Assembly (NCBI GenBank): GCA_002897895.1
Contig: BDSY01000027.1
Location: forward strand, 4,644 to 68,643
DNA length: 64,000 nt
Reading direction: 5' to 3'
Origin: a bacterium BMS3Abin06
Lineage (GTDB): Bacteria; Nitrospirota; Thermodesulfovibrionia; UBA6902
Shown here: piece by piece, positions 1 to 64,000 of the stretch
Position numbering within the stretch: position 1 is the first letter of the stretch
Layout: the number at the start of each line of letters is the position of its first letter
Program-made: the position numbers and the translations under genes
Notes under the pieces: generated by a model
What the model was told of the DNA's origin: nothing
The model's database searches: none
The model's input: only the letters and a program-made list of their open reading frames with translations

Positions 1-34
1 AGACATCAAATAAAGAAAAAGATTTAATTGCAAA

Positions 35-1033
35 ATGGAAATTAAAAACAGGAAAGTTCTTGTTACAGGGGCAGACGGTTTTATCGGCAGCCATCTTGTT
101 GAGAGACTGGTGGAAGAGGGCTGTCAGGTAAAGGCCTTTGTGTTTTATAACTCATTTAATTCATGGGGCTGGCTTGATACGTATTCAAACGGTTTTATGA
201 AAGAGATTGAGATATTCCCCGGCGATGTTCGTGATCCGAATGGAGTAAGGAAGGCTGTTAAAGATGTAAACCTCGTTTTTCATCTCGCTGCGTTAATAGC
301 TATACCGTTTTCGTATCATTCACCTGATTCTTATATTGATACAAACATAAAAGGCACCCTGAATGTCCTTCAGGCATGCAGGGATTTTGACATCGAGAGG
401 GTTATTGTCACGTCCACTTCCGAGGTATATGGTACGGCACAGTATGTTCCGATTGATGAAAGTCATCCCCTGCAGGGCCAGTCTCCGTACTCGGCCACAA
501 AGATAGCGGCGGATAAAATCGCCGAATCTTTCTACAGGTCTTTTGACCTGCCTGTAATTACGGCAAGGCCTTTTAATACTTATGGGCCGAGGCAGTCGGC
601 CCGGGCCGTATTGCCCACGATTATTACACAGTTGCTGTCAGGGGGAATAGAGATAAAGTTAGGTTCTTTACACCCGACGAGAGATTTGAATTATGTCAGG
701 GATATATGTGAGGGATTTATTGCCATTGCAAGGTCTGAACAAACAATCGGGAAAGAGATAAATATTTGCAGCAATAAGGAGATATCCGTCGGCAATCTGG
801 CTCAGATGCTGGTTGATATGATAAATCCGGAAGCTGCAATTATAAATGATGAACAGAGGACAAGACCCGGTAACAGTGAAGTCGAAAGATTAATGGGAAA
901 CAATGAAAAGATTAAAAAACTGACCGGTTGGAATCCTGATTACACATTGGATTCAGGACTAAAAGAAACGATTGAATGGTTCAAAAAGAAAGAAAATCTC
1001 AGGCGGTATAAAACGAAAATTTACAATGTATAA
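35..1033 (+). CDS. legB: NAD-dependent 4,6-dehydratase, LegB-type
   Basis: GADGFIGSHL Rossmann motif, SPYSATK (YxxxK), PFNTYGPRQSARAV; heads a nonulosonic acid cluster. Confidence 0.85.
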   Translation: MEIKNRKVLVTGADGFIGSHLVERLVEEGCQVKAFVFYNSFNSWGWLDTYSNGFMKEIEIFPGDVRDPNGVRKAVKDVNLVFHLAALIAIPFSYHSPDSYIDTNIKGTLNVLQACRDFDIERVIVTSTSEVYGTAQYVPIDESHPLQGQSPYSATKIAADKIAESFYRSFDLPVITARPFNTYGPRQSARAVLPTIITQLLSGGIEIKLGSLHPTRDLNYVRDICEGFIAIARSEQTIGKEINICSNKEISVGNLAQMLVDMINPEAAIINDEQRTRPGNSEVERLMGNNEKIKKLTGWNPDYTLDSGLKETIEWFKKKENLRRYKTKIYNV

Positions 1034-2144
1034 AGAAATTTATTTAGATGCTCCGAATATCGGGGAACTTGAAAAACTCTATCTGAATAAAGCGATAGAC
1101 AGCGGGTATATATCGTCAGTAGGTCCCTCTGTTCCTGAATTTGAAGAGAAATGCGCTGATTATCTGCAGATCAAAAAATCCGTTTCAACTAACTCCGGTA
1201 CGTCCGCCCTGCATATAGCCTTATACGATCTTGGAATCGGAACAGGCGATGAGGTGATTGTTCCTGCTTTAACCTTCATAGCAACTGCAAACCCCGTTAT
1301 ATATGTTGGAGCAACTCCGGTATTAGTTGATGTCGATACACGGACATGGGACATATATCCAGTGGCAATTGAAAAAGCTGTAACGGAAAAAACAAAGGCG
1401 ATCATACCTGTCCACCTGTACGGCAACCCCTGCGATATGAATGAAATCAATCGAATCGCAAAAAAATATAATCTGTATGTTATTGAGGATGCAGCGGAAA
1501 GTCTGGGCGCAAAATATGGAGGCAAATTTACAGGAACTCTCGGTGATCTCGGATGTTTCAGTTTTAACGGGAACAAGACAATTACTACAGGCGGCGGCGG
1601 CATGGTCGCCGGGAATGACGAACAGCGATTGGATCATATTAAATTTCTCATTAATCAGGCGAGAGATAACCCCGGCGAAATATACCATTCGGAGATTGGT
1701 TTTAATTATAGAATGACAAATCTGCAAGCCGCAATAGGTCTTGCCCAGTTTGAGAGATTGGAAGAACTTCTTGCGAAAAAGAGGGCATTCAATAGCGCGT
1801 ATAAAGAGGAGCTGAAAGACCTTAAAACTGTCCGCTTCCAGAAAGAATATGAAACGGCAGAGAGTTCATCCTGGTTTACGGGCATTATTGCTGAGGATGC
1901 AACTATAAGAAGTGATTTACAGAAAAGACTGAAAGAAAGAGGTATCCCGACGAGAAGGGTTTTCAGACCACTCAATGAATTCCCTCCTTACCGGAATTGC
2001 AGATTTATAGACCACGGCAATTCACATTACATTTATGAGAGAGGAATCTGTCTGCCGGGTTCAACTCTTAACGAAATAGAAGACGTTAATTATATATGTA
2101 AAACATTAAAGGAGTTTTATTGTGAAGGCAGTTTCGTCTGCTAA
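1026..2144 (+). CDS. legC: DegT/DnrJ/EryC1/StrS PLP aminotransferase, LegC-like (start moved to ATG 1026, overlapping legB stop)
   Basis: IEDAAESLG, FSFNGNKTITTGGGGM, GFNYRMTNLQAA motifs; position after legB. Confidence 0.8.
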   Translation: MYKEIYLDAPNIGELEKLYLNKAIDSGYISSVGPSVPEFEEKCADYLQIKKSVSTNSGTSALHIALYDLGIGTGDEVIVPALTFIATANPVIYVGATPVLVDVDTRTWDIYPVAIEKAVTEKTKAIIPVHLYGNPCDMNEINRIAKKYNLYVIEDAAESLGAKYGGKFTGTLGDLGCFSFNGNKTITTGGGGMVAGNDEQRLDHIKFLINQARDNPGEIYHSEIGFNYRMTNLQAAIGLAQFERLEELLAKKRAFNSAYKEELKDLKTVRFQKEYETAESSSWFTGIIAEDATIRSDLQKRLKERGIPTRRVFRPLNEFPPYRNCRFIDHGNSHYIYERGICLPGSTLNEIEDVNYICKTLKEFYCEGSFVC

Positions 2145-2187
2145 TACAGGAAACAGGGTTTATTGCCGGATATTTTGAAGGATTGTG

Positions 2188-2826
2188 ATGGAAGGACGCG
2201 AAAAAATTATTTTATTGGGCGGCGGTGGACACTCGAAGGTTCTGGCAGAACTTATACGATTGTCGGGGAAATATGAAATCATGGGGATATTAGATTCAGA
2301 GCTTGAAGCAGGTGCTACTATTTGCGGGATTACTGTTCTTGGTAATGATGAACTGCTTCCCGGTTTAAATGTAAACGGGATAAAGAATGCATGTATAGCT
2401 GTCGGAAGCGTTAAAGATAACAGGAAAAGAAAAAAACTTTATGAGTTAGTCAGAAGCTCCGGGTTTTATGTGCCGTATTTAATTCATCCGCAGGCAATTG
2501 TATCGCAGACTGATACAGATATTTCCGAGGGTGTGCAGATAATGGCAGGCGCAATTGTCCAGGCAGGAAGCATCATTGGTGAGAATACCATTATTAATAC
2601 CGGTGCAATAGTCGAGCATGATTGCACAATCGGCAAAAATGTACATATTTGTCCGGGGGCTGTTGTATGCGGCGGCAGTACCATCGGCGATAATTCCTTT
2701 ATAGGCGCAGGCGCAACAGTGATACAGGGAATTGAAATTGGTAAAGACACTGTAGTCGGGGCAGGAGCATTGGTTCATAAAAATTTGACTGAAGGAGTTT
2801 TGGTAAAGGGGGCTCATACGAAATGA
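2188..2826 (+). CDS. NeuD/PglD-family hexapeptide-repeat sugar acetyltransferase
   Basis: LGGGGHSKV N-terminus, IHPQA, left-handed beta-helix repeats (IINTGAIVEHDC). Confidence 0.9.
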   Translation: MEGREKIILLGGGGHSKVLAELIRLSGKYEIMGILDSELEAGATICGITVLGNDELLPGLNVNGIKNACIAVGSVKDNRKRKKLYELVRSSGFYVPYLIHPQAIVSQTDTDISEGVQIMAGAIVQAGSIIGENTIINTGAIVEHDCTIGKNVHICPGAVVCGGSTIGDNSFIGAGATVIQGIEIGKDTVVGAGALVHKNLTEGVLVKGAHTK

Positions 2827-3824
2827 AAACCTTTATCATTGCAGAGGCAGGCGTAAACCACAACGGTAAAATAGATATCGCCAGAAAGCTTGTTGACGCT
2901 GCTGTGGATTCAGGCGCGGATGCAGTTAAATTCCAGACTTTCAAAGCAGAAAAACTGGTAAGCCGTTATGCGCCTAAAGCTGAATATCAAGCTCAGACAA
3001 CTGACAGAAACGAGTCGCAATACGAAATGCTGAAAAGGCTGGAGCTGGATGCCGGGGCATTTAAGGAACTGGTCAGCTACAGCAGGAAAAGAGGAATTGT
3101 ATTTTTATCTACGGCGTTTGATTTGGAGAGTATTGATTTCCTGAATGAACTCGATCTGGAAATATTCAAGATCCCATCCGGTGAAATTACCAATCTGCCG
3201 TATCTGTGGAGAGCAGGAAGTTTATCGAAGAAAATAATTATATCAACCGGCATGGCAGACATGGGAGAGATAGAAGATGCCCTCGATGTTCTTACAGAGG
3301 CAGGAACTCCTAAAGAAAATATAACGGTTTTACACTGTAATACAGAGTACCCCACTCCTTTTGAGGATGTGAATCTGCTTGCCATGCAGACTATCAGAGA
3401 TGCATTCAAAATCAAGGCAGGTTATTCGGATCATACACAGGGCATAGAAGTATCTGTTGCCGCAGCCGCGCTCGGGGCAGCAGTCATAGAAAAACATTTC
3501 ACACTCGATAAAAAGATGCCGGGTCCTGACCACAGCGCCTCTCTGGAACCATATGAACTTAAGGCAATGGTAATGGCAGTAAGGAATATCGAAAAAGCCA
3601 TAGGCAGCGGAATTAAAAAACCTTCGCCTTCAGAATTGAAAAACAGGGCTGCAGCCCGCAAGAGCATAGTAGCATTAAGAAATATAAGAAAAGGGGAACT
3701 CTTGTCAGAGGAAATAATAACCACGAAGAGGCCGGGGACAGGGATCAGCCCCATGCAGTGGGATAAGGTGGTAGGCCAAACCGCGCTGAAAGATTTTGAA
3801 GCCGATGCGCTTATAGAAATTTAA
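2823..3824 (+). CDS. neuB: N-acetylneuraminate/legionaminate synthase (NeuB/LegI family) with C-terminal SAF domain
   Basis: IIAEAGVNHNG, AVKFQTF, KIPSGEITN, GYSDHT, IEKHFTLD, KRPGTGISP. Confidence 0.95.
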   Translation: MKTFIIAEAGVNHNGKIDIARKLVDAAVDSGADAVKFQTFKAEKLVSRYAPKAEYQAQTTDRNESQYEMLKRLELDAGAFKELVSYSRKRGIVFLSTAFDLESIDFLNELDLEIFKIPSGEITNLPYLWRAGSLSKKIIISTGMADMGEIEDALDVLTEAGTPKENITVLHCNTEYPTPFEDVNLLAMQTIRDAFKIKAGYSDHTQGIEVSVAAAALGAAVIEKHFTLDKKMPGPDHSASLEPYELKAMVMAVRNIEKAIGSGIKKPSPSELKNRAAARKSIVALRNIRKGELLSEEIITTKRPGTGISPMQWDKVVGQTALKDFEADALIEI

Positions 3825-3827
3825 AAA

Positions 3828-3980
3828 TTATTCAGGCAGGCACAAAGGCACATAGTGGCAAAGGCACAAAGTGAAAAAAAGAATGAAAAACTTTTCTTGT
3901 ATTCCTGTAACCCTTTGTGCCTATGTGCCTTTGCCACTTTGTGCCTATGTGCCTTTGCCACTTTGTGCCTGAGTAGTTAC
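3828..3980. repeat. MITE-like element of inverted GGCACAAA-type 8-mer arrays flanked by a 12-bp direct repeat
   Basis: Left arm ggcacaaa-ggcacata-gtggcaaa-ggcacaaa (3839-3872). Right arm is the complement, with a 24-bp unit repeated exactly (3913-3936, 3937-3960), ending cctgagtagttac. gaaatttaaaaa at both 3816-3827 and 3981-3992. Confidence 0.8.
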
Positions 3981-3995
3981 GAAATTTAAAAACTT

Positions 3996-4943
3996 ATGGA
4001 GACGGGAATGTCGGAAACCCTGAAACAGATAAAACCGAAGCAGCACCACAATTACGTTGCATTCTTTCTGACCCTGGCATGCAATCTGCGCTGTCCCTAT
4101 TGCATCAATCTGCATGATGGTGGATTGCGATATAAAAAGGCAAAAAGAAGGCAGATGAAGGCAGATGACTGGATAAAGGCGGCAAACAGGCTGGTTCTGA
4201 GGGATGATCTGCCCCTTTCACTTCAGGGGGGCGAGGCAACCCTTTACAGGGACTTTTACAGGTTTGTTAATGAAGTGAAGGAAGAAATAAAAATGGATTT
4301 GTTGACCAACATGATGTTTGATGTCGATGAATTCATCAAAAATGTTCCGCTGTGGAGATTCACAAGGGAAGCGCCCTATGCAGCCATACGGGCCAGTTAT
4401 CATCCCGGTCAGAACAACATAGATGATCTGATTGAAAAGACCTGCAAACTTCAGGATGCCGGTTTCAGGATCGGGATTTACGGTATCGATCATCCGTCCA
4501 TTACAGATCATATTCTTGAGACAAAGGAAAGATGTCTGAAGCAGGGCATTGATTTCAGGACAAAAGAGTTTCTTGGAGAATGGGAAGACAAACTCTATGG
4601 GACGTTTAAGTATGAAGGCTCTGTGCGTGGAGATGAAATGAAACACCGCGAATGCAGAACTACTGAAATAATCGTGGATCCGGCAGGGTATGTATATAAA
4701 TGCCATTCAGACCTTTACAACGGAAGAAATCCTTTTGCCCATATACTGGATGATGACTTTAACGAGGACGAAATAGAAAAGTTCAGGCCCTGTGATTTTT
4801 ATGGTGACTGCAACCCATGTGATGTAAAGGTCAAGACAAACAGGTTCCAGATATTCGGCCATACGAGCGTGGAGATAAGGAACCTGAAAGACCTGATGGA
4901 AAATAAAAAAGTAAAGGAAATGCATTTAGCTGCAAAGGAATAA
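3996..4943 (+). CDS. Radical SAM protein with Cys-rich C-terminal (SPASM/twitch-like) region; start may be ATG 4008
   Basis: CNLRCPYC, LQGGEATL, C-terminal YKCH...CDFYGDCNPCD. Confidence 0.85.
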   Translation: METGMSETLKQIKPKQHHNYVAFFLTLACNLRCPYCINLHDGGLRYKKAKRRQMKADDWIKAANRLVLRDDLPLSLQGGEATLYRDFYRFVNEVKEEIKMDLLTNMMFDVDEFIKNVPLWRFTREAPYAAIRASYHPGQNNIDDLIEKTCKLQDAGFRIGIYGIDHPSITDHILETKERCLKQGIDFRTKEFLGEWEDKLYGTFKYEGSVRGDEMKHRECRTTEIIVDPAGYVYKCHSDLYNGRNPFAHILDDDFNEDEIEKFRPCDFYGDCNPCDVKVKTNRFQIFGHTSVEIRNLKDLMENKKVKEMHLAAKE

Positions 4944-6016
4944 TGGATAAGTATCTTATAGACAGTCATAAACTGCTCTGGCATCTCGACAGGGTCACAG
5001 AATGGCAGGACAAAAGGGTCATTGCACCTGTTTATATTGAGATCAGCCCGGTCTCATTCTGTAACCACAAATGTATCTTCTGCGGAATCGACTTTGCGAG
5101 AGACAAGGGCTTCAAGCTGGAGAGGGAGGCACTCTGTAAAAGACTTGAAGAAATGGGGAAGGCAGGTGTAAAGAGCGTAATGTTTGCCGGAGAAGGTGAG
5201 CCTTTATTGCATAAAGACCTGCCGGAATTTATCAGGACTGCAAGCAATGCCGGCATCGATGTTTCGGTAACAACAAACGGAACCTTGGGAAATTATGATT
5301 TATGGAAAGAGACACTCCCTCATCTTACCTGGATAAGATTCAGTGTGGATGCCGGAACTGCCGGGGTACATGCCAGGGTCCATAATGTTCCGGAAACTTT
5401 TTTTGAGAGGACAGTTGAGAGCATTGAACAGGCTGTCAAGGTAAAAAAGGTGCAAGGGCTTGATGTCACTGTAGGTGTTCAGTTTTTGATAATCGAGGAA
5501 AACCTGAATGATATTGAAAATGCCCTGAGCCTGTTTTCAGGACTTGGGGTTGATTACATAAGCCTTAAACCGTACTCCCTGCATCCACAGATGATAAAGA
5601 AAAAAGAGACCGTTTACACGGATGAAGTAATAAGACATATAGATGATGTAGTTGATGGGTACAGGAAGAACTCAGGTCTGAACATAATTTTCAGGAAAGA
5701 GGCGCTAAAGAAATATATGACTAAGATAAAAATGTTTAAACACTGCTCTGCTCTTCCATTCTGGGGATACATATCTTCAAAAGGCGATTTCTACACATGC
5801 AGTGTATTCATCGGCGATGAGAGATTTAAAACCGGGAACATTCATGAAAACAATATAGATCAGATTTTTTTCGGACAAAAAAGAAAGCAGTCAATACGAT
5901 ACGGAGAGGACGGACTGGTTATTAAAGAAGAGTGCAGACTGAACTGCAGAATGGCGCGGATAAACGAGTTCCTCGAAATTATTGAAAATAAGCCGGAGCA
6001 TGCAAACTTTATTTAG
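4943..6016 (+). CDS. Radical SAM/SPASM-type protein
   Basis: CNHKCIFC, FAGEGEPLL, WIRFSVDA, C-terminal C..LPF...GDFYTC...CRLNC. Confidence 0.9.
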   Translation: MDKYLIDSHKLLWHLDRVTEWQDKRVIAPVYIEISPVSFCNHKCIFCGIDFARDKGFKLEREALCKRLEEMGKAGVKSVMFAGEGEPLLHKDLPEFIRTASNAGIDVSVTTNGTLGNYDLWKETLPHLTWIRFSVDAGTAGVHARVHNVPETFFERTVESIEQAVKVKKVQGLDVTVGVQFLIIEENLNDIENALSLFSGLGVDYISLKPYSLHPQMIKKKETVYTDEVIRHIDDVVDGYRKNSGLNIIFRKEALKKYMTKIKMFKHCSALPFWGYISSKGDFYTCSVFIGDERFKTGNIHENNIDQIFFGQKRKQSIRYGEDGLVIKEECRLNCRMARINEFLEIIENKPEHANFI

Positions 6017-6024
6017 GAGGCCGT

Positions 6025-6990
6025 ATGGCTACAAAAGTACTCATAATTAAACTCGGTTATTCAGAGACACTGGACCAGGAGATAGGAAGGATTCCGAGCC
6101 TCGGGGATGTCCTTAGAACGACCCCGATCCTCTGGGGATTTAAAGAAAAGTATCCTGACAGTCATATAACATGGCTTGTTTCACGTGAAGCGGAACCACT
6201 GCTTACAGGCAACAAGTTCATTGACAGGCTAATGATATGGGATGAATTTGTTCCTTATCAACTGATGAGAGAAAAGTTTGATGTAATGGTAAACCTTGAA
6301 AAGATTCCGGGAGTATGTGCGCTGTCCGATATGATTGATGCATGGGTTAAATATGGATTCCGTTTTGAAAGTGTTAGCGGAACATACCATGCCTATGAGA
6401 AAGGTCTGAACTTCATTGAGTATATAAAAGATAAGCAGAACAGGAAAAAGAGCAAGGACCACTGGCAGCAGGTATTGATAGAAATGGTCGGTGTTAAGTG
6501 GAGGGGACAGGGTTATATCCTGGGATATGATCCCAGGTCTACAGAGAAATACGACATTGGATTTAACTACAATGTCGGAAAGAAATTTCAGACCAAGGCC
6601 ATGTCGATCGGGAAATGGAAAGCACTTGAAAGCAGTCTCGAAGAGCAGGGGTACAATGTATCATGGCAGGAAGGGTTAAAAGATCTTAATGATTATATTG
6701 AATGGATTAACTCCTGCAGACTTTTGATAACACAGGACAGTCTTGGGGTCCATATAGCCCTTGCCCTTAAAAAGAGGATGATAGGATTGTTCGGCCCCAC
6801 GGATGCACAGGAGATATACTTCCATAATTTCGGCAAGTCAATATATTCAAGGCAGGAGTGTCACCTTATGCATTGCTATAGTCCCACATGTTTGACTGGA
6901 TTGAACTGTATGGAATATCTGAATACGGATGAGATACTGAAAGCAGTCGATGAAATGCTCGGAGCAAAGAAGGTAAGTTTGGCAAATTAA
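6025..6990 (+). CDS. Glycosyltransferase family 9 (heptosyltransferase-like)
   Basis: SLGDVLRTTP, ITWLVS, ITQDSLGVHIALALKK..IGLFGPT. Confidence 0.85.
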   Translation: MATKVLIIKLGYSETLDQEIGRIPSLGDVLRTTPILWGFKEKYPDSHITWLVSREAEPLLTGNKFIDRLMIWDEFVPYQLMREKFDVMVNLEKIPGVCALSDMIDAWVKYGFRFESVSGTYHAYEKGLNFIEYIKDKQNRKKSKDHWQQVLIEMVGVKWRGQGYILGYDPRSTEKYDIGFNYNVGKKFQTKAMSIGKWKALESSLEEQGYNVSWQEGLKDLNDYIEWINSCRLLITQDSLGVHIALALKKRMIGLFGPTDAQEIYFHNFGKSIYSRQECHLMHCYSPTCLTGLNCMEYLNTDEILKAVDEMLGAKKVSLAN

Positions 6991-7148
6991 AAGGAGATTA
7001 CGAAAACATTTTAAACAAAACGTCATCCGATTGACATCTCCATCTCTAAAAAACTTTAAAACTAAGTGGTTAGCTTTGGCATGTATATTGCTTTTATGCC
7101 TTGCATGAGAAAAATATCTGTTCTGAAGTGCAAAGGTGAGTCAGCGTC

Positions 7149-7823
7149 ATGAGTTCAAATGTAAAAAGCGCTGTAAAGAATATTTTTAAATACCGGCATA
7201 TTATTTTCGATTTTGACGGAGTGCTGGCTGATACGAATCCGATACGGATTGAAGGATTCGCTAAACTCTTTAAAGAGTATCCCCCTGAGCAGGTGGATGA
7301 GATAATTGCGTTTGCCAACGCCAACGGCGGGCTTTCACGTTTCAAGAAAATCCGCTATTTCTTTAATGAGATCAGGAAGGAATCTTTGTCCAACAAAGAG
7401 CTCTCTGGCTGGGCTGAAAAATATTCCGATATCGTCAAACAGGATGTAATAAACGCGGAGGCAGTTGAAGGGGCTGTTGAATTCCTGACGGGATTTAACG
7501 AGTGTCACAACTTTGCTCTTATTTCCGGATCAGAAGAGCGGGAGCTTCGCGATGTATGCCGGCAGAGGAAGATCGACCGGTATTTTGTAATGATACTCGG
7601 ATCGCCTTCAACAAAGGAAGAGAACATTCATGAATTATTTAAACGTATGCCATGGCAAAAAGAAGAGAGTGTATTTGTCGGTGATTCGGTCAATGATTAC
7701 ACGGCAGCAAAGGCAGTAGGACTCGGTTTTATCGGCCGGAATTCAGGAATGACAGACTGGTCGGCTTACGGGGATGTGTATAGTTTTGATGATTTTAATG
7801 AATTGATAAGAAGAAAAGAATAA
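7149..7823 (+). CDS. HAD-family hydrolase/phosphatase
   Basis: FDFDGVLADT motif I, FVGDSVND motif IV. Confidence 0.9.
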   Translation: MSSNVKSAVKNIFKYRHIIFDFDGVLADTNPIRIEGFAKLFKEYPPEQVDEIIAFANANGGLSRFKKIRYFFNEIRKESLSNKELSGWAEKYSDIVKQDVINAEAVEGAVEFLTGFNECHNFALISGSEERELRDVCRQRKIDRYFVMILGSPSTKEENIHELFKRMPWQKEESVFVGDSVNDYTAAKAVGLGFIGRNSGMTDWSAYGDVYSFDDFNELIRRKE

Positions 7824-7840
7824 TTAAAAAGGAGCTTGGT

Positions 7841-8356
7841 GTGAGATCTGTAATAATAACTGCCCAGAATTTTCAGGATGAGGAATTAACGTATCCGTAT
7901 TACCGGCTTAAGGAAGAAGGGATTATAGTGGATGTGGCTACGCCGGACAAGATGGAGTGTTTCGGTAAATATGGTGTACCGGCACGGCCTACTGTTGATA
8001 CGAAGGACTTGAAGGCGGAAGATTATGACCTTGTGGTCCTGCCTGGTGGTTTTGAGGCGCCGGACCGTCTGAGGTTGCGCAAAGAGGTTCTTAAGTTTAT
8101 TAAGGACATGTATGAAGGCGGAAAGGTCGTTGCCGCGATCTGTCACGGGCCGTGGCTATGTGTTTCGGCCGGGATTTTAAAGGGCAAAAAGGCGACAGCT
8201 TTTCAGTCCATAGCTGATGATGTCCGAAATGCCGGGGCTGAATATCTTGACCGGGATGTTGTTGTGGATGGAAACCTTGTGACCTCGCCCCATTACAGGA
8301 ACAATGGGGATTTTATGAAGGCCACACTTAATTTGCTCAGAGTAAAAACAGAGTAA
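7841..8356 (+). CDS. DJ-1/PfpI family protein (type 1 glutamine amidotransferase-like)
   Basis: FQDEE, LPGG..APDRLR, AICHGPW. Confidence 0.9.
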   Translation: MRSVIITAQNFQDEELTYPYYRLKEEGIIVDVATPDKMECFGKYGVPARPTVDTKDLKAEDYDLVVLPGGFEAPDRLRLRKEVLKFIKDMYEGGKVVAAICHGPWLCVSAGILKGKKATAFQSIADDVRNAGAEYLDRDVVVDGNLVTSPHYRNNGDFMKATLNLLRVKTE

Positions 8357-8362
8357 GGGAAG

Positions 8363-10927
8363 ATGATATATTCAATTTTAGAACAGAAAAACATGGATGT
8401 TACATCAGAAGATGCGGGACCGTCGTCAGCCGAGGGTACTGATTATAACAATGTTATTGTCAAGAAGCCATGGGGATATGAGTACCTGGCTTTTGAGAAT
8501 GAACACGTAGCCATATGGATCCTTCAGCTTGTCCGTAAAAGAAAGACATCAATGCATTGCCACCCCAGAAAAAAGACTTCATTAATCCTCCTGCAGGGGC
8601 AGGCAGTATTTCATCATCTGGACGGCAATGTTTCTTTAGGGGACATGGATGGAGTTGTTATCAAAAATGGAGTTTTTCACTCGACAGAAGCTTATAATCC
8701 TCTGCCCATTACTCCACAATCCGAAAACGGAATATGGGTCATGGAGATTGAATCACCTCCTTATAAATCCGATCTTGTACGCATGCAGGATGCGTATGGA
8801 CGGGCAGGGACTGCTTATGAAGGATCGAGCCATATGGTGCAGGAACCCGAAAGTTACCTGCAGCTGCGGGTGCCGGATTCTTCAGAAGATCTAAAACAGA
8901 AGTTTTTTGACTGTATCTTTACTGTTCATAAAGGCGTCTTTGATAAAGAACTGCCGGCTGATGATGCTCTGATATCAGTGATTGCGCGCGGCGGGGAGAA
9001 TGGAAGTAAGAATCCGGCTTTTTCGGTAGGCGGGTTATCTGAATTCAGGGAATTCAGGAAGAGCGTGGAAAATGTGGACCTCGATGGATATGTTTTTTTG
9101 ATTATTGAAAAAGAGAAAAAGATCATGAGGACTGCTGACTATGTTTTTAACCGAATTGCCGAGTTAGGTGTGAAAGAAGTATTTGCAGTCTCGGGCGGCG
9201 GGGCCATGCATCTTGTGGATGCCGCAGGAAAAAACGAAGACATTAACTATGTCGCGGTCTACCATGAACAGGCAGCTGCCATGGCCGCGGAAGGATATGC
9301 ACGCATAACCGGTAAACCGGGAGTCACGCTCGTTACTTCAGGCCCTGGTGGTACGAATACCATTACCGGTCTCTGCGGGGCATGGATTGATTCAATACCG
9401 ACGATCTTTATTTCAGGACAGGTGACGACCAATACACTGCTGGAAGGGACCGGCCTCCGGCAGTTCGGCATTCAGGAATCAGACATTGTCAGTCTGGTTA
9501 AACCGGTCACAAAATACGCGGTGACAGTAAAAGATCCGGAGATGATCCGGTACCATATTGAAGAAGCGATCTATCATGCGACCAGTGGACGCCCCGGTCC
9601 TGTATGGCTGGACATCCCGCTTGATATTCAGAGCAGACTTATTAATCCCGATGAACTCAGACAGTTCAATCCCCATAGTAAATCTATCCGGGTAGTTTCG
9701 GATGATCTTAAGGGGAAGGTGTCTAAGTGTATAGATTTAATAAAGAAAGCTGAAAGGCCAGTTGTAATCAGTGGTTATGGGATAAGGCTTTCGCATGGAG
9801 AAGAGGAATTTATCCGGTTAGTTGAAATGATAGGGGCGCCTGTTATTTCTTCATGGACGAGCAGCGATTTAATCCCGTCCGATCATGATCTCTATATCGG
9901 GCGCAGCGGGATCATGGGAGACAGGGCCGGTAACTTTACTGTCCAGAATGCTGACCTGCTGCTGGTCATTGGATCAAGGATGTCGATCCCCCAGGTTGGT
10001 TACAACTTCAAGGTATTTGCACGGGAGGCCAAAAAGATAGTTGTAGACATTGACAGGGCCGAGCTTGAAAAGGAGTCGCTCCGGACTGACCTCCCGATCC
10101 AGAGTGACGCAAAGGAATTCATTGAGGAATTGATAAGACAGTTGGAAGAATCAGGCGCAGAGGCCGGATCTCGGAGCTGGCTTGATCAATGCAGAAAGTG
10201 GAAAGAGAAATATCCGGTTGTCCTGCCTGAATATGAAGGCAATGAAGATGCAGTGAACTCATTTTATTTCGTGGATCTGCTTTCGAAGAAGCTCGATAAG
10301 GATGCGGTCATTGTTACGGACATGGGGACAAGTTTTACCTGTACCATGCAGACATTCAAAATCAAAGCGGAGCAGAGGCTCTTTACTTCAAGCGGCCACG
10401 CATCCATGGGTTTCGGACTGCCAGGGGCAATAGGGGCATGCTTCGCGCACGGGAAGAAGACTATATGCATTAGCGGTGACGGAGGTCTCCAGATGAACAT
10501 CCAGGAATTTCAGACACTGGTCCAGTATAAACTGCCGGTCATCCTGTTTGTCTTGAATAATCAGGGGTATCTCACAATTAAATTAATGCAGCAAAATCAT
10601 TTTGGCAGATATGTTGGATCTGATCCGTCCAGCGGAGTCGGAACCCCGGATATTGTAAAGATTGCTCAGGCTTATGGAATTAAAGCGGATCGCATTGCAG
10701 ACCATAAAGAATTAAATCAGAAGATTGATTCCATCCTTGCGGAAGATGGCCCGTTTGTATGTGAGGTGATGATGCCGCCGGAACAGCAGTTGATTCCGAG
10801 GGTTTCTTCCCTGAAAAAACCTGACGGAACTATTATTTCAAAACCACTGGAAGATTTATACCCATTTCTGGACAGAGAAGAATTTCTGGAAAATATGATT
10901 GTGAAACCGGTGGAACCGCTAAAGTGA
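8363..10927 (+). CDS. Fusion of N-terminal cupin domain and ThDP-dependent acetolactate-synthase-like enzyme
   Basis: KPWGYEY...SMHCHP...FHST cupin. HEQAAAMAAEGY, TSGPGGTN, GRPGPVWLDIP, GDGGLQMN...NNQGY ThDP motif. Confidence 0.85.
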   Translation: MIYSILEQKNMDVTSEDAGPSSAEGTDYNNVIVKKPWGYEYLAFENEHVAIWILQLVRKRKTSMHCHPRKKTSLILLQGQAVFHHLDGNVSLGDMDGVVIKNGVFHSTEAYNPLPITPQSENGIWVMEIESPPYKSDLVRMQDAYGRAGTAYEGSSHMVQEPESYLQLRVPDSSEDLKQKFFDCIFTVHKGVFDKELPADDALISVIARGGENGSKNPAFSVGGLSEFREFRKSVENVDLDGYVFLIIEKEKKIMRTADYVFNRIAELGVKEVFAVSGGGAMHLVDAAGKNEDINYVAVYHEQAAAMAAEGYARITGKPGVTLVTSGPGGTNTITGLCGAWIDSIPTIFISGQVTTNTLLEGTGLRQFGIQESDIVSLVKPVTKYAVTVKDPEMIRYHIEEAIYHATSGRPGPVWLDIPLDIQSRLINPDELRQFNPHSKSIRVVSDDLKGKVSKCIDLIKKAERPVVISGYGIRLSHGEEEFIRLVEMIGAPVISSWTSSDLIPSDHDLYIGRSGIMGDRAGNFTVQNADLLLVIGSRMSIPQVGYNFKVFAREAKKIVVDIDRAELEKESLRTDLPIQSDAKEFIEELIRQLEESGAEAGSRSWLDQCRKWKEKYPVVLPEYEGNEDAVNSFYFVDLLSKKLDKDAVIVTDMGTSFTCTMQTFKIKAEQRLFTSSGHASMGFGLPGAIGACFAHGKKTICISGDGGLQMNIQEFQTLVQYKLPVILFVLNNQGYLTIKLMQQNHFGRYVGSDPSSGVGTPDIVKIAQAYGIKADRIADHKELNQKIDSILAEDGPFVCEVMMPPEQQLIPRVSSLKKPDGTIISKPLEDLYPFLDREEFLENMIVKPVEPLK

Positions 10928-12489
10928 CCATGACAACTAATGTAGAAAAATCTGTTTATGATGCCGTGATAGTAATGAATACTGAGCATGATCAAACAGC
11001 GATTGCAAAAGTCGACATTGAAGCAGGGGAAGCGATTACAGATAATGGTATTGTCATTGAAATCAGGAATTCTGTAAAAAAGGGGGAGAGGTTTGCGATC
11101 AGGGAGATCCCCCAGGGTGAATATGTCCGTCAGAATGGATATGCGTTTGGCCGGTCAAAGGGAATAGAAAAAGGTGAGATTATCTCTTCTCTCAATATTA
11201 TAAATATGATTCCTGATACTGACCTGGAAGAATACAGTGAACCGGCAGATACAGAATATAATGAAGAATTGTGCAGAAAGACATTTTCAGGTTATCCGCG
11301 AAAAGACGGTACGGCGGGGACAAGAAATTATTATTTAGTAATTCCTACATCAATGTGTGCCAGTGAAGTTGCTCTGCAGGTTGCATCATCTTTTGCAGAT
11401 AACGAGAATCTGCTGGAAAAATATTCGTCACTGGACGGCATTATTGCAATACCTCATACAGAGGGGTGCGGATGCGATTCGGAGATTTCGATCAGCAGGC
11501 TCATGAGGGTGCTGGCAGGGTATGCGCGCCACCCCAATGTCGGCGGATGTCTTATTATCGACCTTGGATGTGAACAGACTAATTACAGGGTGATGCATTC
11601 GTATATGGAGCAGGAGATCCCAAAAAATCTGAAGCCGATCGACTGGATTACCATTGAAGAGAACGGGGGTGTGGAGGCGTCGATAAAAAAAGCGCGGGAA
11701 ATAATCATCGGACAATTAAGAGAGCTTAATGAGAACAGAAGACAGGACTGTCCGATTGAAAAACTTGTCGTTGGCACGGAATGCGGGGCTTCGGATTCCT
11801 TCTCGGGTCTTACGGCCAACCCCCTGATAGGGAATGTAGCAGACAGAATCGTTTTGGGGAAAGGGATGGTCATCCTCTCCGAGATACCTGAACTGGTCGG
11901 GACTGAGCAGATGCTGCATTCACGGTTCAGCAATCTGAACGTGTCTAAGAAATTCCGGAACTTGATTAAATGGTATGAAGATCTTGCAGGTAAACTGGGT
12001 ATGACATTAGAATCCAATCTTGTTCCCAAAAATGTTGAAGGCGGATTATTTAATACGTATATAAAAAGTCTGGGCGCTGTGTTAAAAGGCGGGACAACAG
12101 TAATTGAAGATGTTGTTGATTATGGAGAACCTCTTGTGAAAAGCGGACTGAATATCATGCAGGGTCCGGGAGGTGACCTTGAATCCGTGACAGGCATGGT
12201 AGCGTCCGGGGCAAACATGGTCCTGTTTTCAACAGGGCAGGGCACCCCGACAGGAAATGCGATATGTCCGGTAATCAAGGTTGCATCCAACAGCGATGTT
12301 TTTTTGAAACTGAGTAATGATCTGGATTTTAACGGTGGTCGGCTGTTTGATGAGTATGAGACTATTGAATCATTAGGAGATGAACTGCTGAATATGGTCA
12401 TTGAAGTTGCGTCCGGAAAGCAGACGGCAGCCGAAAAATTGAAACAGCGGCAGTTTCAGATATGGACAGCGGGGAAGTTGCCATTGTGA
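10924..12489 (+). CDS. UxaA/GarD-family sugar-acid dehydratase with SAF domain
   Basis: GTRNY, HTEGCG, HPNVGG, GTECGASD, NPLIG, TGQGTPTG. Confidence 0.9.
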   Translation: MTMTTNVEKSVYDAVIVMNTEHDQTAIAKVDIEAGEAITDNGIVIEIRNSVKKGERFAIREIPQGEYVRQNGYAFGRSKGIEKGEIISSLNIINMIPDTDLEEYSEPADTEYNEELCRKTFSGYPRKDGTAGTRNYYLVIPTSMCASEVALQVASSFADNENLLEKYSSLDGIIAIPHTEGCGCDSEISISRLMRVLAGYARHPNVGGCLIIDLGCEQTNYRVMHSYMEQEIPKNLKPIDWITIEENGGVEASIKKAREIIIGQLRELNENRRQDCPIEKLVVGTECGASDSFSGLTANPLIGNVADRIVLGKGMVILSEIPELVGTEQMLHSRFSNLNVSKKFRNLIKWYEDLAGKLGMTLESNLVPKNVEGGLFNTYIKSLGAVLKGGTTVIEDVVDYGEPLVKSGLNIMQGPGGDLESVTGMVASGANMVLFSTGQGTPTGNAICPVIKVASNSDVFLKLSNDLDFNGGRLFDEYETIESLGDELLNMVIEVASGKQTAAEKLKQRQFQIWTAGKLPL

Positions 12490-12493
12490 AAAC

Positions 12494-12560
12494 AATTAAG
12501 AATTATGAATTACGAATGAAGGAAAAATAATTACGAATCAAAGATTCGTAATTCGTAATT
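12494..12560. repeat. AATTACG-type heptamer array with 11-bp hairpin
   Basis: aattaag-aattatg-aattacg-aat; aattacgaatc-aaa-gattcgtaatt-cgtaatt. Confidence 0.75.
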
Positions 12561-12579
12561 GATTTTAAAGGAGGTTGTT

Positions 12580-14022
12580 GTGTTAAGGAAACCGAACAAT
12601 CCGAATAATATTAATTTGACAAAGGAATCTCTTGTTACACCGAATCAGGATGAGATAATCAAGTATCACAGCCGCAAGGGGGCTTTTTATACCGCGTTTC
12701 CGTCCCCAGGTTTGTGGGAAGATAGTTTTCAGTATCCGCAGTACCGCGACTCTCTGAAAGATGTATATGGTACGGAGCCGGACCTGCCGACACAGTTTTA
12801 TGTCCATTTTCCGTTTTGTAAAACACAGTGCTGGTACTGCCAGTGCTTCCAGGTCGTCTCAAGAAACCAGGAGAAGATGGACCACTTTATGGAATATATG
12901 TTCAAGGAGATAGACCTGCATCTGGAGTTCTTTGAGCAGAATGGGATTAAACCGAATTTTAACGAGATCCATCTCGGGGGCGGGACACCTTCGTATATAT
13001 CCCCCCAAATGTTCGATAAGATGATCGCCAAATTGCGCACGTTTATCGATATTGATAATATTGAAGAATTTGCAATCGAGATAGACCCCCGTACAACTGA
13101 CAAGGAAAAACTTCAGGCTTATCGCGATGCAGGGATCAACCGCGTCTCTTTCGGGATACAGGACTTTGATCTGAAAGTACAGAAGGCGATCAACCGTGTC
13201 CAGCCGGTCGAAATGATCGAGGAGCTACTTGAGATGCGCCACCTGTTTAAGGGAGTCAATTTTGATCTGATTTATGGAATGCCGTTACAGACACGGGAGT
13301 CATTGCGGAAGACGTTAGAGACGGTCATGCGTCTGTCCCCGGACCGGATTGCCTTCAGTATCCTCGGGTACCGGCCGGATGTATTCCGGCATAACGCTAA
13401 TATCAATGCCGACGATATCCCGGGGTTTATCGAGAAGGCGTATATGTGGGAAGACTCGTTCCCGTTTTTCCTGGAGCATGGGTATGAGCGTGTCGGGATG
13501 GACCACTTTGCCAGGCCTGACGATGAATTGACCATTGCAAAGAACAATGAGGTACTGTTCCGAAATCAGATGGGCTACTCGCCCGGCCGGTTTGCGGACA
13601 ACCTGGGAATCGGCCCGTCCGGCATGAGCCGTCTTAAGAATTATTATACCTGCAACAGCTATAGTCTGGATGACTACAAAAAGATGATTGATGAAAAGAC
13701 ATTCCCGGTTATCAGAGGGATTACATTAAACAGGGACCTCGAAATCCGGCGGGATGTGATGAACAAGATCATGGTCTATTATCATGTTAATTTCACTTAT
13801 TTTAATCATCTCTACAATATTGAGTTTAAGGACTATTTCAAAAAAGAACTCGAAGCTATGCGGGAATTCGTGGAGATCGGGGCACTGGAGATCAATGAAG
13901 ACAGCTTTTCGATGACACCTTACGGCAATTTTTTCCTGCGGAACATCTGCATCATCTTCGATAACCTCGGTAAGGAATATAAACATAATATGGAAACAGG
14001 GGTAAAGATCGCTGCCTGTTAG
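12580..14022 (+). CDS. HemN-like (class C-type) radical SAM enzyme; probable GTG start 12580 after AAGGAGG
   Basis: YVHFPFCKTQCWYC, GGGTPS, EIDPR, NRVSFGIQD, DLIYGMP, GMDHFA; diverged FYTAFP and RNQMGY motifs. Confidence 0.85.
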   Translation: MLRKPNNPNNINLTKESLVTPNQDEIIKYHSRKGAFYTAFPSPGLWEDSFQYPQYRDSLKDVYGTEPDLPTQFYVHFPFCKTQCWYCQCFQVVSRNQEKMDHFMEYMFKEIDLHLEFFEQNGIKPNFNEIHLGGGTPSYISPQMFDKMIAKLRTFIDIDNIEEFAIEIDPRTTDKEKLQAYRDAGINRVSFGIQDFDLKVQKAINRVQPVEMIEELLEMRHLFKGVNFDLIYGMPLQTRESLRKTLETVMRLSPDRIAFSILGYRPDVFRHNANINADDIPGFIEKAYMWEDSFPFFLEHGYERVGMDHFARPDDELTIAKNNEVLFRNQMGYSPGRFADNLGIGPSGMSRLKNYYTCNSYSLDDYKKMIDEKTFPVIRGITLNRDLEIRRDVMNKIMVYYHVNFTYFNHLYNIEFKDYFKKELEAMREFVEIGALEINEDSFSMTPYGNFFLRNICIIFDNLGKEYKHNMETGVKIAAC

Positions 14023-14031
14023 GAGACGCGT

Positions 14032-14814
14032 ATGGGAAAAGTCCAGTTTGGCCTGGAAGATAAAGGCGTTCTCATTACAGGCGCCTCAAAAGGATTAGGG
14101 GCTGTATGCGCGGGTGCGCTGAGTGAAGAAGGGGCGCGTCTGGTCCTGATGGCCCGCTCAGGAGACAGGCTTGAAGAGGTGCGGAAGAATTGCAGGGACA
14201 GAGACAGACATTTGAGTATTGCCCTGGACCTGTGTGATATGCAGGCGCTTGAAAGTGCGGTGAAAAAAGCAGAGGAGTTTCTGGGTGATATTGATGTTGT
14301 CCTGCATGTTGCCGGCGGCGGCCTGGGTATGCGTGATCCATTGTTAAGTGCGGATGAGTTCTTTAAATTGTTTTCGCTTAATGTTGCCGCGTCTGTACAG
14401 ATCAATAAAATGGTTGCCCCTAAGATGATGGAAAGAAAACAGGGAAACCTCGTTCATGTCTGTTCCATTTCATCAAGTGAAGCAACCGGTTCTGTTGGTT
14501 ACAACACTGTCAAGGCGGCTCTGGCCGCATATGTGCGCTCTCTGGGACGGGAGATTGCGGGATCAGGTGTTGTGGCAACAGGTATCCTGCCCGGTGGTTT
14601 TTATGCGCCGGAAAATGCGTTTGCCCGATTGAAAGAAAGAAATCCGGAAGGGTTTAAAGACTTTGTTGAAAGACGTCTCCCACGCAAAGTTATCGGAAGA
14701 GCAGAAGAGCTTGTCCCGATGATACTTCTATTATCTTCTGAAGCAGCATCCATGATGGGCGGGTGTCTGGTCCCTATTGATGCAGGTGAAGGATTGAATT
14801 TTATAACGTCATGA
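14032..14814 (+). CDS. SDR-family oxidoreductase
   Basis: TGASKGLG, YNTVK (YxxxK). Confidence 0.9.
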   Translation: MGKVQFGLEDKGVLITGASKGLGAVCAGALSEEGARLVLMARSGDRLEEVRKNCRDRDRHLSIALDLCDMQALESAVKKAEEFLGDIDVVLHVAGGGLGMRDPLLSADEFFKLFSLNVAASVQINKMVAPKMMERKQGNLVHVCSISSSEATGSVGYNTVKAALAAYVRSLGREIAGSGVVATGILPGGFYAPENAFARLKERNPEGFKDFVERRLPRKVIGRAEELVPMILLLSSEAASMMGGCLVPIDAGEGLNFITS

Positions 14815-16694
14815 TAGAAACTGAAACAATGATCCCGGTGGTCAGTCACGAGAACGCTGAATTTGATAACAGCAAACTGGAAGCGTATGTACGGGAGCTG
14901 CGCCGGAAGTTTCATCTGAACAACCGGCTTCTTCTGGTGCAGACCCTTCAGTTTCAATTAGACGCGTTTAATATCGAGGTAGCACGTAATCGGGGATACT
15001 ATGCATATCCTCCGGCAGGGCTGCAGTGTTTAGTCAAGGCTTTGAAAGACCAGGGGCTTGAGATCGAGATACTGGACCTGAATTATGAACTGCTGAAAAG
15101 GGTTATCGAGGATGAAACATTTGATCATACGGATTGGCTCACTATTCTGGATGAAACACTTGAGCGGTTTGGGCCGACCATGGTGGGTGTAACCTGTATA
15201 GGAGTGGCCGCGCAATTATCAAAACCTTCACATCCTCTGACTGGTGTCCTGAGGCATCTTGCGGAAAAAAATAAATATGTACTTATGGCAGGTGGGCCGA
15301 TCGCGACTGATGAGAAGTATGGGTATCTTTTTGAAGAACTCTGTCATTTTGTTGTTGAGAGTGAAGGAGAAAATAAAATCAATGTTCTTATAGATCATCT
15401 TCTGGATAAAGAAGAGAAGCATAAGCCAACACCCGGTATCTGTTTTAAATATGAAGGTGAATTTGAACAGTCCCGGGGGGCGGAGGATAAAGTGAGAGTC
15501 GAAGGGAATTTGATTGATTATTACAAATACCCGATTGCTGATTATTGCAGGGCTGGTTCCCTGAATCCTTTTTCGAGAATGGCAGGGCAGGATGTGCCGT
15601 TTGCCTCGATCCAGTTGAACAGGGGGTGCCGCTCCAACTGCCGGTTTTGCGGAGTCACAAAGTTTATGGGACCCGGTGTGCGTCAGGCGCCGGTGCAAGC
15701 TGTTTATAATGAAATAGTTTATCTTGTAGAAGAGAAGGGCATCAGGCATTTTGAACTCCTTGATGATGATTTTTTCGGTCCGCCGGGACTTCGAGCAGGA
15801 GTTAATGAATTGTTGGGCAACATGTGTAAATTAAAGGAAACGTATGGCATAAGCTGGTCAGCCGGAAACGGTTTGATCGCAGGTTCTATTGATGACAATC
15901 TCATGCAGTTAATTCATGACTCGGGCTGCATAGGTTTTCGCATAGGGATCGAGTCGGGAAATACGGAGATCCTGGAAAAAATGCGCAAACCCGCATCTGT
16001 CAAATCTATAAAAACGTTTGCATCAAAGACAAAGGATTATCCGGACATGTTTGTGAGTGCGAATTATATTATCGGCTTATACGGTGAAGAGACCTTCGGA
16101 CAGATGATGGATACTTATCGCATGTCATGTGAACTGGACCTTGATTGGTCATCGTATTCGACATTTCAGTTTTCGAGCAAATCAACGAGCAGGATCGAGG
16201 GATTGAGAGATGATGATAAGGGCGCCACTGAATGTATTCCGAGCAAAGACAGTGTATCCCGTGAGATCACAAGGAAAGAAGGTCTCCTCTCTGGCGCTGA
16301 GATATTTAATATCCCGGAGGAGACGGTTCCTTCAAGGGAGCAGGTGATAGAGATATGGTACACCTTTAATTTCCTTTCGAATTATATCTATAACAAAAAC
16401 CTCAGACCCGGAGGGAACCACCGAAAACTCGTTTCATGGATAAAGGCTCTCCAGTTGACCTATCCGAATAACGCATATATGCCGCTTTTTACAGGATTGG
16501 GATATGTCCTCTGTAATGATCCGGAAAAGGCTAAAGAAGAGCTTGAGAAAACAAAAACAAATATAAGGCATTCAGAGGAAGCCGCGTCACGGTTCGCAGA
16601 GTTTCACCTGACAGGCCTGGTCGATGACTTTCCGTCTGAAAAGGAAGAAGTTTATCAGCGTCTGGAAGAAATTGGAAAGAGATTTCCTCATTGA
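14811..16694 (+). CDS. Cobalamin-binding radical SAM protein
   Basis: YPPAGLQCL, AGGPIAT, RGCRSNCRFC, LLDDDF, GIESGN. Confidence 0.85.
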   Translation: MIETETMIPVVSHENAEFDNSKLEAYVRELRRKFHLNNRLLLVQTLQFQLDAFNIEVARNRGYYAYPPAGLQCLVKALKDQGLEIEILDLNYELLKRVIEDETFDHTDWLTILDETLERFGPTMVGVTCIGVAAQLSKPSHPLTGVLRHLAEKNKYVLMAGGPIATDEKYGYLFEELCHFVVESEGENKINVLIDHLLDKEEKHKPTPGICFKYEGEFEQSRGAEDKVRVEGNLIDYYKYPIADYCRAGSLNPFSRMAGQDVPFASIQLNRGCRSNCRFCGVTKFMGPGVRQAPVQAVYNEIVYLVEEKGIRHFELLDDDFFGPPGLRAGVNELLGNMCKLKETYGISWSAGNGLIAGSIDDNLMQLIHDSGCIGFRIGIESGNTEILEKMRKPASVKSIKTFASKTKDYPDMFVSANYIIGLYGEETFGQMMDTYRMSCELDLDWSSYSTFQFSSKSTSRIEGLRDDDKGATECIPSKDSVSREITRKEGLLSGAEIFNIPEETVPSREQVIEIWYTFNFLSNYIYNKNLRPGGNHRKLVSWIKALQLTYPNNAYMPLFTGLGYVLCNDPEKAKEELEKTKTNIRHSEEAASRFAEFHLTGLVDDFPSEKEEVYQRLEEIGKRFPH

Positions 16695-16700
16695 GATAAT

Positions 16701-18770
16701 GTGATGAACGATAACAAAACAAAAAAAGGGATCTATATAGCTCAATTCGGGACAGGATCAACTATTAACCTTCTGCCTCTGGCTGCGGGGCTTCTCGTCT
16801 CACGTTTGAAAGAGGAGAAGGAGTTTTTAAAAAAATATCATCTTGGGGAGATTATTTTTCAAAGGCCGGATAACCCTGAAGAGTTCGTTGCGTCCCTCAG
16901 GGAAGTATTCGTAATGGGTTTATCATTTTCGCTCTGGAATATGAACATTAATTTTACCATTGCCGGAGAGGTAAGGAAAATGTTCCCTGATGCCTTAATT
17001 GTCGGGGGTGGTCCCTCGATTGCCAAGGACCCGGAACTGGTAGATGCCTTTTTTAAAGAACATCCTTATATTGATGTAATTGCGGCCGGGGAGGGTGAGG
17101 AAGCGTTTGTCTCTTTATGCAAACATCATGATGAGGGCAGGAGTTTTGACGATATACCGGGGATCATTTATCGTAACCGGAAAACAGGTGAAGTCCATTA
17201 CGGCCGGCCGGATGAGATACTGCAGATGGAGAAGCTGCCGTCTCCTTTTCTGGACGGGACGTTTGATGACCTGTATGAAAAGTACCATGATGTGTTCTCC
17301 GGAATGATCTGGGAAACCAACCGTGGATGTCCGTTTACATGCTCGTACTGCACGTGGGGTAACTATTCTTCAAGAAAGATACGGATGAATTCCATGGAGC
17401 GTATACGAAGCGAAGTGGAGTGGATCGGGAAAAATAATATCGGCTATATTGCTATGAGTGACGCGAATTTCGGAATTAAAGCACGCGATGTCGAGATAGC
17501 AGGCATGCTGGCTGAATGTAAGAAGAAGTATGGTGTGCCGAATTTCATCTCGGTCAGTTGGGTAAAGAATATAGCGGACAGGGTCCTTCAGATATCGGAT
17601 ATTTTAAAGACTGCCGGGATAGGGTTCCGGGTTACCATGGCGCTGCAGAGCCATAATGAAGATGTTGTTGAGGCGGTGAATCGAAAGAATGTAAAGAAGA
17701 GTACGTTCACCAGGATCAAGGACGTTTACCATTCGCAGAGGCTTTATTCCTATACTGAACTGATACTGGGTCTGCCGCTTGAGACGTATGAATCATTTGT
17801 TTCAGGAGTTGAGAAGAGTTTAAGTGAGAGTGTGTTTGATCAGGTCTATATTTACCCCTGTTTTCTTTTTCCGAACACGCAGCTTTCTTCCCCCCGGAGT
17901 ATTGAGCGGTACGGGATAAAGAGCAAAGAGACAGCCGGCGGATATACCAAAAGCAAGGGTTCTTCAAAGATCGGGGAGAAGATGGATATTGTTGTCGGGA
18001 CAGATGCCATGCCAATGGAAAAATGGGTTGATTCGTTTGTAGAAGGATATTTTATGACAGGGCTGCATGATGACCGCCTGGCTTTTTTTGTGTTCCAGTA
18101 TCTGAAGAAAACATTCGGGATAAAGGTGAAGAATATTATTGTGTTTATGCGCGGGAGAAGCTCGCCGGACAGAACACCGCTTATCAGCAGGGAGTTTAGA
18201 AGGATCGAAAGGACCGCAGAAAATGTCCAGTCTCACGGGGAGTCGCACCTAATGGAGCTTCCTGACTATGGCGGGATTATCTATGACTCGCCGGATGCAG
18301 TTTTTCTGGACCTGCTGTATAAACGCGATGCGTTCTATATAGAGATGCAATCGCTGGTTGAGATGTATCTTAATGAAGCGCAGGTGGGATTTGATCAGAC
18401 AAAGCTGGATGACCTGTTCATTTTTCAAAAGGCGGTCATGGCGCATCCGGACGGCCCTGGCGCTGACGCGGTCGATTTACAGTATGACTGGATAAAGTAT
18501 TTCCGGTTTGCCTTTAATTATGCTGAGGAACCTCTTCAGGAGAAGACAGACCGATTACAGATTATTGATACTGCTCCTTCTGATGGAGACGGAGAACAAT
18601 TCTTAAAGAACCATTTTAATGTGCGGGGTGAACCGGCATTTAATCTTTTGGTGGATGAAGATGGGACGATTGTGTTCCCGTCTGTTTTGATTACGCGTAC
18701 CGGTGGCAGGGAATATTCCGGGGAAGAAAGAAAGTTTAATGATAAAAGAGTAAAGGAACTTGTTGGATAG
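16701..18770 (+). CDS. Cobalamin-binding radical SAM protein with long C-terminal extension
   Basis: LPLAAGLL, VGGGPS, GEGEEAF, ETNRGCPFTCSYC, SDANFG, ELILGLPLET. Confidence 0.85.
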   Translation: MMNDNKTKKGIYIAQFGTGSTINLLPLAAGLLVSRLKEEKEFLKKYHLGEIIFQRPDNPEEFVASLREVFVMGLSFSLWNMNINFTIAGEVRKMFPDALIVGGGPSIAKDPELVDAFFKEHPYIDVIAAGEGEEAFVSLCKHHDEGRSFDDIPGIIYRNRKTGEVHYGRPDEILQMEKLPSPFLDGTFDDLYEKYHDVFSGMIWETNRGCPFTCSYCTWGNYSSRKIRMNSMERIRSEVEWIGKNNIGYIAMSDANFGIKARDVEIAGMLAECKKKYGVPNFISVSWVKNIADRVLQISDILKTAGIGFRVTMALQSHNEDVVEAVNRKNVKKSTFTRIKDVYHSQRLYSYTELILGLPLETYESFVSGVEKSLSESVFDQVYIYPCFLFPNTQLSSPRSIERYGIKSKETAGGYTKSKGSSKIGEKMDIVVGTDAMPMEKWVDSFVEGYFMTGLHDDRLAFFVFQYLKKTFGIKVKNIIVFMRGRSSPDRTPLISREFRRIERTAENVQSHGESHLMELPDYGGIIYDSPDAVFLDLLYKRDAFYIEMQSLVEMYLNEAQVGFDQTKLDDLFIFQKAVMAHPDGPGADAVDLQYDWIKYFRFAFNYAEEPLQEKTDRLQIIDTAPSDGDGEQFLKNHFNVRGEPAFNLLVDEDGTIVFPSVLITRTGGREYSGEERKFNDKRVKELVG

Positions 18771-18790
18771 TTTCCGGAGAGGGACCAGTA

Positions 18791-19489
18791 ATGAGAGAAT
18801 TTAATGCGTTAAGAGTTTATCCTCAGCCTTCAAAACCGCGTTATGTCGGTAAGCATATTCGTACGATCCATAACCGTATCATTGCGTCTTACAGGGGGGA
18901 GGAATACTACGACGGAGACCGTAACAACGGGTATGGCGGGTTCAAGTATGACGGGCGATGGAAAAAGATCGTTGACTCCATGCGCAAAGATTACGGCATA
19001 GACGAAAACACAAAGATATTGCAGCTGGGATGTGAAAAAGGATTTCTATTGCATGATTTTAAGGAGAAGTTTCCTGGTATGAATATCCGTGGTTATGAAA
19101 TGGGCGGGTATCCGGTTGATAATGCGATGCCGTCGGTAAAGGAGTTTATTGATCAGGGCGAATATAAAAAATTGCCATACATGGACAATCAATTTGATTT
19201 TGTGATTGCTATAGGGGTCATTTATACTTTAACCCTGGCAGATGCCATCTCTTGCATTAAGGAGATTCAGAGAGTCGGCAAGGGAAAAAGTTTTATTACA
19301 TTAGGATCTTATCGTGATGATGAGGAACAGAAGCTGTTTAACATGTGGACTGTTCTGGGCTCAACGATCCTGCACGTGGATGACTGGACCGAGGTGCTGA
19401 AACATGCCGGGTATACCGGCGACTATCTTTTCACCACCTCCGGGTATCTGAATTTAGTTGAGGTGAATGAAGGGGTGACTGAATTGTGA
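18791..19489 (+). CDS. Class I SAM-dependent methyltransferase
   Basis: ILQLGCEKGFLL motif I, LPYMDNQFDFV; YDGDRNNGYGGFKYDGRW N-terminal motif. Confidence 0.85.
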   Translation: MREFNALRVYPQPSKPRYVGKHIRTIHNRIIASYRGEEYYDGDRNNGYGGFKYDGRWKKIVDSMRKDYGIDENTKILQLGCEKGFLLHDFKEKFPGMNIRGYEMGGYPVDNAMPSVKEFIDQGEYKKLPYMDNQFDFVIAIGVIYTLTLADAISCIKEIQRVGKGKSFITLGSYRDDEEQKLFNMWTVLGSTILHVDDWTEVLKHAGYTGDYLFTTSGYLNLVEVNEGVTEL

Positions 19490-19566
19490 AAGAATCCGGA
19501 CGTGGAGTGAAAACTGTTAAACCGGCAGATTACGTAAATATTTATTTTTAGTGAAAGGGACACCGA

Positions 19567-20637
19567 ATGGGTATTTTATACACGAAGATGAAGATATTTC
19601 ATTATAAAGACAAAATAGAGTCGCTGAATATGAATACGGATAAAATAATGCCGCCTGTCCATATAAGGATAAAACCGACAAATGTATGCCCACATAACTG
19701 CCGTTATTGCGCTTACCGGGCGGACAATCTGCAACTTGGCAAAGATATGCGTCTGGCAGATTATATACCGAAAAAAAGAATGATGGAAATCATAGATGAT
19801 ATTGTGGAAATGAGAGTCAAAGCCGTAACTTTCAGTGGGGGAGGCGACCCTTTTTACTACCCTTATTTACTCGATACGGTCAGGAAACTCTCAAAGACAC
19901 CGGTGAAATTTGCATCTCTAACAAATGGAGCAGGGCTTAATGGTGAGGTTGCAGAGATTTTCGCACATAAAGGTACCTGGCTCAGGATTTCCATGGATGG
20001 ATGGGATAATGAGAGTTACTCTTTTTACAGGAAGGTGCCGGAAGGGGAGTTTACAAAAGTAATGAATAATATGGAGGATTTCAAGAAACTCGGAGGCGGA
20101 TGCTTCCTCGGAGTCAGCCTGATCGTTGACAGGAAGAATTCAGATCATGTTTTCGATTTTATCCGCAGGCTTAAAGAGATCGGAGTGGACAGTGTAAAGG
20201 TTTCTCCCTGCATTGTAAGCAATGACGGAGAAGCTAATAACGAATATCACCGGCCTGTATTTGAAAAAGTAAAAGAACAGATGAAGAGCGCAATGGAAGA
20301 TATGGATGATAAGGACTTCGAGATCTTTGACGCTTATCACGAACTGGATAATAAATTCATTAAAGAATATACCTGGTGTCCCTATCTGCAGATTTTGCCT
20401 GTAATAGGGGCTGATCTTAACATATATCCCTGCCAGGACAAGGCATATAATCTGGAAGAGGGACTTGTCGGTTCGATTAAAGATCAAAGTTTCAGGGATT
20501 TCTGGTTTAATGACAAGAACAAGTTTTACAAAATAAACCCTTCAATTGTCTGTAATCACCACTGTGTGGCTAATACAAAAAACAAAATAGTACTGGAGTA
20601 TCTGGATACGGATAAAGAACATATGGGGTTTGTTTGA
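19567..20637 (+). CDS. Radical SAM/SPASM-type protein, paralogue of 4943-6016
   Basis: CPHNCRYC, FSGGGDP, WLRISMDG, C..LQILPVIGADLNIYPC...CNHHC. Confidence 0.9.
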   Translation: MGILYTKMKIFHYKDKIESLNMNTDKIMPPVHIRIKPTNVCPHNCRYCAYRADNLQLGKDMRLADYIPKKRMMEIIDDIVEMRVKAVTFSGGGDPFYYPYLLDTVRKLSKTPVKFASLTNGAGLNGEVAEIFAHKGTWLRISMDGWDNESYSFYRKVPEGEFTKVMNNMEDFKKLGGGCFLGVSLIVDRKNSDHVFDFIRRLKEIGVDSVKVSPCIVSNDGEANNEYHRPVFEKVKEQMKSAMEDMDDKDFEIFDAYHELDNKFIKEYTWCPYLQILPVIGADLNIYPCQDKAYNLEEGLVGSIKDQSFRDFWFNDKNKFYKINPSIVCNHHCVANTKNKIVLEYLDTDKEHMGFV

Positions 20638-20732
20638 GTGAGAGGCTCATTTTAAAGAAAGGATAGAGTTTAATCATGCTTAAATTAAAAGAACGACCAC
20701 GTGAAAAATATCCTTACTATTCGAGTAAATCA

Positions 20733-21749
20733 ATGAACTATAAAATTCTGGTTACCCTCGGGCCGAGCTCACTTAGTGAGCAGATCATTAATCTTATTGA
20801 AAAACAGGATATTTATCTCTTCAGGATTAATTTATCCCATACTCCACTGGATCATGTTGAGGAAAGAATAAATGAAATTAAAAAATATACTGATATCCCC
20901 ATTTGCTTAGATTCGGAAGGGGCCCAAATTCGTAATCGTATAATGGGGGAGGGCGCAGTTTTTTTACGCGAAGACAGCATGATAAAGGTTCATTTTGATG
21001 ATGTGCTGGGTGATTCTTTCAATATTTCGTTTTCACCGGATTATATTGCCACTCAGCTTCAAATTGGTGATGAAATTAGCGTTGATTTTGATGCAGCTAC
21101 AATCAGGATCACTGAGAAGCACAAAGATTATTGTTTAGCGAAAGTGATTGTTCCTGGAAACGTCGGCAGCAATAAAGCTGCGGATTTGCTGAATAGAAAG
21201 CTTGAACTCGATCCGATTACTGAAAAAGACAAGAAGGCAATAGCAATAGGAGAAAAATATGGGATAAAAAATTTCGCACTCTCTTTTGCCGGTAATAAAG
21301 ATAATGTAAAACAGTTTCGTGAATTAGCAGGGAAAGATTCAATGATTATCTCTAAGATAGAGAGTCGTTCCGGTCTACGCAACCTTGACGGAATACTCGA
21401 AGAAAGCAATGAAATTCTGATAGATCGCGGAGATCTTTCCCGTCAGGTACCTTTGGAAAAAATCCCTTTCTTCCAAAGAAAAATTATCTCTTTTGCCAGG
21501 AATAAAATGACCCCGGTTTATGTTGCAACTAATTTGCTTGAATCAATGATTATATCGGCTCAACCCACCAGAGCTGAGGTTAATGATGTGATCAGTACTT
21601 TGATGGATGGAGCGAATGGCCTCGTTCTGGCTGCCGAAACTGCGGTTGGTAAATTTCCGGTCAAATCCGTTGAGATGATAAGGCGGCTTATGGATCAACT
21701 GGAACGCTGGACGCCAAATACCAGTATTCAGGAGTTAATGGATTATTGA
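20733..21749 (+). CDS. Pyruvate kinase-like protein lacking the C-terminal regulatory domain (start ATG 20733 preferred over 20676)
   Basis: KILVTLGPS, RINLSH, SKIE, RGDL, LLESM, PTRAEV, ETAVGKFP; about 338 aa. Confidence 0.85.
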   Translation: MNYKILVTLGPSSLSEQIINLIEKQDIYLFRINLSHTPLDHVEERINEIKKYTDIPICLDSEGAQIRNRIMGEGAVFLREDSMIKVHFDDVLGDSFNISFSPDYIATQLQIGDEISVDFDAATIRITEKHKDYCLAKVIVPGNVGSNKAADLLNRKLELDPITEKDKKAIAIGEKYGIKNFALSFAGNKDNVKQFRELAGKDSMIISKIESRSGLRNLDGILEESNEILIDRGDLSRQVPLEKIPFFQRKIISFARNKMTPVYVATNLLESMIISAQPTRAEVNDVISTLMDGANGLVLAAETAVGKFPVKSVEMIRRLMDQLERWTPNTSIQELMDY

Positions 21750-21816
21750 ACTTGATTGTGTTCAATTGTGATAGCTGTTAAGGCTTATGTTTTTTTAAAA
21801 AAAGGATAGATATTTT

Positions 21817-22350
21817 ATGAACCCTATAATTTGGATAATGGGACCAACTTCAAGCGGCAAAACTACACTTGCGACAGGGCTGTTAAAAAAAATTCGCGGA
21901 GCTCAGATTAAATCTATTACATTTGATGGTGATGAGGTACGTGATTTTTTTGGAAAAGATATCGGGTTTGAACCCGCAGATCGTTTAAGGGTTGTTAGTA
22001 CTATTGTTCATCTATCCAATAAAGCCAGAGAGGCCGGGTTAGTGGTGATAGTTTCAGCCTTAACCGCCAATCAGGATGCTCGAGACTATATTTTGGAGCA
22101 ATTGAATGAGTACCTGATTGTTTATGTCGATTGTAGTATTAAGGCTTGTGCAAAGAGAGACCCAAAAGGTCTTTATGCTTTAGCTGAAAATGGCGCGATT
22201 GATTCACTTATTGGTTTTAATAACGACTATCTGCCCCCGGTTAACCCTGACATAGTCATTCAGACGGAATCTGAAACCAAGGAAGAGAGTATAAATTGTC
22301 TAATTGAATATTTAAAAAAATGCCATCCAGTTATTGAAAGGAACATATAA
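21817..22350 (+). CDS. cysC: Adenylyl-sulfate (APS) kinase-like protein
   Basis: P-loop GPTSSGKTT, DGDEVR, RDPKGLY, Y.PPVNPD. Confidence 0.75.
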   Translation: MNPIIWIMGPTSSGKTTLATGLLKKIRGAQIKSITFDGDEVRDFFGKDIGFEPADRLRVVSTIVHLSNKAREAGLVVIVSALTANQDARDYILEQLNEYLIVYVDCSIKACAKRDPKGLYALAENGAIDSLIGFNNDYLPPVNPDIVIQTESETKEESINCLIEYLKKCHPVIERNI

Positions 22351-22355
22351 ATCAT

Positions 22356-22456
22356 ATGAAATAAAAAGTTGTACGCGACCACTTTCCGTAGAAGATATAA
22401 CGGAAAAATATTGTAGTTGGCTAAATAATGAAGAGAAAAATCGAAAAAAACAATAA
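22356..22456 (+). pseudogene. Remnant of a GNAT/RimJ-like acetyltransferase N-terminus
   Basis: Frame at 22361 reads ...RPLSVEDITEKYCSWLNNEE then stops; upstream ATG 22356 is out of frame. Confidence 0.45.
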
Positions 22457-22516
22457 AGATTGCCCGGATGGAAACGAGTATAAATTCTCACCGGCTCTTT
22501 TACGATTGGAGGCGCT

Positions 22517-23854
22517 ATGATCTTGCAAGAAATTGTTCAGTTAGGGGAACAGTTTTTTTTAAATAAGCCACTGAACAACGCGGTTGAAAATCTCAAAAAA
22601 TATTTGAGCAGAGAAAAAGATAAGATACAAGAGCTGGCCGTATTGGGCTTCCAGAATGAACATATCCCGTTTTTAAATGCCCTGTCTGAGTCATTCCCCG
22701 AGTTGACTATCCGTTCTATCAATATTCCTCAAGAAAATTATCTCTGGAGAAGGTATACAGGACCGGAACAAACACAGCTTGATTACCCGTTTTCGCACAT
22801 AATACTCATTGCTCACCCGGATGGATTCCGGAAATTAATTAGATTTGTGAGATTCATGGTGGGGTATGAGACAAAAATAATATTACCCTTTTCCAAGACG
22901 GATAAAATAGAGGTGGATAAAGAGTATACTCTTGATTTGGAACCGTTGGTCAGAACAAAAATTGGTCTTTTTGGGCCGAATCATGGATCCGGATTACTCT
23001 CAAGGCAGTTGATGCCATTATTTGAGGGGCTTGATATCATGTTTGACCACACTGCGAAAGAGGCCCACCATGATGTCCGTTTTACAAGAAGTATCTCGCC
23101 TGAAAATTTATGTAAAGGTGTTGTTGGTACACGAGGGCAACTCATTCCTGCCGATAAGGTGGATGATTATTACATATCCCTTTTAAAGCTCTACCCAACC
23201 TATGACCGTTGGTTTTTTATCCATTGCTTTGTTAGCCTGGAAAAACTTGTTGAACAGACCCCCCCGGATATTGATTATATTTATTTAATCAGAGACCCAA
23301 GGGCAGTGGTAAATACTACGTATCATAGAGTAATGCACGACAACATGGAGCTGGATTTTGGCCATCTGAAAAAAATGTCAAAAGAAGAATTACTTTCATT
23401 TATTATTGACGGGTGGGAGTACCTGAGAAAGGACTACTTTCTAAGATATCCTTCTGTTCCGGATATGGTAAGGAATTCTCTATTTGCATATGAGTCGAAA
23501 TTACCTAATCTCAATTATATTAAATACGAGGATGCAATGGTTTCACCTCAAGAAACTTACAGGAATTTATTAAAAAACATTCGATTCGGAGAAAACGGGT
23601 TTACCGCTGTTTCTGATGTTGCTCTCCAAAACGCAATTGACGCAGGTTCTTTTGAAAAAATTTCAGGAGGCAAGCGAAAAAAAGGAGAGGATAACGTAGG
23701 TATTATAAAAGATGGCTATGGCACAATTACTCTCAGAAAAGGCGTCTTGCGAGATTGGGAAAATATTTTCACCACCCCGATTAAAAATAAAATAAAAGAT
23801 TTGATAGGCGATGAACTCATCAGGCTTGGATATGAGAAAGATCATGACTGGTAA
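22517..23854 (+). CDS. PAPS-dependent sulfotransferase-domain protein
   Basis: IRDPRAVV (3'-PB), IKYED, RKGVLRDWENIFT; 5'-PSB motif divergent (GPNHGSGLL). Confidence 0.75.
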   Translation: MILQEIVQLGEQFFLNKPLNNAVENLKKYLSREKDKIQELAVLGFQNEHIPFLNALSESFPELTIRSINIPQENYLWRRYTGPEQTQLDYPFSHIILIAHPDGFRKLIRFVRFMVGYETKIILPFSKTDKIEVDKEYTLDLEPLVRTKIGLFGPNHGSGLLSRQLMPLFEGLDIMFDHTAKEAHHDVRFTRSISPENLCKGVVGTRGQLIPADKVDDYYISLLKLYPTYDRWFFIHCFVSLEKLVEQTPPDIDYIYLIRDPRAVVNTTYHRVMHDNMELDFGHLKKMSKEELLSFIIDGWEYLRKDYFLRYPSVPDMVRNSLFAYESKLPNLNYIKYEDAMVSPQETYRNLLKNIRFGENGFTAVSDVALQNAIDAGSFEKISGGKRKKGEDNVGIIKDGYGTITLRKGVLRDWENIFTTPIKNKIKDLIGDELIRLGYEKDHDW

Positions 23855-23902
23855 TTTTTGGGTTGGTTAAAAGTTCTTTCAATAGTAATCAAATAAAACG
23901 CT

Positions 23903-25990
23903 ATGCAGGAAATAATTGAAATAGAGGAGGCGTGTGCCTCCGGTAATCATGAAACAGTAGTTTCAATGCTGGAGTCTATAGATTCTTTTGATATAAAAAA
24001 AGAGGCGTTTCTGAAAATTATCGGATATTATGAAAACAAATCTCTATTCGCAACAGGCTATGTGCTTTCCTTTGTGAAGTGGCTGATATTTAATCGTGAT
24101 TATAAAACAGCAATGGAATATATAAATAAATGCAGGAAAAAGAGTGTTGCGGAAGAAAGGTTATCACAACTTATTTTTGAAAGTCTTATAAAGCCGGATG
24201 AAACCTTTTACAAAGAGAAATTTAATAAAAACCTTCGACTGCTCCGGGAAAACAACATATTATTTTCAGAACAGGAGTTTGATTTTGATCAAATAAAAAA
24301 ACAGTTATTGATAATTGCAGATTACCAGCCTGCCATTCCAGAGAGCCTGCTCGAAAAAGTTAATGGCAAGAGACCGTTACTGATAGATATTATTAACGTT
24401 GAATTTATAAATAATCTCCTCAATGTTAATTATGTTTATCTTGTTTATAATGATGTGAAATTGTTTTACTATATGCTTCTGTTTGAAGACTTTTCCGGAA
24501 TAGATCAATACATCAAGCAAAAAAGGCTCATATTTTTTCTTGGTAAAGAGAAAAAAATCCTGGAAGATTTTTTCTTGAACTCATCCACTATAACGCCTGC
24601 TTTCTGTCTTGGCGAATCAATAAATGAGAAATATACTGAAATCATTAATGAGATAGTGAATGTCAGAGAAGAGAAACACCAATCCACTTTAAGGGCGCTT
24701 AATGATATTTATAAAGATCATGATTACAGATATTACAGGGACCTTTTTGCGAAAGGACCGTCAGACATAAAAATTATGCTGATAACGTCAGATAAAACCG
24801 AAATCAATCAGTTTATTGTAAGGAACTGGTATGAAGCCTTTTTGCAGATGGGATATCAGGTAAAACTGGTAATAGAAAGTGAACCCTATGAATATGTCTG
24901 CAATCATCTTATTTGCGATTCAATGAATGAATTTAAGCCGGACATTGTATTTTATATAAATTTTACGGTTAATGATATTTTCCATGATGAGGGGGAAGCA
25001 GGCAGAAATATATTATGGATATCAAGATACAGGGACTCTGTAGGCAGTGAGCTGTATCACGCTGAACCGGGTTATAAATATAATAATATGTTTATCTTGC
25101 CTGTAGCATTGGAATGGGAAGAGGAATTGAAAAAAATTGGTGTGCCTGAAAACAGAATATTGAGCACATCCGATGGAATAAACATTAATATATTTACAAA
25201 AAAGGAGAAAATAAACAAACAGCATGCCTGTGACATTGTAAACGTTAATAATGCAGTCGGAAGTTTGAATTTCAGATTGAATTATTATCTTGAAAACATA
25301 ACAAATGAAAATGTAAAAAAGGTAATTCTTGAACTGGTTGATGAGTTGAAAGAAATAGTTAGTGATGAAACGGTTATTTTTTATCTGCCCAATTCTGATA
25401 ATTTTATAGACAGGTTAAACAAAAGGATAGCACATTATGGAGGTGATTTGACTAAAAGCGGTAAAATATACATGGATAATTTTTTCCTTCATATAATGGA
25501 TTCGTTATGTCGCGCTACGGTTATGGAATGGATTATTGATTCTGGAATTACCAAAAATATCAGACTCTGGGGTAAAGGCTGGTCTAATTGTGAGAAGTTT
25601 AAAAAATACCATATGGGTGTGGCACAACATGGTGAAGAATTGTCAGCTATCTACAGAAGTAGTAAAATCTCCATATCAGACAGTTCATGGGCGCTTCATG
25701 AAAGGAATTTTGAAATTATGGCGAGCGGAGGATTTCCCTTAATAAGATATGTACAAACTCCGGAAGTCGAAGAAATGAACAAAATCACAAATCATTTTAA
25801 AGAAAATGAAGAGGTTGTGCTGTTTTATAGTAAGGATGATTTATTGAACAAGATTCAGTACTACCTTGATAACCCCGAAGAACGGGAAAGAATAGCTGAA
25901 AATGGCAGAAATGTTGTAATGCATGATTTCACTAATATTGCAATTGCAAGGAAGACAATGGAGTTTATTGGAAGTTACTATAGAGAGTGA
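23903..25990 (+). CDS. CgeB/YkvP-like glycosyltransferase (C-terminal GT-B domain)
   Basis: RLWGKGW, RNFEIMASGGF, IQYYLDNPEERERIAENG. Confidence 0.75.
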   Translation: MQEIIEIEEACASGNHETVVSMLESIDSFDIKKEAFLKIIGYYENKSLFATGYVLSFVKWLIFNRDYKTAMEYINKCRKKSVAEERLSQLIFESLIKPDETFYKEKFNKNLRLLRENNILFSEQEFDFDQIKKQLLIIADYQPAIPESLLEKVNGKRPLLIDIINVEFINNLLNVNYVYLVYNDVKLFYYMLLFEDFSGIDQYIKQKRLIFFLGKEKKILEDFFLNSSTITPAFCLGESINEKYTEIINEIVNVREEKHQSTLRALNDIYKDHDYRYYRDLFAKGPSDIKIMLITSDKTEINQFIVRNWYEAFLQMGYQVKLVIESEPYEYVCNHLICDSMNEFKPDIVFYINFTVNDIFHDEGEAGRNILWISRYRDSVGSELYHAEPGYKYNNMFILPVALEWEEELKKIGVPENRILSTSDGININIFTKKEKINKQHACDIVNVNNAVGSLNFRLNYYLENITNENVKKVILELVDELKEIVSDETVIFYLPNSDNFIDRLNKRIAHYGGDLTKSGKIYMDNFFLHIMDSLCRATVMEWIIDSGITKNIRLWGKGWSNCEKFKKYHMGVAQHGEELSAIYRSSKISISDSSWALHERNFEIMASGGFPLIRYVQTPEVEEMNKITNHFKENEEVVLFYSKDDLLNKIQYYLDNPEERERIAENGRNVVMHDFTNIAIARKTMEFIGSYYRE

Positions 25991-26008
25991 TCTGAAAAAT
26001 GTCTTCCT

Positions 26009-26280
26009 TTATCCCCAGATCTCTTTGAGAGGGATGTTAAAATCCGGGAACAGGGAAGGTTTGAATTCATCCTCCCCTGCAATGCCTGACACAAGGCGGC
26101 AAGTTTTTTTCTGTCAAGCTCAAAGCTCTCGATGGTCTGGTTCTCCGGGTCTATAAGCCAGAGGTGTTTAATGCCATACTTTGCATAGATCTTCATCTTA
26201 ACAATACGGTATTTTTGTATGGTCCAGTCTGACAGGATTTCAATGATGAGGTTAGGGGTTCCCTTGCCATTAAATAGCTT
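26009..26280 (-). pseudogene. 5'-truncated, frameshifted Uma2-family endonuclease
   Basis: Minus strand GTPNLIIEILS...KMKIYAKYGIKHLWLIDPENQTIESFELD; after a shift in the A7 run it continues RLVSGIAGEDEFKPSLFPDFNIPLKEIWG-stop. Confidence 0.8.
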
Positions 26281-26335
26281 GAAATTGGGCTACCATTGGG
26301 TTATCATGAAGATGTAGCAGAATTCCGGAGGGCTT

Positions 26336-26878
26336 ATGAAAAATATAAAAATTGACTACATTCCAAGGTATACTTACAATGACTATCTAAACTGGGAGGG
26401 TAGATGGGAATTAATTGAGGGACTTCCCTATGCTATGACTCCGCTGCCAATTATTGAACATCAGGAGGTCAGTAAAAATATTCTTTTACAACTTTCAGAA
26501 CGATTAAAAGACTGCATAAAATGTAAGGCGTTACTCCCGGTAGACTGGAAGATAGATAACGACACGGTTTTACAGCCGGATAATTCAGTAGTCTGTGAAG
26601 AGGTTGGAGGCAAGTATCTAACGAAACCTCCCTCAATGATATTTGAGATAGTCTCACCTGCAACAGCTTTTAAAGATAAGAATATCAAACACAAGATATA
26701 TGAATCTGAAGGGGTTAAATATTATATCATTGTAGATATTGTTGCCAAAGTAGCCGAAGTTTTCCATCTCGATGATGGCAGTTATAAAAAACTCAAAGAT
26801 GCTCAGGATGATGTGATAACTTTTAATTTAGGTGAGTGCGCGATAAATTTTGATTTCGGGACGATATGGGACATTTAA
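26336..26878 (+). CDS. Uma2-family (DUF820) endonuclease
   Basis: WELIEG..YAMTP.P..EHQ, QPD, PSMIFEIVSP, KIYESEGVKYY. Confidence 0.9.
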   Translation: MKNIKIDYIPRYTYNDYLNWEGRWELIEGLPYAMTPLPIIEHQEVSKNILLQLSERLKDCIKCKALLPVDWKIDNDTVLQPDNSVVCEEVGGKYLTKPPSMIFEIVSPATAFKDKNIKHKIYESEGVKYYIIVDIVAKVAEVFHLDDGSYKKLKDAQDDVITFNLGECAINFDFGTIWDI

Positions 26879-27183
26879 TTGTTGGTGGATCCGTAAAAAG
26901 TCTGAAATTGCTTTATATACAGACCCGCAATGTCTGACACAAGGTGATGTGTAATGTCAATTCATTGACAAACCTCTGCATATCACAGGAAAAATATTCC
27001 CGGAAAGAAAAAATATCTGAATTTTTTCTATATCCCCCGTAAAAATACCCGCATGAAAATTTACGATTTATTGTCTGTAGCATTCTTTTTTCTTAATAAT
27101 AACAGGCGGTTATGGATGTGTGAATAATATTCCGTAATTTCTCCATGAATTCAAATCAGTACATGTTAATAAGTTAAAGATTC

Positions 27184-27199
27184 TGGCACTTTATTTGCA
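27184..27199 (+). promoter_or_regulatory. Sigma54 (-24/-12) promoter upstream of the neuC operon
   Basis: TGGCAC-TTTAT-TTGCA, consensus spacing. Confidence 0.75.
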
Positions 27200-27335
27200 G
27201 TCTTTAAAATGTGCATATATATAAGTATTTAACCGGCAGGAATAACACTTTCAAATTAATAGATTTTAATTTTAAAAAGAGTTAAGAAATTATATAACTC
27301 AACTAATAGTTTCCCGGAAGATAATCAGGAAAAGG

Positions 27336-28592
27336 ATGCTGCATATTTCAAAAAAAAAGATTTGCATTGTTACCGGAACAAGGGCTGAGTACGGGCTATT
27401 TTATCCGCTGCTAAAAAGACTTGAAAACAATGCAACATTTGATTTGCAAATAGTTGCAACAGGCATGCACCTTTCTCCTGAATTTGGAATGACATATCAA
27501 GAAATTGAAGAAGACGGCTTTGACATAAAGGAGAAGGTTGAAATGCTTCTTTCAAGTGATACCGGGGTTGGTATTTCAAAATCAATCGGTATCGGGATGT
27601 TATCTTTTGCAGATGTCTTTGAAAGATTGAAACCTGACCTGCTAATAGTGCTTGGTGACAGATTTGAAATTTTTGCGGCAGTCCTGTCGGCATTTATAGC
27701 AAAAATCCCAATCGCTCATTTACACGGCGGAGAGTTGACCGAGGGAGTTATTGATGATGCCTTGCGACATTCCATCACAAAGATGTCCTGTTTTCATTTT
27801 ACATCTACAGAAAAATACAGAAAGCGGGTTATCCAGCTTGGAGAATCTCCTGACAGGGTTTTTAATGTCGGGGCAATCGGTCTTGACAATATAAATGAGA
27901 CTGAACTCCTGCAAAAAGAAGAACTGGAAAACCGGATCTATTTTAAATTCAATGGAAAAACAGCTTTGGTTACTTTTCATCCTGTTACTCTGGAAAACAA
28001 TAGTTCGGAGAAACAGTTTAAAGAGTTGCTGTATGCCCTGGAAGAGATAAAGGAATTAAAAATTATCTTCACAAAACCAAATGCCGATACAGACGGCAGG
28101 GTAATTATCGAATTGATTAATGAATACGGGAAGAGTAATCCGGGAAAAGCCATATCCTTTTCATCTATGGGAAGACTGAATTACTTGTCCGCAATGAAAT
28201 ATGTTGAACTGGTTATTGGAAATTCCTCAAGCGGGATTATAGAATTTCCATCGTTTGGAAAACCCACGGTAAATATCGGGGAGAGGCAGAGAGGGAGAAT
28301 AAAGGCTGAGAGCGTAATCGATTGCGGACCTGTCAAAGATGATATTAAAGCCGCAATAAAAAAGGCCTTATCCGATGATTTTCGGGGGTCATGCGAAGAG
28401 ATGAAGAACCCTTATGGAAATGGCGGCGCTTCAGAAAAGATAGTAAATATCCTGAAAGATAAACTGTCCGGACCCATAAACTTAAAAAAAGCTTTCTTTG
28501 ATATTAAGAAATTTTCATTGGATGAGATGAAGGCGGATAAAATTGAGAACAGAGGAGATGTTAATGCTGCAGAAAGATATATTCATTGCTGA
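27336..28592 (+). CDS. neuC: Hydrolysing nucleotide-sugar 2-epimerase (NeuC/LegG family)
   Basis: VTGTRAEYG, TGMHLS, LGDRFE, HLHGGE, LVTFHP, GNSSSG, NIGERQ. Confidence 0.93.
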   Translation: MLHISKKKICIVTGTRAEYGLFYPLLKRLENNATFDLQIVATGMHLSPEFGMTYQEIEEDGFDIKEKVEMLLSSDTGVGISKSIGIGMLSFADVFERLKPDLLIVLGDRFEIFAAVLSAFIAKIPIAHLHGGELTEGVIDDALRHSITKMSCFHFTSTEKYRKRVIQLGESPDRVFNVGAIGLDNINETELLQKEELENRIYFKFNGKTALVTFHPVTLENNSSEKQFKELLYALEEIKELKIIFTKPNADTDGRVIIELINEYGKSNPGKAISFSSMGRLNYLSAMKYVELVIGNSSSGIIEFPSFGKPTVNIGERQRGRIKAESVIDCGPVKDDIKAAIKKALSDDFRGSCEEMKNPYGNGGASEKIVNILKDKLSGPINLKKAFFDIKKFSLDEMKADKIENRGDVNAAERYIHC

Positions 28593-29634
28593 AAATGAAT
28601 CTGTAAAAGATGTATTAAAAAAATTAGACAGGACGGCTGAGAAACTCCTGTTAGTCACTGACCGGAAAAACAGGCTTCTCGGAACAATAAGTGATGGAGA
28701 TATAAGGCGCTATCTGTTGATGGGAAAAAGCCTTGAGGAGAATATTGAGGATGTCTATTATAAAAATCCCACGTTTCTCAGGAAAGGTGAGTTTTCGATG
28801 GAGTCCGCGAAAAAGATTTTTTTAAAGAAAAAAATAGATCTCATTCCTGTCCTGGACGAAGAGGACACGGTGGTGGATTACATAATCTGGAACCAGGCCT
28901 TTTCAGAAGAAGTAAGGCCGCCTAAAAACGGCAAGATAAAAGTTCCCGTGGTTATTATGGCAGGCGGAAAAGGCACAAGACTGGAACCTTTTACGAAGAT
29001 ACTTCCCAAGCCACTGATACCTGTAAATGACAAACCCATTATTGAATTAATAATAGAGGAATTTAAGAGACAGGGAGGTAAAAAGTTTTATCTGATATTG
29101 AATTCCAAGGGAGAAATGATAGAGGCTTATTTTAACGGTATTAAAAAAGATTATGAAGTGAAATATGTCCGGGAAAATAATTTTCTCGGGACAGCCGGCG
29201 GATTAAAATTGCTGAAGAGGATGGGTACGGATCTTTTTATCGTTTCAAACTGTGATGTTATTGTAAAGGCTGATTTTCAGCAGGTCATTACACGTCATAA
29301 AAAACAGAATGCTGTAATGACGGTATTATCTTCCATTCAGCACCACAAGATACCTTACGGTGTCATAAATTTCAGGGAAAAGGGGCTGGTCACTGATATC
29401 CATGAAAAACCTGAATATACAGTGACAATAAATACGGGCGTATATATATTGAGCAGGGAGGCATTAAAGTTTATACCGGAAAATACTTTTTTTGACATGA
29501 CCGACTTAATCAAGAAGTTGATCGAAAACAATAAAAAGGTAGCGACGTATCCGGTGAATGAGAATGATTATATAGATATAGGCCAGTGGGAGGAGTACAA
29601 AAATGCAGTTGAGAAACTACGGGTATTCAGGTAA
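28564..29634 (+). CDS. CBS-domain sugar-phosphate nucleotidyltransferase (PtmE-like); start ATG 28564
   Basis: N-terminal CBS (GTISDGDIRR), MAGGKGTRL..PKPL, DIGQ. Confidence 0.88.
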   Translation: MLQKDIFIAENESVKDVLKKLDRTAEKLLLVTDRKNRLLGTISDGDIRRYLLMGKSLEENIEDVYYKNPTFLRKGEFSMESAKKIFLKKKIDLIPVLDEEDTVVDYIIWNQAFSEEVRPPKNGKIKVPVVIMAGGKGTRLEPFTKILPKPLIPVNDKPIIELIIEEFKRQGGKKFYLILNSKGEMIEAYFNGIKKDYEVKYVRENNFLGTAGGLKLLKRMGTDLFIVSNCDVIVKADFQQVITRHKKQNAVMTVLSSIQHHKIPYGVINFREKGLVTDIHEKPEYTVTINTGVYILSREALKFIPENTFFDMTDLIKKLIENNKKVATYPVNENDYIDIGQWEEYKNAVEKLRVFR

Positions 29635-29670
29635 TCCCGATGCTTTTAAAAAGGTGTATCGGATTTCGTA

Positions 29671-30393
29671 ATGTATAAGGAGAGGACCATAATTGGAATT
29701 ATTCCCGCGCGCGGAGGCTCCAAAGGGTTGCCGCGAAAAAATGTTCGGGAGATATCCGGTAAGCCTTTGATCGCATGGTCAATAGAACGCGCCCTTTCTT
29801 CCAGGCATCTTGACAGGGTCATTGTGAGTACGGACGATCAGGAAATTGCGGAGACCTCAAAAAAATTCGGCGCTGAAGTTCCGTTTTTAAGACCGCCGGA
29901 AATTGCCGGAGACAAGACCCCGATGATAGATGTAATTATTCATGCTATAGAATTTTATAAAAATATAAACAGGGTTTTTGACTATATCGCGCTATTGGAG
30001 CCCACTTCACCTTTAAGGAAAATCAATGATATTGATTCTGCCATAGAAAAGTTAATCGACCATGAGGCAGAAGCGGACAGCCTTGTGAGCGTTGGAGAAG
30101 TCCAGCTTGAACATCCATCGATTATGAAGGGGATAGACGGAGATTACGTGAAACCATATGAAACGAATGCGCGAATAATAACGAGGAGACAGGAGCTGGA
30201 TAAAGTCTTTTTTCCCTATGGAGTCATCTATCTTTCAAAAACAGAGAAGCTGATTAAACACGGGACATTTTACCATGAGCGGACAATTCCGTATTTCATA
30301 GAGAGATGGCAGAATTATGAAGTAGACGATATATATGACTTTATATGTATAGATGCCGTGATGAAACAGAAGCTAAAGGAGGCCGGTAAATGA
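29671..30393 (+). CDS. neuA: CMP-nonulosonic acid synthetase (NeuA/LegF family)
   Basis: IPARGGSKGLPRKN, VSTDD, EVPFLRP, LEPTSPLR. Confidence 0.92.
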   Translation: MYKERTIIGIIPARGGSKGLPRKNVREISGKPLIAWSIERALSSRHLDRVIVSTDDQEIAETSKKFGAEVPFLRPPEIAGDKTPMIDVIIHAIEFYKNINRVFDYIALLEPTSPLRKINDIDSAIEKLIDHEAEADSLVSVGEVQLEHPSIMKGIDGDYVKPYETNARIITRRQELDKVFFPYGVIYLSKTEKLIKHGTFYHERTIPYFIERWQNYEVDDIYDFICIDAVMKQKLKEAGK

Positions 30394-31418
30394 AAGCAGT
30401 GCAGATAGGTCTGGGTTCCATGGGTAAAAGGAGGATAAGAAACCTTTTATCCGTTGGTATAAATGATATAACGGGTTTTGATAAGAGGGAAGACAGACGC
30501 AGGGAGGCGGAAGACAAATATCAGATAAAGACATCTGCTGAGCTTACCGCTGATCTGTTGTCGGAAAGCGATATCCTTATTGTTTCAACTCCGCCTGACA
30601 GGCACCTTGAGTATCTGAGGCTCGCTGTAGAGCATGGCAAGCCGGCCTTTGTCGAGGCCAGTGTTATCAGGGACGGTCTTGAGGAGGTTTCAGAGCGTGC
30701 AAAGGAAGCAAATGTACTGATCGCACCTTCCTGTACTTTCAGGTTTCACCCCGGTGTAAAGACAATCAAGGATATTGTCCTGAGCGGGAAATACGGCAAG
30801 CTCTGCAATTTTATCTATATCATGGGACAGTATCTTCCTGACTGGCATCCATGGGAGAACATAAAGGATTTTTATGTGAGTAAAAGGGAGACAAGCGCAA
30901 GCAGGGAAATGGTGCCTTTTGAGTTGACATGGCTTCTGGATATAACCGGCCGGCCGGAAGAGGTCTTTGCCTTCTACGGCAGCACCCATAATATGGGCGT
31001 TGATATTGACGATACATATAACGTGAATTTTAAATTTAAAGATTTCCTGGGAACCCTCATTGTTGATGTTGTTTCCCGTTTTGCCACAAGAAGCCTGGTA
31101 ATGAATCTTGAAAAGGCGCAGATAAGATGGAACTGGGAAGAGAGGAGAATCAGACTCTATGAAGCTGAAAATAAAAGCTGGAAACATTTTGATGAACCCG
31201 CGGGCAAGGCAGAGTCAGAGTACAATAAAAATATTATTGAGGAAATGTATGTTGATGAGATGAGCGCCTTTGTTGATTCGGCAAAGGGGATCAAACCATT
31301 TCCAAATACACTTGATGAGGACATCGGAATCCTTACAATCCTTGAAAAGGCAGAACAGACCAATAAGGGCGTGAGCCTGAACGGGGAACTGGGGAACAGA
31401 GAAACGGAGAAGGGGTGA
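30390..31418 (+). CDS. Gfo/Idh/MocA-family oxidoreductase
   Basis: IGLGSMG Rossmann, STPPDRH, YLPDWHPWE. Confidence 0.88.
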   Translation: MKAVQIGLGSMGKRRIRNLLSVGINDITGFDKREDRRREAEDKYQIKTSAELTADLLSESDILIVSTPPDRHLEYLRLAVEHGKPAFVEASVIRDGLEEVSERAKEANVLIAPSCTFRFHPGVKTIKDIVLSGKYGKLCNFIYIMGQYLPDWHPWENIKDFYVSKRETSASREMVPFELTWLLDITGRPEEVFAFYGSTHNMGVDIDDTYNVNFKFKDFLGTLIVDVVSRFATRSLVMNLEKAQIRWNWEERRIRLYEAENKSWKHFDEPAGKAESEYNKNIIEEMYVDEMSAFVDSAKGIKPFPNTLDEDIGILTILEKAEQTNKGVSLNGELGNRETEKG

Positions 31419-31480
31419 AACGGGGACGATCCGGGAGACGGAGACGCGGAGAGACGGGGAGACGGAGAGGCATGGAGAAA
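31380..31480. repeat. GGAGACGG/GGAGAAAC-type degenerate 8-mer array spanning a gene end and spacer
   Basis: gggagacggagacgcggagagacggggagacggagagg. Confidence 0.65.
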
Positions 31481-31485
31481 ATTTA

Positions 31486-32805
31486 ATGAATTGTCATACG
31501 GGCATTGATTTATATAAGCGGGCCAAAAAAATTATTCCGGGCGGGACCCAGCTTCTCTCAAAGAGGCCGGAACTGTTTTTGCCCGGGCAGTGGCCAGCAT
31601 ACTACAGCAAGTGTAATGGGGTTGAAGTCAGTGACCTTGACGGCAATGAATTTATTGACATGAGTATATGCGGTGTAGGCGCGTGTATTCTTGGTTATGC
31701 GGATCCGGACGTGGACAGAGCTGTTAAGAACGCCATAGACAGCGGTACGATGTGTACACTCAATTGTCCGGAGGAAGTTGAACTTGCGGAATTGCTGTGT
31801 GAACTTCATCCATGGGCGGATATGGTGCGATTCGCAAGGGGTGGTGGTGAAGCCATGTCTGTTGCAGTCAGAATTGCACGGGCAGCAACGGGCAGGGACA
31901 GGGTTGCCTTCTGCGGATATCACGGCTGGCACGACTGGTATCTGGCTGCTAATCTCGCTGATGACAGCAACCTGGACGGGCAATTACTTCCGGGACTTGC
32001 ACCTGCGGGTATCCCACGCTCCCTGCAGGCCACTGCGATACCTTTTAACTATAATCAGCCTGAATCACTTGATGCAATCGTTGACGAAGATGAGCAGAAA
32101 CCGGCGGCAATTGTAATGGAACCTGTAAGGCATTCAGAGCCGGAAGCCGGATTTTTAGAGTATGTCAGAGAAACTGCTGACCGGACAGGGGCAGTACTGA
32201 TTTTTGATGAAGTTACATCCGGCTGGAGAATGAACAACGGGGGCATACATCTTCTTTATGGTGTTAATCCGGACATTGCTGTTTTTGCAAAGGGCATAAG
32301 TAACGGATATCCAATGGCAGCTTTAATCGGATGCAGCCCTGTGATGGAGGCGGCTCAGAGATCGTTCATAAGCAGTACATACTGGACAGAAAAGATCGGA
32401 CCGGCGGCAGCGCTGGCGACAATAAGAAAAATGATGTCCTGCAATGTCCCCGAATACCTGAACCGGACGGGGATATCTATAAGAAAAATATGGAGAGACA
32501 ATGCGCGCAAGTATGGTATTAAGGCAATGATCCACGGTATTCCCCCGCTCAGCGTATTGTCTTTTAAATATGAAGATATGTCACAGGCGCTCCATACTCT
32601 TTTTACACAGGAGATGCTGAACAGGGGTTTTCTGGCATCAAAGGCTTTTTATGCAACTTATGTACATAACGAAGAGCATATTAATGCTTATGAGAAGGCT
32701 GTTGAAGAGGTCTTTAAGATAATTGCGGATACGATAAATGAAAACAGTCCGGATGTTTACCTGAAAGGGCCGGTAGCGCATAACGGGTTTAAGAGACTGG
32801 CATAA
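31486..32805 (+). CDS. Class III PLP aminotransferase (GSA-aminomutase-like)
   Basis: DLDGNEFID, GGEAM, GYHGWHD, LIFDEVTSG, FAKGISNG. Confidence 0.88.
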   Translation: MNCHTGIDLYKRAKKIIPGGTQLLSKRPELFLPGQWPAYYSKCNGVEVSDLDGNEFIDMSICGVGACILGYADPDVDRAVKNAIDSGTMCTLNCPEEVELAELLCELHPWADMVRFARGGGEAMSVAVRIARAATGRDRVAFCGYHGWHDWYLAANLADDSNLDGQLLPGLAPAGIPRSLQATAIPFNYNQPESLDAIVDEDEQKPAAIVMEPVRHSEPEAGFLEYVRETADRTGAVLIFDEVTSGWRMNNGGIHLLYGVNPDIAVFAKGISNGYPMAALIGCSPVMEAAQRSFISSTYWTEKIGPAAALATIRKMMSCNVPEYLNRTGISIRKIWRDNARKYGIKAMIHGIPPLSVLSFKYEDMSQALHTLFTQEMLNRGFLASKAFYATYVHNEEHINAYEKAVEEVFKIIADTINENSPDVYLKGPVAHNGFKRLA

Positions 32806-32852
32806 TTTTCGGGAATTACAAATTATTGGTTTGTTAATATCGGTGGTAAAAT

Positions 32853-34775
32853 ATGGTTGTAAAGGCAGGTAAAAAGAAGATGAACCGTCATGGCAGGACG
32901 GTTGATTCACCACAAAGTCTTACTGATATACTCGCAGAGGCGATCAGGCTTCACCAGTCCGGGAATCTTGCAGAAGCCGAATCATTGTACCGTCAAATCC
33001 TGCTGAATGACCCTGACCATGCCGATGCATTGCATTTGCTTGGAGTAACAGCTTACCAGAGAGGCAACAACAAACAGGCTGTTGAAAATATAGAAAGGGC
33101 CATAACAATAAATCCTTCTGTATCTTTTTACCACAATAACCTGGGTAATGCATTCATGAGTTTAAATGAAAATGATAAGGCCCTCCAGTGTTTCAAAGAA
33201 GCGCTTCGCTTAAAGCCTGATAATGTTGAAGCATGCAATAACCTGGGGAATACCCTGAGAAAGCAGGGTAAAAATAAAGAAGCCCTCGTTCAATATATAA
33301 AGGCCGTAGAGATGGACCCTGATTATGTTGCTGCCATCAATAATCTTGCCAATCTGTTAAAAGGGGATGAAGCAATTATGCATTACCGCAGGGCCATAAG
33401 ATTGCAGCCTGACCTTGCGGAGGCATACTACAATCTCGGAAATGCATTGAAGGAATCAGATGAAACCGAAGAAGCCGTTGAACAATACCGCAAGGCAATA
33501 TCTATTAATCCCGGTTTTGCGGATGCGTATAATAATCTCGCCAATGTCCTTAAAAGGCAGAAAGAGTATGTTGAAGCTGCAGAGCATTACCATAAGGCGA
33601 TATCGATTAATCCGGATTTTACAGAAGCATACACTAACCTGGGAGATACTTACAGGGAAGAGGGCAGGTTTGATGAAGCCCTCAAAGAGTGCCGGAAAGC
33701 CATAAGCCTGAACCCTGCTTTTGAAGAGGCATATGTTAACCTCGGCAATATATTTCTTGATCGGGGAAATTTCCGGCAAGCTGTAGAGCAATATAACAGA
33801 GCAATTGATCTGAATCCGGATTTAGCTGATGCCCATTACAATAAGGGGCTTGTGCTGCTTTTGAAGGGTGAATTTGAAGAAGGCTGGAAGGAATATGAAT
33901 GGCGTTTTCAGAGCAGGGAGATTTCAAGAGATATTGGTTATACAAATAATGAAATAACTGTCTGGGACGGCTCACCGCTTAACGGTAAAACGATTTTAAT
34001 AATCTCGGAGCAGGGTATGGGCGACCATATTCAGTTTGTCCGTTATATCCCCCTCGTAAAAAAGCTGGGTGGCAGGGTTGTGTTTGAAAGCCGCCGGGAA
34101 CTGATGCGCCTGTTTGAAGGTTATGAGGGCATTGATCTGCTTTTGGAGGAATCTAAGAGCAGTGAATCTGATATTAATCCGGATACCTGTGTTCAGTTAC
34201 TAAGCCTGCCGCGTATATTCGGTGCAACCCTTGATACCATATTTGCCGATGTACCGTACCTGAAGGCCGATCCTGAAACAACAGATAAATGGAAATCACG
34301 TTTTAATCATGAGTTATTCAATGTAGGACTGGTATGGTCAGGCAGTACGGCACACAGGAATGACTGTAACAGGTCGTGTAGTCTTGCGGATTTTGTTCCA
34401 TTGGCGGATATTCCGGGCGTAGCCCTGTTCAGCCTGCAAAAGGGTGGTATAAGTGAAAATGGAGCGGGTATGCGGATTAAAGATATTGGAAAGGACCTTG
34501 ATGATTTTTATGATACGGCAGCGGCAATAGAAAATATGGACCTTGTGATATCAGTAGATACATCCGTTGCCCATCTGGCCGGAGCATTAGGCAGACCGGT
34601 CTGGACTCTGCTCCCTTTTGTTCCGGACTGGCGCTGGATGCTGAAACGTGAAGATACCCCATGGTATCCGACAATGCGTCTCCTGCGTCAAACAGTACCC
34701 GGAGACTGGGCAAGTGTAATGAAACGTGTTGCTGCCGAATTAAAAAACCTGACATTTGAAAGGAGCGCCAAATGA
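32853..34775 (+). CDS. TPR-repeat protein with C-terminal GT-B glycosyltransferase domain
   Basis: Multiple TPRs (AY.NLG..L); EQGMGDHIQFVRY, VDTSVAHLAGALG, DWRW. Confidence 0.85.
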   Translation: MVVKAGKKKMNRHGRTVDSPQSLTDILAEAIRLHQSGNLAEAESLYRQILLNDPDHADALHLLGVTAYQRGNNKQAVENIERAITINPSVSFYHNNLGNAFMSLNENDKALQCFKEALRLKPDNVEACNNLGNTLRKQGKNKEALVQYIKAVEMDPDYVAAINNLANLLKGDEAIMHYRRAIRLQPDLAEAYYNLGNALKESDETEEAVEQYRKAISINPGFADAYNNLANVLKRQKEYVEAAEHYHKAISINPDFTEAYTNLGDTYREEGRFDEALKECRKAISLNPAFEEAYVNLGNIFLDRGNFRQAVEQYNRAIDLNPDLADAHYNKGLVLLLKGEFEEGWKEYEWRFQSREISRDIGYTNNEITVWDGSPLNGKTILIISEQGMGDHIQFVRYIPLVKKLGGRVVFESRRELMRLFEGYEGIDLLLEESKSSESDINPDTCVQLLSLPRIFGATLDTIFADVPYLKADPETTDKWKSRFNHELFNVGLVWSGSTAHRNDCNRSCSLADFVPLADIPGVALFSLQKGGISENGAGMRIKDIGKDLDDFYDTAAAIENMDLVISVDTSVAHLAGALGRPVWTLLPFVPDWRWMLKREDTPWYPTMRLLRQTVPGDWASVMKRVAAELKNLTFERSAK

Positions 34776-37588
34776 GCATTGATAATAAGCATACATTTGA
34801 CTTTGCAGATCTGGATGAATTCATCCGGTTACCCGAGAAGAAAAGGTTTGACAGACAGGATTTTTCCACAAATAATACCTATCAAAAAAATCTTGAGGCC
34901 CTTGGCAAGCATCATCCTGAGTTGGTAGATACTATTGAATCCATATCTGTTGATGAAAGCAGAATTAAGATACTTGATTCTGAAAGCGGCAACCCAAGGA
35001 TTGTTTATGAGAGAGAGGACGGGGAAAAGATTAATATTCATAGCACGGATGATCCGGTTGCATGCGCAAACAGGGCTATTGAGCTGCTTGGTAAAATTGA
35101 AAAAGAGGGGATTGTAGTACTGTTCGGGTTTGGTCTCGGCTATTTCGTTGAGGAACTGTTTAACAGATTTGAAAAGGGACATATCGTTCTTGTATACGAA
35201 GCAACACCTGAAGTCTTTAAGTTCGCTATGCAAGTAAAGGATTTTTCAGTCCTCTTCAGTTCGGAAAAAGTCAAAATAATTCTTGGAGAGAATGCGGACA
35301 ATTTTTCAGTTATTCACAGTCACCATCATCTTATCGTTAACGGAAAGTTCTGGGTTGTAGAGCACAAGCCTTCCGTCAAATTAAATGCGGATGCATATGG
35401 TAATTTCTTCAAAAGATTAAATGAAGAGAAACGTGTCAGTGATACAGGAGTTGCCACTAATATTCAGAGGGGAAAAGAGTTTATTAATGCCTTCTTTTCA
35501 AATCTACATTCAATAGTCAGGAAGCCGGGTGTTAATGGTTTGAAAGATGTTTTTAAGGGTTGTACGGCAATAGTTGTATCAGCAGGGCCGTCCCTGGATA
35601 AAAACGTGCATTTATTGAGAAAAGCAAAAGGGAAGGCCGTTATAATTGCCACCGGAGGCGCGCTTCCGACACTCCTTTCTTCTGATATTGTTCCTGATTT
35701 GCTGGTGGAAATAGATCCTGTAAGTGACAATATAGAAGATAAATTTCAGGGGATTCCTGCACTGATGAATGTTCCGTTCATCTGTCTTGCTCAGTATACA
35801 CCTGAACTCGTCAATATATATCCCGGGCCAATGTTTATAAACAGTGTAAGCGGGAATATCGCATTTGAATGGCTAAAAGGTTTTTGGGATGAAAAGGGCT
35901 TGATTGAGTGCTTCGGCGGCTCTGTTGCCCACCTTGCATTTGCAGCCGCTGAATTTATAGGTGCAGATGTTATCGGCTTTGTCGGCCAGGACCTTTCATA
36001 TAAAGACGATAGACTGCATACCATAGGCTATTCGGATAATATGGACAGACTGTTGGAAGAAGGAGTAAAAAAGAAACAGGATAATATAATTGGAGGAGTG
36101 CATGTACGTGATATCTTCGATGAAGAAGTCCTTGCGATTAGGCAGTTCCTGGTTTTCAAAAGTTCATTTGAGAACAGGATCAAGGGAACAAATAGAGTTG
36201 TTATAAACGCGACTGAATTCGGACTCCCGATAGATGGTGCAACAAATTTGAGGCTGGTGGACTTTATGGATGAATACTGCGATGGTCAAAAAGAAATAGA
36301 TACATTTTCAGTCTTGTCAGGTTTGTTAAACAGCAACACAGACTGCAGACTTGATGATCTTATAGAAGAAGTATCAGCGGCAAGGAAGAAATTTGCAAGT
36401 ATTAAGAAGACCTCCAGCCAGATATTGAAATATACAAAAAGAGTAAAGAAACTTAAAGGAAGTGAAAATAAAGACTCTCAAGAACTTCATAATATACTTA
36501 AAAAAGTCGGACTACTTATAGAAAAAGTCAAACATCCCTTGCTTAATCTATTAATGGGATATAACTACGGACTGGAACTTTATCTGAAAAAGCAGGAAAT
36601 TCAGGACATAGATGAGATAGAAGATAAATGGGAAATGCTTGATAAACAGCTTGAAAGAGGACAGATATATTACGATGAAATTGTAGGGGCAATACGTTTA
36701 TTTAATAAGCAACTGGATAAAGCAATTACTGCACTTCAGAGGGAAAAGAGGGTGGATTCAATCCTTAATGATGGAAGTATTGAAGAAACGGAGAAATTCT
36801 ACAGGGCAGCTATAATTTATAAAAGGGCAGGTATGGCAACACAGGCAGTAAGGTATTTGGAGAAAGTAGTCAGTAGTCAGGAGTCAGAAGTCAGAAGTCA
36901 GAAAGCCTTGATCCCGCTTGCTGAGATGTATATAAAGCAATTCAGGTTCTATGAAGCAAAAGAAATATTAACAGAAGTCAGAAGTCAGAAGTCACGCATT
37001 ACGGAATTACGTGAGGTTTGCAATAAAAAAATAAGGGAATGGGAAGAAAGAAAGCTAAAGATGAATAAAATGCTTAAAGAGGCTGAAGCAAACTATGGCT
37101 CCCATCTTGAGTCGGGATATTTTTACTTCAGGATAAAGAATTTTGAAATGGCGGAAAAGGCATATTTAAAGGCAGTAAGTAATGAAGAGGCAGGAGGCAG
37201 GGAGCAGGGGGCAGGGGTAGCTGCTTGCTATGGCCTTGCACATACATACCTTGCCATGGACGATCCTGAGAAGGCTGTCGATGCCTTTGAGAAAGCGATA
37301 GAAAGGGAACCGGATAATCCAGTATTATATCGCGATCTGGGTTTTTTGGCCTTCCAGAACAATAATGTTTCATCTGCCGAGATTTTTTTTGCCAGGGCAA
37401 TAGAACTGGCGCCTGACGCAGCCGAGCTGTATAAACCTTTAGCTGATCTTTATATGGGCATCGGAGAGAGAGAAAAGGCGGTTGCCCTTTATGAGAATGC
37501 ACTGCAGGCCAACCCGGCTAATCCGGTTATTCAGCAAGACCTCGCAGTGCTTTTTAAAGAGACTATTGCAGAAACAGAGGGATGCTAA
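34772..37588 (+). CDS. Motility-associated factor (Maf/DUF115) flagellin glycosyltransferase with C-terminal TPRs
   Basis: LFGFGLGY, VVSAGPSLDKN, GGSVAH, FVGQDLSY; directly upstream of flagellin. Confidence 0.85.
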   Translation: MSIDNKHTFDFADLDEFIRLPEKKRFDRQDFSTNNTYQKNLEALGKHHPELVDTIESISVDESRIKILDSESGNPRIVYEREDGEKINIHSTDDPVACANRAIELLGKIEKEGIVVLFGFGLGYFVEELFNRFEKGHIVLVYEATPEVFKFAMQVKDFSVLFSSEKVKIILGENADNFSVIHSHHHLIVNGKFWVVEHKPSVKLNADAYGNFFKRLNEEKRVSDTGVATNIQRGKEFINAFFSNLHSIVRKPGVNGLKDVFKGCTAIVVSAGPSLDKNVHLLRKAKGKAVIIATGGALPTLLSSDIVPDLLVEIDPVSDNIEDKFQGIPALMNVPFICLAQYTPELVNIYPGPMFINSVSGNIAFEWLKGFWDEKGLIECFGGSVAHLAFAAAEFIGADVIGFVGQDLSYKDDRLHTIGYSDNMDRLLEEGVKKKQDNIIGGVHVRDIFDEEVLAIRQFLVFKSSFENRIKGTNRVVINATEFGLPIDGATNLRLVDFMDEYCDGQKEIDTFSVLSGLLNSNTDCRLDDLIEEVSAARKKFASIKKTSSQILKYTKRVKKLKGSENKDSQELHNILKKVGLLIEKVKHPLLNLLMGYNYGLELYLKKQEIQDIDEIEDKWEMLDKQLERGQIYYDEIVGAIRLFNKQLDKAITALQREKRVDSILNDGSIEETEKFYRAAIIYKRAGMATQAVRYLEKVVSSQESEVRSQKALIPLAEMYIKQFRFYEAKEILTEVRSQKSRITELREVCNKKIREWEERKLKMNKMLKEAEANYGSHLESGYFYFRIKNFEMAEKAYLKAVSNEEAGGREQGAGVAACYGLAHTYLAMDDPEKAVDAFEKAIEREPDNPVLYRDLGFLAFQNNNVSSAEIFFARAIELAPDAAELYKPLADLYMGIGEREKAVALYENALQANPANPVIQQDLAVLFKETIAETEGC
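36868..37220. repeat. Three in-frame heptamer arrays inside the maf TPR region
   Basis: AGTCAG(T/G/A) x5 at 36868-36902; CAGAAGT x3 plus TTACG-type units at 36972-37011; GG(A/G)G(G)CA-type units at about 37172-37220. Confidence 0.75.
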
Positions 37589-37731
37589 TCAGTAAGTATT
37601 CTGTGAAGTATTTTATTTTTTAATTACCATTCTATTTTTTCCAAAAAAGCGCTTTCATCCAGCGTATCCTCAAATATATCTTTTCTAAAAAAAATTTTAC
37701 ACTTCCGGTAAAGCTTTTGTATCAAAGCGGC

Positions 37732-37758
37732 TAAAGATTTCTAAAAAAAATCCGATAA
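37732..37758 (+). promoter_or_regulatory. Sigma28 (FliA/SigD) promoter of fliC
   Basis: TAAA-N15-TCCGATAA. Confidence 0.85.
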
Positions 37759-37903
37759 GAGAGTCGAATGAACGAAAGGTGACGGTCCGGAAAGGGGTGA
37801 TGAATGCTGACTGAGCTGGAAACGCAGAAAGAAGGCATGAACAGTTCAGTTAATGTGACCTAACCCTTCTGAAATGTAAAAGCAAGCTTTAGCTTGCAAA
37901 AAA

Positions 37904-37972
37904 CAGGCAAGGAAGCCTGAAAAGTCAAAGGCCGGAAAAAATGGCTGATGATGGAACAAACTTCAAGGAGGA
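37904..37972 (+). promoter_or_regulatory. Putative CsrA-binding GGA hairpins in the fliC leader
   Basis: CAGGC-AAGGAA-GCCTG hairpin with GGA in the loop (37904-37919); further GGA motifs up to the AAGGAGG SD. Confidence 0.55.
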
Positions 37973-37978
37973 AAGACT

Positions 37979-39850
37979 ATGAGTTTAGTTGTTAACACTA
38001 ATATGGCCTCTCTCAACTCGCAGAGACAGTTGGGGAGAACCAGCAGCAAGCTGTCCAAATCTATCGAGAGACTCTCTTCAGGTCTGAGAATTAACTCGGC
38101 GTCAGATGACGCTGCGGGTATGGCGATTGCTTCAAAAATGGGCGCTCAGGTCAGGGGTCTCAATCAGGCAGTAAGAAACGCGAACAATGCAATTACTCTT
38201 ACGCAGACCGCTGAAGGTGGATTAGACACGGTTACGAACATGCTTCAAAGGTTGAGGGAGCTTGCGGTACAGTCATCTTCAGATGACAATACCTCTTCCG
38301 ACCGCACAACCCTGGTAAGTGAGGCTGACAACCTCATTTCAGAGATGACAAGGCTGGTTAACACAACAGAGTATAACACCATGGGGCTTCTGGATGGGTC
38401 ATTCAGCAGTAAATATTTCCAGGTCGGCGCTAACTACGGACAGAAAGTTACATTTACTATAAGCGATTCCCGTGGTAAATCCATTGGTGGCAGAGCACAG
38501 TATGATGCTGATATTGCTGACGGTGTATTAAACGCTGAAAATGGTAATTTCGGTTCCAGCGAATTGAAAATTAACGGTTACGGCGTTAAAGCCACGAGTT
38601 CTTCTGATGACCAGTATTCTGTAATGGAAGTAATGTCAACCAGTTTATCGAATTATGCAACGGATGGAGCATTGTCTAATGTTTCCGGTACTTACACAAT
38701 GATGATAAACAACACTACTGTAAATCTTATTACGATTGCCAGTGGTACAGCTCTTACGGCAGCATCCATAGTAGACACGATTGTCAGCGCCATTAACGCG
38801 GCCTCAATAACCAATGTTTCCGCTTTCACAGTAGGCAGCACATGGGGAATAAGGGCTACTAACGGTGCAGACCTTGAGTTGACAACATCCAATGTTGCAA
38901 CCGGTGGCGCAGCATCAACTGCTGCTCTTGCTTTAACTACACTTGGAATGAACGCTGTAGCCTCAATGTTCGGTTCCGTTGTTGCTTCCGGAAGTGACAT
39001 ACTGAATGCTAACGGACAATCCAGCGCCATTGCAAAAGCTGCTGCTATAAATGAGATTAAAGCTAGTTCCGGTGTTACAGCGAATGCACAGGCAAACACT
39101 ATTACCGGGACTGCTGCTATTTCAGCAGGCTCTATCACCTCAGGCTCTGTTTATATCAATGGAGTGAATCTGGGAGCTGTAACAGTAACTGCAAGTGATG
39201 GGACGGGCGCGCTTGTAAGCGCTATCAATGATATAACATCCTCGACGGGTGTTACAGCTACCACGGATGGAGATAATAAGCTCGTTCTCACGGCAGCTGA
39301 CGGCAGAAACATTTCACTAACTGTTTCAGACACAGAGGAAACAGGTATCCTTGAACTCGGAGAAACTGCTCAGTGGACTAATAATACTGCTGTCTTCAGG
39401 TCTGCTGTAAGGTTAACGAGCGAAAGTGATATTGCATTGACCGGAACTCTCGAGGATCTTTATGAGTCTTCTTCTTCTGCTCCTGCCACTAACACAACTG
39501 ATACCAGTAAAACTGTTGCTACGGACGGAACAACATATAATGTTGCTGCAGTAGCAGTAGACACCCAGGCCAATGCAGAGGCGGCAATCCTCACTATTGA
39601 CGCAGCGCTTAACGATATTAACGGCATCAGGGCTGAGATCGGCGCTGTGCAGAACAGGCTTGAGTTTACAGTGGCCAACCTGGAGATCTCATCCGAAAAC
39701 ATGAGCGCGGCTAAAAGCCAGATCATGGATGCTGACTTTGCTTCTGAGACAGCGATATTCACAAGGAACCAGATAATGGTGCAGGCGGCTACCGCTATAC
39801 TGGCACAGGCCAATACACTGCCGCAGTTAGCACTGCAACTGCTTGGATAG
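37979..39850 (+). CDS. fliC: Flagellin
   Basis: VNTNMASLNSQRQL, LSSGLRINSASDDAAG, QVGAN, GAVQNRLE, S.IMDADFA, AQANTLPQLALQLLG. Confidence 0.98.
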   Translation: MSLVVNTNMASLNSQRQLGRTSSKLSKSIERLSSGLRINSASDDAAGMAIASKMGAQVRGLNQAVRNANNAITLTQTAEGGLDTVTNMLQRLRELAVQSSSDDNTSSDRTTLVSEADNLISEMTRLVNTTEYNTMGLLDGSFSSKYFQVGANYGQKVTFTISDSRGKSIGGRAQYDADIADGVLNAENGNFGSSELKINGYGVKATSSSDDQYSVMEVMSTSLSNYATDGALSNVSGTYTMMINNTTVNLITIASGTALTAASIVDTIVSAINAASITNVSAFTVGSTWGIRATNGADLELTTSNVATGGAASTAALALTTLGMNAVASMFGSVVASGSDILNANGQSSAIAKAAAINEIKASSGVTANAQANTITGTAAISAGSITSGSVYINGVNLGAVTVTASDGTGALVSAINDITSSTGVTATTDGDNKLVLTAADGRNISLTVSDTEETGILELGETAQWTNNTAVFRSAVRLTSESDIALTGTLEDLYESSSSAPATNTTDTSKTVATDGTTYNVAAVAVDTQANAEAAILTIDAALNDINGIRAEIGAVQNRLEFTVANLEISSENMSAAKSQIMDADFASETAIFTRNQIMVQAATAILAQANTLPQLALQLLG

Positions 39851-39867
39851 TAGAATGCAAGAGTATT

Positions 39868-39901
39868 TTGGACAGGGGGGCCTTACGGCTTCCCTGTCCA
39901 A
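39868..39901 (+). terminator. 15-bp hairpin after fliC (terminator or mRNA-stabilising stem; no U-tract)
   Basis: ttggacaggg-gg-gcc-ttac-ggc-tt-ccctgtccaa. Confidence 0.55.
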
Positions 39902-39942
39902 TCTCTATCTTACGATAGGGGAGGATAGGGGGAAAGATAAAT

Positions 39943-40335
39943 ATGGAAGTAAATAACATCAATCCTGTAAAAATAAAACCTGATCGCCCGGAACCGCTGG
40001 TATCGATTGCCAACACCAGGAAAGTAAAGCAAGAAAGCAGAGAGACAACTGTTACTAATGAAAGATCTGCTACTGTATCAAAGACTGATCTTGAGAGGGC
40101 AGTGGAGAGTGCCAATGAAACAGGGCAACTTTTAAAACGAAAATTAAACTTTTCTGTAGATGAGGCAACGGAGAAGCTTGTTGTTAAGGTGATTGATGAA
40201 GAATCCGGCGAAGTTGTGAGGCAGATTCCAGCAAATGAAATGTTGCGAATAGCAGCGCATCTTAAACAATTTCAGGAAATGAATGACAGGGTAATGAGTG
40301 CAGTGAAGTCAATTATTCTGGACGTGAGATACTGA
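39943..40335 (+). CDS. flaG: Flagellar protein FlaG
   Basis: LNFSVDEATEKLVVKVIDEESGEVVRQIP. Confidence 0.93.
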   Translation: MEVNNINPVKIKPDRPEPLVSIANTRKVKQESRETTVTNERSATVSKTDLERAVESANETGQLLKRKLNFSVDEATEKLVVKVIDEESGEVVRQIPANEMLRIAAHLKQFQEMNDRVMSAVKSIILDVRY

Positions 40336-40521
40336 TTTTTCAGATTTTTTTTATTTCCTCGCAAAAGTCGCCTGTTTGTTATCCTGAATCCGCCGGAATC
40401 TCCTTTAGAATCGATCCCGATGACCCCGGGTTCCAATATTTTATAACCAATTGATTTATCGGGGTTCTGAAACAAGATCAGAATAACACCCGACATGTTT
40501 TTAAGATTTTTTAAGAGCCTC

Positions 40522-40549
40522 TAAAGTTTTAATTTGCTTATACCGATAA
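40522..40549 (+). promoter_or_regulatory. Sigma28 promoter of fliD
   Basis: TAAAGTTT-N12-ACCGATAA. Confidence 0.75.
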
Positions 40550-40601
40550 GATATTCAGGCATATTAATAAGTGAAAGCCATTATAAAAAACGGGGAGGTT
40601 A

Positions 40602-42926
40602 ATGATGATTTCGGGTATTGCATCAAGCGGTCTGATATCGGGTCTCGACGTCTATGGACTCGTGGATCAGATACTGGAGATTGATCGAAGGCCGATTACA
40701 GTACTTCAGTCAAGACAGAGTGACTATGAACTGGAGATCGCTGCAGTCCTCAATCTTTCAACAAAGCTGTCATCATACAAGACTTCCCTGGAGACGCTGA
40801 ATGACAGCGAGAAATACAATACAAAGTCGGCATCTGTTACCAAAACCTCAAGCGGCTCGGAACTCCTTACCGTGTCTGCCTCCAGTACGGCAACGGGAGG
40901 GAGTTATTCTATCAACGTAAACCAGCTTGCTGCAGCCAACAGAAAGGCTTCGCAGGGGTGGGTTGATCAAAATTCAACAGCCATTGCTTCTTCTACGGGG
41001 AGTTTTAAATTCAAGGTCGGCAACAGCGGTGCGGTTACAAGTATCGGCATTACGAGCACAACAACCCTGCAGGGTCTGAGGGATGATATTAACTCTGCTA
41101 ACGCGGGAGTGACGGCATCTATTATCAATGACGGGACTGGTTCAAACAAATACAGGCTTACTTTAACTGCGGACAATACAGGTTCATCCAATACCGTATA
41201 TATAACCCAGAATGATACCAACCTTGATTTTTCAAACAAGAAGGTAGAGGCTGGTTATGCGTATACGGACAATACTTATTCAGGAACATTCGCATCAAAT
41301 GAAGGCAATAATTATACCGGAACTACAAACAAGACATATCTGATAGCGGCAGTCTCAGCCGGGGCATCAGGGACAGCGACATATAAATATTCCGTAGACG
41401 GCGGTATAACCTGGCTGGGTTATGGCGGGGCCACGTATGATTCGACAGCGACCGATGATACAAGCGGCGGCGCGATAACTACAAGCGCTTCACTGAAGGC
41501 AATTGATGGAGCAGGCACTAGTAATGAGGGCGTCCAGGCTTCTTTTTCATCCGGCAGCGACCTTGCTTCAGGAGATAAATTCAGTATAGATGTATTCAAT
41601 CCCGAAATGCAGGAGGCAAAGGACGCTGTTATAGAGATTGATAATGCAACCATAGTTAAAAGCACGAATACCATAACCGACGCAATTCCGGGTATAACAA
41701 TGAACCTCCTTAAGGCGGACACATCCTCGACACTGACATTAACGGTTTCATCAAGCAGTTCATCAGCAAAAAGCTCCATAGAAAGTTTTGTTGATTCATA
41801 TAATGATCTGTTTGAATTCATAAGTGACCAGTTAAGTTATGATCCTGATGAGGGAGAGGCAAATCCCCTGCTTGGGGACCCGACATTGCTTGAGATAAGG
41901 AGGAAGATCGCTGATGCTGTGACAGGTATAGTACCTGGCCTTTCCACGAATTCGTATACAAACCTGTCTCAGATAGGGATCACATCCGATTATCAGACAG
42001 GACAGTTATCCATAGACGATACAATACTTGACAATGTTTTAAGCGCAAACCCTGATGATGTTGCAAAGTTGTTTATAGGAACCGCGACTCCTACCAACCA
42101 GGCCATAACATTTGAGAGTAAAACCTCAAAAACACAGGCAGGCACCTATAGCATATCTATTGCTACTGCGCCGGAGCAGGCAACACTCACAAGTGACAAC
42201 GACCTCTCATCTACCGGCTTAGGGAGTGATGAGGTTTTGACATTCAAGTACTCGGACAACTACACACAAACCGACGCCACTACTACTGCGTTTTCAGTTA
42301 CACTGACTTCAGGCTCAACAATAAACACTATAGTCACTTCGCTTAACAGTGAATTTGCCACTCAGGGTGTAGGGCTTACCGCTTCAAACAGCAGCGGCAA
42401 GCTGAAGATTACATCTACCGGTTATGGAAAGGATTTCTGGTTCAAGGTGACTACCGATCAGGGCAATGCAACCAATCAACTGTGGGATACATCCGGTTCA
42501 AGGGAGGATGACGGTGTGGATATAGCCGGAACTATAAATAATCATGTGGCCACAGGGGAAGGAAATGTCCTTACCGCTGCATCGGGCTTTTCCGAAGAGG
42601 GTCTCAAGATAAGCACAACATCAAACCAGACCGGCCTGTTCGGGACAATAACGGTTTCATTAGGAATGGCAGACCGTCTTCCATCAACGCTGGATTACTA
42701 TACAGATTCAGAATCGGGGATATTAAAATCAAAAGAATCTTCCCTGCAGGATTCAATTGATGATATAGAATCCCGGATAGAGACGATGGAAAAGAGGCTT
42801 GAGGGTAAAGAGGAAAGGCTGCTTGCAGAGTTCACAAGACTCGAGGTGATGCTCGCAAAGTATGATTCATTATCCCAGTATCTCACTGCTTCATTAGATG
42901 CATTACCAAGAATCGGTGAATATTAA
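40602..42926 (+). CDS. fliD: Flagellar filament cap protein FliD (long, 774 aa)
   Basis: SGLISGLDV, QEAKDAVI, SNTITDAIPGITMNL, FTRLEVML. Confidence 0.95.
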   Translation: MMISGIASSGLISGLDVYGLVDQILEIDRRPITVLQSRQSDYELEIAAVLNLSTKLSSYKTSLETLNDSEKYNTKSASVTKTSSGSELLTVSASSTATGGSYSINVNQLAAANRKASQGWVDQNSTAIASSTGSFKFKVGNSGAVTSIGITSTTTLQGLRDDINSANAGVTASIINDGTGSNKYRLTLTADNTGSSNTVYITQNDTNLDFSNKKVEAGYAYTDNTYSGTFASNEGNNYTGTTNKTYLIAAVSAGASGTATYKYSVDGGITWLGYGGATYDSTATDDTSGGAITTSASLKAIDGAGTSNEGVQASFSSGSDLASGDKFSIDVFNPEMQEAKDAVIEIDNATIVKSTNTITDAIPGITMNLLKADTSSTLTLTVSSSSSSAKSSIESFVDSYNDLFEFISDQLSYDPDEGEANPLLGDPTLLEIRRKIADAVTGIVPGLSTNSYTNLSQIGITSDYQTGQLSIDDTILDNVLSANPDDVAKLFIGTATPTNQAITFESKTSKTQAGTYSISIATAPEQATLTSDNDLSSTGLGSDEVLTFKYSDNYTQTDATTTAFSVTLTSGSTINTIVTSLNSEFATQGVGLTASNSSGKLKITSTGYGKDFWFKVTTDQGNATNQLWDTSGSREDDGVDIAGTINNHVATGEGNVLTAASGFSEEGLKISTTSNQTGLFGTITVSLGMADRLPSTLDYYTDSESGILKSKESSLQDSIDDIESRIETMEKRLEGKEERLLAEFTRLEVMLAKYDSLSQYLTASLDALPRIGEY

Positions 42927-43002
42927 ATAACAATTAGGCCGGAAATAATAATAGAAGAGACTGCCGCAAACTTCAAGTGATTAATTAGGAGGATATTGAA
43001 AT

Positions 43003-43479
43003 ATGTCGAATACCAGTTTATCACGGTACAGAGAAAGCCAGATCACAGCTACTCCGCCTGAAAAAACAGTTCTCATGTTATATGATGGTGCAATACGCTT
43101 TCTCGAGTCGGCTATGAAAGAACTCGAAGAAAATAATAATATGCCGGAAAAGTCCAGGTTAGTAGAAAAAACAGTAAAAATTATAGATCACCTTCAGTCA
43201 TGTCTTGATCAGGAAAAAGGTGGTGTTATTGCCGGGAATCTCAACAAACTCTATGATTATATGTCGATTAAACTGACTGAAGCCAATCTCAGGAATGATA
43301 TCCCCAAGATGGGAGAAGTTCTGAATCTTTTGCTGACAATCAGAGATGGCTGGAAAGATATTTGTGATAAAAGCACCGGCAATGATAACAGTAACACAAA
43401 CTATATCCATCCGTCGGCTGATTCCGGCTTTGATGCAGCAGAATCCCGGCCGGAAAGAAAAGTCGGGGTGAAAGTATGA
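43003..43479 (+). CDS. fliS: Flagellin chaperone FliS
   Basis: TATPPEK.VLMLYDGAIRFL, NL.KLYDYM, IRDGW. Confidence 0.93.
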   Translation: MSNTSLSRYRESQITATPPEKTVLMLYDGAIRFLESAMKELEENNNMPEKSRLVEKTVKIIDHLQSCLDQEKGGVIAGNLNKLYDYMSIKLTEANLRNDIPKMGEVLNLLLTIRDGWKDICDKSTGNDNSNTNYIHPSADSGFDAAESRPERKVGVKV

Positions 43480-43522
43480 TTGCCGGTATGAGTATCGGCG
43501 GCTTACGGAAAGGGAGGAGATA

Positions 43523-43864
43523 ATGAAAACAGATGCAAATAAATTAATTGCATTATACAAAAAAATGCTCGACATTGCTGCGAAAGAGCAAAAAGAGATA
43601 GCAGAAAATAATCTCGACAAAATAGAGCACTACTGTTCACTTAAAATTGATATTATAAGAGAGATAGATGAGATAAATAATGGTGAATCACTGACCTACT
43701 GTTCTGAAAAAAACGATGAACTTGCGTTACTTATAAAACAGATCATTGTTATCAACAAAGCCAATGCCGAGGCTCTCAGTAAAAAAAGAAATGAGATTAT
43801 GAGTGAGTTATCTACCGTTCAAAGAAGAAAAACAGCTTTCAGGGCATATGAAACATGTGCTTAA
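43523..43864 (+). CDS. Helical protein, probable FliT/FlgN-like chaperone
   Basis: 113 aa amphipathic helices; position after fliS. Confidence 0.55.
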   Translation: MKTDANKLIALYKKMLDIAAKEQKEIAENNLDKIEHYCSLKIDIIREIDEINNGESLTYCSEKNDELALLIKQIIVINKANAEALSKKRNEIMSELSTVQRRKTAFRAYETCA

Positions 43865-43866
43865 AA

Positions 43867-43905
43867 ACTCAGGGGCAAAGTAGCAGAGGCACAAAGGCAC
43901 AAAGT
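43867..43905. repeat. GGCACAAA-type half element
   Basis: actcaggggcaaagtagcagaggcacaaaggcacaaagt. Confidence 0.65.
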
Positions 43906-43924
43906 TTAAAAGCAACATTAAACC

Positions 43925-45220
43925 TTACAGGTCTACTTCCGGCATTTTCAGGGCTTTATTCCTGTAGCTGAGATTTGCTCCTATTCGTGTGATGAGATTT
44001 CCCGGACTTCTCAGACATCGTTTTAACATGTTCTTTAATGTATAAGTTTTGCGATACACCCACCAGTAGCCCCGCTGAAGCTCATCAGCAGTCATGTTTT
44101 CAGGTTTGAATATAACTTCACCTGTATGGTATTTTGACCAGTCCCTGTCTGTTATCCTTCCTTCTTGTTCCATGGCTCTATAGAGTTCCGTGCCTGGAAA
44201 GGGTGTTAGTATATGGAACTGTGCTGCGTCGATATTATTTTCCATAATAAAATCAAATGTCTTTTGAAATACTGCGGGGTTATCCTCGTCAAGCCCGAAA
44301 ATGAAACTGCCTATTATATTAATGCCGGCTTTATGTATCTTTTTTATTGCCTCTTTATACGCATTCGGGGAGTTCCATGATTTGTTCATCTTCCTGAGAT
44401 TGCTTTCCGAAAGTGTCTCAAAGCCGATAAATGCATATCTTCCCCCGCTCCTTGCGTATAATGAAAGAAGCTCTTCATCGTTTGCGAAGTTTATGGTAGT
44501 TTGTCCACCCCAGATACGCTTCAGGGGTATCAGCTCTTTAAAAAGCTCCCTGGCGTATTTTGGCTGACCGGTGATATTATCATCAACGAAAAAAAAGTCC
44601 TTAGTATCGAATCCCCTGATCTCATCAATAACTTCGGCTATCGGTCTTGTCCTGTACTTGTTGCCGAAAAAAGCCGTGACCGCGCAATATTCACACTTGA
44701 ATGGACAGCCTCGGGTAGCTTGCAAAGAATTGAAAGATGAATACATGTTCCTGTCCAGAAGGTCTCTGCGTGAAACAGCCATGCCGGTCATTTCAATTAA
44801 TTCATCTGAACGGTAGACCTGTTTTAATTCTCCCTTTTCACAATCGCTCAGCAGCTTTTCCCACACGCCTTCAGCTTCACCGACTACCACGCTGTCAGCA
44901 TGTTGAAGTGCTTCTTCCGGCAGGGCAGAGACATGAATACCGCCCATGACCACTTTTATGCCTTTATTCCTGAAGCCGTCTGCTAATTTATAAGCGCCGG
45001 GTATTTCAGCGGTAAATGCTGTAATTCCCACGAGATCAACTTTTTTATCAAAATCTACTGGTGTGGTCCGGGCATCAAGGATTTCTATATCCCAGTCTGA
45101 CGGGGTCAGGGCGGCAACAGCAGGAAGGCTCAGACGTACAAAACCGGCCTTTCCGTTTTTTGAAACCTTTCCCCAGTAACCCCGTTTGCTACGGGGCAGA
45201 ATCAGAAGCAGTTTTTTCAA
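43925..45220 (-). CDS. Cobalamin-binding radical SAM protein
   Basis: MGGIHVS, GEAEG, TRGCPFKCEYC, FVDDNI, IGFET. Confidence 0.9.
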   Translation of the reverse strand: MKKLLLILPRSKRGYWGKVSKNGKAGFVRLSLPAVAALTPSDWDIEILDARTTPVDFDKKVDLVGITAFTAEIPGAYKLADGFRNKGIKVVMGGIHVSALPEEALQHADSVVVGEAEGVWEKLLSDCEKGELKQVYRSDELIEMTGMAVSRRDLLDRNMYSSFNSLQATRGCPFKCEYCAVTAFFGNKYRTRPIAEVIDEIRGFDTKDFFFVDDNITGQPKYARELFKELIPLKRIWGGQTTINFANDEELLSLYARSGGRYAFIGFETLSESNLRKMNKSWNSPNAYKEAIKKIHKAGINIIGSFIFGLDEDNPAVFQKTFDFIMENNIDAAQFHILTPFPGTELYRAMEQEGRITDRDWSKYHTGEVIFKPENMTADELQRGYWWVYRKTYTLKNMLKRCLRSPGNLITRIGANLSYRNKALKMPEVDL

Positions 45221-45357
45221 TGAATGTTCCTCCGTGAAGAGATGGCTTATAGCATTATTGCAGTTAAAGGCGTATAATTCATTTGCCTGATTTGCTTGAT
45301 AACGTTGTGTTGCAAGGATAAAATAAAAACTGATAAAATGTCAAAATCCTTTTCCGG

Positions 45358-45387
45358 TTGACAATTACCGGTAATTAGACATAAATT
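45358..45387 (+). promoter_or_regulatory. Putative sigma70 promoter of valS with a 14-bp palindrome in the spacer
   Basis: TTGACA-N18-TAAATT; aattaccggtaatt at 45363-45376. Confidence 0.4.
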
Positions 45388-45434
45388 ATTCTGGTTTAAA
45401 ATTTTATGTGGATCCTTGATCCCCTGACGAAAAA

Positions 45435-48107
45435 ATGTTAGACAAACGATACAATCCGAAAGAGATAGAAAAAAAATGGTATGACTTCTGGCTTGAGAAG
45501 GAATATTTCAAAGCCGAACCTCAAAGCAACAAGACTTCGTATTGCATAGTTATCCCTCCACCAAATGTTACAGGTTCCCTGCATATCGGCCATGCACTCG
45601 ATATTACTCTTCAGGATGTAATGATCAGATGGAAGAGGATGTCGGGGTTTAATACACTCTGGCTGCCGGGGACTGACCATGCCGGCATTGCGACACAGAA
45701 TGTTGTTGAAAAAGACCTTCAAAATCAGGGAATAGACAGGCACGCACTCGGCAGGGAAAAATTTATTGAAAAGGTCTGGGAGTGGAAGAAGTTGTATGGA
45801 GACACGATAATAAATCAGCTTAAAAGCATGGGGGCTTCATGCGACTGGAGCAGGGAGAGGTTTACTCTTGATGAGGGATTGTCTATGGCTGTTAAAGAGG
45901 TTTTCGTCAGGCTCTATGAAGAGGGACGTATCTATAGAGGTGATTACATTATAAACTGGTGCCCGCGGTGCCATACTGCTTTATCCGACCTTGAAGTAGA
46001 ACATGAAGATAAAAAAGGCAAGCTCTGGTATATAAAATATAAATTTGCACGTGAAGCCGGATATATAACAGTTGCAACTACAAGACCTGAGACGTATCTG
46101 GGGGATACGGCAGTTGCAGTGAACCCGGATGATAAAAGATATAAAGATTTTATAGGAAAAACCGTTAAGCTGCCGGTTTTAAACAGGGAGATTCCAATAA
46201 TAGCAGACGGGTTCGTTGATTCCTCTTTTGGCACTGGCGCTGTAAAAGTCACTCCTGCTCATGATCCGAATGATTTTGAAATGGCTAAAAGACATGATCT
46301 TCCATTTATAAATATAATGACCGGCGATGCAAAGATGACAGAGGAAGCAGGTCCATACAGCGGGCAGGACAGGTTTGAATGCAGAAAGAATGTCCTTAAT
46401 GATCTGGAAGACCTTGGTCAGCTTGAAAAGGTTACGGATCATGATCTGGCAATAGGCCATTGTTACAGATGCAAAACAGTTGTCGAACCGTACCTTTCCA
46501 AACAGTGGTTTGTAAAAATAAAGCCCCTTGCCGAAGAGGCAATTAAAGCTGTAAAAGACAGCCGTGTCAGGATCATTCCGTCCGGGTGGGAGAATAGCTA
46601 TTTTGACTGGATGGAGAATATCAAGGACTGGTGCATATCGAGGCAGATATGGTGGGGACACAGGATTCCGGTATGGTACTGTAAAAGTTGCGAAGAGATA
46701 ATTGTATCAAGAGAGACTCCCGCAAAATGCAAATGCGGGAGCGAAAATTTAAGGCAGGATCAAGATGTGCTTGATACATGGTTTTCATCGGCGCTCTGGC
46801 CGTTTTCTACTCTTGGCTGGCCTGATGATACGGATGACCTCAAAACGTTTTATCCCACAAGCGTCCTGATTACGGGTTTTGACATCCTTTTCTTCTGGGT
46901 TGCTCGGATGATTATGATGGGATTGAAATTCATGAATAAACAGCCGTTCGATCATGTTTATATTCATGCCCTCATCAGAGACGCTGAAGGCCGGAAGATG
47001 AGTAAATCAAAGGGCAATGTTGTCGACCCTCTGAAGATGACCGGGATATACGGCACTGATGCACTCAGGTTTACGCTTGCAGCATATGCAGCGCAGGGAA
47101 GGGATATAAAGTTTGATGAGAAGAGGGTAGAGGGGTACAGGCATTTTCTCAACAAGATATGGAATGTTGCAAGATTTATTTCAATGAACATAAAAGAAGG
47201 CGAAGAAATCATTTCCGTACCGGAGTTATGCAGGAATGATTCGCAAATCGCCCTTACCCTTGCCGACAGATGGATTTTAAGCCGTTTGTCAAAGGTCTGT
47301 TCGGAAGTAAACAAATCACTTGAAGATTACAGATTTAATGACACGGCAAGTATTTTATACCGGTTTATATGGCACGAGTTGTGCGACTGGTATGTTGAGA
47401 TGATAAAGCCTGAATTATATGGTGAAAATGAGGAATCGAAAAAGGCTGCAATAAGTACATTGGTGCATGTTTTTGAAGCGGCGCTTGCCCTTATACATCC
47501 TTTCATGCCGTTTATAAGTGAAGAAATATGGCAGCAGCTCCCGGGGAAAAAAGAAGTCGACAGCCTCTGTATCCGTAAATATCCGACTCCGGAAGATGGA
47601 ATTGAAGACAAAGAGGCTGAGGAGAAAATGTCTGTTATTATGGATGCCGTAACCGCCATAAGGAGCATAAGAGGTGAATTGAATATATCACCTTCGCTCG
47701 AACTCAGGGCATTGATCAGGACCTTTGACAGCGCAGAGGCTATACTGAATACGAATATCACCTATGTTAAAAAACTGGCTAAAGCTAAAGATATTGAAAT
47801 CGGCAACGATGTTCAGTCACCCAAAAATGCGGCCACTGCAATTAAACCTGCCATGGAGATATTTGTTCCCCTGAAAGGCTTAATTGATATCGATACAGAA
47901 ATAAACAGGTTAAATAAAGAACTGGCCAGGACTGAAAAGGAACTAATGTTCGTGAAAAAAAAGCTTGCCAATGAAGATTTCATAAGCAAGGCGCCCAGGG
48001 CCGTTGTGGAGGAGAATAAAGCCAGGCATAATGATTATGTAGAAAAATTGCAGGGTATACGGAATAGTATTGAAAAGCTTGAACAATGGGGGAAACCGGA
48101 AGGGTGA
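45435..48107 (+). CDS. valS: Valine--tRNA ligase
   Basis: PPPNVTGSLHIGH, GTDHAGIATQ, DWCISRQ, KMSKS. Confidence 0.98.
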   Translation: MLDKRYNPKEIEKKWYDFWLEKEYFKAEPQSNKTSYCIVIPPPNVTGSLHIGHALDITLQDVMIRWKRMSGFNTLWLPGTDHAGIATQNVVEKDLQNQGIDRHALGREKFIEKVWEWKKLYGDTIINQLKSMGASCDWSRERFTLDEGLSMAVKEVFVRLYEEGRIYRGDYIINWCPRCHTALSDLEVEHEDKKGKLWYIKYKFAREAGYITVATTRPETYLGDTAVAVNPDDKRYKDFIGKTVKLPVLNREIPIIADGFVDSSFGTGAVKVTPAHDPNDFEMAKRHDLPFINIMTGDAKMTEEAGPYSGQDRFECRKNVLNDLEDLGQLEKVTDHDLAIGHCYRCKTVVEPYLSKQWFVKIKPLAEEAIKAVKDSRVRIIPSGWENSYFDWMENIKDWCISRQIWWGHRIPVWYCKSCEEIIVSRETPAKCKCGSENLRQDQDVLDTWFSSALWPFSTLGWPDDTDDLKTFYPTSVLITGFDILFFWVARMIMMGLKFMNKQPFDHVYIHALIRDAEGRKMSKSKGNVVDPLKMTGIYGTDALRFTLAAYAAQGRDIKFDEKRVEGYRHFLNKIWNVARFISMNIKEGEEIISVPELCRNDSQIALTLADRWILSRLSKVCSEVNKSLEDYRFNDTASILYRFIWHELCDWYVEMIKPELYGENEESKKAAISTLVHVFEAALALIHPFMPFISEEIWQQLPGKKEVDSLCIRKYPTPEDGIEDKEAEEKMSVIMDAVTAIRSIRGELNISPSLELRALIRTFDSAEAILNTNITYVKKLAKAKDIEIGNDVQSPKNAATAIKPAMEIFVPLKGLIDIDTEINRLNKELARTEKELMFVKKKLANEDFISKAPRAVVEENKARHNDYVEKLQGIRNSIEKLEQWGKPEG

Positions 48108-48110
48108 TCA

Positions 48111-48150
48111 AAGGCAGGCACAAAGGGGCAAAGGCACAGAGGCACAAAGT
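48111..48150. repeat. GGCACAAA-type half element between valS and nadC
   Basis: aaggcaggcacaaaggggcaaaggcacagaggcacaaagt. Confidence 0.65.
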
Positions 48151-48153
48151 ATA

Positions 48154-49008
48154 ATGACGGATAATATTTATAATCAGATTGATGCAGTTATTATAAATGC
48201 CCTCAAAGAGGACATAGGCAGCGGTGATGTAACAACATTATCTTTAATCCCTGAAGATAATGTTTCCGAGGCTGTTTTTATCTCTAAAGAAGATTTGGTC
48301 CTGGCAGGCCTGCCGTTTGCAGAAAGAGTCTTTCAGTTAGTTGATAAAAGTCTTAAGTTCAAAACTCTCAAAAGAGAAGGGAGCCGGGTCAGGGCAGGCA
48401 GTGTTGCAGCAAGAATCAGGGGGAAGACTAAAAGTCTCCTGATTGCCGAGAGGACGGCCCTGAACTTCTTGCAACGGCTTTCCGGGATTGCAACTCTTAC
48501 AAGTAATTATGTTAAAGCCGTCAAAGGACTGATGGTTAAAATTACGGATACCAGAAAAACCGCTCCGGGACTCAGATTTTTTGACAAATATGCAGTCAGA
48601 ACCGGGGGAGGGAATAATCATCGCTGCGGGCTTTTTGACGGGGTGCTGATTAAAGATAATCACATTGCGGCAGCAGGAGGCATTGGAAAGGCGGTAAAAC
48701 TGGCCCGGTCAAAAGTGCATCATCTGTTAAAGGTTGAAGTAGAGGTGAAGAATATCCCGGAGCTGAAAGAGGCATTAACAGCAGGCGCAGACGTTATCAT
48801 GCTTGACAATATGTCTGTCGGCATGATTAAAAAAGCGGTCAGTATCATACATAGCAAAGACCCTGCTGTAATAATAGAGGCATCGGGCAATATAAATCTG
48901 GAAAATGTGCGCAGGATAGCGGAAACCGGAGTAGATATGGTCTCTATAGGGGCGCTTACTCACTCTGCTCCTGCTGTGGACATCAGTCTTGAGATTACTT
49001 CCGCATGA
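48154..49008 (+). CDS. nadC: Nicotinate-nucleotide diphosphorylase (start ATG 48154)
   Basis: EDIGSGDVT, ERTALN, DTRKT, LIKDNH, IMLDNM, EASG. Confidence 0.96.
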   Translation: MTDNIYNQIDAVIINALKEDIGSGDVTTLSLIPEDNVSEAVFISKEDLVLAGLPFAERVFQLVDKSLKFKTLKREGSRVRAGSVAARIRGKTKSLLIAERTALNFLQRLSGIATLTSNYVKAVKGLMVKITDTRKTAPGLRFFDKYAVRTGGGNNHRCGLFDGVLIKDNHIAAAGGIGKAVKLARSKVHHLLKVEVEVKNIPELKEALTAGADVIMLDNMSVGMIKKAVSIIHSKDPAVIIEASGNINLENVRRIAETGVDMVSIGALTHSAPAVDISLEITSA

Positions 49009-49020
49009 ATGTTAATTAGT

Positions 49021-49050
49021 TTGACAAGTAGCTTATGCACTCCTTATAAT
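49021..49050 (+). promoter_or_regulatory. Sigma70 promoter of the DUF177-rpmF-plsX-fabH operon
   Basis: TTGACA-N18-TATAAT. Confidence 0.75.
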
Positions 49051-49083
49051 TTAAAGTCTATTTTGATGCGGAAGATCTTTGAT

Positions 49084-49605
49084 ATGCGGCTAAATGTTTC
49101 TGATATTCCTGATGATGGATTGCAGGCGGAACTGGATCTGCCTGTTGAAATAAGCGGCAGTGCCGGACCTGAAGTTGTGCATGTCCGTATAAACGCCTCC
49201 AGATTCGGTAAGAAGATATTAATTGAAGGCTCTTTAAAGATGTCTTTGTCACTGGAATGCAGCCGTTGTTTGAAGGAATATTCTTTTCCTCTGGATCTGG
49301 CTTTCAGAGATGAGTATAACCCGGTTGAGGAATTTGAAAATGAAGATGAACAGGAATTAACAGGCAGGGAATTGGATATCAGTTCTTATAGTAATGATGA
49401 AATAGATATTTCGGAATTGATAAAAGAGCAGGTCCTGTTAAATGTCCCCATGAAACCCCTCTGCAGATCCGACTGTCAGGGGATATGTCCGGGATGCGGA
49501 AAGCATTTAAATGAGGGATCATGTGAATGTAAAGCAAAAGAAATAGACCCGAGGTTAGCTCCTCTTAAAAAACTTAAAGAATCGATGAAAGATCAGGATG
49601 TCTGA
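49084..49605 (+). CDS. DUF177/YceD family protein (start likely ATG 49084; the longer ORF overlaps the promoter)
   Basis: ECSRCL, PMKPLCRSDCQGICPGCG, DPRLAPL; upstream of rpmF. Confidence 0.9.
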   Translation: MRLNVSDIPDDGLQAELDLPVEISGSAGPEVVHVRINASRFGKKILIEGSLKMSLSLECSRCLKEYSFPLDLAFRDEYNPVEEFENEDEQELTGRELDISSYSNDEIDISELIKEQVLLNVPMKPLCRSDCQGICPGCGKHLNEGSCECKAKEIDPRLAPLKKLKESMKDQDV

Positions 49606-49634
49606 CCACACAGATATAAATCAAGGAGGAAACA

Positions 49635-49826
49635 ATGGCAAATCCAACTTCTAAACATACCAGGTCCAGGAGAGACAAAAGACGTGCTAACTGGAAGATC
49701 AGCGCCCCTAACGTAACCGTTTGTCCTGATTGTCAGGAGCCGAAACTTCCGCACAGGGTCTGCATGAGCTGTGGAAGTTACAATGGAAAAAAGATACTTG
49801 AAGTTGTTGAAAAAGAGCCTGTATGA
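49635..49826 (+). CDS. rpmF: 50S ribosomal protein L32
   Basis: MANP..KHTRSRRDKRRA, CPDC..PHRVC..CG.Y. Confidence 0.97.
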   Translation: MANPTSKHTRSRRDKRRANWKISAPNVTVCPDCQEPKLPHRVCMSCGSYNGKKILEVVEKEPV

Positions 49827-50857
49827 AAATAGCCTTAGATGCAATGGGCGGGGATTTCGCCCCTGCTTCAACTGTTGAAGGTGCGATTGGTGCAATTAAC
49901 GAGTATCAGGACCTTTCAGTCATACTTGTCGGTGATGAGACGAAAATAAAAAAAGAGCTTGATGAAAGGGATTGTTCCAATCTGCCGGTCAGCATCAGGC
50001 ATGCTTCCCAAACAGTGGAGATGGATGATTCTCCACTTTCAGCGCTCCGGCACAAAAAGGATTCTTCTATAAGAATAGCTATAGATATTGTGAAATCCAA
50101 TGACGCCGACGCCATGGTCAGTGCAGGGAATTCAGGTGTGGTAATGGCTACGGCGCTTTACGTTCTGGGAAAACTTCCGGGCGTTGAAAGACCTGCCATA
50201 GCTACAGTAATGCCGAGCCTGAAAGATCATTTTGTGCTGCTGGACGCCGGGGCAAATGTGGATTGCAAACCGCTTCACCTCTATCAATTTGCGATTATGG
50301 GAGAGGCCTACGCAAGTTTCATTTTTGAAAATGACAATCCCAGGGTCGGACTCCTGAGCATAGGCGAGGAGGATGCAAAAGGGAATGAACTTACGAAAGA
50401 GTCATTTAAACTGATAAAAAATTCATCTGTTAATTTTATAGGAAATATTGAAGGCCAGGATATTTTTTCGGGTGAAGCGGATGTTGTAGTGTGTGACGGC
50501 TTTGTAGGTAATATTGCCTTAAAGGTCAGCGAGGGGCTGGCTGAAACAATAGCCGTGATGTTAAAAAGAGAGATTATGGAAAAGGCGGCATCGGCCGGGA
50601 AGGAAGGCGCACTGTTAATAAAAGAGGCATTCGCTAATTTAAAGAAGAGGACTGATTATTCCGAATACGGCGGGGCTCCGCTTTTAGGAATCAGTAAACC
50701 ATGTATAATCAGTCACGGCCGCTCAACGGCAAAGGCAATAAAAAATGCCATCAAAGTTGCCGGCGTTTTCCATAAAAAACGTATCCTTGATGTTATTTCA
50801 AAGGAATTTAACGAAGGGCTTTCACGGAGGGAGATAATAGTTGCGTCTGAAAAGTAG
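49823..50857 (+). CDS. plsX: Phosphate acyltransferase PlsX
   Basis: DAMGGDFAP, SAGNSG, DAGAN, GFVGN, HGRS. Confidence 0.97.
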   Translation: MKIALDAMGGDFAPASTVEGAIGAINEYQDLSVILVGDETKIKKELDERDCSNLPVSIRHASQTVEMDDSPLSALRHKKDSSIRIAIDIVKSNDADAMVSAGNSGVVMATALYVLGKLPGVERPAIATVMPSLKDHFVLLDAGANVDCKPLHLYQFAIMGEAYASFIFENDNPRVGLLSIGEEDAKGNELTKESFKLIKNSSVNFIGNIEGQDIFSGEADVVVCDGFVGNIALKVSEGLAETIAVMLKREIMEKAASAGKEGALLIKEAFANLKKRTDYSEYGGAPLLGISKPCIISHGRSTAKAIKNAIKVAGVFHKKRILDVISKEFNEGLSRREIIVASEK

Positions 50858-51824
50858 GATAACAGGCACCGGCTCTTATGTCCCTGCAAAGATACTTGAT
50901 AATTTTGATCTGGAAAAGAAAGTAGACACATCGGATGAGTGGATTATCGAAAGAACAGGCATCAGGGAACGAAGAATTGTTGAAAATGATGAAACCACAT
51001 CCGATCTCTCCCTGGAAGCTTCAAAAAAAGCGCTTCAGGCAGCGGGTATTAAACCGAAAGAAATTGATCTGATTATTGTTGCAACAATGACCGGCGATAT
51101 GCCGATGCCTTCAACCGCATCGTTCCTGCAGAAAAAACTCGGCGCTAAAAATGCCGGGGCGTTTGATCTTAATGCAGCATGCAGTGGGTTCCTGTATGGC
51201 CTTTCAGTTGCGGATAATTTTATAAAGGCAGGCACATTTAAAAAAGTGCTTCTTGTCGGAGCCGAGGTGATGTCAAAATTCCTGGACTGGAAGGACAGGA
51301 CGACATGTGTATTATTCGGCGACGGAGCAGGCGCTGTGGTGCTGGAGACAACAAACGGGAAAAGAGGAATATTATCAACTCATATTTATTCAGACGGTAA
51401 CTTGTGGGATTTTATTTGTCTGCCGGGGGGTGGCTCTAAACATCCCCCTTCATTAAAAACAATAAAAAACAGGATGCATTTTGTAAAGATGAAGGGTAAT
51501 GAGACATTCAAGATAGCTGTCAGGACACTTGAAAAGCTTGTTGTAAATACATTGAAGGTGAATAATGTAAAGCCGTCCGAGCTTGCAATGCTGATCCCCC
51601 ATCAGGCGAATCTCAGGATAATAAGCGCAACCGCCAAAAGGCTTAAGCTGCCTATGGGCAAGGTTGCCGTAAATCTTGATAAATATGGAAACACATCAAG
51701 CGCATCAATACCGATCGCCCTTGATGAAGTGGTGAGAGACGGAAGAATCAGGAATGGAGATTACATTCTTTTAGAGGCATTCGGCAGCGGACTGACCTGG
51801 GCATCGGCGTTAATTAAATGGTGA
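50841..51824 (+). CDS. fabH: Beta-ketoacyl-ACP synthase III
   Basis: AACSGF, PHQAN, GNTSSAS. Confidence 0.97.
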   Translation: MRLKSRITGTGSYVPAKILDNFDLEKKVDTSDEWIIERTGIRERRIVENDETTSDLSLEASKKALQAAGIKPKEIDLIIVATMTGDMPMPSTASFLQKKLGAKNAGAFDLNAACSGFLYGLSVADNFIKAGTFKKVLLVGAEVMSKFLDWKDRTTCVLFGDGAGAVVLETTNGKRGILSTHIYSDGNLWDFICLPGGGSKHPPSLKTIKNRMHFVKMKGNETFKIAVRTLEKLVVNTLKVNNVKPSELAMLIPHQANLRIISATAKRLKLPMGKVAVNLDKYGNTSSASIPIALDEVVRDGRIRNGDYILLEAFGSGLTWASALIKW

Positions 51825-51825
51825 T

Positions 51826-51958
51826 AAAAATAAAAAATAAAATATCAAAAATCAAAATTGTGGGAAAAAATTTGTAATTGCCTATGTATCCCCCTTTGGC
51901 AAAGTGGGATAAAGAAAATATGCCTGAGCAGTTACAAAAAGTTTTATTTTTGATTTTT
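51826..51958. repeat. Nested inverted-repeat element
   Basis: Outer aaaatca-type heptamers vs atttttgattttt; inner tttgtaattgc / gcagttacaaa; central hairpin atccccctttggcaaagtgggat; shares the cctgag.agttac end with 3828-3980. Confidence 0.55.
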
Positions 51959-51972
51959 CCGGAGGGGGTTGA

Positions 51973-53130
51973 ATGGACTATTTTTTAAATGAAGAACAAT
52001 TGATGATAAGAGATCTGGCACGGCAGATAGCTGAAGAAAAGGTCATGCCTGTCAGGGCTGAGCTTGATGAAAAAGAAGAATTCCCATGGGATATTATGAA
52101 TAGTCTTGCACAGTCGGATTTTTTCGGACTTTATATCCCCGAGGAATATGGAGGATTTGGAAAAGGGAGCTTTGAATTAATACTGGCTATCGAAGAACTG
52201 AGCAGGGCCTGTCTCGGGGTATCGACAACATATGCGGCAAATGCGCTCGGAACTTATCCGATCCTTCTTTACGGTTCAGAGGAACAAAAGAAGAAACACC
52301 TTCCCGACATTGCATCAGGCAAAAAGCTCGTTGCATTTGCACTTACAGAGGCAAGCGCGGGCAGTGACGCTGCAGGCGTGCAGACTACAGCGAAACTTGA
52401 AGGCAATGAATATGTCCTTAACGGGACAAAGCAGTGGATAACCAATGGCGGCGAGGCTGAAATTTATACCGTGATTGCAATGACGGACAAGAGCAGAGGG
52501 GCAAGGGGGGCATCCGCTTTTATTGTTGAAAAAGGCACCCCGGGATTCAGCTTTGGCAAGAAAGAAAAGAAGATGGGTATAAGGGCATCATCGACAAGGG
52601 AGCTGTTATTTGAAGACTGCCGTATCCCCAAGGAAAATATTATTTCCAGACAGGGGATGGGTTTTATAGTGGCAATGAAGACCCTTGATAGTTCGAGGAC
52701 AGGGGTCGGCGCCCAGGGAGTCGGCGTTGCGCAGGGGGCGTTTGAAACAGCAGCGTCTTATGCAAAAGAGAGACAGCAATTCGGGCAGCCGGTAATCAGT
52801 ATCCAGGCTGTCCAGCACATGCTTGCCGATATGGCGACCAATATTGAAGCGGCAAGGGCTTTAGTATATTCAGTCGCCAGATTTATAGACAGCGGCGCCA
52901 GAGATGTGTCGAAGAATTCTGCAATAGCAAAGCTGTTTGCTACGGATGTTGCAATGAAAGTTACTATAGACGCAGTGCAGGTAATGGGGGGAGCAGGGTA
53001 TATGAGGGAGTATCCCGTTGAAAAGATGATGCGTGATGCGAAAATCCTGCAGATATATGAAGGGACAAACCAGATACAGAAAAATGTTATCGGCCAGGCA
53101 CTAATAAAAGAGACGGCAAAGAAAAAATAA
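51973..53130 (+). CDS. Acyl-CoA dehydrogenase
   Basis: FALTE..AGSDA, KQWITNG, R.QFG, MGGAGY, IYEGTNQIQ. Confidence 0.95.
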   Translation: MDYFLNEEQLMIRDLARQIAEEKVMPVRAELDEKEEFPWDIMNSLAQSDFFGLYIPEEYGGFGKGSFELILAIEELSRACLGVSTTYAANALGTYPILLYGSEEQKKKHLPDIASGKKLVAFALTEASAGSDAAGVQTTAKLEGNEYVLNGTKQWITNGGEAEIYTVIAMTDKSRGARGASAFIVEKGTPGFSFGKKEKKMGIRASSTRELLFEDCRIPKENIISRQGMGFIVAMKTLDSSRTGVGAQGVGVAQGAFETAASYAKERQQFGQPVISIQAVQHMLADMATNIEAARALVYSVARFIDSGARDVSKNSAIAKLFATDVAMKVTIDAVQVMGGAGYMREYPVEKMMRDAKILQIYEGTNQIQKNVIGQALIKETAKKK

Positions 53131-53194
53131 ATGCAATTTATTTGATACAATATATTTATAGTAAAAATAACGTAACATGATATAAGAGCGGATT

Positions 53195-53539
53195 ATGAAG
53201 GCAAAAAATATATTCATGTTTTTAATCGTTATGCTTTTAACCGGACTTCTGGGTTGTGTCCCTTATCTTTCAAAAAGGTCTGCCGGTGTTCAAATAGAAG
53301 ATAATACGAAAATATTTAAAAATTGCAAATTAAAGGGCACTGTGAAAGGCTCAGCTTCTGTAGGATTGACAAAAGCCCACAAGGTTGAAATCGCCATAGA
53401 CGAGATAAAGAGCAAAGCCGCTCTTTTAGGGGCAGACACAGTCCTCATAGTCAGCAAAGAATCCATGTTTAAAGAAACGGTAATAACAGGCAGAGCTTAT
53501 GACTGTCCGCCCAGACTCATGATCAGATCATTCTTCTGA
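53195..53539 (+). CDS. Lipoprotein, DUF4156-like
   Basis: Lipobox LLGC; C..KG.V...AA.LGADTV...G.AYDC. Confidence 0.7.
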   Translation: MKAKNIFMFLIVMLLTGLLGCVPYLSKRSAGVQIEDNTKIFKNCKLKGTVKGSASVGLTKAHKVEIAIDEIKSKAALLGADTVLIVSKESMFKETVITGRAYDCPPRLMIRSFF

Positions 53540-53757
53540 TTATTACCCATAAAATCTTCCCTTTGGTCACAACTCTGCCGGGATCAAGAGATATTTCCAT
53601 TGCCGATACGAGGGTGTCTTTCTTTTCCCCCACAGCGTATTTCCTTGTCACTCATTTGTTGTGTCTGAATCGCAAAATATTACCATGCTATCTTGTTTGA
53701 TACAAAAAAGGTATGATAAACTTAATCCGTTAACTTGTTGCTGAAGGGAGAGAATGT

Positions 53758-53946
53758 TTGATGAAACAGATGATAGCCCTGGTGATTTCTTTAATAATTG
53801 CCGGATCATTGTTATTTACAACAAGCTGTAAAAAGGCTGAATCTCCTGAATCTTCCAGGGATAAGACTACAGCTTCCGCTCCTCAGAAGCCTGCGTTTAA
53901 TCCGGATGAACCGGCTCCTGTTCCGGAGGGTACACCGCCGTATTAA
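53758..53946 (+). CDS. Small Pro-rich lipoprotein
   Basis: Signal peptide ending TTSC, low-complexity tail, upstream GGAGA SD. Confidence 0.6.
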   Translation: MMKQMIALVISLIIAGSLLFTTSCKKAESPESSRDKTTASAPQKPAFNPDEPAPVPEGTPPY

Positions 53947-53981
53947 GGATTTTTAAAGGAGACCGGCAAGTCACATCTTTT

Positions 53982-56489
53982 TTATAAATATCTTACAGTC
54001 GCCTGCGTTGTATTAGCCGGAAGTTTCACATCATTTCCTGTTATCGCCAGAGAACTTCCATCTGCTGTCACCGAGCTTACGCCGGAGCCGAAACGACAGG
54101 GATATATAAAGCTTACATGAGACGGGGGAGGCTGTAATATCTGTATTTCAACAGACCTGGCGGCCTGGTTGTGGGTTAACTTATAGCCGAACAAACTGCC
54201 GAAAACAGTCGGCGCATCTGATACACTTATTGATTTACCGTCTCCCAGCCAATGGGGCATAACACCCGGTGCTATATAGATGTGAGGTTCGTTGTCTTCA
54301 TCTGCTTCAAAAAAGAGGATATCACGCAAAAGCAATAAATACTCTGCACATGCCCAGCCATGGGGAATATCTCCCATGTACCACCAGCGCTGAGGGACCT
54401 CAGCAAAATCTTTAGCAGCAGGATAGCAGTGCTGTTCATTCCATGCACCGGACACCACCTGCCACCTGTCGGAAGACTCTCCTTCATAACGGCTGATTTT
54501 TGCATATCCGGCATTGACTGCCCAGGCAAGACATTTGTCCATCTTTTCCACATCCCCTGTCAATAAAAAGGCATGAGCCAGCTGGAGAGTCAGATATGGG
54601 CCATAGCAGTACCAGGCAGTATCATGCCGGAAGCCGCCTTCCATAAAATGTGCCCAGATTGTTTCAAGCGTCATCTTTGCAGCCCAGTCTATGTCAGCGC
54701 CTAATTTTGCGCCCATGTACAGGCGGCAGGGATGAAAATATGCAAGGACTCCGACCATTGTAGAATCCAGTCTTCCCGGGTCTCCCGGGCCCGTAGGGAT
54801 AAAAGTTTCCCAGAATCCCCGGCGTCTCTGCTCATCCAGTACCCATCTGATAGAGTCTGCCGTTGCACGATTAAGGTCATTATACGCCCACCATATCTCA
54901 CCCGCTTCCGGTGCGCCGATCCTTTCTGCTAATTTTGCAGCCTCCCAGAGACCGGCCAGACCCCATAAATCATCCCAGAAATGGGGCTTGTGCTTTTCCC
55001 CAATATGCTCGGCGCTCCATCCGCTGTGCATTATGCCGTAAGGACTGCGGTTGTCGCGTATCCAGCGCGCGCCTTCAATCACATAAGGTGAAAACATGCT
55101 TGCGCCAAAGCCGTTTCCGCTGCCATTAATCCGGTCAAAGCGGCCGATAGCCCACAGGGCCTGACCATTGCTGTCCCATTCAAAATCATTCTTTTCGTGT
55201 TCTCCCCCAAAGAAACCATGAAGCGAGACAGGCCCCAGGCGCTCATATCCCAGGTTGAATATGGTTGGATAATGATGGCCGAACTGCCTTGAAGCCAGAT
55301 TTTTATCGCCGCTGAGGGAACAGGCGATTCCCTCCACTGAAGAATCTCTGACCCAGAAAGAATCGTAAATGGTCGGCCCCGGATGAATCTGGCCGTGGTC
55401 GGAAAGAATGAGCAGGTTTGCGCGGCATGTCCGGTAGAGATCAAAGAGATGACGTACAACAGGAGAGAGAGATGCCTGGAGACCGCTGTTATCGAGTTTG
55501 TTTGTCCAGAAGGTACGATTATTGTTTTCGAGTGAGTCTGCATCAGCCGAAATAATTTCCATCAGGTCATGAGGCCCCCTGTAATCATCAACTGGAAGCC
55601 ATATATCAAGGGAAAAGGTACGGCTGCCTGCGGAGAGATTGATCGGCCAGGCAAATACACCTTTGCATAGTCCTGCAATATGGTCTGTTGCCGTATTCCA
55701 CCCGTTGAGCCCCCCGCTTGAGGCAAGGTCATGGTATGGACTGTTGTCAATATAAAAGTCCGGATCATAAGAACTGCCGTTCCCATAGGTGCCGAAATGT
55801 ACCGGTGCCTTGTCAAACACAGGCCCCCACGAAGAATTTATAAAGACCCGTTTCTCAGCCCCCAGATATTTTATAAAGGAAAGCCGCCGGTCGGCAATGT
55901 ACCGGCCTGCCTTATCGTGGCGTTGAAAGCCTGTAGGGCCGGTCGGGGATACTGAAATGCACAACCAGGCGTTGGCAGGCGTTGAGCCTGAAAGTCGTGC
56001 GGTGGTTCTGACCAGCACAACACTTCTCTGATCCGCGCCTACTGTAGTGGCGATCACTTTTTGCTCTATTATAATGTTCATGGGAGACCGGTAACTTGTA
56101 TTCACCACCGGAAGATATCCATCCTCCAGTCCCTGCTCCAAAGGTGACAGGCTTCCGTCGTAGACAGGGTGTTGAGGAAAGTGGAGTTTTTTTGTTGAAG
56201 GTTCGAAGAGAAAAAAGCTCAGGGCATATTGGTCATATACGGGCTCTATCTCTCCTGCCTGACCTATCAGGCTCTCCTGACGATGGTCTTTGACGCCGAC
56301 CATATTCCAGTAGCGATAATGGGCGTTTGATGAAAAGGCCGCCTCTTTTGAGGAAAAAAGTCCGCTGTCATAAGGTTCGACCCAGTGCCTGAAGTACTGC
56401 TGCACCCACCAAGGAAGCGGTACCGGTCTGCCCCCGGCCTCTGCCCGCCACATTACTTCATAAAACATCCATTCATGCGTAGTAGCCAT
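53982..56489 (-). CDS. Uncharacterised 835-aa protein, probable six-hairpin (alpha/alpha)6 glycosidase-like
   Basis: YDSFWVRD, EWDSNGQ, FWDDLW, PHGWACAE acidic/aromatic motifs; no signal peptide. Confidence 0.55.
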   Translation of the reverse strand: MATTHEWMFYEVMWRAEAGGRPVPLPWWVQQYFRHWVEPYDSGLFSSKEAAFSSNAHYRYWNMVGVKDHRQESLIGQAGEIEPVYDQYALSFFLFEPSTKKLHFPQHPVYDGSLSPLEQGLEDGYLPVVNTSYRSPMNIIIEQKVIATTVGADQRSVVLVRTTARLSGSTPANAWLCISVSPTGPTGFQRHDKAGRYIADRRLSFIKYLGAEKRVFINSSWGPVFDKAPVHFGTYGNGSSYDPDFYIDNSPYHDLASSGGLNGWNTATDHIAGLCKGVFAWPINLSAGSRTFSLDIWLPVDDYRGPHDLMEIISADADSLENNNRTFWTNKLDNSGLQASLSPVVRHLFDLYRTCRANLLILSDHGQIHPGPTIYDSFWVRDSSVEGIACSLSGDKNLASRQFGHHYPTIFNLGYERLGPVSLHGFFGGEHEKNDFEWDSNGQALWAIGRFDRINGSGNGFGASMFSPYVIEGARWIRDNRSPYGIMHSGWSAEHIGEKHKPHFWDDLWGLAGLWEAAKLAERIGAPEAGEIWWAYNDLNRATADSIRWVLDEQRRRGFWETFIPTGPGDPGRLDSTMVGVLAYFHPCRLYMGAKLGADIDWAAKMTLETIWAHFMEGGFRHDTAWYCYGPYLTLQLAHAFLLTGDVEKMDKCLAWAVNAGYAKISRYEGESSDRWQVVSGAWNEQHCYPAAKDFAEVPQRWWYMGDIPHGWACAEYLLLLRDILFFEADEDNEPHIYIAPGVMPHWLGDGKSISVSDAPTVFGSLFGYKLTHNQAARSVEIQILQPPPSHVSFIYPCRFGSGVSSVTADGSSLAITGNDVKLPANTTQATVRYL

Positions 56490-56502
56490 AATCCCCCCAT
56501 GC

Positions 56503-57066
56503 CTACAAGTTTAAAAAATTCCTCAACAAGTCTTTCCCGACTTTTGTAAGAATTGACTCCGGATGGAACTGGACGCCCTCGATAAGCATCTTTTTGTGTC
56601 TTATCCCCATGATCTCATCCTTGTCTGTCCATGCGGTTATTTTAAAATCTTTCGGCAGTGTATCTTTTTTTATGATTAACGAATGATAGCGGGTTGCCTC
56701 AAAGGGATTGGGAAGGCCTTTGAAAATTGTCTTCCCGTCGTGATGTATCATGGATGTTTTCCCGTGCATCAATCTTGGTGCGTTCACTATTTCAGCTCCG
56801 TAAGCTGCACCTATTGACTGATGTCCAAGACAGACTCCGAGGAGGGGGATTTTTCCGGCAAAATGCTGTACGACATTTATAGATATTCCTGCCTCTTTCG
56901 GTGTACAGGGTCCGGGGGAAATAACGATTTTCTCAGGGTTCAGTTTCTCAATCTGGGGAATTGTAATTTTGTCGTTTCTAAAGACCCTTATATCTTCACC
57001 CAGCTCACCGAGGTACTGGACCAGGTTGTAGGTGAATGAATCGTAATTGTCTATCATTAGTAACAT
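56503..57066 (-). CDS. trpG: Anthranilate synthase component II (TrpG/PabA family)
   Basis: [33 protein letters not shown]. Confidence 0.93.
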
Positions 57067-57093
57067 AAATCCGAACTCCTGACTCTAAACGCA

Positions 57094-57121
57094 GTAAGGA
57101 CGTATTGCAATACGCCCCTAC
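57094..57121. repeat. REP-like palindrome (GTAGGGGCG...CCCTAC type) overlapping the trpE stop
   Basis: gtaaggacgtattgcaatacgcccctac. Confidence 0.7.
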
Positions 57122-58623
57122 AGTTCCTTCTCAGCCATTTCTATGGCCTTGAACATTGCTTTTGCCTTGTTTACGGTTTCCTTGAATTCTTTTTCAGGGT
57201 CGGAATCGGCTACTATTCCGGCGCCTGCCTGAATATAGGCTTTTTTGTTTTTGAAGATTATTGTCCTTATTGTAATACACATGTCCATATTCCCGGAAAA
57301 GTCAAAATATCCCACAGAGCCTGCGTAGGGCCCGCGCTTTGTGGGCTCCAGTTCTTCAATGATCTCCATGGCCCTTATCTTTGGAGCGCCCGTTACCGTG
57401 CCTGCGGGGAAAGATGCCCGGAGCACGTCAAATGCATTATGCTTCTTCCCGAGTTTCCCGACCACGTTGGATGCAAGATGCATGACATGAGAATATCTTT
57501 CAACTGTCATTAATTCCGTGACCTCGACAGTGCCTGTTTCTGCAACCCTGCCGGTATCATTTCTGCCGAGGTCGACAAGCATGATATGCTCTGCAATTTC
57601 CTTTGGATCAGCCTTGAGTTCTTCTTCATAAAACCGGTCTTCTTCGGGTGTCTTTCCTCTCTTTCTTGTGCCTGCAATCGGTCTCAGCTCTATGGAATCC
57701 CCTTCGACCCTGACAAGTATCTCAGGGGAAGACCCTACAATCGTGCTTTTCCCGGTTTCAAGGTAATACATGTAAGGAGAGGGATTTATAACACGAAGCG
57801 CCCTGTATGCATTTATAGGCGGGATATCCGTCTCACATTGAAAGTTCTGTGATATCACTGTCTGAATAACATCGCCTGCCTTTACATAGTCTTTTGTTTT
57901 TTCTACTGCTTTTAAAAAGTCTTTTTTTGAGAAATTCGAGGTGAATTTTACCTTTCCGGAAACAGCCCCCTTTCGAGGTGATGCCCCTCTGCCGGGTACA
58001 ACAAATTTTGATCTGAGTTTTTTAACTATGCCGTCAATCTTTTTTTCCGCTTTTTCATAGGCTTTTTTGGGGCTCTCTTCTATATATGCGTTTGATATCA
58101 CTTTGATCTTATGTGTCAGGTTGTCAAAGACGACCAGAGTGTCGGTAAGCATAAGAAATATATCCGGAAGGTTCAGTCCGGGATGGTCGTTGTCCGGGAG
58201 TTTTTCGAAGTATCGCACAGTATCATATCCTATGTAACCGAGAAATCCGCCAAAGAACCTCGGCAGACCGGGGATAATCACAGGCTTATATTTTTTCAGT
58301 TCCGCTGATATAACATCCAGAGGGTCCCTGAATTGACTTGTACCGCCATTTCCGATCCGAATCTTTTCTTCTTTCGGGCCTCTTTTTATTGTAAGACTAT
58401 TTCCTTTGCCCTCGATTATTATGGACGGATTGCTCCCGATAAAGGAGTACCTGGCCCATTTTTCGCCGCCTTCCACACTTTCAAGGAGAAAGCATCTTTT
58501 CCCTTTCAGCTTCAGAAATGCGGAGAGCGGGGTGTCGAGGTCGGCAAGGATTTCCCTGTACACAGGAATCAGGTTGCCTTCTTTTGATTTCTTCTTAAAT
58601 TCGTTAAAATCAGGGGTTAGCAT
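57118..58623 (-). CDS. trpE: Anthranilate synthase component I
   Basis: FLLES, NPSPYMY, PIAGT, EHIMLVDLGRND, GAPKIRAM, QAGAGIV. Confidence 0.93.
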   Translation of the reverse strand: MLTPDFNEFKKKSKEGNLIPVYREILADLDTPLSAFLKLKGKRCFLLESVEGGEKWARYSFIGSNPSIIIEGKGNSLTIKRGPKEEKIRIGNGGTSQFRDPLDVISAELKKYKPVIIPGLPRFFGGFLGYIGYDTVRYFEKLPDNDHPGLNLPDIFLMLTDTLVVFDNLTHKIKVISNAYIEESPKKAYEKAEKKIDGIVKKLRSKFVVPGRGASPRKGAVSGKVKFTSNFSKKDFLKAVEKTKDYVKAGDVIQTVISQNFQCETDIPPINAYRALRVINPSPYMYYLETGKSTIVGSSPEILVRVEGDSIELRPIAGTRKRGKTPEEDRFYEEELKADPKEIAEHIMLVDLGRNDTGRVAETGTVEVTELMTVERYSHVMHLASNVVGKLGKKHNAFDVLRASFPAGTVTGAPKIRAMEIIEELEPTKRGPYAGSVGYFDFSGNMDMCITIRTIIFKNKKAYIQAGAGIVADSDPEKEFKETVNKAKAMFKAIEMAEKEL

Positions 58624-58754
58624 TTGACAAAACAGTCTTTTATTAATTAATATTTTAGTTGTCTATTATAGACTATTTAGTATATTAAGTTAACAGAAGA
58701 AAGTTTTTTTGATTCTCAACCCATAACTCTTCACTTTAAGCGTTAACTTTATTT

Positions 58755-58830
58755 GCGGGAGTAGCTCAGCTGGTAGAGCACAACCTTGCCAAGGTTGGGG
58801 TCGCGGGTTCGAATCCCGTCTCCCGCTCCA
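58755..58830 (+). tRNA. tRNA-Gly(GCC)
   Basis: GCGGGAG acceptor stem, AGCTGGTAGAG D-arm, caacc-ttGCCaa-ggttg anticodon arm, GGTTCGAATCCC T-arm, encoded CCA; 76 nt. Confidence 0.97.
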
Positions 58831-59142
58831 TTCTAAATTTGCTTTACTGCCACTGCCCCTCTCTTTCCATCTCCATCTTTAAACATTACCATCTATAAAT
58901 TTCAAAAATTCTCCACAGATTTTTACCGTAAGTGTTATAATTTACGGAACAATTTATGGCTTAGTAAGGGACAGTTGGTTGTAACACTGAGCGAGGATGG
59001 CAGGCTCTGCATAATTCATGAAGAAGAAGTGGCATATAAATCGAGGATTATCTGCTCAATGGGGTTGTTCGGAGCAGGCCCATAAAATTATGATAATATA
59101 TAATCTCAAGGCGCTAAGACAGTGAACACCGGAGACAGGATC

Positions 59143-59436
59143 ATGACTGATCTGGACGAGATAAAGAAAACTATAAGGCAGCACAGAGACATTCTGGAAG
59201 AAAAGTACGGTATTGCTGTTGTGGGCATCTTCGGCTCCCATGTCAGGGGCGAAGAAAAGCAGGCCAGTGATATAGACCTGCTGGCAGAGATTTTGAAACC
59301 AGTAAGCCTTTTGGAGCTTGTTGGCGCCGAGATATACCTGAGTGATCTGCTTGGGATAAAAGTTGATCTTGTGCCTAGGCGCAGCCTGCGGGAAGAATTG
59401 AAGGAGTCGATCCTTAAAGAGGCTATGCCGGTATGA
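59143..59436 (+). CDS. mntA: Minimal nucleotidyltransferase antitoxin (MntA-like); start ATG 59143
   Basis: FGSHVRGE...SDIDL, KVDLV. Confidence 0.88.
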   Translation: MTDLDEIKKTIRQHRDILEEKYGIAVVGIFGSHVRGEEKQASDIDLLAEILKPVSLLELVGAEIYLSDLLGIKVDLVPRRSLREELKESILKEAMPV

Positions 59437-59786
59437 GCCGCAATATTACTCTATACATAAAAGATATCCTGCAAAATATGTCGGATGCAGAGGATTTTAT
59501 CAGCGGCATCTCTTATGAACAGTTTACCAATGACCAAAAGACCCTGAATGCGGTGCTGCGTTCAATTGAGGTAATCGGGGAAGCTGCGAAGAATATTCCC
59601 GACAATATCCGCAACCTGTATCAGGATATACCGTGGAGAGAGATGGCAGGAATGCGGGACAAGGTGATTCACTTTTATTTTGGTGTGGATAAAGAGGTTA
59701 TATGGTTTGTCGTCAAGGAACGTATCCCCGATCTTAAACCCGTGATCAGCCGGTTGCTTCGGGAGCTTGAAGATCAGGGCATATGA
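59433..59786 (+). CDS. hepT: DUF86 HEPN RNase toxin (HepT-like)
   Basis: IEVIGEAAK, IPW, RDKVIHFY (RX4HXY). Confidence 0.9.
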   Translation: MSRNITLYIKDILQNMSDAEDFISGISYEQFTNDQKTLNAVLRSIEVIGEAAKNIPDNIRNLYQDIPWREMAGMRDKVIHFYFGVDKEVIWFVVKERIPDLKPVISRLLRELEDQGI

Positions 59787-62700
59787 ATCCGGATAGCCGC
59801 AGATCCCGCAAATATCTGAGAGAGTTTAATTTCAAGTCTCTCTTTATAGAAGAACTTGGATGGGATCATTACGACAAAGAACTTGAAATCTTTGCAGACA
59901 GTAAAACATTTACTCTCTCTGCAATAGCCGAAAAAAGGGGCATGGCCGCCTTTCTCTGCCCTTGTCCCCGGAATGGGCGTATTCCCGATTATGCCGCAAG
60001 AAGAAAAATAGAGAAACAGACAGCCGAATCTGTTCATGAGCATATTATTATTTATACTGACCATGAAGAGACCATGCAGATATGGCAGTGGGTAAAGCGT
60101 GAACCCGGCAAACCCGCGGCTTGCCGTGAACATACTTACCATAAGAGTCAGACTGGGGATTCCCTGCTTCAGAAGCTTCAGAATATAGCATTCAGCCTTG
60201 AAGATGAAGAAACCCTTACCCTTCCTCACGTTACAGGACGTATGCGTAAAGCCTTTGATGTAGAACGGGTAACAAAGCGCTTTTATGACCGCTTCAAAAA
60301 AGAACATGATTCTTTCTTCAGTTTTATCATGGGTATCCCGGATGACGATCTTCACCGCTGGTATGCTTCTGTCATGCTCAACCGCCTGATGTTTATTTAC
60401 TTCGTACAAAAGAAAGGATTCCTTGATAGTGATAGTGACTATCTGAGAAACAAACTGATGCAGAGCAAACAGCAGGGAAAGGATCTTTTTTACAAAGATG
60501 TTCTTTGCCCGCTCTTTTTTGAGGGGTTTGCCAAAAAAGCAAAAGACCGTTCTGAAAAGATAAACAGACTTCTTGGTGAAGTGCCTTATCTGAACGGCGG
60601 ACTTTTCTTAAAGCATCAGATAGAAGAGCTGCATGGCAGAGATATTCAGATAACCGACAAAGCCTTTGAAAAACTCTTTGATTTTTTTGATCAGTATCAA
60701 TGGCATCTCGATGAAAGACCACTGAGAAAGGACAATGAAATCAACCCTGATGTGCTTGGATATATTTTTGAAAAATATATCAATCAGAAACAGATGGGGG
60801 CGTATTACACAAAAGAGGATATTACTGAATATATCAGCAAAAACACAGTTATTCCATATCTTTTTGACGCTGCAAAAAAGAAATGCAAAATTGCGTTTGA
60901 GGGGGTGGATTTTGTAGGGGCAGGTTTGAAACCTGCCCCTACGGTATGGCAATTATTACAGACAGACCCCGACCGTTATATCTATGATGCGGTTAAAAAA
61001 GGGGTTGAATTAGAACTGCCTGAAGAAATTGCTGTGGGAATAAAAGATGTATCCAAAAGGACTGAATGGAACAAGCCTGCTGCATCCGAATACGCACTGC
61101 CTACGGAAATCTGGAGAGAAGTTGTTGCAAGGCGTCAGAGATATGAAGAAGTCAAATCCAGAATGCTCAATGGCGACATCCGGTCCATCAATGACCTGAT
61201 AACTTATAATCTTGACATTCGCCAATTTGCACAGGATGTAATCTGGAACTCAGAAGGGCCGGAACTGCTTCGGGCTTTTTATCATGCTATTGAGGATGTA
61301 ACTGTGCTTGATCCTACCTGTGGCTCAGGGGCGTTTCTTTTTGCTGCATTGAATATTCTTGAGCCTCTTTATGAAGCATGCCTTGACCGGATGCAAGTCT
61401 TTGTTGATGAGCTTGAAAGGTCAGAGATAAAGCACCGTAAGGACAAGTATGGCGACTTTAAAGAGATATTAAAGAGGGTCGGTGAACACCCAAACCTTAA
61501 ATACTTCATTTTCAAATCAATAATCGTAAACAACCTCTATGGCGTTGATATCATGGAAGAGGCTATTGAAATATGTAAGCTTCGCCTGTTTCTCAAGCTC
61601 GTAGCTCAAATAGACAGTATTGAGCATATCGAGCCTTTGCCTGATATTGATTTTAATATCCGTGCAGGCAATACACTTGTAGGATTTGCAACTTACGATG
61701 AAGTAAAAAAGGCAGTAACCGGCAGAGATCAAATGGCTATGCAGTTTGATGATACGATGCAACGTATTGAAGAACAGGCCGAGGATGTTGATCGCCTGTT
61801 CCAGCTCTTTCATAAACAACAGACCGAATTGGGCGGAGAAGTTGCCCCTGAAGATAAACAGGCGCTGAAAGATAAATTGAAAGTCTTGGAAGATGAACTG
61901 AACCAATATCTTGCAGGTGAATACGGGATTGATCCGAACAAAAAAACGGCCTATGAAAAGTGGCTCAAATCCCATCATCCTTTTCACTGGTTTATTGAAT
62001 TTTATGGGATATTGAAAAAAGGCGGATTTGATGTAATTATAGGGAATCCGCCGTATGTGGAGTACAGCAAGATAAAAAATGAATACACGATTAAGAATTA
62101 TGGAACTGAGAGTTGCGGCAACATTTATGCTTTTACGATTGAGCGAAGTTTAAAAATTGCCTCGACTAAAGCTTTCTCCGGATTAATAGTTCCATTAAGT
62201 TTAATGTCAACAGAAAGAATGAGCGAATTGCAATCATTGCTTTTAAATGAAAATCGAATACTATGGATTAGTGCTTATGATGTTTACCCTTGTAAACTTT
62301 TCGAGGGAGCTAAACAACGTCTTTCTATACTCTTAACTTCTGCTAAGGTATCAGAAAAACTCCTTTGGACAAGTCGATACAACCGTTGGAAGCCGGAAGA
62401 GCGTGAATATCTTTTTCCTCTTCTGTTTTTTTGGAATTCATCACTCGAAAAAAACATCTCTGTCATACCAAAGTTTGGCAATAAGATTTCAAACGTGATT
62501 CTTAAGAAAGTATCTAAATATAAGCCAGCATCATTTATACGTAGTAATGAACATGTTTCTTTTTATGTTCACAGAATTCCTTATAATTATGTGAAAGCTT
62601 TTGATTTTATACCGTATTTCTATAATGAAAAAGATGGTGTTAAAAAGTCAGAAGATTACAAGCCATATCATCTTCTTGATCCAAAACAAGCAATAGTGAT

Positions 62701-63067
62701 GCTTGCAGTTTTAAATTCAAATCTATTTTTCTGGATGTGGTACACCTTATTTGAAGGTTATCATTGTGGTAGACATGAAATATACTCCTTTCCAATAGGA
62801 TTGGATAAAATGAGTTCTGACAAGAAAAGTAGTTTAATAGAACTTGCTGAAAAATTAATGAAAGATATCAATAGAAATAAAAATCGGAAAAAGTGCTGGT
62901 ATAAAAAAACCGGCAAGGTAGTATATGATGAGTTTTATCCTAGATTATCTAAGCCTATCATTGATGAAATTGACCGGGTGTTAGCGAAACATTATGGCTT
63001 TACAGATGAAGAACTAGATTTCATCATCAACTACGACATCAAGTATCGGTTGGGGATTGATAGTTAG
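59783..63067 (+). CDS. Large N6-adenine DNA methyltransferase (Eco57I/type IIG-like MTase module with C-terminal TRD)
   Basis: PYLNGGLF, LGYIFE, GAYYT, DPTCGSGAFL (motif I), YGVDI, FHWFIEF, GNPPY (motif IV). Confidence 0.88.
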   Translation: MNPDSRRSRKYLREFNFKSLFIEELGWDHYDKELEIFADSKTFTLSAIAEKRGMAAFLCPCPRNGRIPDYAARRKIEKQTAESVHEHIIIYTDHEETMQIWQWVKREPGKPAACREHTYHKSQTGDSLLQKLQNIAFSLEDEETLTLPHVTGRMRKAFDVERVTKRFYDRFKKEHDSFFSFIMGIPDDDLHRWYASVMLNRLMFIYFVQKKGFLDSDSDYLRNKLMQSKQQGKDLFYKDVLCPLFFEGFAKKAKDRSEKINRLLGEVPYLNGGLFLKHQIEELHGRDIQITDKAFEKLFDFFDQYQWHLDERPLRKDNEINPDVLGYIFEKYINQKQMGAYYTKEDITEYISKNTVIPYLFDAAKKKCKIAFEGVDFVGAGLKPAPTVWQLLQTDPDRYIYDAVKKGVELELPEEIAVGIKDVSKRTEWNKPAASEYALPTEIWREVVARRQRYEEVKSRMLNGDIRSINDLITYNLDIRQFAQDVIWNSEGPELLRAFYHAIEDVTVLDPTCGSGAFLFAALNILEPLYEACLDRMQVFVDELERSEIKHRKDKYGDFKEILKRVGEHPNLKYFIFKSIIVNNLYGVDIMEEAIEICKLRLFLKLVAQIDSIEHIEPLPDIDFNIRAGNTLVGFATYDEVKKAVTGRDQMAMQFDDTMQRIEEQAEDVDRLFQLFHKQQTELGGEVAPEDKQALKDKLKVLEDELNQYLAGEYGIDPNKKTAYEKWLKSHHPFHWFIEFYGILKKGGFDVIIGNPPYVEYSKIKNEYTIKNYGTESCGNIYAFTIERSLKIASTKAFSGLIVPLSLMSTERMSELQSLLLNENRILWISAYDVYPCKLFEGAKQRLSILLTSAKVSEKLLWTSRYNRWKPEEREYLFPLLFFWNSSLEKNISVIPKFGNKISNVILKKVSKYKPASFIRSNEHVSFYVHRIPYNYVKAFDFIPYFYNEKDGVKKSEDYKPYHLLDPKQAIVMLAVLNSNLFFWMWYTLFEGYHCGRHEIYSFPIGLDKMSSDKKSSLIELAEKLMKDINRNKNRKKCWYKKTGKVVYDEFYPRLSKPIIDEIDRVLAKHYGFTDEELDFIINYDIKYRLGIDS
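60914..60942. repeat. Perfect REP-like palindrome inserted in frame in the MTase gene
   Basis: GTAGGGGCAGGTTT-G-AAACCTGCCCCTAC; encodes VGAGLKPAPT. Confidence 0.85.
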
Positions 63068-63190
63068 TAGAGATTTATTATATGAGGAATACGAAAACTT
63101 AATATTTATTCTGATTACAGTGGATAGTATATCATTATAAAAATTAAAGACTTATGAAACCTTTTTGATGTGCAATTAGGGAAGGGGAAT

Positions 63191-64000
63191 ATGGAAATTC
63201 CATGGGTGATAGAGGAGCATACAAAAGTAAAACATCAATTATTAAAAAGTTACATCAATCCTTGGATGGCGATATTATTTAGTCAACAGAAAAGAATGGG
63301 ATTCCCGGAAAGACTGTTTTACTTTGATGGATTTTCTGGTCCCGGTATTTATTATGAAGACAATTCAGAAAGTTCAACCTGCCTTGGCTCTCCATTAATT
63401 GTTGCTGAAATAGCGAATAAATATTTAGATGCTAATTCAAAGAGAGAAATCATTCTCACATGTACAGACAATCATGGAGGATGCGTCAATATGCTCAACC
63501 AAAAATTAACTGAAATGAACAAGCATGAGCAGAGATGGAAAGCTTATCACGCTGAATTTGATACAGCTATAAATGCTATATTAGACCTTATCGAAGAAGA
63601 TGGTTTGAATACTTCTCCAATGTTTTTCTTTATTGATCCTTTTGGATATTCAGGGTTCCCCTTGTCGACAATAGAAAGAATCTTAAAATTTCCGCAAGCC
63701 GAACTATTTATAAACTTCATGATATATGACATTATTAGATTTTGTGAGGAGAAGCAATTTGAAGAAAATATGGAAGCATTATTTGGATGCAAAGAATTTA
63801 AAAAAGTCAGTGCCCTCAATGGTGAGGAAAAACAAAGCTACTTAGTAAATCTGTATTGTAAACAATTAAAGAATGTTGCGAGAGCGGAATTTGTTATGCC
63901 TTTCAGAATTAATACACCTAAACAGGGTAATAGGCCAAAATATTATTTAATTCATGCGTCTAAGAAATTTAAAGCATTAAAGGTGATGAAGGATACTATG
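63191..64000 (+). CDS. Three-Cys-motif partner protein TcmP-like (MTase fold); partial, runs off the window end and is absent from the ORF track
   Basis: MEIPWVIEEHTKVKHQLLKSY, FDGFSGPG, FFFIDPFGY, ELFINFM, YYLIHAS. Confidence 0.8.
   Translation, partial: MEIPWVIEEHTKVKHQLLKSYINPWMAILFSQQKRMGFPERLFYFDGFSGPGIYYEDNSESSTCLGSPLIVAEIANKYLDANSKREIILTCTDNHGGCVNMLNQKLTEMNKHEQRWKAYHAEFDTAINAILDLIEEDGLNTSPMFFFIDPFGYSGFPLSTIERILKFPQAELFINFMIYDIIRFCEEKQFEENMEALFGCKEFKKVSALNGEEKQSYLVNLYCKQLKNVARAEFVMPFRINTPKQGNRPKYYLIHASKKFKALKVMKDTM

Follow-up and report, generated by a model that had tools for sequence, protein, structure and literature searches.

Results

The HemN-like gene and its neighbourhood

The window (the whole 64-kb stretch of DNA that was analysed) comes from an uncultured Nitrospirota bacterium and contains a gene for a HemN-family radical SAM protein, which lies in a co-directional and tightly packed array of genes on the forward strand (Table 1). 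Only 10 nt separate the HemN-like gene from the short-chain dehydrogenase (SDR) gene behind it, which in turn overlaps the next gene by 4 nt. Downstream of the last SPASM-type radical SAM gene listed lie genes for a truncated pyruvate kinase, an APS kinase and a sulfotransferase-like protein, followed farther downstream by CMP-sugar genes and by the genes for the Maf transferase, flagellin, FlaG and FliD. Flagellin is the probable target of the glycan made here. An earlier note on this DNA had described a glycan locus with no heme genes nearby, and the gene content bears this out: genes of the PseB, DegT, PglD and NeuB types are present together with the Maf, flagellin, FlaG and FliD genes, and no tetrapyrrole gene was found in the entire 64-kb window. 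The ThDP enzyme encoded upstream scores 467 bits against JanthE (8rph) versus 298 bits against acetolactate synthase, and JanthE is an aldehyde-ketone carboligase of the YerE-like kind (PMC12188165). The pairing of such an enzyme with an SDR recalls, by analogy, the synthesis of branched-chain sugars.

Table 1. Genes and sequence features of the window, with positions counted from its first nucleotide
Feature	Position	Strand	Remarks
Nonulosonic-acid synthesis genes: PseB-like dehydratase, DegT aminotransferase, PglD-like acetyltransferase, NeuB	35-3824	+	Context
Two radical SAM genes (315 aa; 357 aa, SPASM-type)	3996-6016	+	5' side of cassette
GT9-family glycosyltransferase	6025-6990	+	Also conserved in related loci L007 and L106
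HAD phosphatase (7149-7823) and DJ-1/PfpI protein (7841-8356)	7149-8356	+	DJ-1 in 13 related loci
ThDP enzyme, 854 aa, N-terminal extension of ~250 aa	8363-10927	+	Closest to the YerE-like carboligase JanthE among solved structures
UxaA/GarD-family sugar-acid dehydratase homologue	10924-12489	+	
Shine-Dalgarno sequence GGAGG	12570-12574	+	GTG start at 12580 comes 5 nt later
HemN-family radical SAM gene, 480 aa	12580-14022	+	Gene under study; stop at 14022
FYTAFP N-terminal motif	12685-12702	+	RYTSYP in canonical HemN (E. coli residues 22-27)
CxxxCxxCxC (CKTQCWYCQC)	12817-12846	+	Three [4Fe-4S] ligands and the HemN-specific fourth Cys
RNQMGY	13561-13578	+	RNFQGY in canonical HemN (F310 to Q, Q311 to M)
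Short-chain dehydrogenase (SDR)	14032-14814	+	Starts 10 nt past the HemN-like stop
Two cobalamin-type radical SAM enzymes (627 aa; 689 aa, KedN5-family C-methyltransferase-like)	14811-18770	+	Most constant companions
Class I SAM methyltransferase (18791-19489) and SPASM-type radical SAM enzyme (19567-20637)	18791-20637	+	
Maf-type flagellin glycosyltransferase, flagellin, FlaG	34772-40335	+	Context

The list of open reading frames places the start of the HemN-like gene at TTG 12559. The true start is most likely GTG 12580, because the Shine-Dalgarno sequence precedes this codon at the spacing given in Table 1, and the resulting 480-aa form is also the one entered in the protein database. An HMM search with this protein aligned positions 6-445 of the 454 positions of the NCBIfam equivalog model for HemN, TIGR00538, with a score of 407.7 bits, which passes the cut-off of 324.95. 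The match to E. coli HemN (1OLT) covers residues 13-444 with 283 bits, and the BLASTP identity is 33%. An AlphaFold2 model of the protein (pLDDT 87.6) closely matches only 1OLT in structure, with TM-scores of 0.83/0.91 and an rmsd of 2.0 A over 432 columns. The description of the protein in the earlier note as a full HemN scaffold is thus sustained by profile, sequence and structural comparison, and in the predicted structure the whole HemN fold and its catalytic core are retained.

A conserved core and an altered substrate side

The residues of the protein were compared in an alignment of the query with the proteins of 80 species-representative loci and with E. coli HemN. Fourteen wrong-frame ORFs at high-GC loci (L055, 57, 58, 59, 64, 67, 70, 71, 75, 78, 79, 84, 86 and 89) were left out of both the residue comparison and the tree. 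All 43 canonical HemN rows contain PRYTSYP and RNFQGY or a close variant, and GPRYTSYPTA and RNFQGYTT are the motifs reported to be required for coproporphyrinogen dehydrogenase activity (PMC10320005). Neither motif is preserved in the query, which reads GAFYTAFPS at the position of the one and RNQMGYSP at the position of the other, where F310 has become Q. P21, R22 and S25, residues whose conservation across the canonical rows is 95-100%, are all replaced. The substitutions of FYTAFP for RYTSYP and of RNQMGY for RNFQGY, to which the earlier note had drawn attention, therefore go beyond ordinary variation, since R22, S25 and F310 are conserved in 95%, 98% and 95% of the 43 canonical rows, respectively. 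Q311, the other substituted residue of the second motif, is variable even among canonical HemNs.

The replacements extend well past these two motifs and are shared by the clade to which the query belongs. Residues that are 86-100% conserved in the canonical rows and replaced in the clade comprise P21, R22, S25, S54, Q107, F134 and L159, and, farther along the protein, Y242-A243-H244, F310, T315, L321 and I329; in addition, K341 is changed to Y in 91% of the clade. Common to the clade and the canonical HemNs are Y23, P27, Y56, H58, C62, C66, C69, C71, G111-113, E145, Q172, R184 and D209. The CxxxCxxCxC motif with its fourth Cys, together with Y56, H58, G111 and G113, is clade-invariant, and Y56, H58, G111 and G113 have been named as catalytic, as has the fourth Cys, which is missing from HemW (PMC10680763). 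The position of the fourth Cys is occupied by F or W in NocN, in the HemW of this genome and in the menaquinone-methylase motif.

Read from the alignment, then, the pattern is one of a preserved radical-generating core combined with changes on what is presumed to be the substrate side. F310 and I329 presumably line the second SAM site of 1OLT, a role reportedly described by Layer et al. (2003/2005); a literature search on the second-SAM residues of 1OLT returned nothing relevant. The part of the earlier note that makes the protein a two-SAM enzyme is accordingly tentative, since both of these residues are altered. At least five motif variants occur within the clade, of which FYTAFP/RNQMGY is just one, and a basal subclade (loci L022 and L039) retains YYTSYP and F310. 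Because these basal members keep both features, recruitment to the gene cassette described below must have preceded the loss of the motifs.

A separate clade linked to a conserved gene cassette

Relatives of the protein were sought in the genome collection with an alignment of the clade as the query, a search with the single protein having returned none. In a maximum-likelihood tree of 59 rows, which include E. coli HemN and the canonical rows, the query is one of 25 rows that form a clade, for which UFBoot and SH-aLRT support are 100 each and the stem length is 0.59. The clade stands apart from E. coli HemN and from every canonical row, so the query does not group with characterised HemN. A phylogenetic comparison with HemN had been proposed in the earlier note, and its outcome favours the view taken there. 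In NCBIfam and Pfam, no model sets the clade apart.

The genes surrounding the query recur around the other members of its clade. When the proteins of the window were compared by tblastn with the fetched loci, cassette genes were found within 10 kb of 22 of the 25 clade members and of none of the canonical rows. All 22 loci contain at least one cobalamin radical SAM gene, often directly upstream of the HemN-like gene, and the usual further partners are DJ-1, an SDR, a methyltransferase, a ThDP enzyme, a UxaA-like protein and a SPASM radical SAM protein. At least 10 related loci also have the methyltransferase. Many versions of the cassette lack the ThDP gene, while the B12 enzymes are constant. 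The query is itself a cassette-linked member, belonging to the clade and having cobalamin radical SAM genes within 10 kb (14811-18770). There are three exceptions: one clade member (L008) lies on a 3.8-kb contig beside a split transketolase, and two others (L026 and L028) are found in truly different contexts, outside any cassette.

The clade spans more than 10 phyla, and its carriers include Nitrospirota, Omnitrophota, Planctomycetota, Elusimicrobiota, Thermodesulfobacteriota (Geomonas), SAR324, Rhodospirillales, Saccharibacteria and Pacearchaeota. Geomonas limicola Red745 and Trichlorobacter lovleyi are carriers that can be cultivated. The incongruence of the tree with taxonomy suggests transfer of the cassette. 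Searches for hemE and hemB gave no match in the cassette-carrying genomes of two Pacearchaeota and one member of the Saccharibacteria. One Rhodospirillales genome has, besides its cassette copy, a separate canonical one with PRYTSYP and RNFQGY, and in four other cassette genomes the cassette copy is the sole HemN-grade gene. Literature searches that combined HemN with flagellin glycosylation, or radical SAM with pseudaminic acid, cobalamin or acetolactate synthase, returned nothing relevant; reviews of HemN-like proteins list unknown subclades, none of which is tied to glycans.

Heme synthesis in the genome and its class

A check for a separate heme pathway, also proposed in the earlier note, shows that heme genes do lie elsewhere in this genome. 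A cluster on contig 11 contains hemH, hemE, a gene for an AhbD-like radical SAM/SPASM protein and HemW, while hemA is located away from it. The AhbD-like gene scores 431 bits, which is below the cut-off of 500 and yet the best match. The organism makes many c-type cytochromes, and the gene for one of them, a decaheme cytochrome, adjoins HemW. In this genome, which is 92% complete, HemF, HemY, HemJ and HemG were not found, and no known coproporphyrinogen or protoporphyrinogen oxidase was detected; matches to TIGR00562 were rejected as evidence of HemY, being generic FAD-fold hits of at most 46 bits.

The lineage of this organism makes heme without HemN. Among 81 genomes of its class within the Nitrospirota, itself included, hemE is present in 78 (77 of 80 when the genome itself is set aside) and an AhbD-like gene in 76 (75 of 80), at most about 100 nt from hemE wherever the coordinates were compared. 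A HemN above the cut-off occurs in 1 of the 81, which is the present genome, and the others have only HemW-grade hits of at most 185 bits, so that the occurrence of HemN does not track the protoporphyrin-dependent heme pathway (1/81 for HemN against 78/81 for hemE). A wider sample of the phylum contributed one further member of the class with a HemN-like gene, Nitrospirae GWF2_44_13, and this copy is cassette-linked as well. AhbD is known from organisms of the coproporphyrin pathway that have no other Ahb enzymes, in which it replaces ChdC (PMC13564367).

The earlier note held that its proposal would fall if the gene were the only coproporphyrinogen dehydrogenase of the genome. Taken literally, this is what was found, because no other gene in the genome exceeds the TIGR00538 cut-off; second in rank comes HemW, which scores 316 bits on TIGR00539. 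The test itself is invalid here, because all 80 of the sampled relatives in the class lack a HemN-grade gene and still carry heme genes.

Comparison with characterised systems

The system most similar to the query is E. coli HemN/CgdH, with which it shares the N-terminal "trip-wire" segment, the radical SAM barrel and the C-terminal domain, as well as CxxxCxxCxC with the fourth Cys, Y56, H58, G111-113, E145, R184 and D209. It differs in the alteration of PRYTSYP and RNFQGY, in the loss of YAH242-244, F134 and I329, in the change of K341 to Y, and in belonging to a separate clade, in a sugar-tailoring context, within a lineage that does not use HemN. HemW is likewise a HemN homologue and has a non-enzymatic, heme-related role; it is encoded beside the heme genes of this genome, but it has neither the N-terminal segment nor the fourth Cys, both of which are present in the query, and the query reaches only 126.5 bits on TIGR00539, where the cut-off is 205.4.

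The class C enzymes (MenK/MqnK, TbtI, NosN/NocN, C10P-C10Q, YtkT, Jaw5 and ChuW/HutW) are HemN-like proteins with non-heme substrates or with chemistry other than that of HemN. They provide a precedent for "HemN" labels that hide other functions and for a possible methyltransferase-like partner. These enzymes were compared with the query through HMM scores and published motifs, outside the tree. NocN matches the query with 65 bits over the barrel only; the ChuW/HutW model TIGR04107 gives 150 bits against a cut-off of 400; and none of the MKMT signatures YFxxxRxE, QxTxYPLx, GxxFxxxYxGGGT, NxFxxxxY and CxxCxF is present. By these measures the query falls outside the MenK/MqnK and ChuW/HutW types. 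To our knowledge, no class C enzyme comes from a glycan pathway.

Two further systems resemble the cassette rather than the query. Synthesis of the yersiniose type employs YerE/JanthE and a reductase, and the cassette has a ThDP enzyme nearest to JanthE and an SDR gene after the HemN-like gene. Among the cobalamin radical SAM C-methylases (KedN5, TokK/ThnK, CysS and GenK), KedN5 has a family model that is matched by one of the two B12 enzymes of the cassette. We know of no branched-sugar or alkylation pathway that includes a HemN-family enzyme.

Discussion

The HemN-like gene is very probably not the heme enzyme of this organism. The non-heme role put forward in the earlier note agrees with the separation of the clade, with the linkage to the cassette in more than 10 phyla, some of them represented by genomes without hemB and hemE, and with the HemN-free route to heme in the class. 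The competing possibility, that the gene encodes a bona fide coproporphyrinogen III dehydrogenase for heme which merely happens to be located in a glycan island, can appeal to the score above the TIGR00538 cut-off of the sole such gene in the genome, to the intact fold and catalytic residues, to the many c-type cytochromes and to the four other cassette genomes in which the same gene is the only one of HemN grade. This possibility is nonetheless very improbable: the other 80 class genomes have no HemN-grade gene, while 77 of them have hemE and 75 the AhbD-like gene; no protoporphyrinogen oxidase was found that would take the product; both motifs reported as required are altered; the clade is present in genomes without hemB and hemE; and the gene is tightly packed within a co-directional cassette. 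Because every reported catalytic residue is kept, some residual coproporphyrinogen dehydrogenase activity may persist.

The interpretation that best accommodates the observations, to which we assign a probability of roughly 0.45, is that the protein is a HemN-type radical enzyme that acts on a sugar-borne side chain, as part of a conserved and horizontally spread radical-SAM sugar-tailoring cassette. In this organism the cassette sits in a flagellin glycosylation island. Judged from this context, the substrate is predicted to be something other than a tetrapyrrole, and the candidate is a nucleotide-activated sugar or a nonulosonate built by the neighbouring enzymes. The [4Fe-4S] cluster would cleave SAM to generate a 5'-deoxyadenosyl radical, which would take a hydrogen from the side chain, either directly or, as HemN does, by way of a second SAM's methyl group; once an electron had been lost, together with CO2 in the case of a carboxyalkyl group, an alkene would remain. 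Overall, the reaction would apply the chemistry of HemN to a new, non-tetrapyrrole substrate. The idea that a branch derived from 2-oxoglutarate by the YerE-like enzyme supplies the propionate for a decarboxylation of the HemN type was down-weighted, because the ThDP gene is absent from many versions of the cassette.

Some observations run against this interpretation. The protein passes an equivalog cut-off and is the only one in its genome to do so, no known coproporphyrinogen or protoporphyrinogen oxidase was found in a genome that is 92% complete, no cassette surrounds two of the clade members (L026 and L028), and the basal members (L022 and L039) keep F310 and YYTSYP, which means that it was not the loss of the motifs that brought the protein into the cassette. 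The assignment of a HemN-type outcome in particular, that is, decarboxylation or desaturation, is tentative, with the odds somewhat against it. It is favoured by the closeness of the clade to true HemN and by the clade-invariant fourth Cys, and is opposed by the fact that the characterised non-heme catalytic HemN-like enzymes, namely MenK/MqnK, TbtI, NosN, YtkT, C10P, Jaw5 and ChuW, all perform one-carbon transfer and not decarboxylation (PMC10114718).

That same fact argues for class C chemistry in the same cassette role, which would yield a C-methyl, exomethylene or cyclopropane product. Here the 5'-deoxyadenosyl radical would take a hydrogen from the second SAM's methyl group, and the resulting SAM-methylene radical would add to an sp2 carbon of the sugar-borne intermediate, possibly in joint action with the class I methyltransferase-like protein encoded nearby, in the manner of C10P/C10Q. 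The rest of the cassette is indeed alkylating, with two cobalamin radical SAM methylases and the class I methyltransferase, the last of which has counterparts in at least 10 related loci, and the replacement of F310 and I329 could loosen what we take to be the second SAM site of 1OLT and so allow SAH to exit. The fourth Cys, however, is invariant in the clade, as opposed to the F or W of NocN, HemW and the menaquinone-methylase motif; none of the five published menaquinone-methylase signatures is present; the ChuW/HutW, STM4012 and HemW models score far under their cut-offs; and the clade is closest to true HemN, while a review places NosN and TbtI nearer to HemW. Class C chemistry is only slightly less probable than the HemN-type outcome. 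An accessory or chaperone-type protein, which by analogy with HemW would handle the tetrapyrrole cofactor of the adjacent B12 radical SAM enzymes and would not act on a sugar, would explain why no neighbour is more constant than a cobalamin radical SAM enzyme, whose gene often lies immediately upstream, and why the tetrapyrrole-enzyme scaffold is fully kept; it also fits the genome-reduced carriers in which hemB and hemE had no match and in which corrinoids may be scavenged. The invariance of the cluster Cys residues, the fourth Cys, Y56, H58, the GGG motif and E145 over a long divergence argues instead for catalysis, and most B12 radical SAM enzymes work without such a helper, which makes this explanation very improbable.

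Returning to a HemN-lineage enzyme that acts within the sugar-tailoring cassette, there is an even chance that it is the first of its lineage to act on a carbohydrate and that, together with the cobalamin radical SAM methylases, it installs an alkene, methyl or cyclopropyl group on the side chain of a nucleotide-sugar or nonulosonate. On this view, the product would be a surface sugar of an undescribed kind with heavy carbon alkylation, and the cassette behind it would be one that has spread between bacteria and DPANN archaea.

The annotation of the gene as HemN is probably wrong. Because the protein passes the TIGR00538 cut-off, annotation pipelines will mislabel its clade as HemN, and a heme step will be included in error in metabolic reconstructions of Nitrospirota, Geobacteraceae, Planctomycetota, CPR bacteria and DPANN archaea. 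As far as can be judged from its residues and gene context, the protein represents a new functional variant within the known HemN-type enzymes, from a clade that is widely shared. HemN-like proteins are already known as methylases, cyclopropanases and chaperones, and none is known from glycan synthesis. The combination of a full HemN core with a remodelled substrate side offers a clean case for how HemN chemistry gets retargeted, and the cassette predicts a B12-dependent, carbon-alkylated sugar on the flagella and other surfaces of anaerobes.

Heme genes of the genome and its relatives

In the genome that carries the HemN-like gene, hemH, hemE, a putative heme synthase gene (AhbD-like, radical SAM), HemW and a decaheme cytochrome form a single cluster on contig 11, and among the 81 sampled genomes of the same Nitrospirota class hemE is carried by 78 and the AhbD-like gene by 76, with a spacing between the two of about 100 nt or less in the class genomes whose coordinates were compared. 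HemY, HemG, HemJ and HemF were looked for and none was found, so none of them accounts for the six-electron porphyrinogen oxidation step of the lineage's heme route. A canonical-type HemN match in one further family of the phylum falls within open frames of 830-840 aa, which may represent either a fusion or reading frames that run on in frame from upstream.

Composition of the radical SAM cassette

The YerE/JanthE-like ThDP enzyme of the cassette carries an N-terminal extension of about 250 aa, which has only faint similarity to cupins or mannose-6-phosphate isomerase (E ~0.04) and which is retained in relatives of 832-861 aa. At L008, a locus represented by contigs with the protein listed by NCBI under the name of Trichlorobacter lovleyi, what comes after the clade member (a relative of the HemN-like protein) is not the YerE-like enzyme but a transketolase split into N and C halves, which is a different ThDP partner.

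In the 70-nt spacer that separates the HemN-like gene from the dehydratase gene, the sequence aattacgaat / attcgtaat is repeated and also inverted, a pattern that could represent either a hairpin or a small repeat element. Outside the main cassette, on the opposite strand just past fliD, there is a further cobalamin-binding radical SAM gene.

The genes that follow the cassette encode a pyruvate kinase barrel lacking the C-terminal domain, an APS kinase and a 445-aa protein, the last with a weak sulfotransferase match, and the cassette at locus L106 is also trailed by a sulfotransferase-like gene.

Coordinates of the features discussed
Feature	Location	Strand
N-terminal extension, ThDP enzyme	window 8363-9124	
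Spacer repeats	window 12510-12560	
Inverted pair, attacgaat vs attcgtaat	window 12530-12538 vs 12544-12552	
Pyruvate kinase barrel without C-terminal domain, APS kinase, 445-aa protein	window 20676-23854	
Further cobalamin-binding radical SAM gene	window 43925-45220	-
Clade member with split transketolase after it	L008:649-3757	
Heme gene cluster	L093:5657-13456	
NUDIX hydrolase	L105:5584-6051	
NUDIX hydrolase	L107:11478-11963	
Canonical-type HemN match in long open frame	G024:C23:112391-113698	
Canonical-type HemN match in long open frame	G066:C62:11023-12330	

Because a NUDIX hydrolase adjoins the radical SAM genes in some versions of the cassette, there is a hint that the substrate is nucleotide-linked.

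Follow-up and report, generated by a model that had tools for sequence, protein, structure and literature searches.

A short pyruvate kinase paralog adjacent to variant APS kinase and sulfotransferase genes: a putative PAPS-supply cassette in a flagellin glycosylation island

Results and discussion

A trio of adjacent genes in the bacterium BMS3Abin06 (Nitrospirota), coding for a short pyruvate kinase (PK) paralog that we term sPK, a variant APS kinase and a PAPS-type sulfotransferase, appears on balance to be a horizontally acquired PAPS-supply cassette, situated in a Maf-type flagellin glycosylation island and sulfating the flagellin glycan. Elsewhere members of the sPK family form fusions with the enzyme for the first step of sulfate activation, and hence the most likely role of the trio is to make PAPS and to sulfate a flagellar sugar. 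The genes lie in a stretch of 64,000 nucleotides, referred to below as the window, with the following features:

20733..21749 (alternative start 20676), + strand: sPK, the short pyruvate kinase paralog, with A barrel and B lid and without the C domain
21817..22350, + strand: variant APS kinase (PF01583), of the clade with the motifs MGPTSSGKTT, DRLRVV and VSALTA
22517..23854, + strand: PAPS-type sulfotransferase, by family motifs and predicted fold
23903..25990, + strand: 695-aa glycosyltransferase, with a Pfam match to Glyco_trans_1_2 at the C terminus
34772..37588, + strand: Maf-type flagellin glycosyltransferase with TPR repeats (PF01973 MptE-like, 1.2e-37; Maf_flag10_N)
37979..39850, + strand: flagellin (Flagellin_N, Flagellin_C, Flagellin_IN)
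2823-3824: NeuB homolog
8363-10927: ThDP enzyme

A putative low-GC cassette in a flagellin glycosylation island

The Maf gene identifies this as a flagellin glycosylation island, which in addition to the above genes encodes a CMP-transferase, a hydrolyzing 2-epimerase and a CBS-nucleotidyltransferase. We infer that the product of the trio ends up on flagellin, which presumably bears the sulfated glycan. The start of the APS kinase gene is 68 nt downstream of sPK. The 695-aa glycosyltransferase has a GC content of 0.33 and a GC3 of 0.33, and the sPK, APS kinase and sulfotransferase genes are similar, with the genes upstream of the cassette having a higher GC3 of 0.44-0.59. Its composition and adjacency suggest that the glycosyltransferase is probably a member of the same low-GC acquired cassette. 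No sPK was recovered from the 30 relatives searched, and this, together with a GC3 below that of the neighboring genes, indicates that the cassette is accessory.

The remainder of the genome supplies the context in which the trio would have to operate. A canonical 474-aa PK with the PK_C domain is encoded on another contig; hence sPK is not the housekeeping enzyme, and the possibility that it is the sole PK of the organism, named as grounds against its own proposal by an earlier reading of the window from its sequence alone (the sequence-only reading), was rejected. A canonical APS kinase is also encoded in the genome; the need for extra copies of APS kinase and PK is not explained by the sequence alone, and this is a point against the cassette model. 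The sequence-only reading had further found no ATP sulfurylase (Sat) in the window and had assigned APS production to a Sat encoded elsewhere. Both points hold, with the only PF01747 match of the entire genome being on contig C79, beside AprA. As this sole Sat adjoins AprA, the APS is likely to come from energy metabolism; DsrAB is present as well, pointing to a dissimilatory sulfur organism.

The short pyruvate kinase retains the catalytic residues of canonical PK

From the start at 20733 the sPK is a protein of 338 aa. It matches the PK barrel (PF00224) at 2e-62 over profile positions 4-328 of 328, shows no Pfam match to PK_C (PF02887) and ends about 25 residues past the barrel. The start is uncertain, as the Shine-Dalgarno sequence is better at 20676 than at 20733, though the N-terminal stretch thus added is absent from most homologs (query coverage 94%); the first 19 residues of this longer ORF are disordered in the structural model. 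Open reading frame, Pfam match and motifs (CLDSEGAQIR, DRGDL and ATNLLESM) all agree with the initial description of a PK of about 338 aa that is devoid of the C domain and bears the variant motifs DSEGAQIR, DRGDL and ATNLLESM. The AF2 model (pLDDT 88) retrieves PKs in Foldseek searches at a TMq of about 0.8 and superimposes on the human M1 and M2 PKs at 2.6-2.9 Å, with a β-rich insert at residues 88-178 corresponding to the inserted B lid. Sequence identity to the genome's own PK is 33%.

An alignment of the family revealed twelve invariant residues, namely R50, N52, S54, H55, D79, R86, K167, K227, E229, D253, T285 and E321, which we take to be the catalytic, metal-binding and nucleotide-binding positions of PK. 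Ten of them (R50, N52, S54, D79, R86, K227, E229, D253, T285 and E321) align with R72, N74, S76, D112, R119, K269, E271, D295, T327 and E363 of the rabbit enzyme, presumably its catalytic, metal and phosphate ligands. PK activity and a kinetic role are predicted for sPK. That sPK could be a truncated pseudogene in decay, or could serve as a scaffold without catalysis, is scarcely credible: while it lacks the C-terminal domain that provides tetramer contacts and allosteric control, its reading frame is intact, the fold is modeled with confidence, a size of around 337 aa is preserved in at least 448 species, and the catalytic residues are invariant in the family alignment. The pseudogene interpretation was rejected as being contradicted by this conservation.

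The same alignment also uncovered invariant departures from canonical PK close to the active site: DSEGAQ in place of DTKGPE, D250 in place of Ala, N286 in place of Gln, and AA in place of SG before E321. These substitutions could reflect an altered substrate or cation dependence. At the position aligned with E117 of rabbit PK, which bears on K+ dependence, sPK has Gln. They are among the observations that would fit a different role for sPK, as a neofunctionalized phosphotransferase of sulfate activation rather than a recycler of ADP. Such an enzyme might act on APS, PAP, AMP or GDP, or might couple the cleavage of PEP to the unfavorable Sat step, much as the CysN GTPase does for CysD. Also in line with this is the score of 245.6 bits against the NCBIfam pyruvate kinase equivalog TIGR01064, which falls under its cut-off of 306.4. 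On the other side, every canonical ligand position for PEP, Mg2+, K+ and the nucleotide phosphates is kept, and PK and Sat chemistry share no known chemical intermediate.

The sPK family is genetically tied to sulfate activation

Among the matches listed, sPK is present in at least 448 species genomes, with a tight length of around 337 aa, and the family also spans thousands of protein clusters; a literature search found no published description of it. We surveyed the neighborhoods of 80 genome loci and 80 metagenome loci related to sPK, with ORFs called anew; the metagenome loci came from an alignment-based scan, a single-protein scan of the metagenomes having given no matches. The sPK of the window is 45-62% identical to those in the 80 loci kept and displays all the motifs that distinguish the family from canonical PK (C-x-D-S-E-G-A-Q-x-R, DRGDLSRQ, ATNLLESM, LVLAAETA and ERWTPNTS).

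The strongest contextual signal is a fusion of about 726 aa, in which an N-terminal sPK is followed by PUA_2 and ATP-sulfurylase domains. This fusion accounts for 42 of the 76 sequences in our tree and is nearly the sole architecture among the longer matches listed (best 120 of 2206); none of those 120 is a tri-domain fusion of PK, Sat and APS kinase. In the quick tree (n=76), which was used unrooted and read only for this division, fused and stand-alone sPKs separate from each other. Rhizobial versions of the fusion were found on plasmid records. Cultured carriers include Maridesulfovibrio sp. FT414, with a stand-alone sPK and the variant kinase, and Sinorhizobium saheli and Ensifer sp. BR816, with the fusion. 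At least 47/80 genome loci and 49/80 metagenome loci have a gene for APS kinase next to sPK, and most stand-alone sPK loci are arranged as in the window, with the APS kinase adjacent; a separate Sat is encoded in 14 of 20 genomes carrying a stand-alone sPK. In a Pfam tally of 132 flanking ORFs the commonest domains include Sulfotransfer_1 (11), Sulfotransfer_3 (11), Sulfatase (6) and TauE (6). The fusions to Sat, the adjacency of APS kinase and these sulfur-related neighbors, together with the PAPS-type fold and motifs of the sulfotransferase, support the proposal of the sequence-only reading that the trio is a PAPS-supply module for glycan sulfation.

These associations bear on the neofunctionalized phosphotransferase as well. 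Sat makes no ADP, and hence ADP recycling is not an obvious reason for its fusion to sPK; furthermore, at about 19 of the fusion loci the surrounding 10 kb are devoid of an APS kinase. The stand-alone forms, however, are paired with APS kinase rather than with Sat. Weighing both sides, we regard neofunctionalization as unlikely, though it deserves more consideration than the other alternatives discussed here.

A role in carbon metabolism of the sugar pathway was also considered, with sPK furnishing pyruvate to the ThDP enzyme or balancing PEP for the NeuB-type synthase, and the adjacency of APS kinase being incidental. The island does contain both a ThDP enzyme and a NeuB homolog, and two Piscirickettsiaceae loci have a ThDP homolog within 6 kb of sPK. 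Those two are, however, the only ones of the 80 loci with a ThDP homolog near sPK, and NeuB is near it in 8/80, as against 42 with a fused Sat and at least 47 with an adjacent APS kinase. Moreover, a canonical PK is available to the cell for pyruvate, and the composition of sPK is unlike that of the ThDP/radical-SAM block. A carbon role is thus very improbable, and the specific suggestion of the sequence-only reading that the PK feeds pyruvate to the ThDP enzyme was rejected on the 2/80 count.

The variant APS kinase and the sulfotransferase

The assignment of the second gene as a divergent APS kinase with the P-loop GPTSSGKTT was upheld by its match to PF01583 (4.9e-34; 118 bits, cut-off 21.1) and by the presence of the P-loop itself. 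Its score against TIGR00455 is 133.7 bits (cut-off 138.7), and its best match in the PDB is the APS kinase 7yq0 (1.5e-29). The segments GPTSSGKTT, FDGDEVR, GFEPADR and RDPKGLY align with 7yq0 and 5cb6, such that the P-loop and the DGD(x)VR, GF...DR and RDxKGLY lid motifs are all present. The ISP(Y/F) motif is missing, as is the Asn from the NIRR/NN segment, and LTAN and LRVVS stand in their place. This replacement is kept throughout a variant clade typified by the motifs MGPTSSGKTT, DRLRVV and, in place of the ISP motif, VSALTA. In rhizobia members of this clade are encoded directly after the sPK::ATP-sulfurylase fusions.

The third gene had been read as a sulfotransferase; its match to PF00685 is weak (22.4 bits, cut-off 22), and it is the family motifs and the fold that confirm the assignment. 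The catalytic domain spans approximately residues 145-445 and is preceded by an N-terminal α/β domain of about 140 aa. Both motifs of the 3'-phosphate-binding site (RDPxD...S and RKGxxGDW) are present: RDPRD at residues 259-263, with R259, D260, P261 and R262 invariant in the family and D263 nearly so, and RKGxxGDW at 407-414, with R407 invariant and G409, G412, D413 and W414 nearly invariant. The putative 5'-phosphosulfate loop has the variant form PNHGSG instead of PKxGTTW, with P154 nearly invariant and G157 invariant, and the nearly invariant H236 is a candidate catalytic base. With the AF2 model (pLDDT 91) as query, the top 50 Foldseek matches consist entirely of sulfotransferases with bound PAP or PAPS and of the closely related retinol dehydratase (probability 1.0, E down to 6.7e-9, TMt 0.43-0.62). 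No close homolog was found in the 160 sPK loci; weak matches occur in four Nitrospina-like loci (L046, L049, L050 and L165), along with a 39-residue match in L027.

The divergence of these two proteins raises the question of whether the pair makes a 3'-phosphorylated nucleotide donor other than PAPS, from which the supposed sulfotransferase would move a group other than sulfate. A model for this is the CysC-like cytidine diphosphoramidate kinase in the O-methyl phosphoramidate pathway of Campylobacter. The absence of the ISP and NIRR-type motifs from the kinase clade, its score just under the TIGR00455 cut-off and the PNHGSG form of the phosphosulfate loop would be compatible with such a donor. 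Against it, the same clade directly follows the rhizobial Sat fusions, the neighboring genes of the family code for sulfotransferases, sulfatases and TauE permeases, every named family or PDB entry matched by the kinase is an APS kinase, and the pair is not accompanied by any conserved nucleotidyltransferase. We therefore hold a non-PAPS donor to be improbable and retain PAPS as the predicted product.

A proposed PEP-powered route to PAPS

In the pathway we envisage, APS would be drawn from dissimilatory sulfur metabolism, i.e. the Sat-AprA cluster on the other contig, and the variant APS kinase would convert APS and ATP to PAPS and ADP. From PEP and that ADP the sPK would form ATP, such that at the kinase ATP would stay high and ADP low; regeneration of ATP in this manner is probably the function of sPK. 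The sulfotransferase would then transfer the sulfate from PAPS to a hydroxyl on a glycan or its precursor, with a nonulosonate-based glycan being the predicted acceptor. A kinetic rationale comes from the dead-end E-ADP-APS complex described for APS kinase (PMC3734648) and from the finding that PAPS was "practically missing" in vitro without a PK/PEP ATP-regeneration system (PMC9885120). The sPK-APS kinase pair would perform the same proposed chemistry as that system, in which PEP and ADP yield ATP and keep APS kinase running; the latter, however, is a laboratory device with a commercial PK, whereas the sPK pairing is genome-encoded and its activity predicted.

We tentatively suggest, with slightly less than even confidence, that bacterial sulfate activation has a third component, so far undescribed, in the form of sPK. 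Powered by PEP and occurring either stand-alone or fused to Sat, sPK would free PAPS synthesis from dependence on the cellular ATP/ADP ratio and protect it fully from the APS-ADP dead-end, and in this organism it would draw on the dissimilatory APS pool for a sulfated nonulosonate glycan on flagellin. No report of such a glycan on bacterial flagellin was found in a literature search. PAPS synthesis is textbook chemistry of two enzymes, and a conserved and widespread third partner would, if true, alter this picture. For enzymology it would be a natural counterpart to the PK/PEP regeneration used in the biocatalytic production of PAPS, and in biotechnology compact PAPS synthases driven by PEP would become available for enzymatic sulfation. 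It would also correct a systematic error in annotation, sPK genes being currently misnamed "pyruvate kinase" or "sulfate adenylyltransferase". In the organism itself, the sulfate of the flagellin glycan would come from the respiratory APS pool, thereby linking surface decoration to energy metabolism.

Comparison with known systems

With canonical PKs (PykF/PykA, PKM) sPK shares its A barrel, its B lid and its catalytic residues, but it lacks their C-terminal allosteric and tetramerization domain. Physical or genetic coupling of the steps of sulfate activation is likewise seen in the bifunctional PAPS synthases that combine Sat and APS kinase, for example that of Aquifex aeolicus (2gks), which the APS kinase of the window matches at 1.7e-21. 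These synthases have no PK domain, whereas in the sPK family Sat is fused to sPK; in the window, unlike in the 2gks-type fusion, the parts are separate genes and Sat is elsewhere in the genome.

Dedicated PAPS-synthesis genes in glycoconjugate-modification loci are known from rhizobia, in the form of NodP/NodQ and the NodH sulfotransferase. Common to that system and the window is a pathway-specific copy of the sulfate-activation machinery beside a sulfotransferase in a surface-glycan locus, with the housekeeping copies elsewhere. However, NodPQ is of the CysD/CysN type with a fused APS kinase and includes the sulfurylase step, whereas the cassette of the window lacks a sulfurylase and combines a stand-alone variant APS kinase with a PK paralog that has no known counterpart in the Nod system.

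Maf-type flagellin islands with legionaminic or pseudaminic acid are found in Campylobacter and Aeromonas, and share with the window a Maf gene beside flagellin together with NeuB, CMP-transferase, hydrolyzing 2-epimerase and CBS-nucleotidyltransferase genes. Our literature search found no description of a flagellin island that contains a sulfotransferase or a module for PAPS.

Sequence features of the short pyruvate kinase and its family

Three consecutive ORFs make up the cassette:

20676 or 20733 to 21749, + strand: short pyruvate kinase paralog (sPK; Pfam PF00224, 2e-62)
second ORF, + strand: APS kinase homolog (P0002; PF01583, 4.9e-34)
third ORF, + strand: sulfotransferase (P0003; weak match to Sulfotransfer_1, 22.4 bits against a cut-off of 22)

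In Pfam searches sPK covers the pyruvate kinase (PK) barrel from end to end (PF00224 profile positions 4-328 of 328) and shows no PK_C domain. Counted from 20733 it has 338 aa, in agreement with the length and missing C domain claimed in the sequence-only reading; the start at 20676 has the better ribosome-binding site and adds 19 residues that are disordered in the model and missing from most homologs (94% query coverage). The motifs listed in that reading, namely DSEGAQIR, DRGDL, ATNLLESM and, in the kinase, GPTSSGKTT, were all recovered in the translated ORFs.

Relatives of ~337 aa are numerous, with 4702 matches at E ≤ 0.001 (56-79% identity among the matches listed) and confirmed matches in at least 448 genomes in a scan with one genome per species. 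Carriers among the matches listed include Pseudomonadota, Thermodesulfobacteriota, Nitrospinota, Omnitrophota, Planctomycetota, Chloroflexota and others, with Maridesulfovibrio, Sinorhizobium, Ensifer and Mesorhizobium among the cultured forms. An alignment of 22 members showed R50, N52, S54, H55, D79, R86, K167, K227, E229, D253, T285 and E321 to be invariant; these align with what we take, from established PK structures, to be the catalytic, Mg2+, K+ and nucleotide-phosphate ligand positions. The family also has invariant motifs of its own: CxDSEGAQxR, DRGDLSRQ, ATNLLESM, LVLAAETA and ERWTPNTS. The AlphaFold model (pLDDT 88) superimposes on human M1/M2 PK at 2.6-2.9 Å (TMq 0.8), with the B lid present. 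Family size and conservation, the invariant catalytic positions and the PK-like model thus rule out a pseudogene, and the presence on contig C85 of a canonical PK (474 aa, both PK and PK_C domains, 33% identity to sPK) rules out a housekeeping role, including the sole-housekeeping-PK possibility raised in the sequence-only reading. Hence, sPK is a real, separate family.

Genomic contexts of sPK

A neighborhood survey of the short PK homologs, as that reading had proposed, showed that across 80 genome loci the sPK-bearing ORF is either ~337 aa or ~726 aa long. All five long ORFs scanned are fusions of sPK to PUA_2 and ATP sulfurylase (sPK::Sat), and the same architecture accounts for 119 of the best 120 of 2206 matches in a search limited to longer proteins. 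A rapidly built maximum-likelihood tree of the sPK domain, of which only the unrooted split is usable (the outgroup is not a PK and the root is invalid), has a branch with 100% support that holds all 42 fused forms together; the window's sPK falls among the stand-alone forms, beside that of a related locus, L007. For this sample, the grouping suggests that fusion or fission took place once. DUF4862 is a second fusion partner of the family: P0277, a 667-aa protein encoded outside the window, combines it (PF16154, 1.4e-84) with an sPK domain 54% identical to the window's.

Of the 80 genome loci, at least 47 have an APS kinase gene directly adjoining sPK or the fusion; an independent set of 80 metagenome loci, many too short to reveal further neighbors, gave 49. 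The commonest Pfam families of 132 flanking ORFs include Sulfotransfer_1, Sulfotransfer_3 and Na_H_Exchanger (11 each), and Sulfatase and TauE (6 each), whereas homologs of the window's ThDP enzyme and of NeuB occur near sPK in only 2/80 and 8/80 loci, respectively. These gene contexts are the decisive evidence that sPK belongs to sulfate activation rather than to sugar carbon chemistry, and the rarity of the ThDP enzyme speaks against the earlier suggestion that sPK supplies it with pyruvate.

In rhizobial loci L048, L051, L060, L064, L071, L075 and L083 (~12800-14300), a Na_H_Exchanger-family membrane protein, which may import sulfate, follows sPK::Sat and a variant APS kinase; a Wzy_C polymerase-like gene precedes this pair, as do two ORFs with no clear Pfam family, one with a weak AAA_33 match. 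By their gene content these look like surface-polysaccharide sulfation loci. In Nisaea (L056, L065, L072) a radical-SAM/SPASM gene lies downstream of sPK::Sat, with no APS kinase nearby; it is a candidate sulfatase maturase, in which case these loci might serve to recycle sulfate.

The variant APS kinase and the sulfotransferase

P0002 aligns over its full length with solved APS kinases (7yq0, 1.5e-29; 5cb6, 2.1e-26) and retains the P-loop, DGDxVR, GF..DR and RDPKGLY. Calling it divergent was fair: it scores 133.7 bits against TIGR00455, just below the cut-off of 138.7, and carries clade-specific marks (MGPTSSGKTT, DRLRVV, VSALTA in place of ISP, and EIDTLIGYN). This clade accompanies stand-alone sPKs, and its position directly behind sPK::Sat in rhizobia argues that it still acts on APS.

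P0003 has few relatives: four by word-indexed search and 277 by exhaustive HMMER, ~20 of them full length. Its family alignment shows RDPRD at 259-263, invariant except for D263, which is nearly so, and RKGxxGDW at 407-414 (R407 invariant, most others nearly so). These two are the established 3'-phosphate-binding signatures of PAPS sulfotransferases; the alignment also shows a P-x-x-G loop (154-157), in which G157 never varies, and a nearly invariant H236. The model (pLDDT 91) matches PAPS- or PAP-bound cytosolic sulfotransferases (probability 1.0, E down to 6.7e-9), and its N-terminal ~140 residues form an extra alpha/beta domain.

The flagellin glycosylation island and the source of APS

All genes from 35 to ~43500 lie on the + strand and constitute a Maf-type flagellin glycosylation island. 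It opens with nonulosonate genes (dehydratase, DegT aminotransferase, PglD-like acetyltransferase, NeuB), followed by six radical-SAM enzymes with HAD, DJ-1, ThDP, altronate-dehydratase-like, SDR and methyltransferase genes, and then by the cassette, a 695-aa glycosyltransferase and a Uma2 gene. A second nonulosonate set comes next (hydrolysing 2-epimerase, CBS-nucleotidyltransferase, CMP-transferase, GFO oxidoreductase, aminotransferase), and the island closes with a TPR protein, Maf, flagellin, FlaG, FliD and FliS. The two nonulosonate blocks (1-3824 and 27336-32805) thus lie on either side of the radical-SAM and sulfation cassettes; the CBS-nucleotidyltransferase, 2-epimerase, GFO and class-III aminotransferase resemble the gene set of a legionaminic-acid-type route. 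The acetolactate-synthase-like ThDP enzyme (8363-10927) has an N-terminal extension of ~250 aa without a Pfam match, and just past fliS (43925-45220, - strand) comes a seventh B12-binding radical-SAM gene, which includes DUF4070.

Thirty relatives, drawn from the genus, family or order of BMS3Abin06, all have only canonical PK and no sPK, and GC3 is 0.32-0.39 from sPK through Uma2 and 0.44-0.59 in the radical-SAM block directly upstream. Insertion of the cassette into a pre-existing island is therefore the most likely origin. Uma2 lies between two long non-coding gaps (25991-27335), both containing a near-repeat (GCAATGCCTGACACAAGG and GCAATGTCTGACACAAGG) that may mark a junction of the inserted low-GC cassette.

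As the sequence-only reading had stated, the window encodes no ATP sulfurylase and APS must come from a Sat encoded elsewhere: the sole PF01747 match of the genome (C79:34331-34960) adjoins AprA (C79:31715-33649), a dissimilatory sat-apr arrangement. As DsrAB is also encoded, APS is a main-line metabolite of this cell, and the kinase alone therefore suffices for the cassette to make PAPS. A separate Sat-type sulfurylase occurs in 14 of 20 genomes with stand-alone sPK, whereas the other six, all metagenome-assembled, may be incomplete or use CysDN. BMS3Abin06 also encodes a canonical APS kinase (contig C78, 225 bits), one Inositol_P-family gene whose product could remove PAP, and three further Sulfotransfer_3 genes on C22 and C44, with two near each other on C44. 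Given these sulfotransferases, it sulfates other targets too, probably with the canonical kinase.

Proposed function and comparison with known systems

PAPS supply plus glycan sulfation appears quite probable from the sPK::Sat fusions, APS kinase adjacency and PAPS-type sulfotransferase motifs and fold, and the sequence-only reading was largely right in proposing it. For sPK itself, the most economical reading would be the usual PK reaction at a dedicated site, with predicted conversion of PEP and ADP to ATP and pyruvate beside an ADP-producing enzyme; cells with a large APS flux would gain most. When PAPS was synthesized in vitro without PK/PEP regeneration it was "practically missing" (PMC9885120). 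However, Sat yields PPi rather than ADP, so the Sat fusion is not obviously explained, and ~19 fusion loci have no APS kinase within 10 kb. The invariant substitutions that the family carries next to its catalytic motifs would also be compatible with an altered substrate or need for cations. We give ADP recycling an even or marginally better chance.

Literature searches turned up no account of a fusion of PK to a sulfurylase, nor of any nonulosonate island for bacterial flagellin that includes a sulfotransferase. Pathway-specific PAPS genes next to a sulfotransferase are already known, as in the rhizobial Nod genes; PAPS synthase fusions, such as 2gks, are also known. In relation to both, the PK paralog is the new element of the PAPS-supply module.

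Follow-up and report, generated by a model that had tools for sequence, protein, structure and literature searches.

The gene for a Maf-type flagellin glycosyltransferase carries three short arrays of seven-nucleotide repeats within its reading frame. These arrays are probably translated copies of the KCAGRRG heptamer repeats that occur throughout the lineage, located at permissive junctions of the TPR tail, where selection has filtered them into near-neutral spacers that do not form a switch. The gene lies in a 64,000-nucleotide stretch of DNA (the window) from a Nitrospirota (Thermodesulfovibrionia-type) MAG, and the relatives used for comparison are MAGs labelled Nitrospirae, Nitrospirota or Thermodesulfovibrionia.

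The maf gene (34772..37588, + strand) is an open ORF of 938 amino acids whose assignment rests on Pfam and a fold match. The protein is composed of a Maf N-domain, an MptE-like/DUF115 catalytic domain (amino acids 240-412) and a C-terminal TPR superhelix (amino acids ~670-937). It matches PF01973 (E=1e-37, 129.8 bits against a cut-off of 34.6) and PF20157 (E=2e-8, 34.7 bits against a cut-off of 23.5), in addition to TPR families. The best Foldseek match of the model is 5MU5, the Maf protein of Magnetospirillum (E=5e-14, TM(target) 0.51); this fold search was used in place of a PDB sequence search, which was swamped by TPR matches. Genes for nonulosonic-acid synthesis lie 5' of maf (UDP-GlcNAc 2-epimerase, nucleotidyl- and cytidylyltransferases, an oxidoreductase and an aminotransferase), and genes for flagellin, FlaG, FliD and FliS lie 3' of it. 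The flagellin gene (37979..39850, + strand; 623 amino acids, Pfam Flagellin_N, Flagellin_IN and Flagellin_C) presumably encodes the substrate. Domains, fold and gene neighbourhood all agree with a Maf protein, and its predicted function is the transfer of nonulosonic acid to Ser/Thr residues of flagellin.

All three arrays are called by TRF on the + strand in direct orientation. Array 1 (36868..36903, score 58) has 5.1 units, which read AGTCAGT, AGTCAGG, three copies of AGTCAGA and a final A, and it encodes VVSSQESEVRSQK (amino acids 699-711). Array 2 (36972..36994, score 46) is a perfect run of 3.3 CAGAAGT units translated as TEVRSQKS (amino acids 734-741). Array 3 (37189..37217, score 44) has 4.1 units, GGCAGGA, GGCAGGG, AGCAGGG, GGCAGGG and a final G, and encodes EAGGREQGAGV (amino acids 806-816). 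Thus, each has at least the three head-to-tail copies by which heptanucleotide LSSRs are recognized, and an earlier note on this DNA was right that heptamer arrays are carried in frame in the TPR loops of a Maf ORF that stays open. That note described them as independent of one another, whereas all three are variants of the single unit KCAGRRG, which is part of a CAG-core superfamily of heptamer units. Its TTACG-type heptamer run proves to be two ATTACG hexamers (36998-37003 and 37006-37011, + strand) 8 nucleotides apart, which TRF does not call. These hexamers contribute codons to the conserved RITEL(L/R) start of a helix, and the RITEL peptide is conserved in orthologues that have no DNA repeat; the congener is likewise repeat-free at this site.

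An AlphaFold (AF2) model of Maf (pLDDT 84.6) places the arrays at three helix-turn-helix junctions of the TPR tail, where they coincide with its lowest-confidence spots. Array 1 runs from the end of helix 689-702 through a turn into the beginning of helix 706-722, with a pLDDT of 62 over the block 701-710. Array 2 makes up the turn that links helix 726-735 to the long helix 740-774. Array 3 follows helix 791-804 and extends over loop 805-811 and through the opening turn of helix 812-828, and here residues 806-811 fall below a pLDDT of 50.

Alignment of Maf orthologues reveals arrays at the same three loops in several genera, with a total of 23 arrays (period-7 self-match of at least 0.5) in 13 alleles. 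The same loops are non-periodic in orthologues at 45% identity or less. The closest metagenome loci (L116, L039 and L110, 70-74% identity) end upstream of the TPR tail and were left out. At site 1, the congener has 2 units and the Maf loop described here is longer by exactly 21 nucleotides, or 7 amino acids. At site 2, the congener has 6 units and 21 additional nucleotides, leaving our loop 7 amino acids shorter, and alleles L018 and L015 are longer by 42 and 84 nucleotides, respectively. The loop at site 3 is of the common length, and loops of equal length are made of TCAGGAG/GCAGGGG units in L008, L015, L018, L099 and L022. The proposal that micro-repeats are adding coding sequence therefore holds for site 1, but not for the other two sites.

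In the four closest alleles, the three loops measure 18/11/11/18, 16/23/30/44 and 19/19/26/19 amino acids, and every difference among them is a multiple of 7 amino acids, which corresponds to three units or 21 nucleotides. These lengths imply at least five independent indels, for which the chance of such quantized steps is roughly (1/7)^5. Because the unit at one site can differ between alleles of equal loop length, the loops have been rewritten and not merely lengthened. Variable loops existed beforehand and were rewritten more than simply extended. The same pattern is seen in chorismate synthase (AroC) of 22 relatives.

A genome-wide census indicates that Maf is not special in carrying such arrays. 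TRF finds 140 period-7 arrays with a score of at least 40 in the genome and none in a simulated genome of the same size generated by a third-order Markov model. About a quarter of the heptamer arrays (64 of 244) are in the interior of coding regions, including four in PurL and two each in AroC, MnmA and PrmC, and 135 are not wholly within ORFs. The unit families present in Maf also occur in about 50 other ORFs and between genes. Among the dispersed families are AAGTCAG (8 arrays), AGGGGGC (8 arrays) and AATTACG (17 arrays). In 62 of the 64 coding arrays the sense-strand unit is free of stop codons, and where both orientations are stop-free the more hydrophilic one is used by 27 of 31 arrays (binomial p=3e-5). 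Copy numbers peak at about 4-4.7 units (86 arrays with 3.x, 118 with 4.x and 22 with 5.x), and CAG/CTG is present in 53% of units against 22% expected. These results support the earlier proposal of DNA-level micro-repeats that are tolerated in frame in loops and whose families are dispersed between genes.

Under the model we favour, arrays would arise and turn over at the DNA level, either by replication slippage or by unit conversion in a 7-nucleotide register. Selection would then retain variants that keep the frame, are free of stop codons in all three phases and place polar peptides rich in S, R, Q, T, E, G and N in surface turns, and the array peptides of Maf would serve as neutral or nearly neutral spacers. 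However, slippage alone does not explain the peak at ~4-4.7 units or the CAG/CTG excess, and the persistence of arrays at exactly three Maf loops across genera could reflect a use.

Several known repeat systems resemble these arrays in part. In the survey by Mrazek et al. 2007, as later papers summarize it, heptanucleotide LSSRs of prokaryotes are over-represented genome-wide as short arrays for which slippage was proposed, and stress is laid on how seldom coding regions hold units with a length indivisible by three (PMC4679880, PMC4692102). The repeats described here share the tandem 7-nucleotide units, the genome-wide excess and the short arrays, but differ from that survey in that 64 of 244 lie within ORFs and the loop sites are conserved across genera. 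Geobacter metallireducens Gmet_H4 consists of four tandem GGACCGG heptamers that were read as regulatory RNA elements or regulator sites, and a second Geobacter class has five MTYCTGA units (PMC2700814). The number of units is again about four, and MTYCTGA resembles the ATTCTGA/ACTCAGA units found here, although the Gmet_H4 study does not analyse reading frame, placement in loops or orthologous positions (PMC2700814). In marine Beggiatoaceae, TAACTGA direct repeats are dispersed in 2-6 copies, many immediately 5' of start codons, and reverse-orientation copies are translated as LSVISYQ at protein peripheries (PMC4679880). These too are dispersed heptamer arrays of which some are translated, but they are built from a single unit with forward stops in all frames, and few copies are coding, most of them terminal.

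The G-rich GGGAATC/GGGGAYT repeats of Xanthomonas and Nostoc are 32% intragenic in Nostoc, and their preference for four units has been ascribed to G-quadruplex formation (PMC4692102). Our arrays differ in their Nitrospirota host and in that the four-unit mode is also seen in G-poor units, which peak alike. G-quadruplex formation was therefore set aside as the cause of the mode. The cyanobacterial STRR repeats, which the earlier note had mentioned, are no more than an analogy because the host belongs to the Nitrospirota and is not a cyanobacterium. In the literature, we found nothing specific on heptamer repeats in Nitrospirae/Thermodesulfovibrio or on heptamer repeats joined to four-helix-bundle genes.

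Some arrays outside genes are located near genes for four-helix-bundle proteins. The window includes an intergenic inverted pair of AATTACG-family arrays called by TRF (12494-12521 forward, 12544-12560 reverse complement) directly upstream of an AGGAGG ribosome-binding site. This confirms one of two intergenic repeats listed previously; the other, at 57072-57086, comes to just ~1.7 GAGTCAG copies on the minus strand. The AATTACG family also brackets a four-helix-bundle gene elsewhere in the genome (G000:C92:2514-2828). A tie between arrays and four-helix-bundle genes, which the earlier note had mentioned, is borne out genome-wide, where arrays lie no more than 300 nucleotides from 9 of the 10 PF05635 genes against a background of 0.157. 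Among 27 related genomes, flanking arrays of period 6-9 are found at 26 of 30 PF05635 loci, and at 18 of the 30 they flank both sides, usually in inverted orientation. Five of the six commonest heptamer families are represented beside a PF05635 gene or remnant, and the link of abundant families to four-helix-bundle flanks is suggestive.

A possible but doubtful alternative is that the arrays are cis-acting nucleic-acid sites that bind a repeat-specific partner as DNA or mRNA, for example PF05635 proteins, and that the coding copies are functional or selfish. The frequency with which PF05635 genes are flanked by arrays, both here and in relatives, and the adjacency of five of the six commonest families to such genes or remnants are consistent with this proposal. 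Furthermore, the Maf units are one base away from two PF05635-adjacent families, and the Coxiella IVS carries tandem heptamers ahead of its S23p gene (PMC4990558). However, PF05635 proteins have no known binding or activity, the link to family abundance is weakly significant under an abundance-weighted null (estimated p about 0.03-0.07), and array-like AroC loops also exist in some relatives that have no PF05635 match. The Maf arrays are direct rather than inverted, and their region folds no better than shuffles (z=+1.7), which gives no indication of RNA structure there. The window region also contains no PF05635 gene, and on these three grounds the Maf arrays do not belong to a hairpin module or four-helix-bundle cassette. 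The 23S rRNA IVS of Coxiella, in which a PF05635-family (S23p) gene adjoins GACAGAT heptamers whose copy number varies by strain (PMC4990558), bears only on the four-helix-bundle observation, as no such gene or hairpin accompanies the Maf arrays.

A more active version of this idea, which we consider speculative and rather unlikely, is that the arrays, those translated in Maf, AroC, PurL and other proteins among them, are not passive products of slippage but dispersed sites of an active system in which PF05635 (Avd/S23p-like) paralogues recognize the ~four-unit arrays and help to write or maintain them. Each paralogue would then have inverted arrays of its own unit on either side. If true, this would explain why array size has a fixed mode, why the units have a CAG core in common and why the same protein loops were rewritten repeatedly.

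We regard it as quite improbable that the repeats are an adaptation of the protein, such that polar 7-residue repeats are selected for a role in TPR superhelix pitch or flexibility or in contacts and the DNA periodicity is merely the cheapest route to such peptides. That different genera retain arrays at these same three junctions fits this possibility, as does the strong bias toward hydrophilic peptides. A step of 7 amino acids also approximates two helical turns, and the arrays are partly modelled as helix extensions. However, identical units are abundant outside genes (the 135 arrays not fully in ORFs) and in unrelated proteins, the unit and hence the peptide varies freely among alleles of equal length, and non-repeat loops suffice in distant orthologues. 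Confidence in the predicted structure also bottoms out exactly at the arrays.

The translated-spacer model also differs from a contingency locus, in which a one-unit slipped-strand change would frameshift maf, remove the TPR tail and make flagellin glycosylation phase-variable. Homopolymeric tracts in Campylobacter maf genes provide a precedent for phase variation. C. jejuni maf genes are reported to be phase-variable (PMC13130089), and coding heptanucleotide repeats drive phase variation of neuO (PMC13001214). The truncation predicted in the earlier note is sound, since a gain or loss of one unit at any Maf site leads to a stop within 5-30 codons and the loss of 100-240 C-terminal residues, and unit numbers did change over evolution. 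Its suggestion of phase variation is not supported, and we consider this the least probable of the alternatives. Frame-breaking unit numbers are absent from all 23 arrays of the 13 orthologous alleles. A long perfect tract is also absent from Maf, whose perfect runs have just 2-3.3 units and at most 23 nucleotides. Contigs from four samples, compared as consensus assemblies in which minority repeat-length variants within populations would be invisible, do not differ in their array DNA, and a variant at 99% identity encodes the same array peptides. These contigs were found by the exact Maf protein and then, to guard against identity bias, by two neighbouring proteins. In addition, the same arrays lie in essential single-copy enzymes, which a cell could not switch off without harm.

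The neuO poly-psi VNTR of E. coli K1 illustrates the difference. It has 3-53 perfect units, is out of frame in 65.6% of genomes and shows measured repeat heterogeneity within cultures (PMC13001214). As in Maf, a coding 7-nucleotide repeat yields full-length protein if the number of units is divisible by 3, and three units equal 7 residues. Unlike in neuO, the Maf arrays are limited to 3-5 units, imperfect, always in frame and invariant.

Inside conserved genes, non-triplet repeats thus appear confined to surface turns, stop-free hydrophilic orientations and three-unit (7-residue) steps. In annotation and in work on protein evolution, hypervariable polar loops of Nitrospirota proteins ought to be interpreted as repeat DNA and not as motifs specific to a lineage. 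For flagellar biology, a tempting claim of phase variation in maf is removed as unsupported. The order-wide arrays in housekeeping enzymes, the ~four-unit mode and the link to four-helix-bundle genes offer a lead on the excess of heptanucleotide repeats in bacteria, which to our knowledge has long lacked an explanation. Lastly, a search for genes broken in two by a frameshift at an array yielded six junctions, two of which are the arrays around the four-helix-bundle gene on C92, and the other four look like adjacent genes.

The 938-residue product of the gene at 34772..37588 (+) comprises a Maf N-domain, an MptE-like/DUF115 catalytic domain (aa 240-412) and a TPR tail. The AlphaFold2 model derived from 30 orthologues is confident (pLDDT 84.6, pTM 0.82), and the top match among solved structures is 5MU5, the Maf glycosyltransferase of Magnetospirillum (E=5e-14). 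Located 5' of the gene are others of the nonulosonic-acid-synthesis type (UDP-GlcNAc 2-epimerase, CBS-nucleotidyltransferase, cytidylyltransferase, oxidoreductase and aminotransferase) and a TPR protein gene, and flagellin, FlaG, FliD and FliS lie 3'. Therefore, domains, fold and gene neighborhood together uphold the Maf assignment.

As the earlier note had claimed, this open reading frame carries in-frame heptamer arrays, and Tandem Repeats Finder (TRF) reports three with period 7. Array 1 (36868-36903) consists of AGTCAGT, AGTCAGG and three AGTCAGA units plus a trailing A, and encodes VVSSQESEVRSQK. Array 2 (36972-36994) is a perfect run of 3.3 CAGAAGT units encoding TEVRSQKS, and array 3 (37189-37217) reads GGCAGGA, GGCAGGG, AGCAGGG and GGCAGGG plus a trailing G, encoding EAGGREQGAGV. 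The arrays had been called independent, but the units of all three are variants of KCAGRRG and not separate types. A TTACG-type run proposed for the second peptide amounts to just two ATTACG hexamers, 8 nt apart, in the DNA for the start of the conserved RITEL helix; it receives no TRF call and is absent from the congener HyVt-268, a hydrothermal-vent isolate. The arrays were rightly placed between helices, because they coincide with three helix-turn-helix junctions of the modeled TPR tail (H689-702/H706-722, H726-735/H740-774 and H791-804/H812-828), and each also extends into the neighboring helices, coding for their last or first turn. These junctions are the lowest-confidence spots of the tail, with ten-residue pLDDT blocks of 62, 80 and 60 versus about 90 in the flanking parts; at residues 806-811 pLDDT drops below 50.

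We compared an alignment of 30 orthologues and the DNA of 38 distinct alleles. The three junctions are the hypervariable spots in an otherwise well-conserved tail. Thirteen alleles from several genera show heptamer periodicity (self-match at lag 7 of at least 0.5) at these loops, amounting to 23 arrays, the largest having 13 units (94 nt). In orthologues of at most 45% identity, the loops lack the periodicity but are similar in base length. The earlier note would have been refuted by orthologues with identical peptides lacking the DNA repeats, and the comparison does not show this. However, simple insertion does not describe the loops, since relative to HyVt-268 the first site has gained 7 aa (5 units versus 2), the second has lost 7 aa (3 versus 6) and the third is equal. 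Among the four closest alleles, loop lengths are 18/11/11/18, 16/23/30/44 and 19/19/26/19 aa at sites 1 to 3, and all differences are multiples of 7 aa, or three units. Such steps imply at least five independent indels, with a chance probability of about (1/7)^5. A site may hold unlike units in alleles whose length is equal, such as AGTCAGA in this genome and GCAGGGG in the orthologous allele L015. The units of all three loops are KCAGRRG variants, and thus the loops undergo rewriting within a single unit family. Loop position, seven-residue quantization and cross-genus site conservation are well resolved at this locus. The named relatives are Nitrospirae, Nitrospirota or Thermodesulfovibrionia MAGs, which rules out a cyanobacterial host. 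One MAG (GCA_054018075.1) has two Maf paralogues, L015 and L018 (978 and 912 aa), with 66-68% tail identity to the window protein and with arrays at the same loops in unlike unit numbers.

Heptamer arrays exceed chance and are not peculiar to Maf. In the whole genome (2.98 Mb, 43% G+C), TRF finds 359 period-7 arrays versus 83 in a third-order Markov genome of equal size, and 140 versus 0 at scores of at least 40. The Maf units fall in dispersed families (AAGTCAG, 8 arrays; AGGGGGC, 8; AATTACG, 17). Of the intergenic copies in the window noted earlier, 12494-12560 is a true inverted pair of AATTACG-family arrays, but 57072-57086 is a 1.7-copy fragment. Simple slippage leaves two features unexplained: a size mode of 4-4.7 units for G-rich and G-poor units alike (3.x, 86; 4.x, 118; 5.x, 22), and a CAG/CTG core present in 53% of units versus 22% of random genomic heptamers. 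Many arrays seem to sit in 5' leaders, like the TAACTGA repeats of Beggiatoaceae, because 36 lie within 150 nt of crude ORF starts, and for 100 arrays outside ORFs the median distance from their end to an ORF start is 27 nt.

Well inside crude ORFs (>150 nt from the start and >30 nt from the stop) are 64 of the 244 arrays with at least 2.8 copies. Their carriers include ordinary essential enzymes, namely PurL (C80:3669-7688; 4 arrays), a BcrAD-type activator (3) and, with two each, AroC (C88:26588-27844), MnmA (C23:15727-16863), PrmC (C53:19390-20322), CobB and CbiE/T. The peptides in these housekeeping enzymes, with two to four in-frame arrays each, include NTEHRTQ, NSELRTQ, TTDHRPQ and QRSTVNG. 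Chorismate synthase (AroC) behaves as Maf does at three loops across 22 related genomes, the arrays of its relatives occupying the same three positions. Selection filters act on coding arrays: in 62 of 64 the sense-strand unit has no stop codon in any of the three phases, the more hydrophilic orientation is taken by 27 of the 31 with both orientations stop-free (p=3e-5), and array density in coding DNA, computed from genome counts, is about 7-fold below that of non-coding DNA. The encoded residues are mainly S, R, Q, T, E, G and N.

A change of one unit in either direction at any Maf site is computed to create a stop within 5-30 codons, removing the last 100-240 residues, and so the suggestion that the arrays switch Maf by phase variation is mechanically sound. 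However, the data speak against such a switch. Across the 13 alleles with arrays, none of the 23 arrays breaks the frame between the catalytic domain and the C-terminus, and the perfect tracts are short, whereas the classic heptanucleotide coding switch neuO is out of frame in 65.6% of genomes and has tracts of up to 53 units (PMC13001214). The exact protein occurs in 11 contigs, and a variant with 99% identity does not differ in its array peptides. Moreover, assembled contigs from four samples, anchored on two neighboring genes to avoid the identity bias of searching by exact protein, are 100% identical over the arrays, and the same arrays occur in genes that could not afford switching. One contig (L236, from Logan assembly of DRR093004) stops 27 nt past array 1 and is identical to the window until there; its end is probably an assembly-graph break rather than a variant. 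A peptide-level function for the loops may exist but is hard to reconcile with units that are replaced freely between alleles and are abundant outside genes. An RNA hairpin role is unlikely at this locus, because the arrays are in direct orientation and the folding of the region shows no advantage over shuffled sequence (z=+1.7).

The association of such arrays with four-helix-bundle genes, which the earlier note raised, is borne out. Period-7 or period-8 arrays lie no more than 300 nt from nine of the 10 genes of this genome in the PF05635 family (23S-IVS/Avd/S23p-like), versus a background of 0.157 for windows of equal size. Usually a distance of 9-35 nt separates the arrays from the gene ends and those on opposite sides are inverted, and the 7- or 8-nt unit is particular to each gene; bracketed examples outside the window are C60:223-537, C92:2514-2828, C91:70772-71077 and C71:23373-23690. 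Flanking arrays accompany 26 of 30 PF05635 loci in 27 related genomes, 18 of them on both sides, again with their own units. Of the six heptamer families with the most arrays in this genome, five have a copy beside a PF05635 gene or remnant, a link that is only weakly significant, and the Maf units are one base off two of these families. The closest published case is the 23S rRNA intervening sequence of Coxiella, where a variable number of tandem GACAGAT heptamers stands ahead of the S23p gene (PMC4990558).

The Maf locus belongs to a printed kind of heptanucleotide repeat. That bacteria have an excess of such repeats, that arrays number about four units and that some copies are intragenic has all been published, by Mrazek and colleagues (as summarized in PMC4679880 and PMC4692102), for Nostoc and Xanthomonas (PMC4692102) and for Beggiatoaceae (TAACTGA; PMC4679880).

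The window also holds arrays of other periods. With 64 arrays, the AGGCACAA octamer family outnumbers every other in the genome; it brackets the C60 four-helix-bundle gene and occurs in the window at 3838-3871, 3912-3970, 43887-43904 and 48116-48149. The copies at 3838-3970 form an inverted pair, with a gene-free, AT-rich loop of 40 nt between them. Period-8, period-10 and period-16 G/A-rich arrays (GAACGGG, GAGACGGAGACACGGA) cluster at 31379-31478, overlapping the oxidoreductase ORF (30390-31418) at its 3' end and continuing into the gap that precedes the aminotransferase gene.
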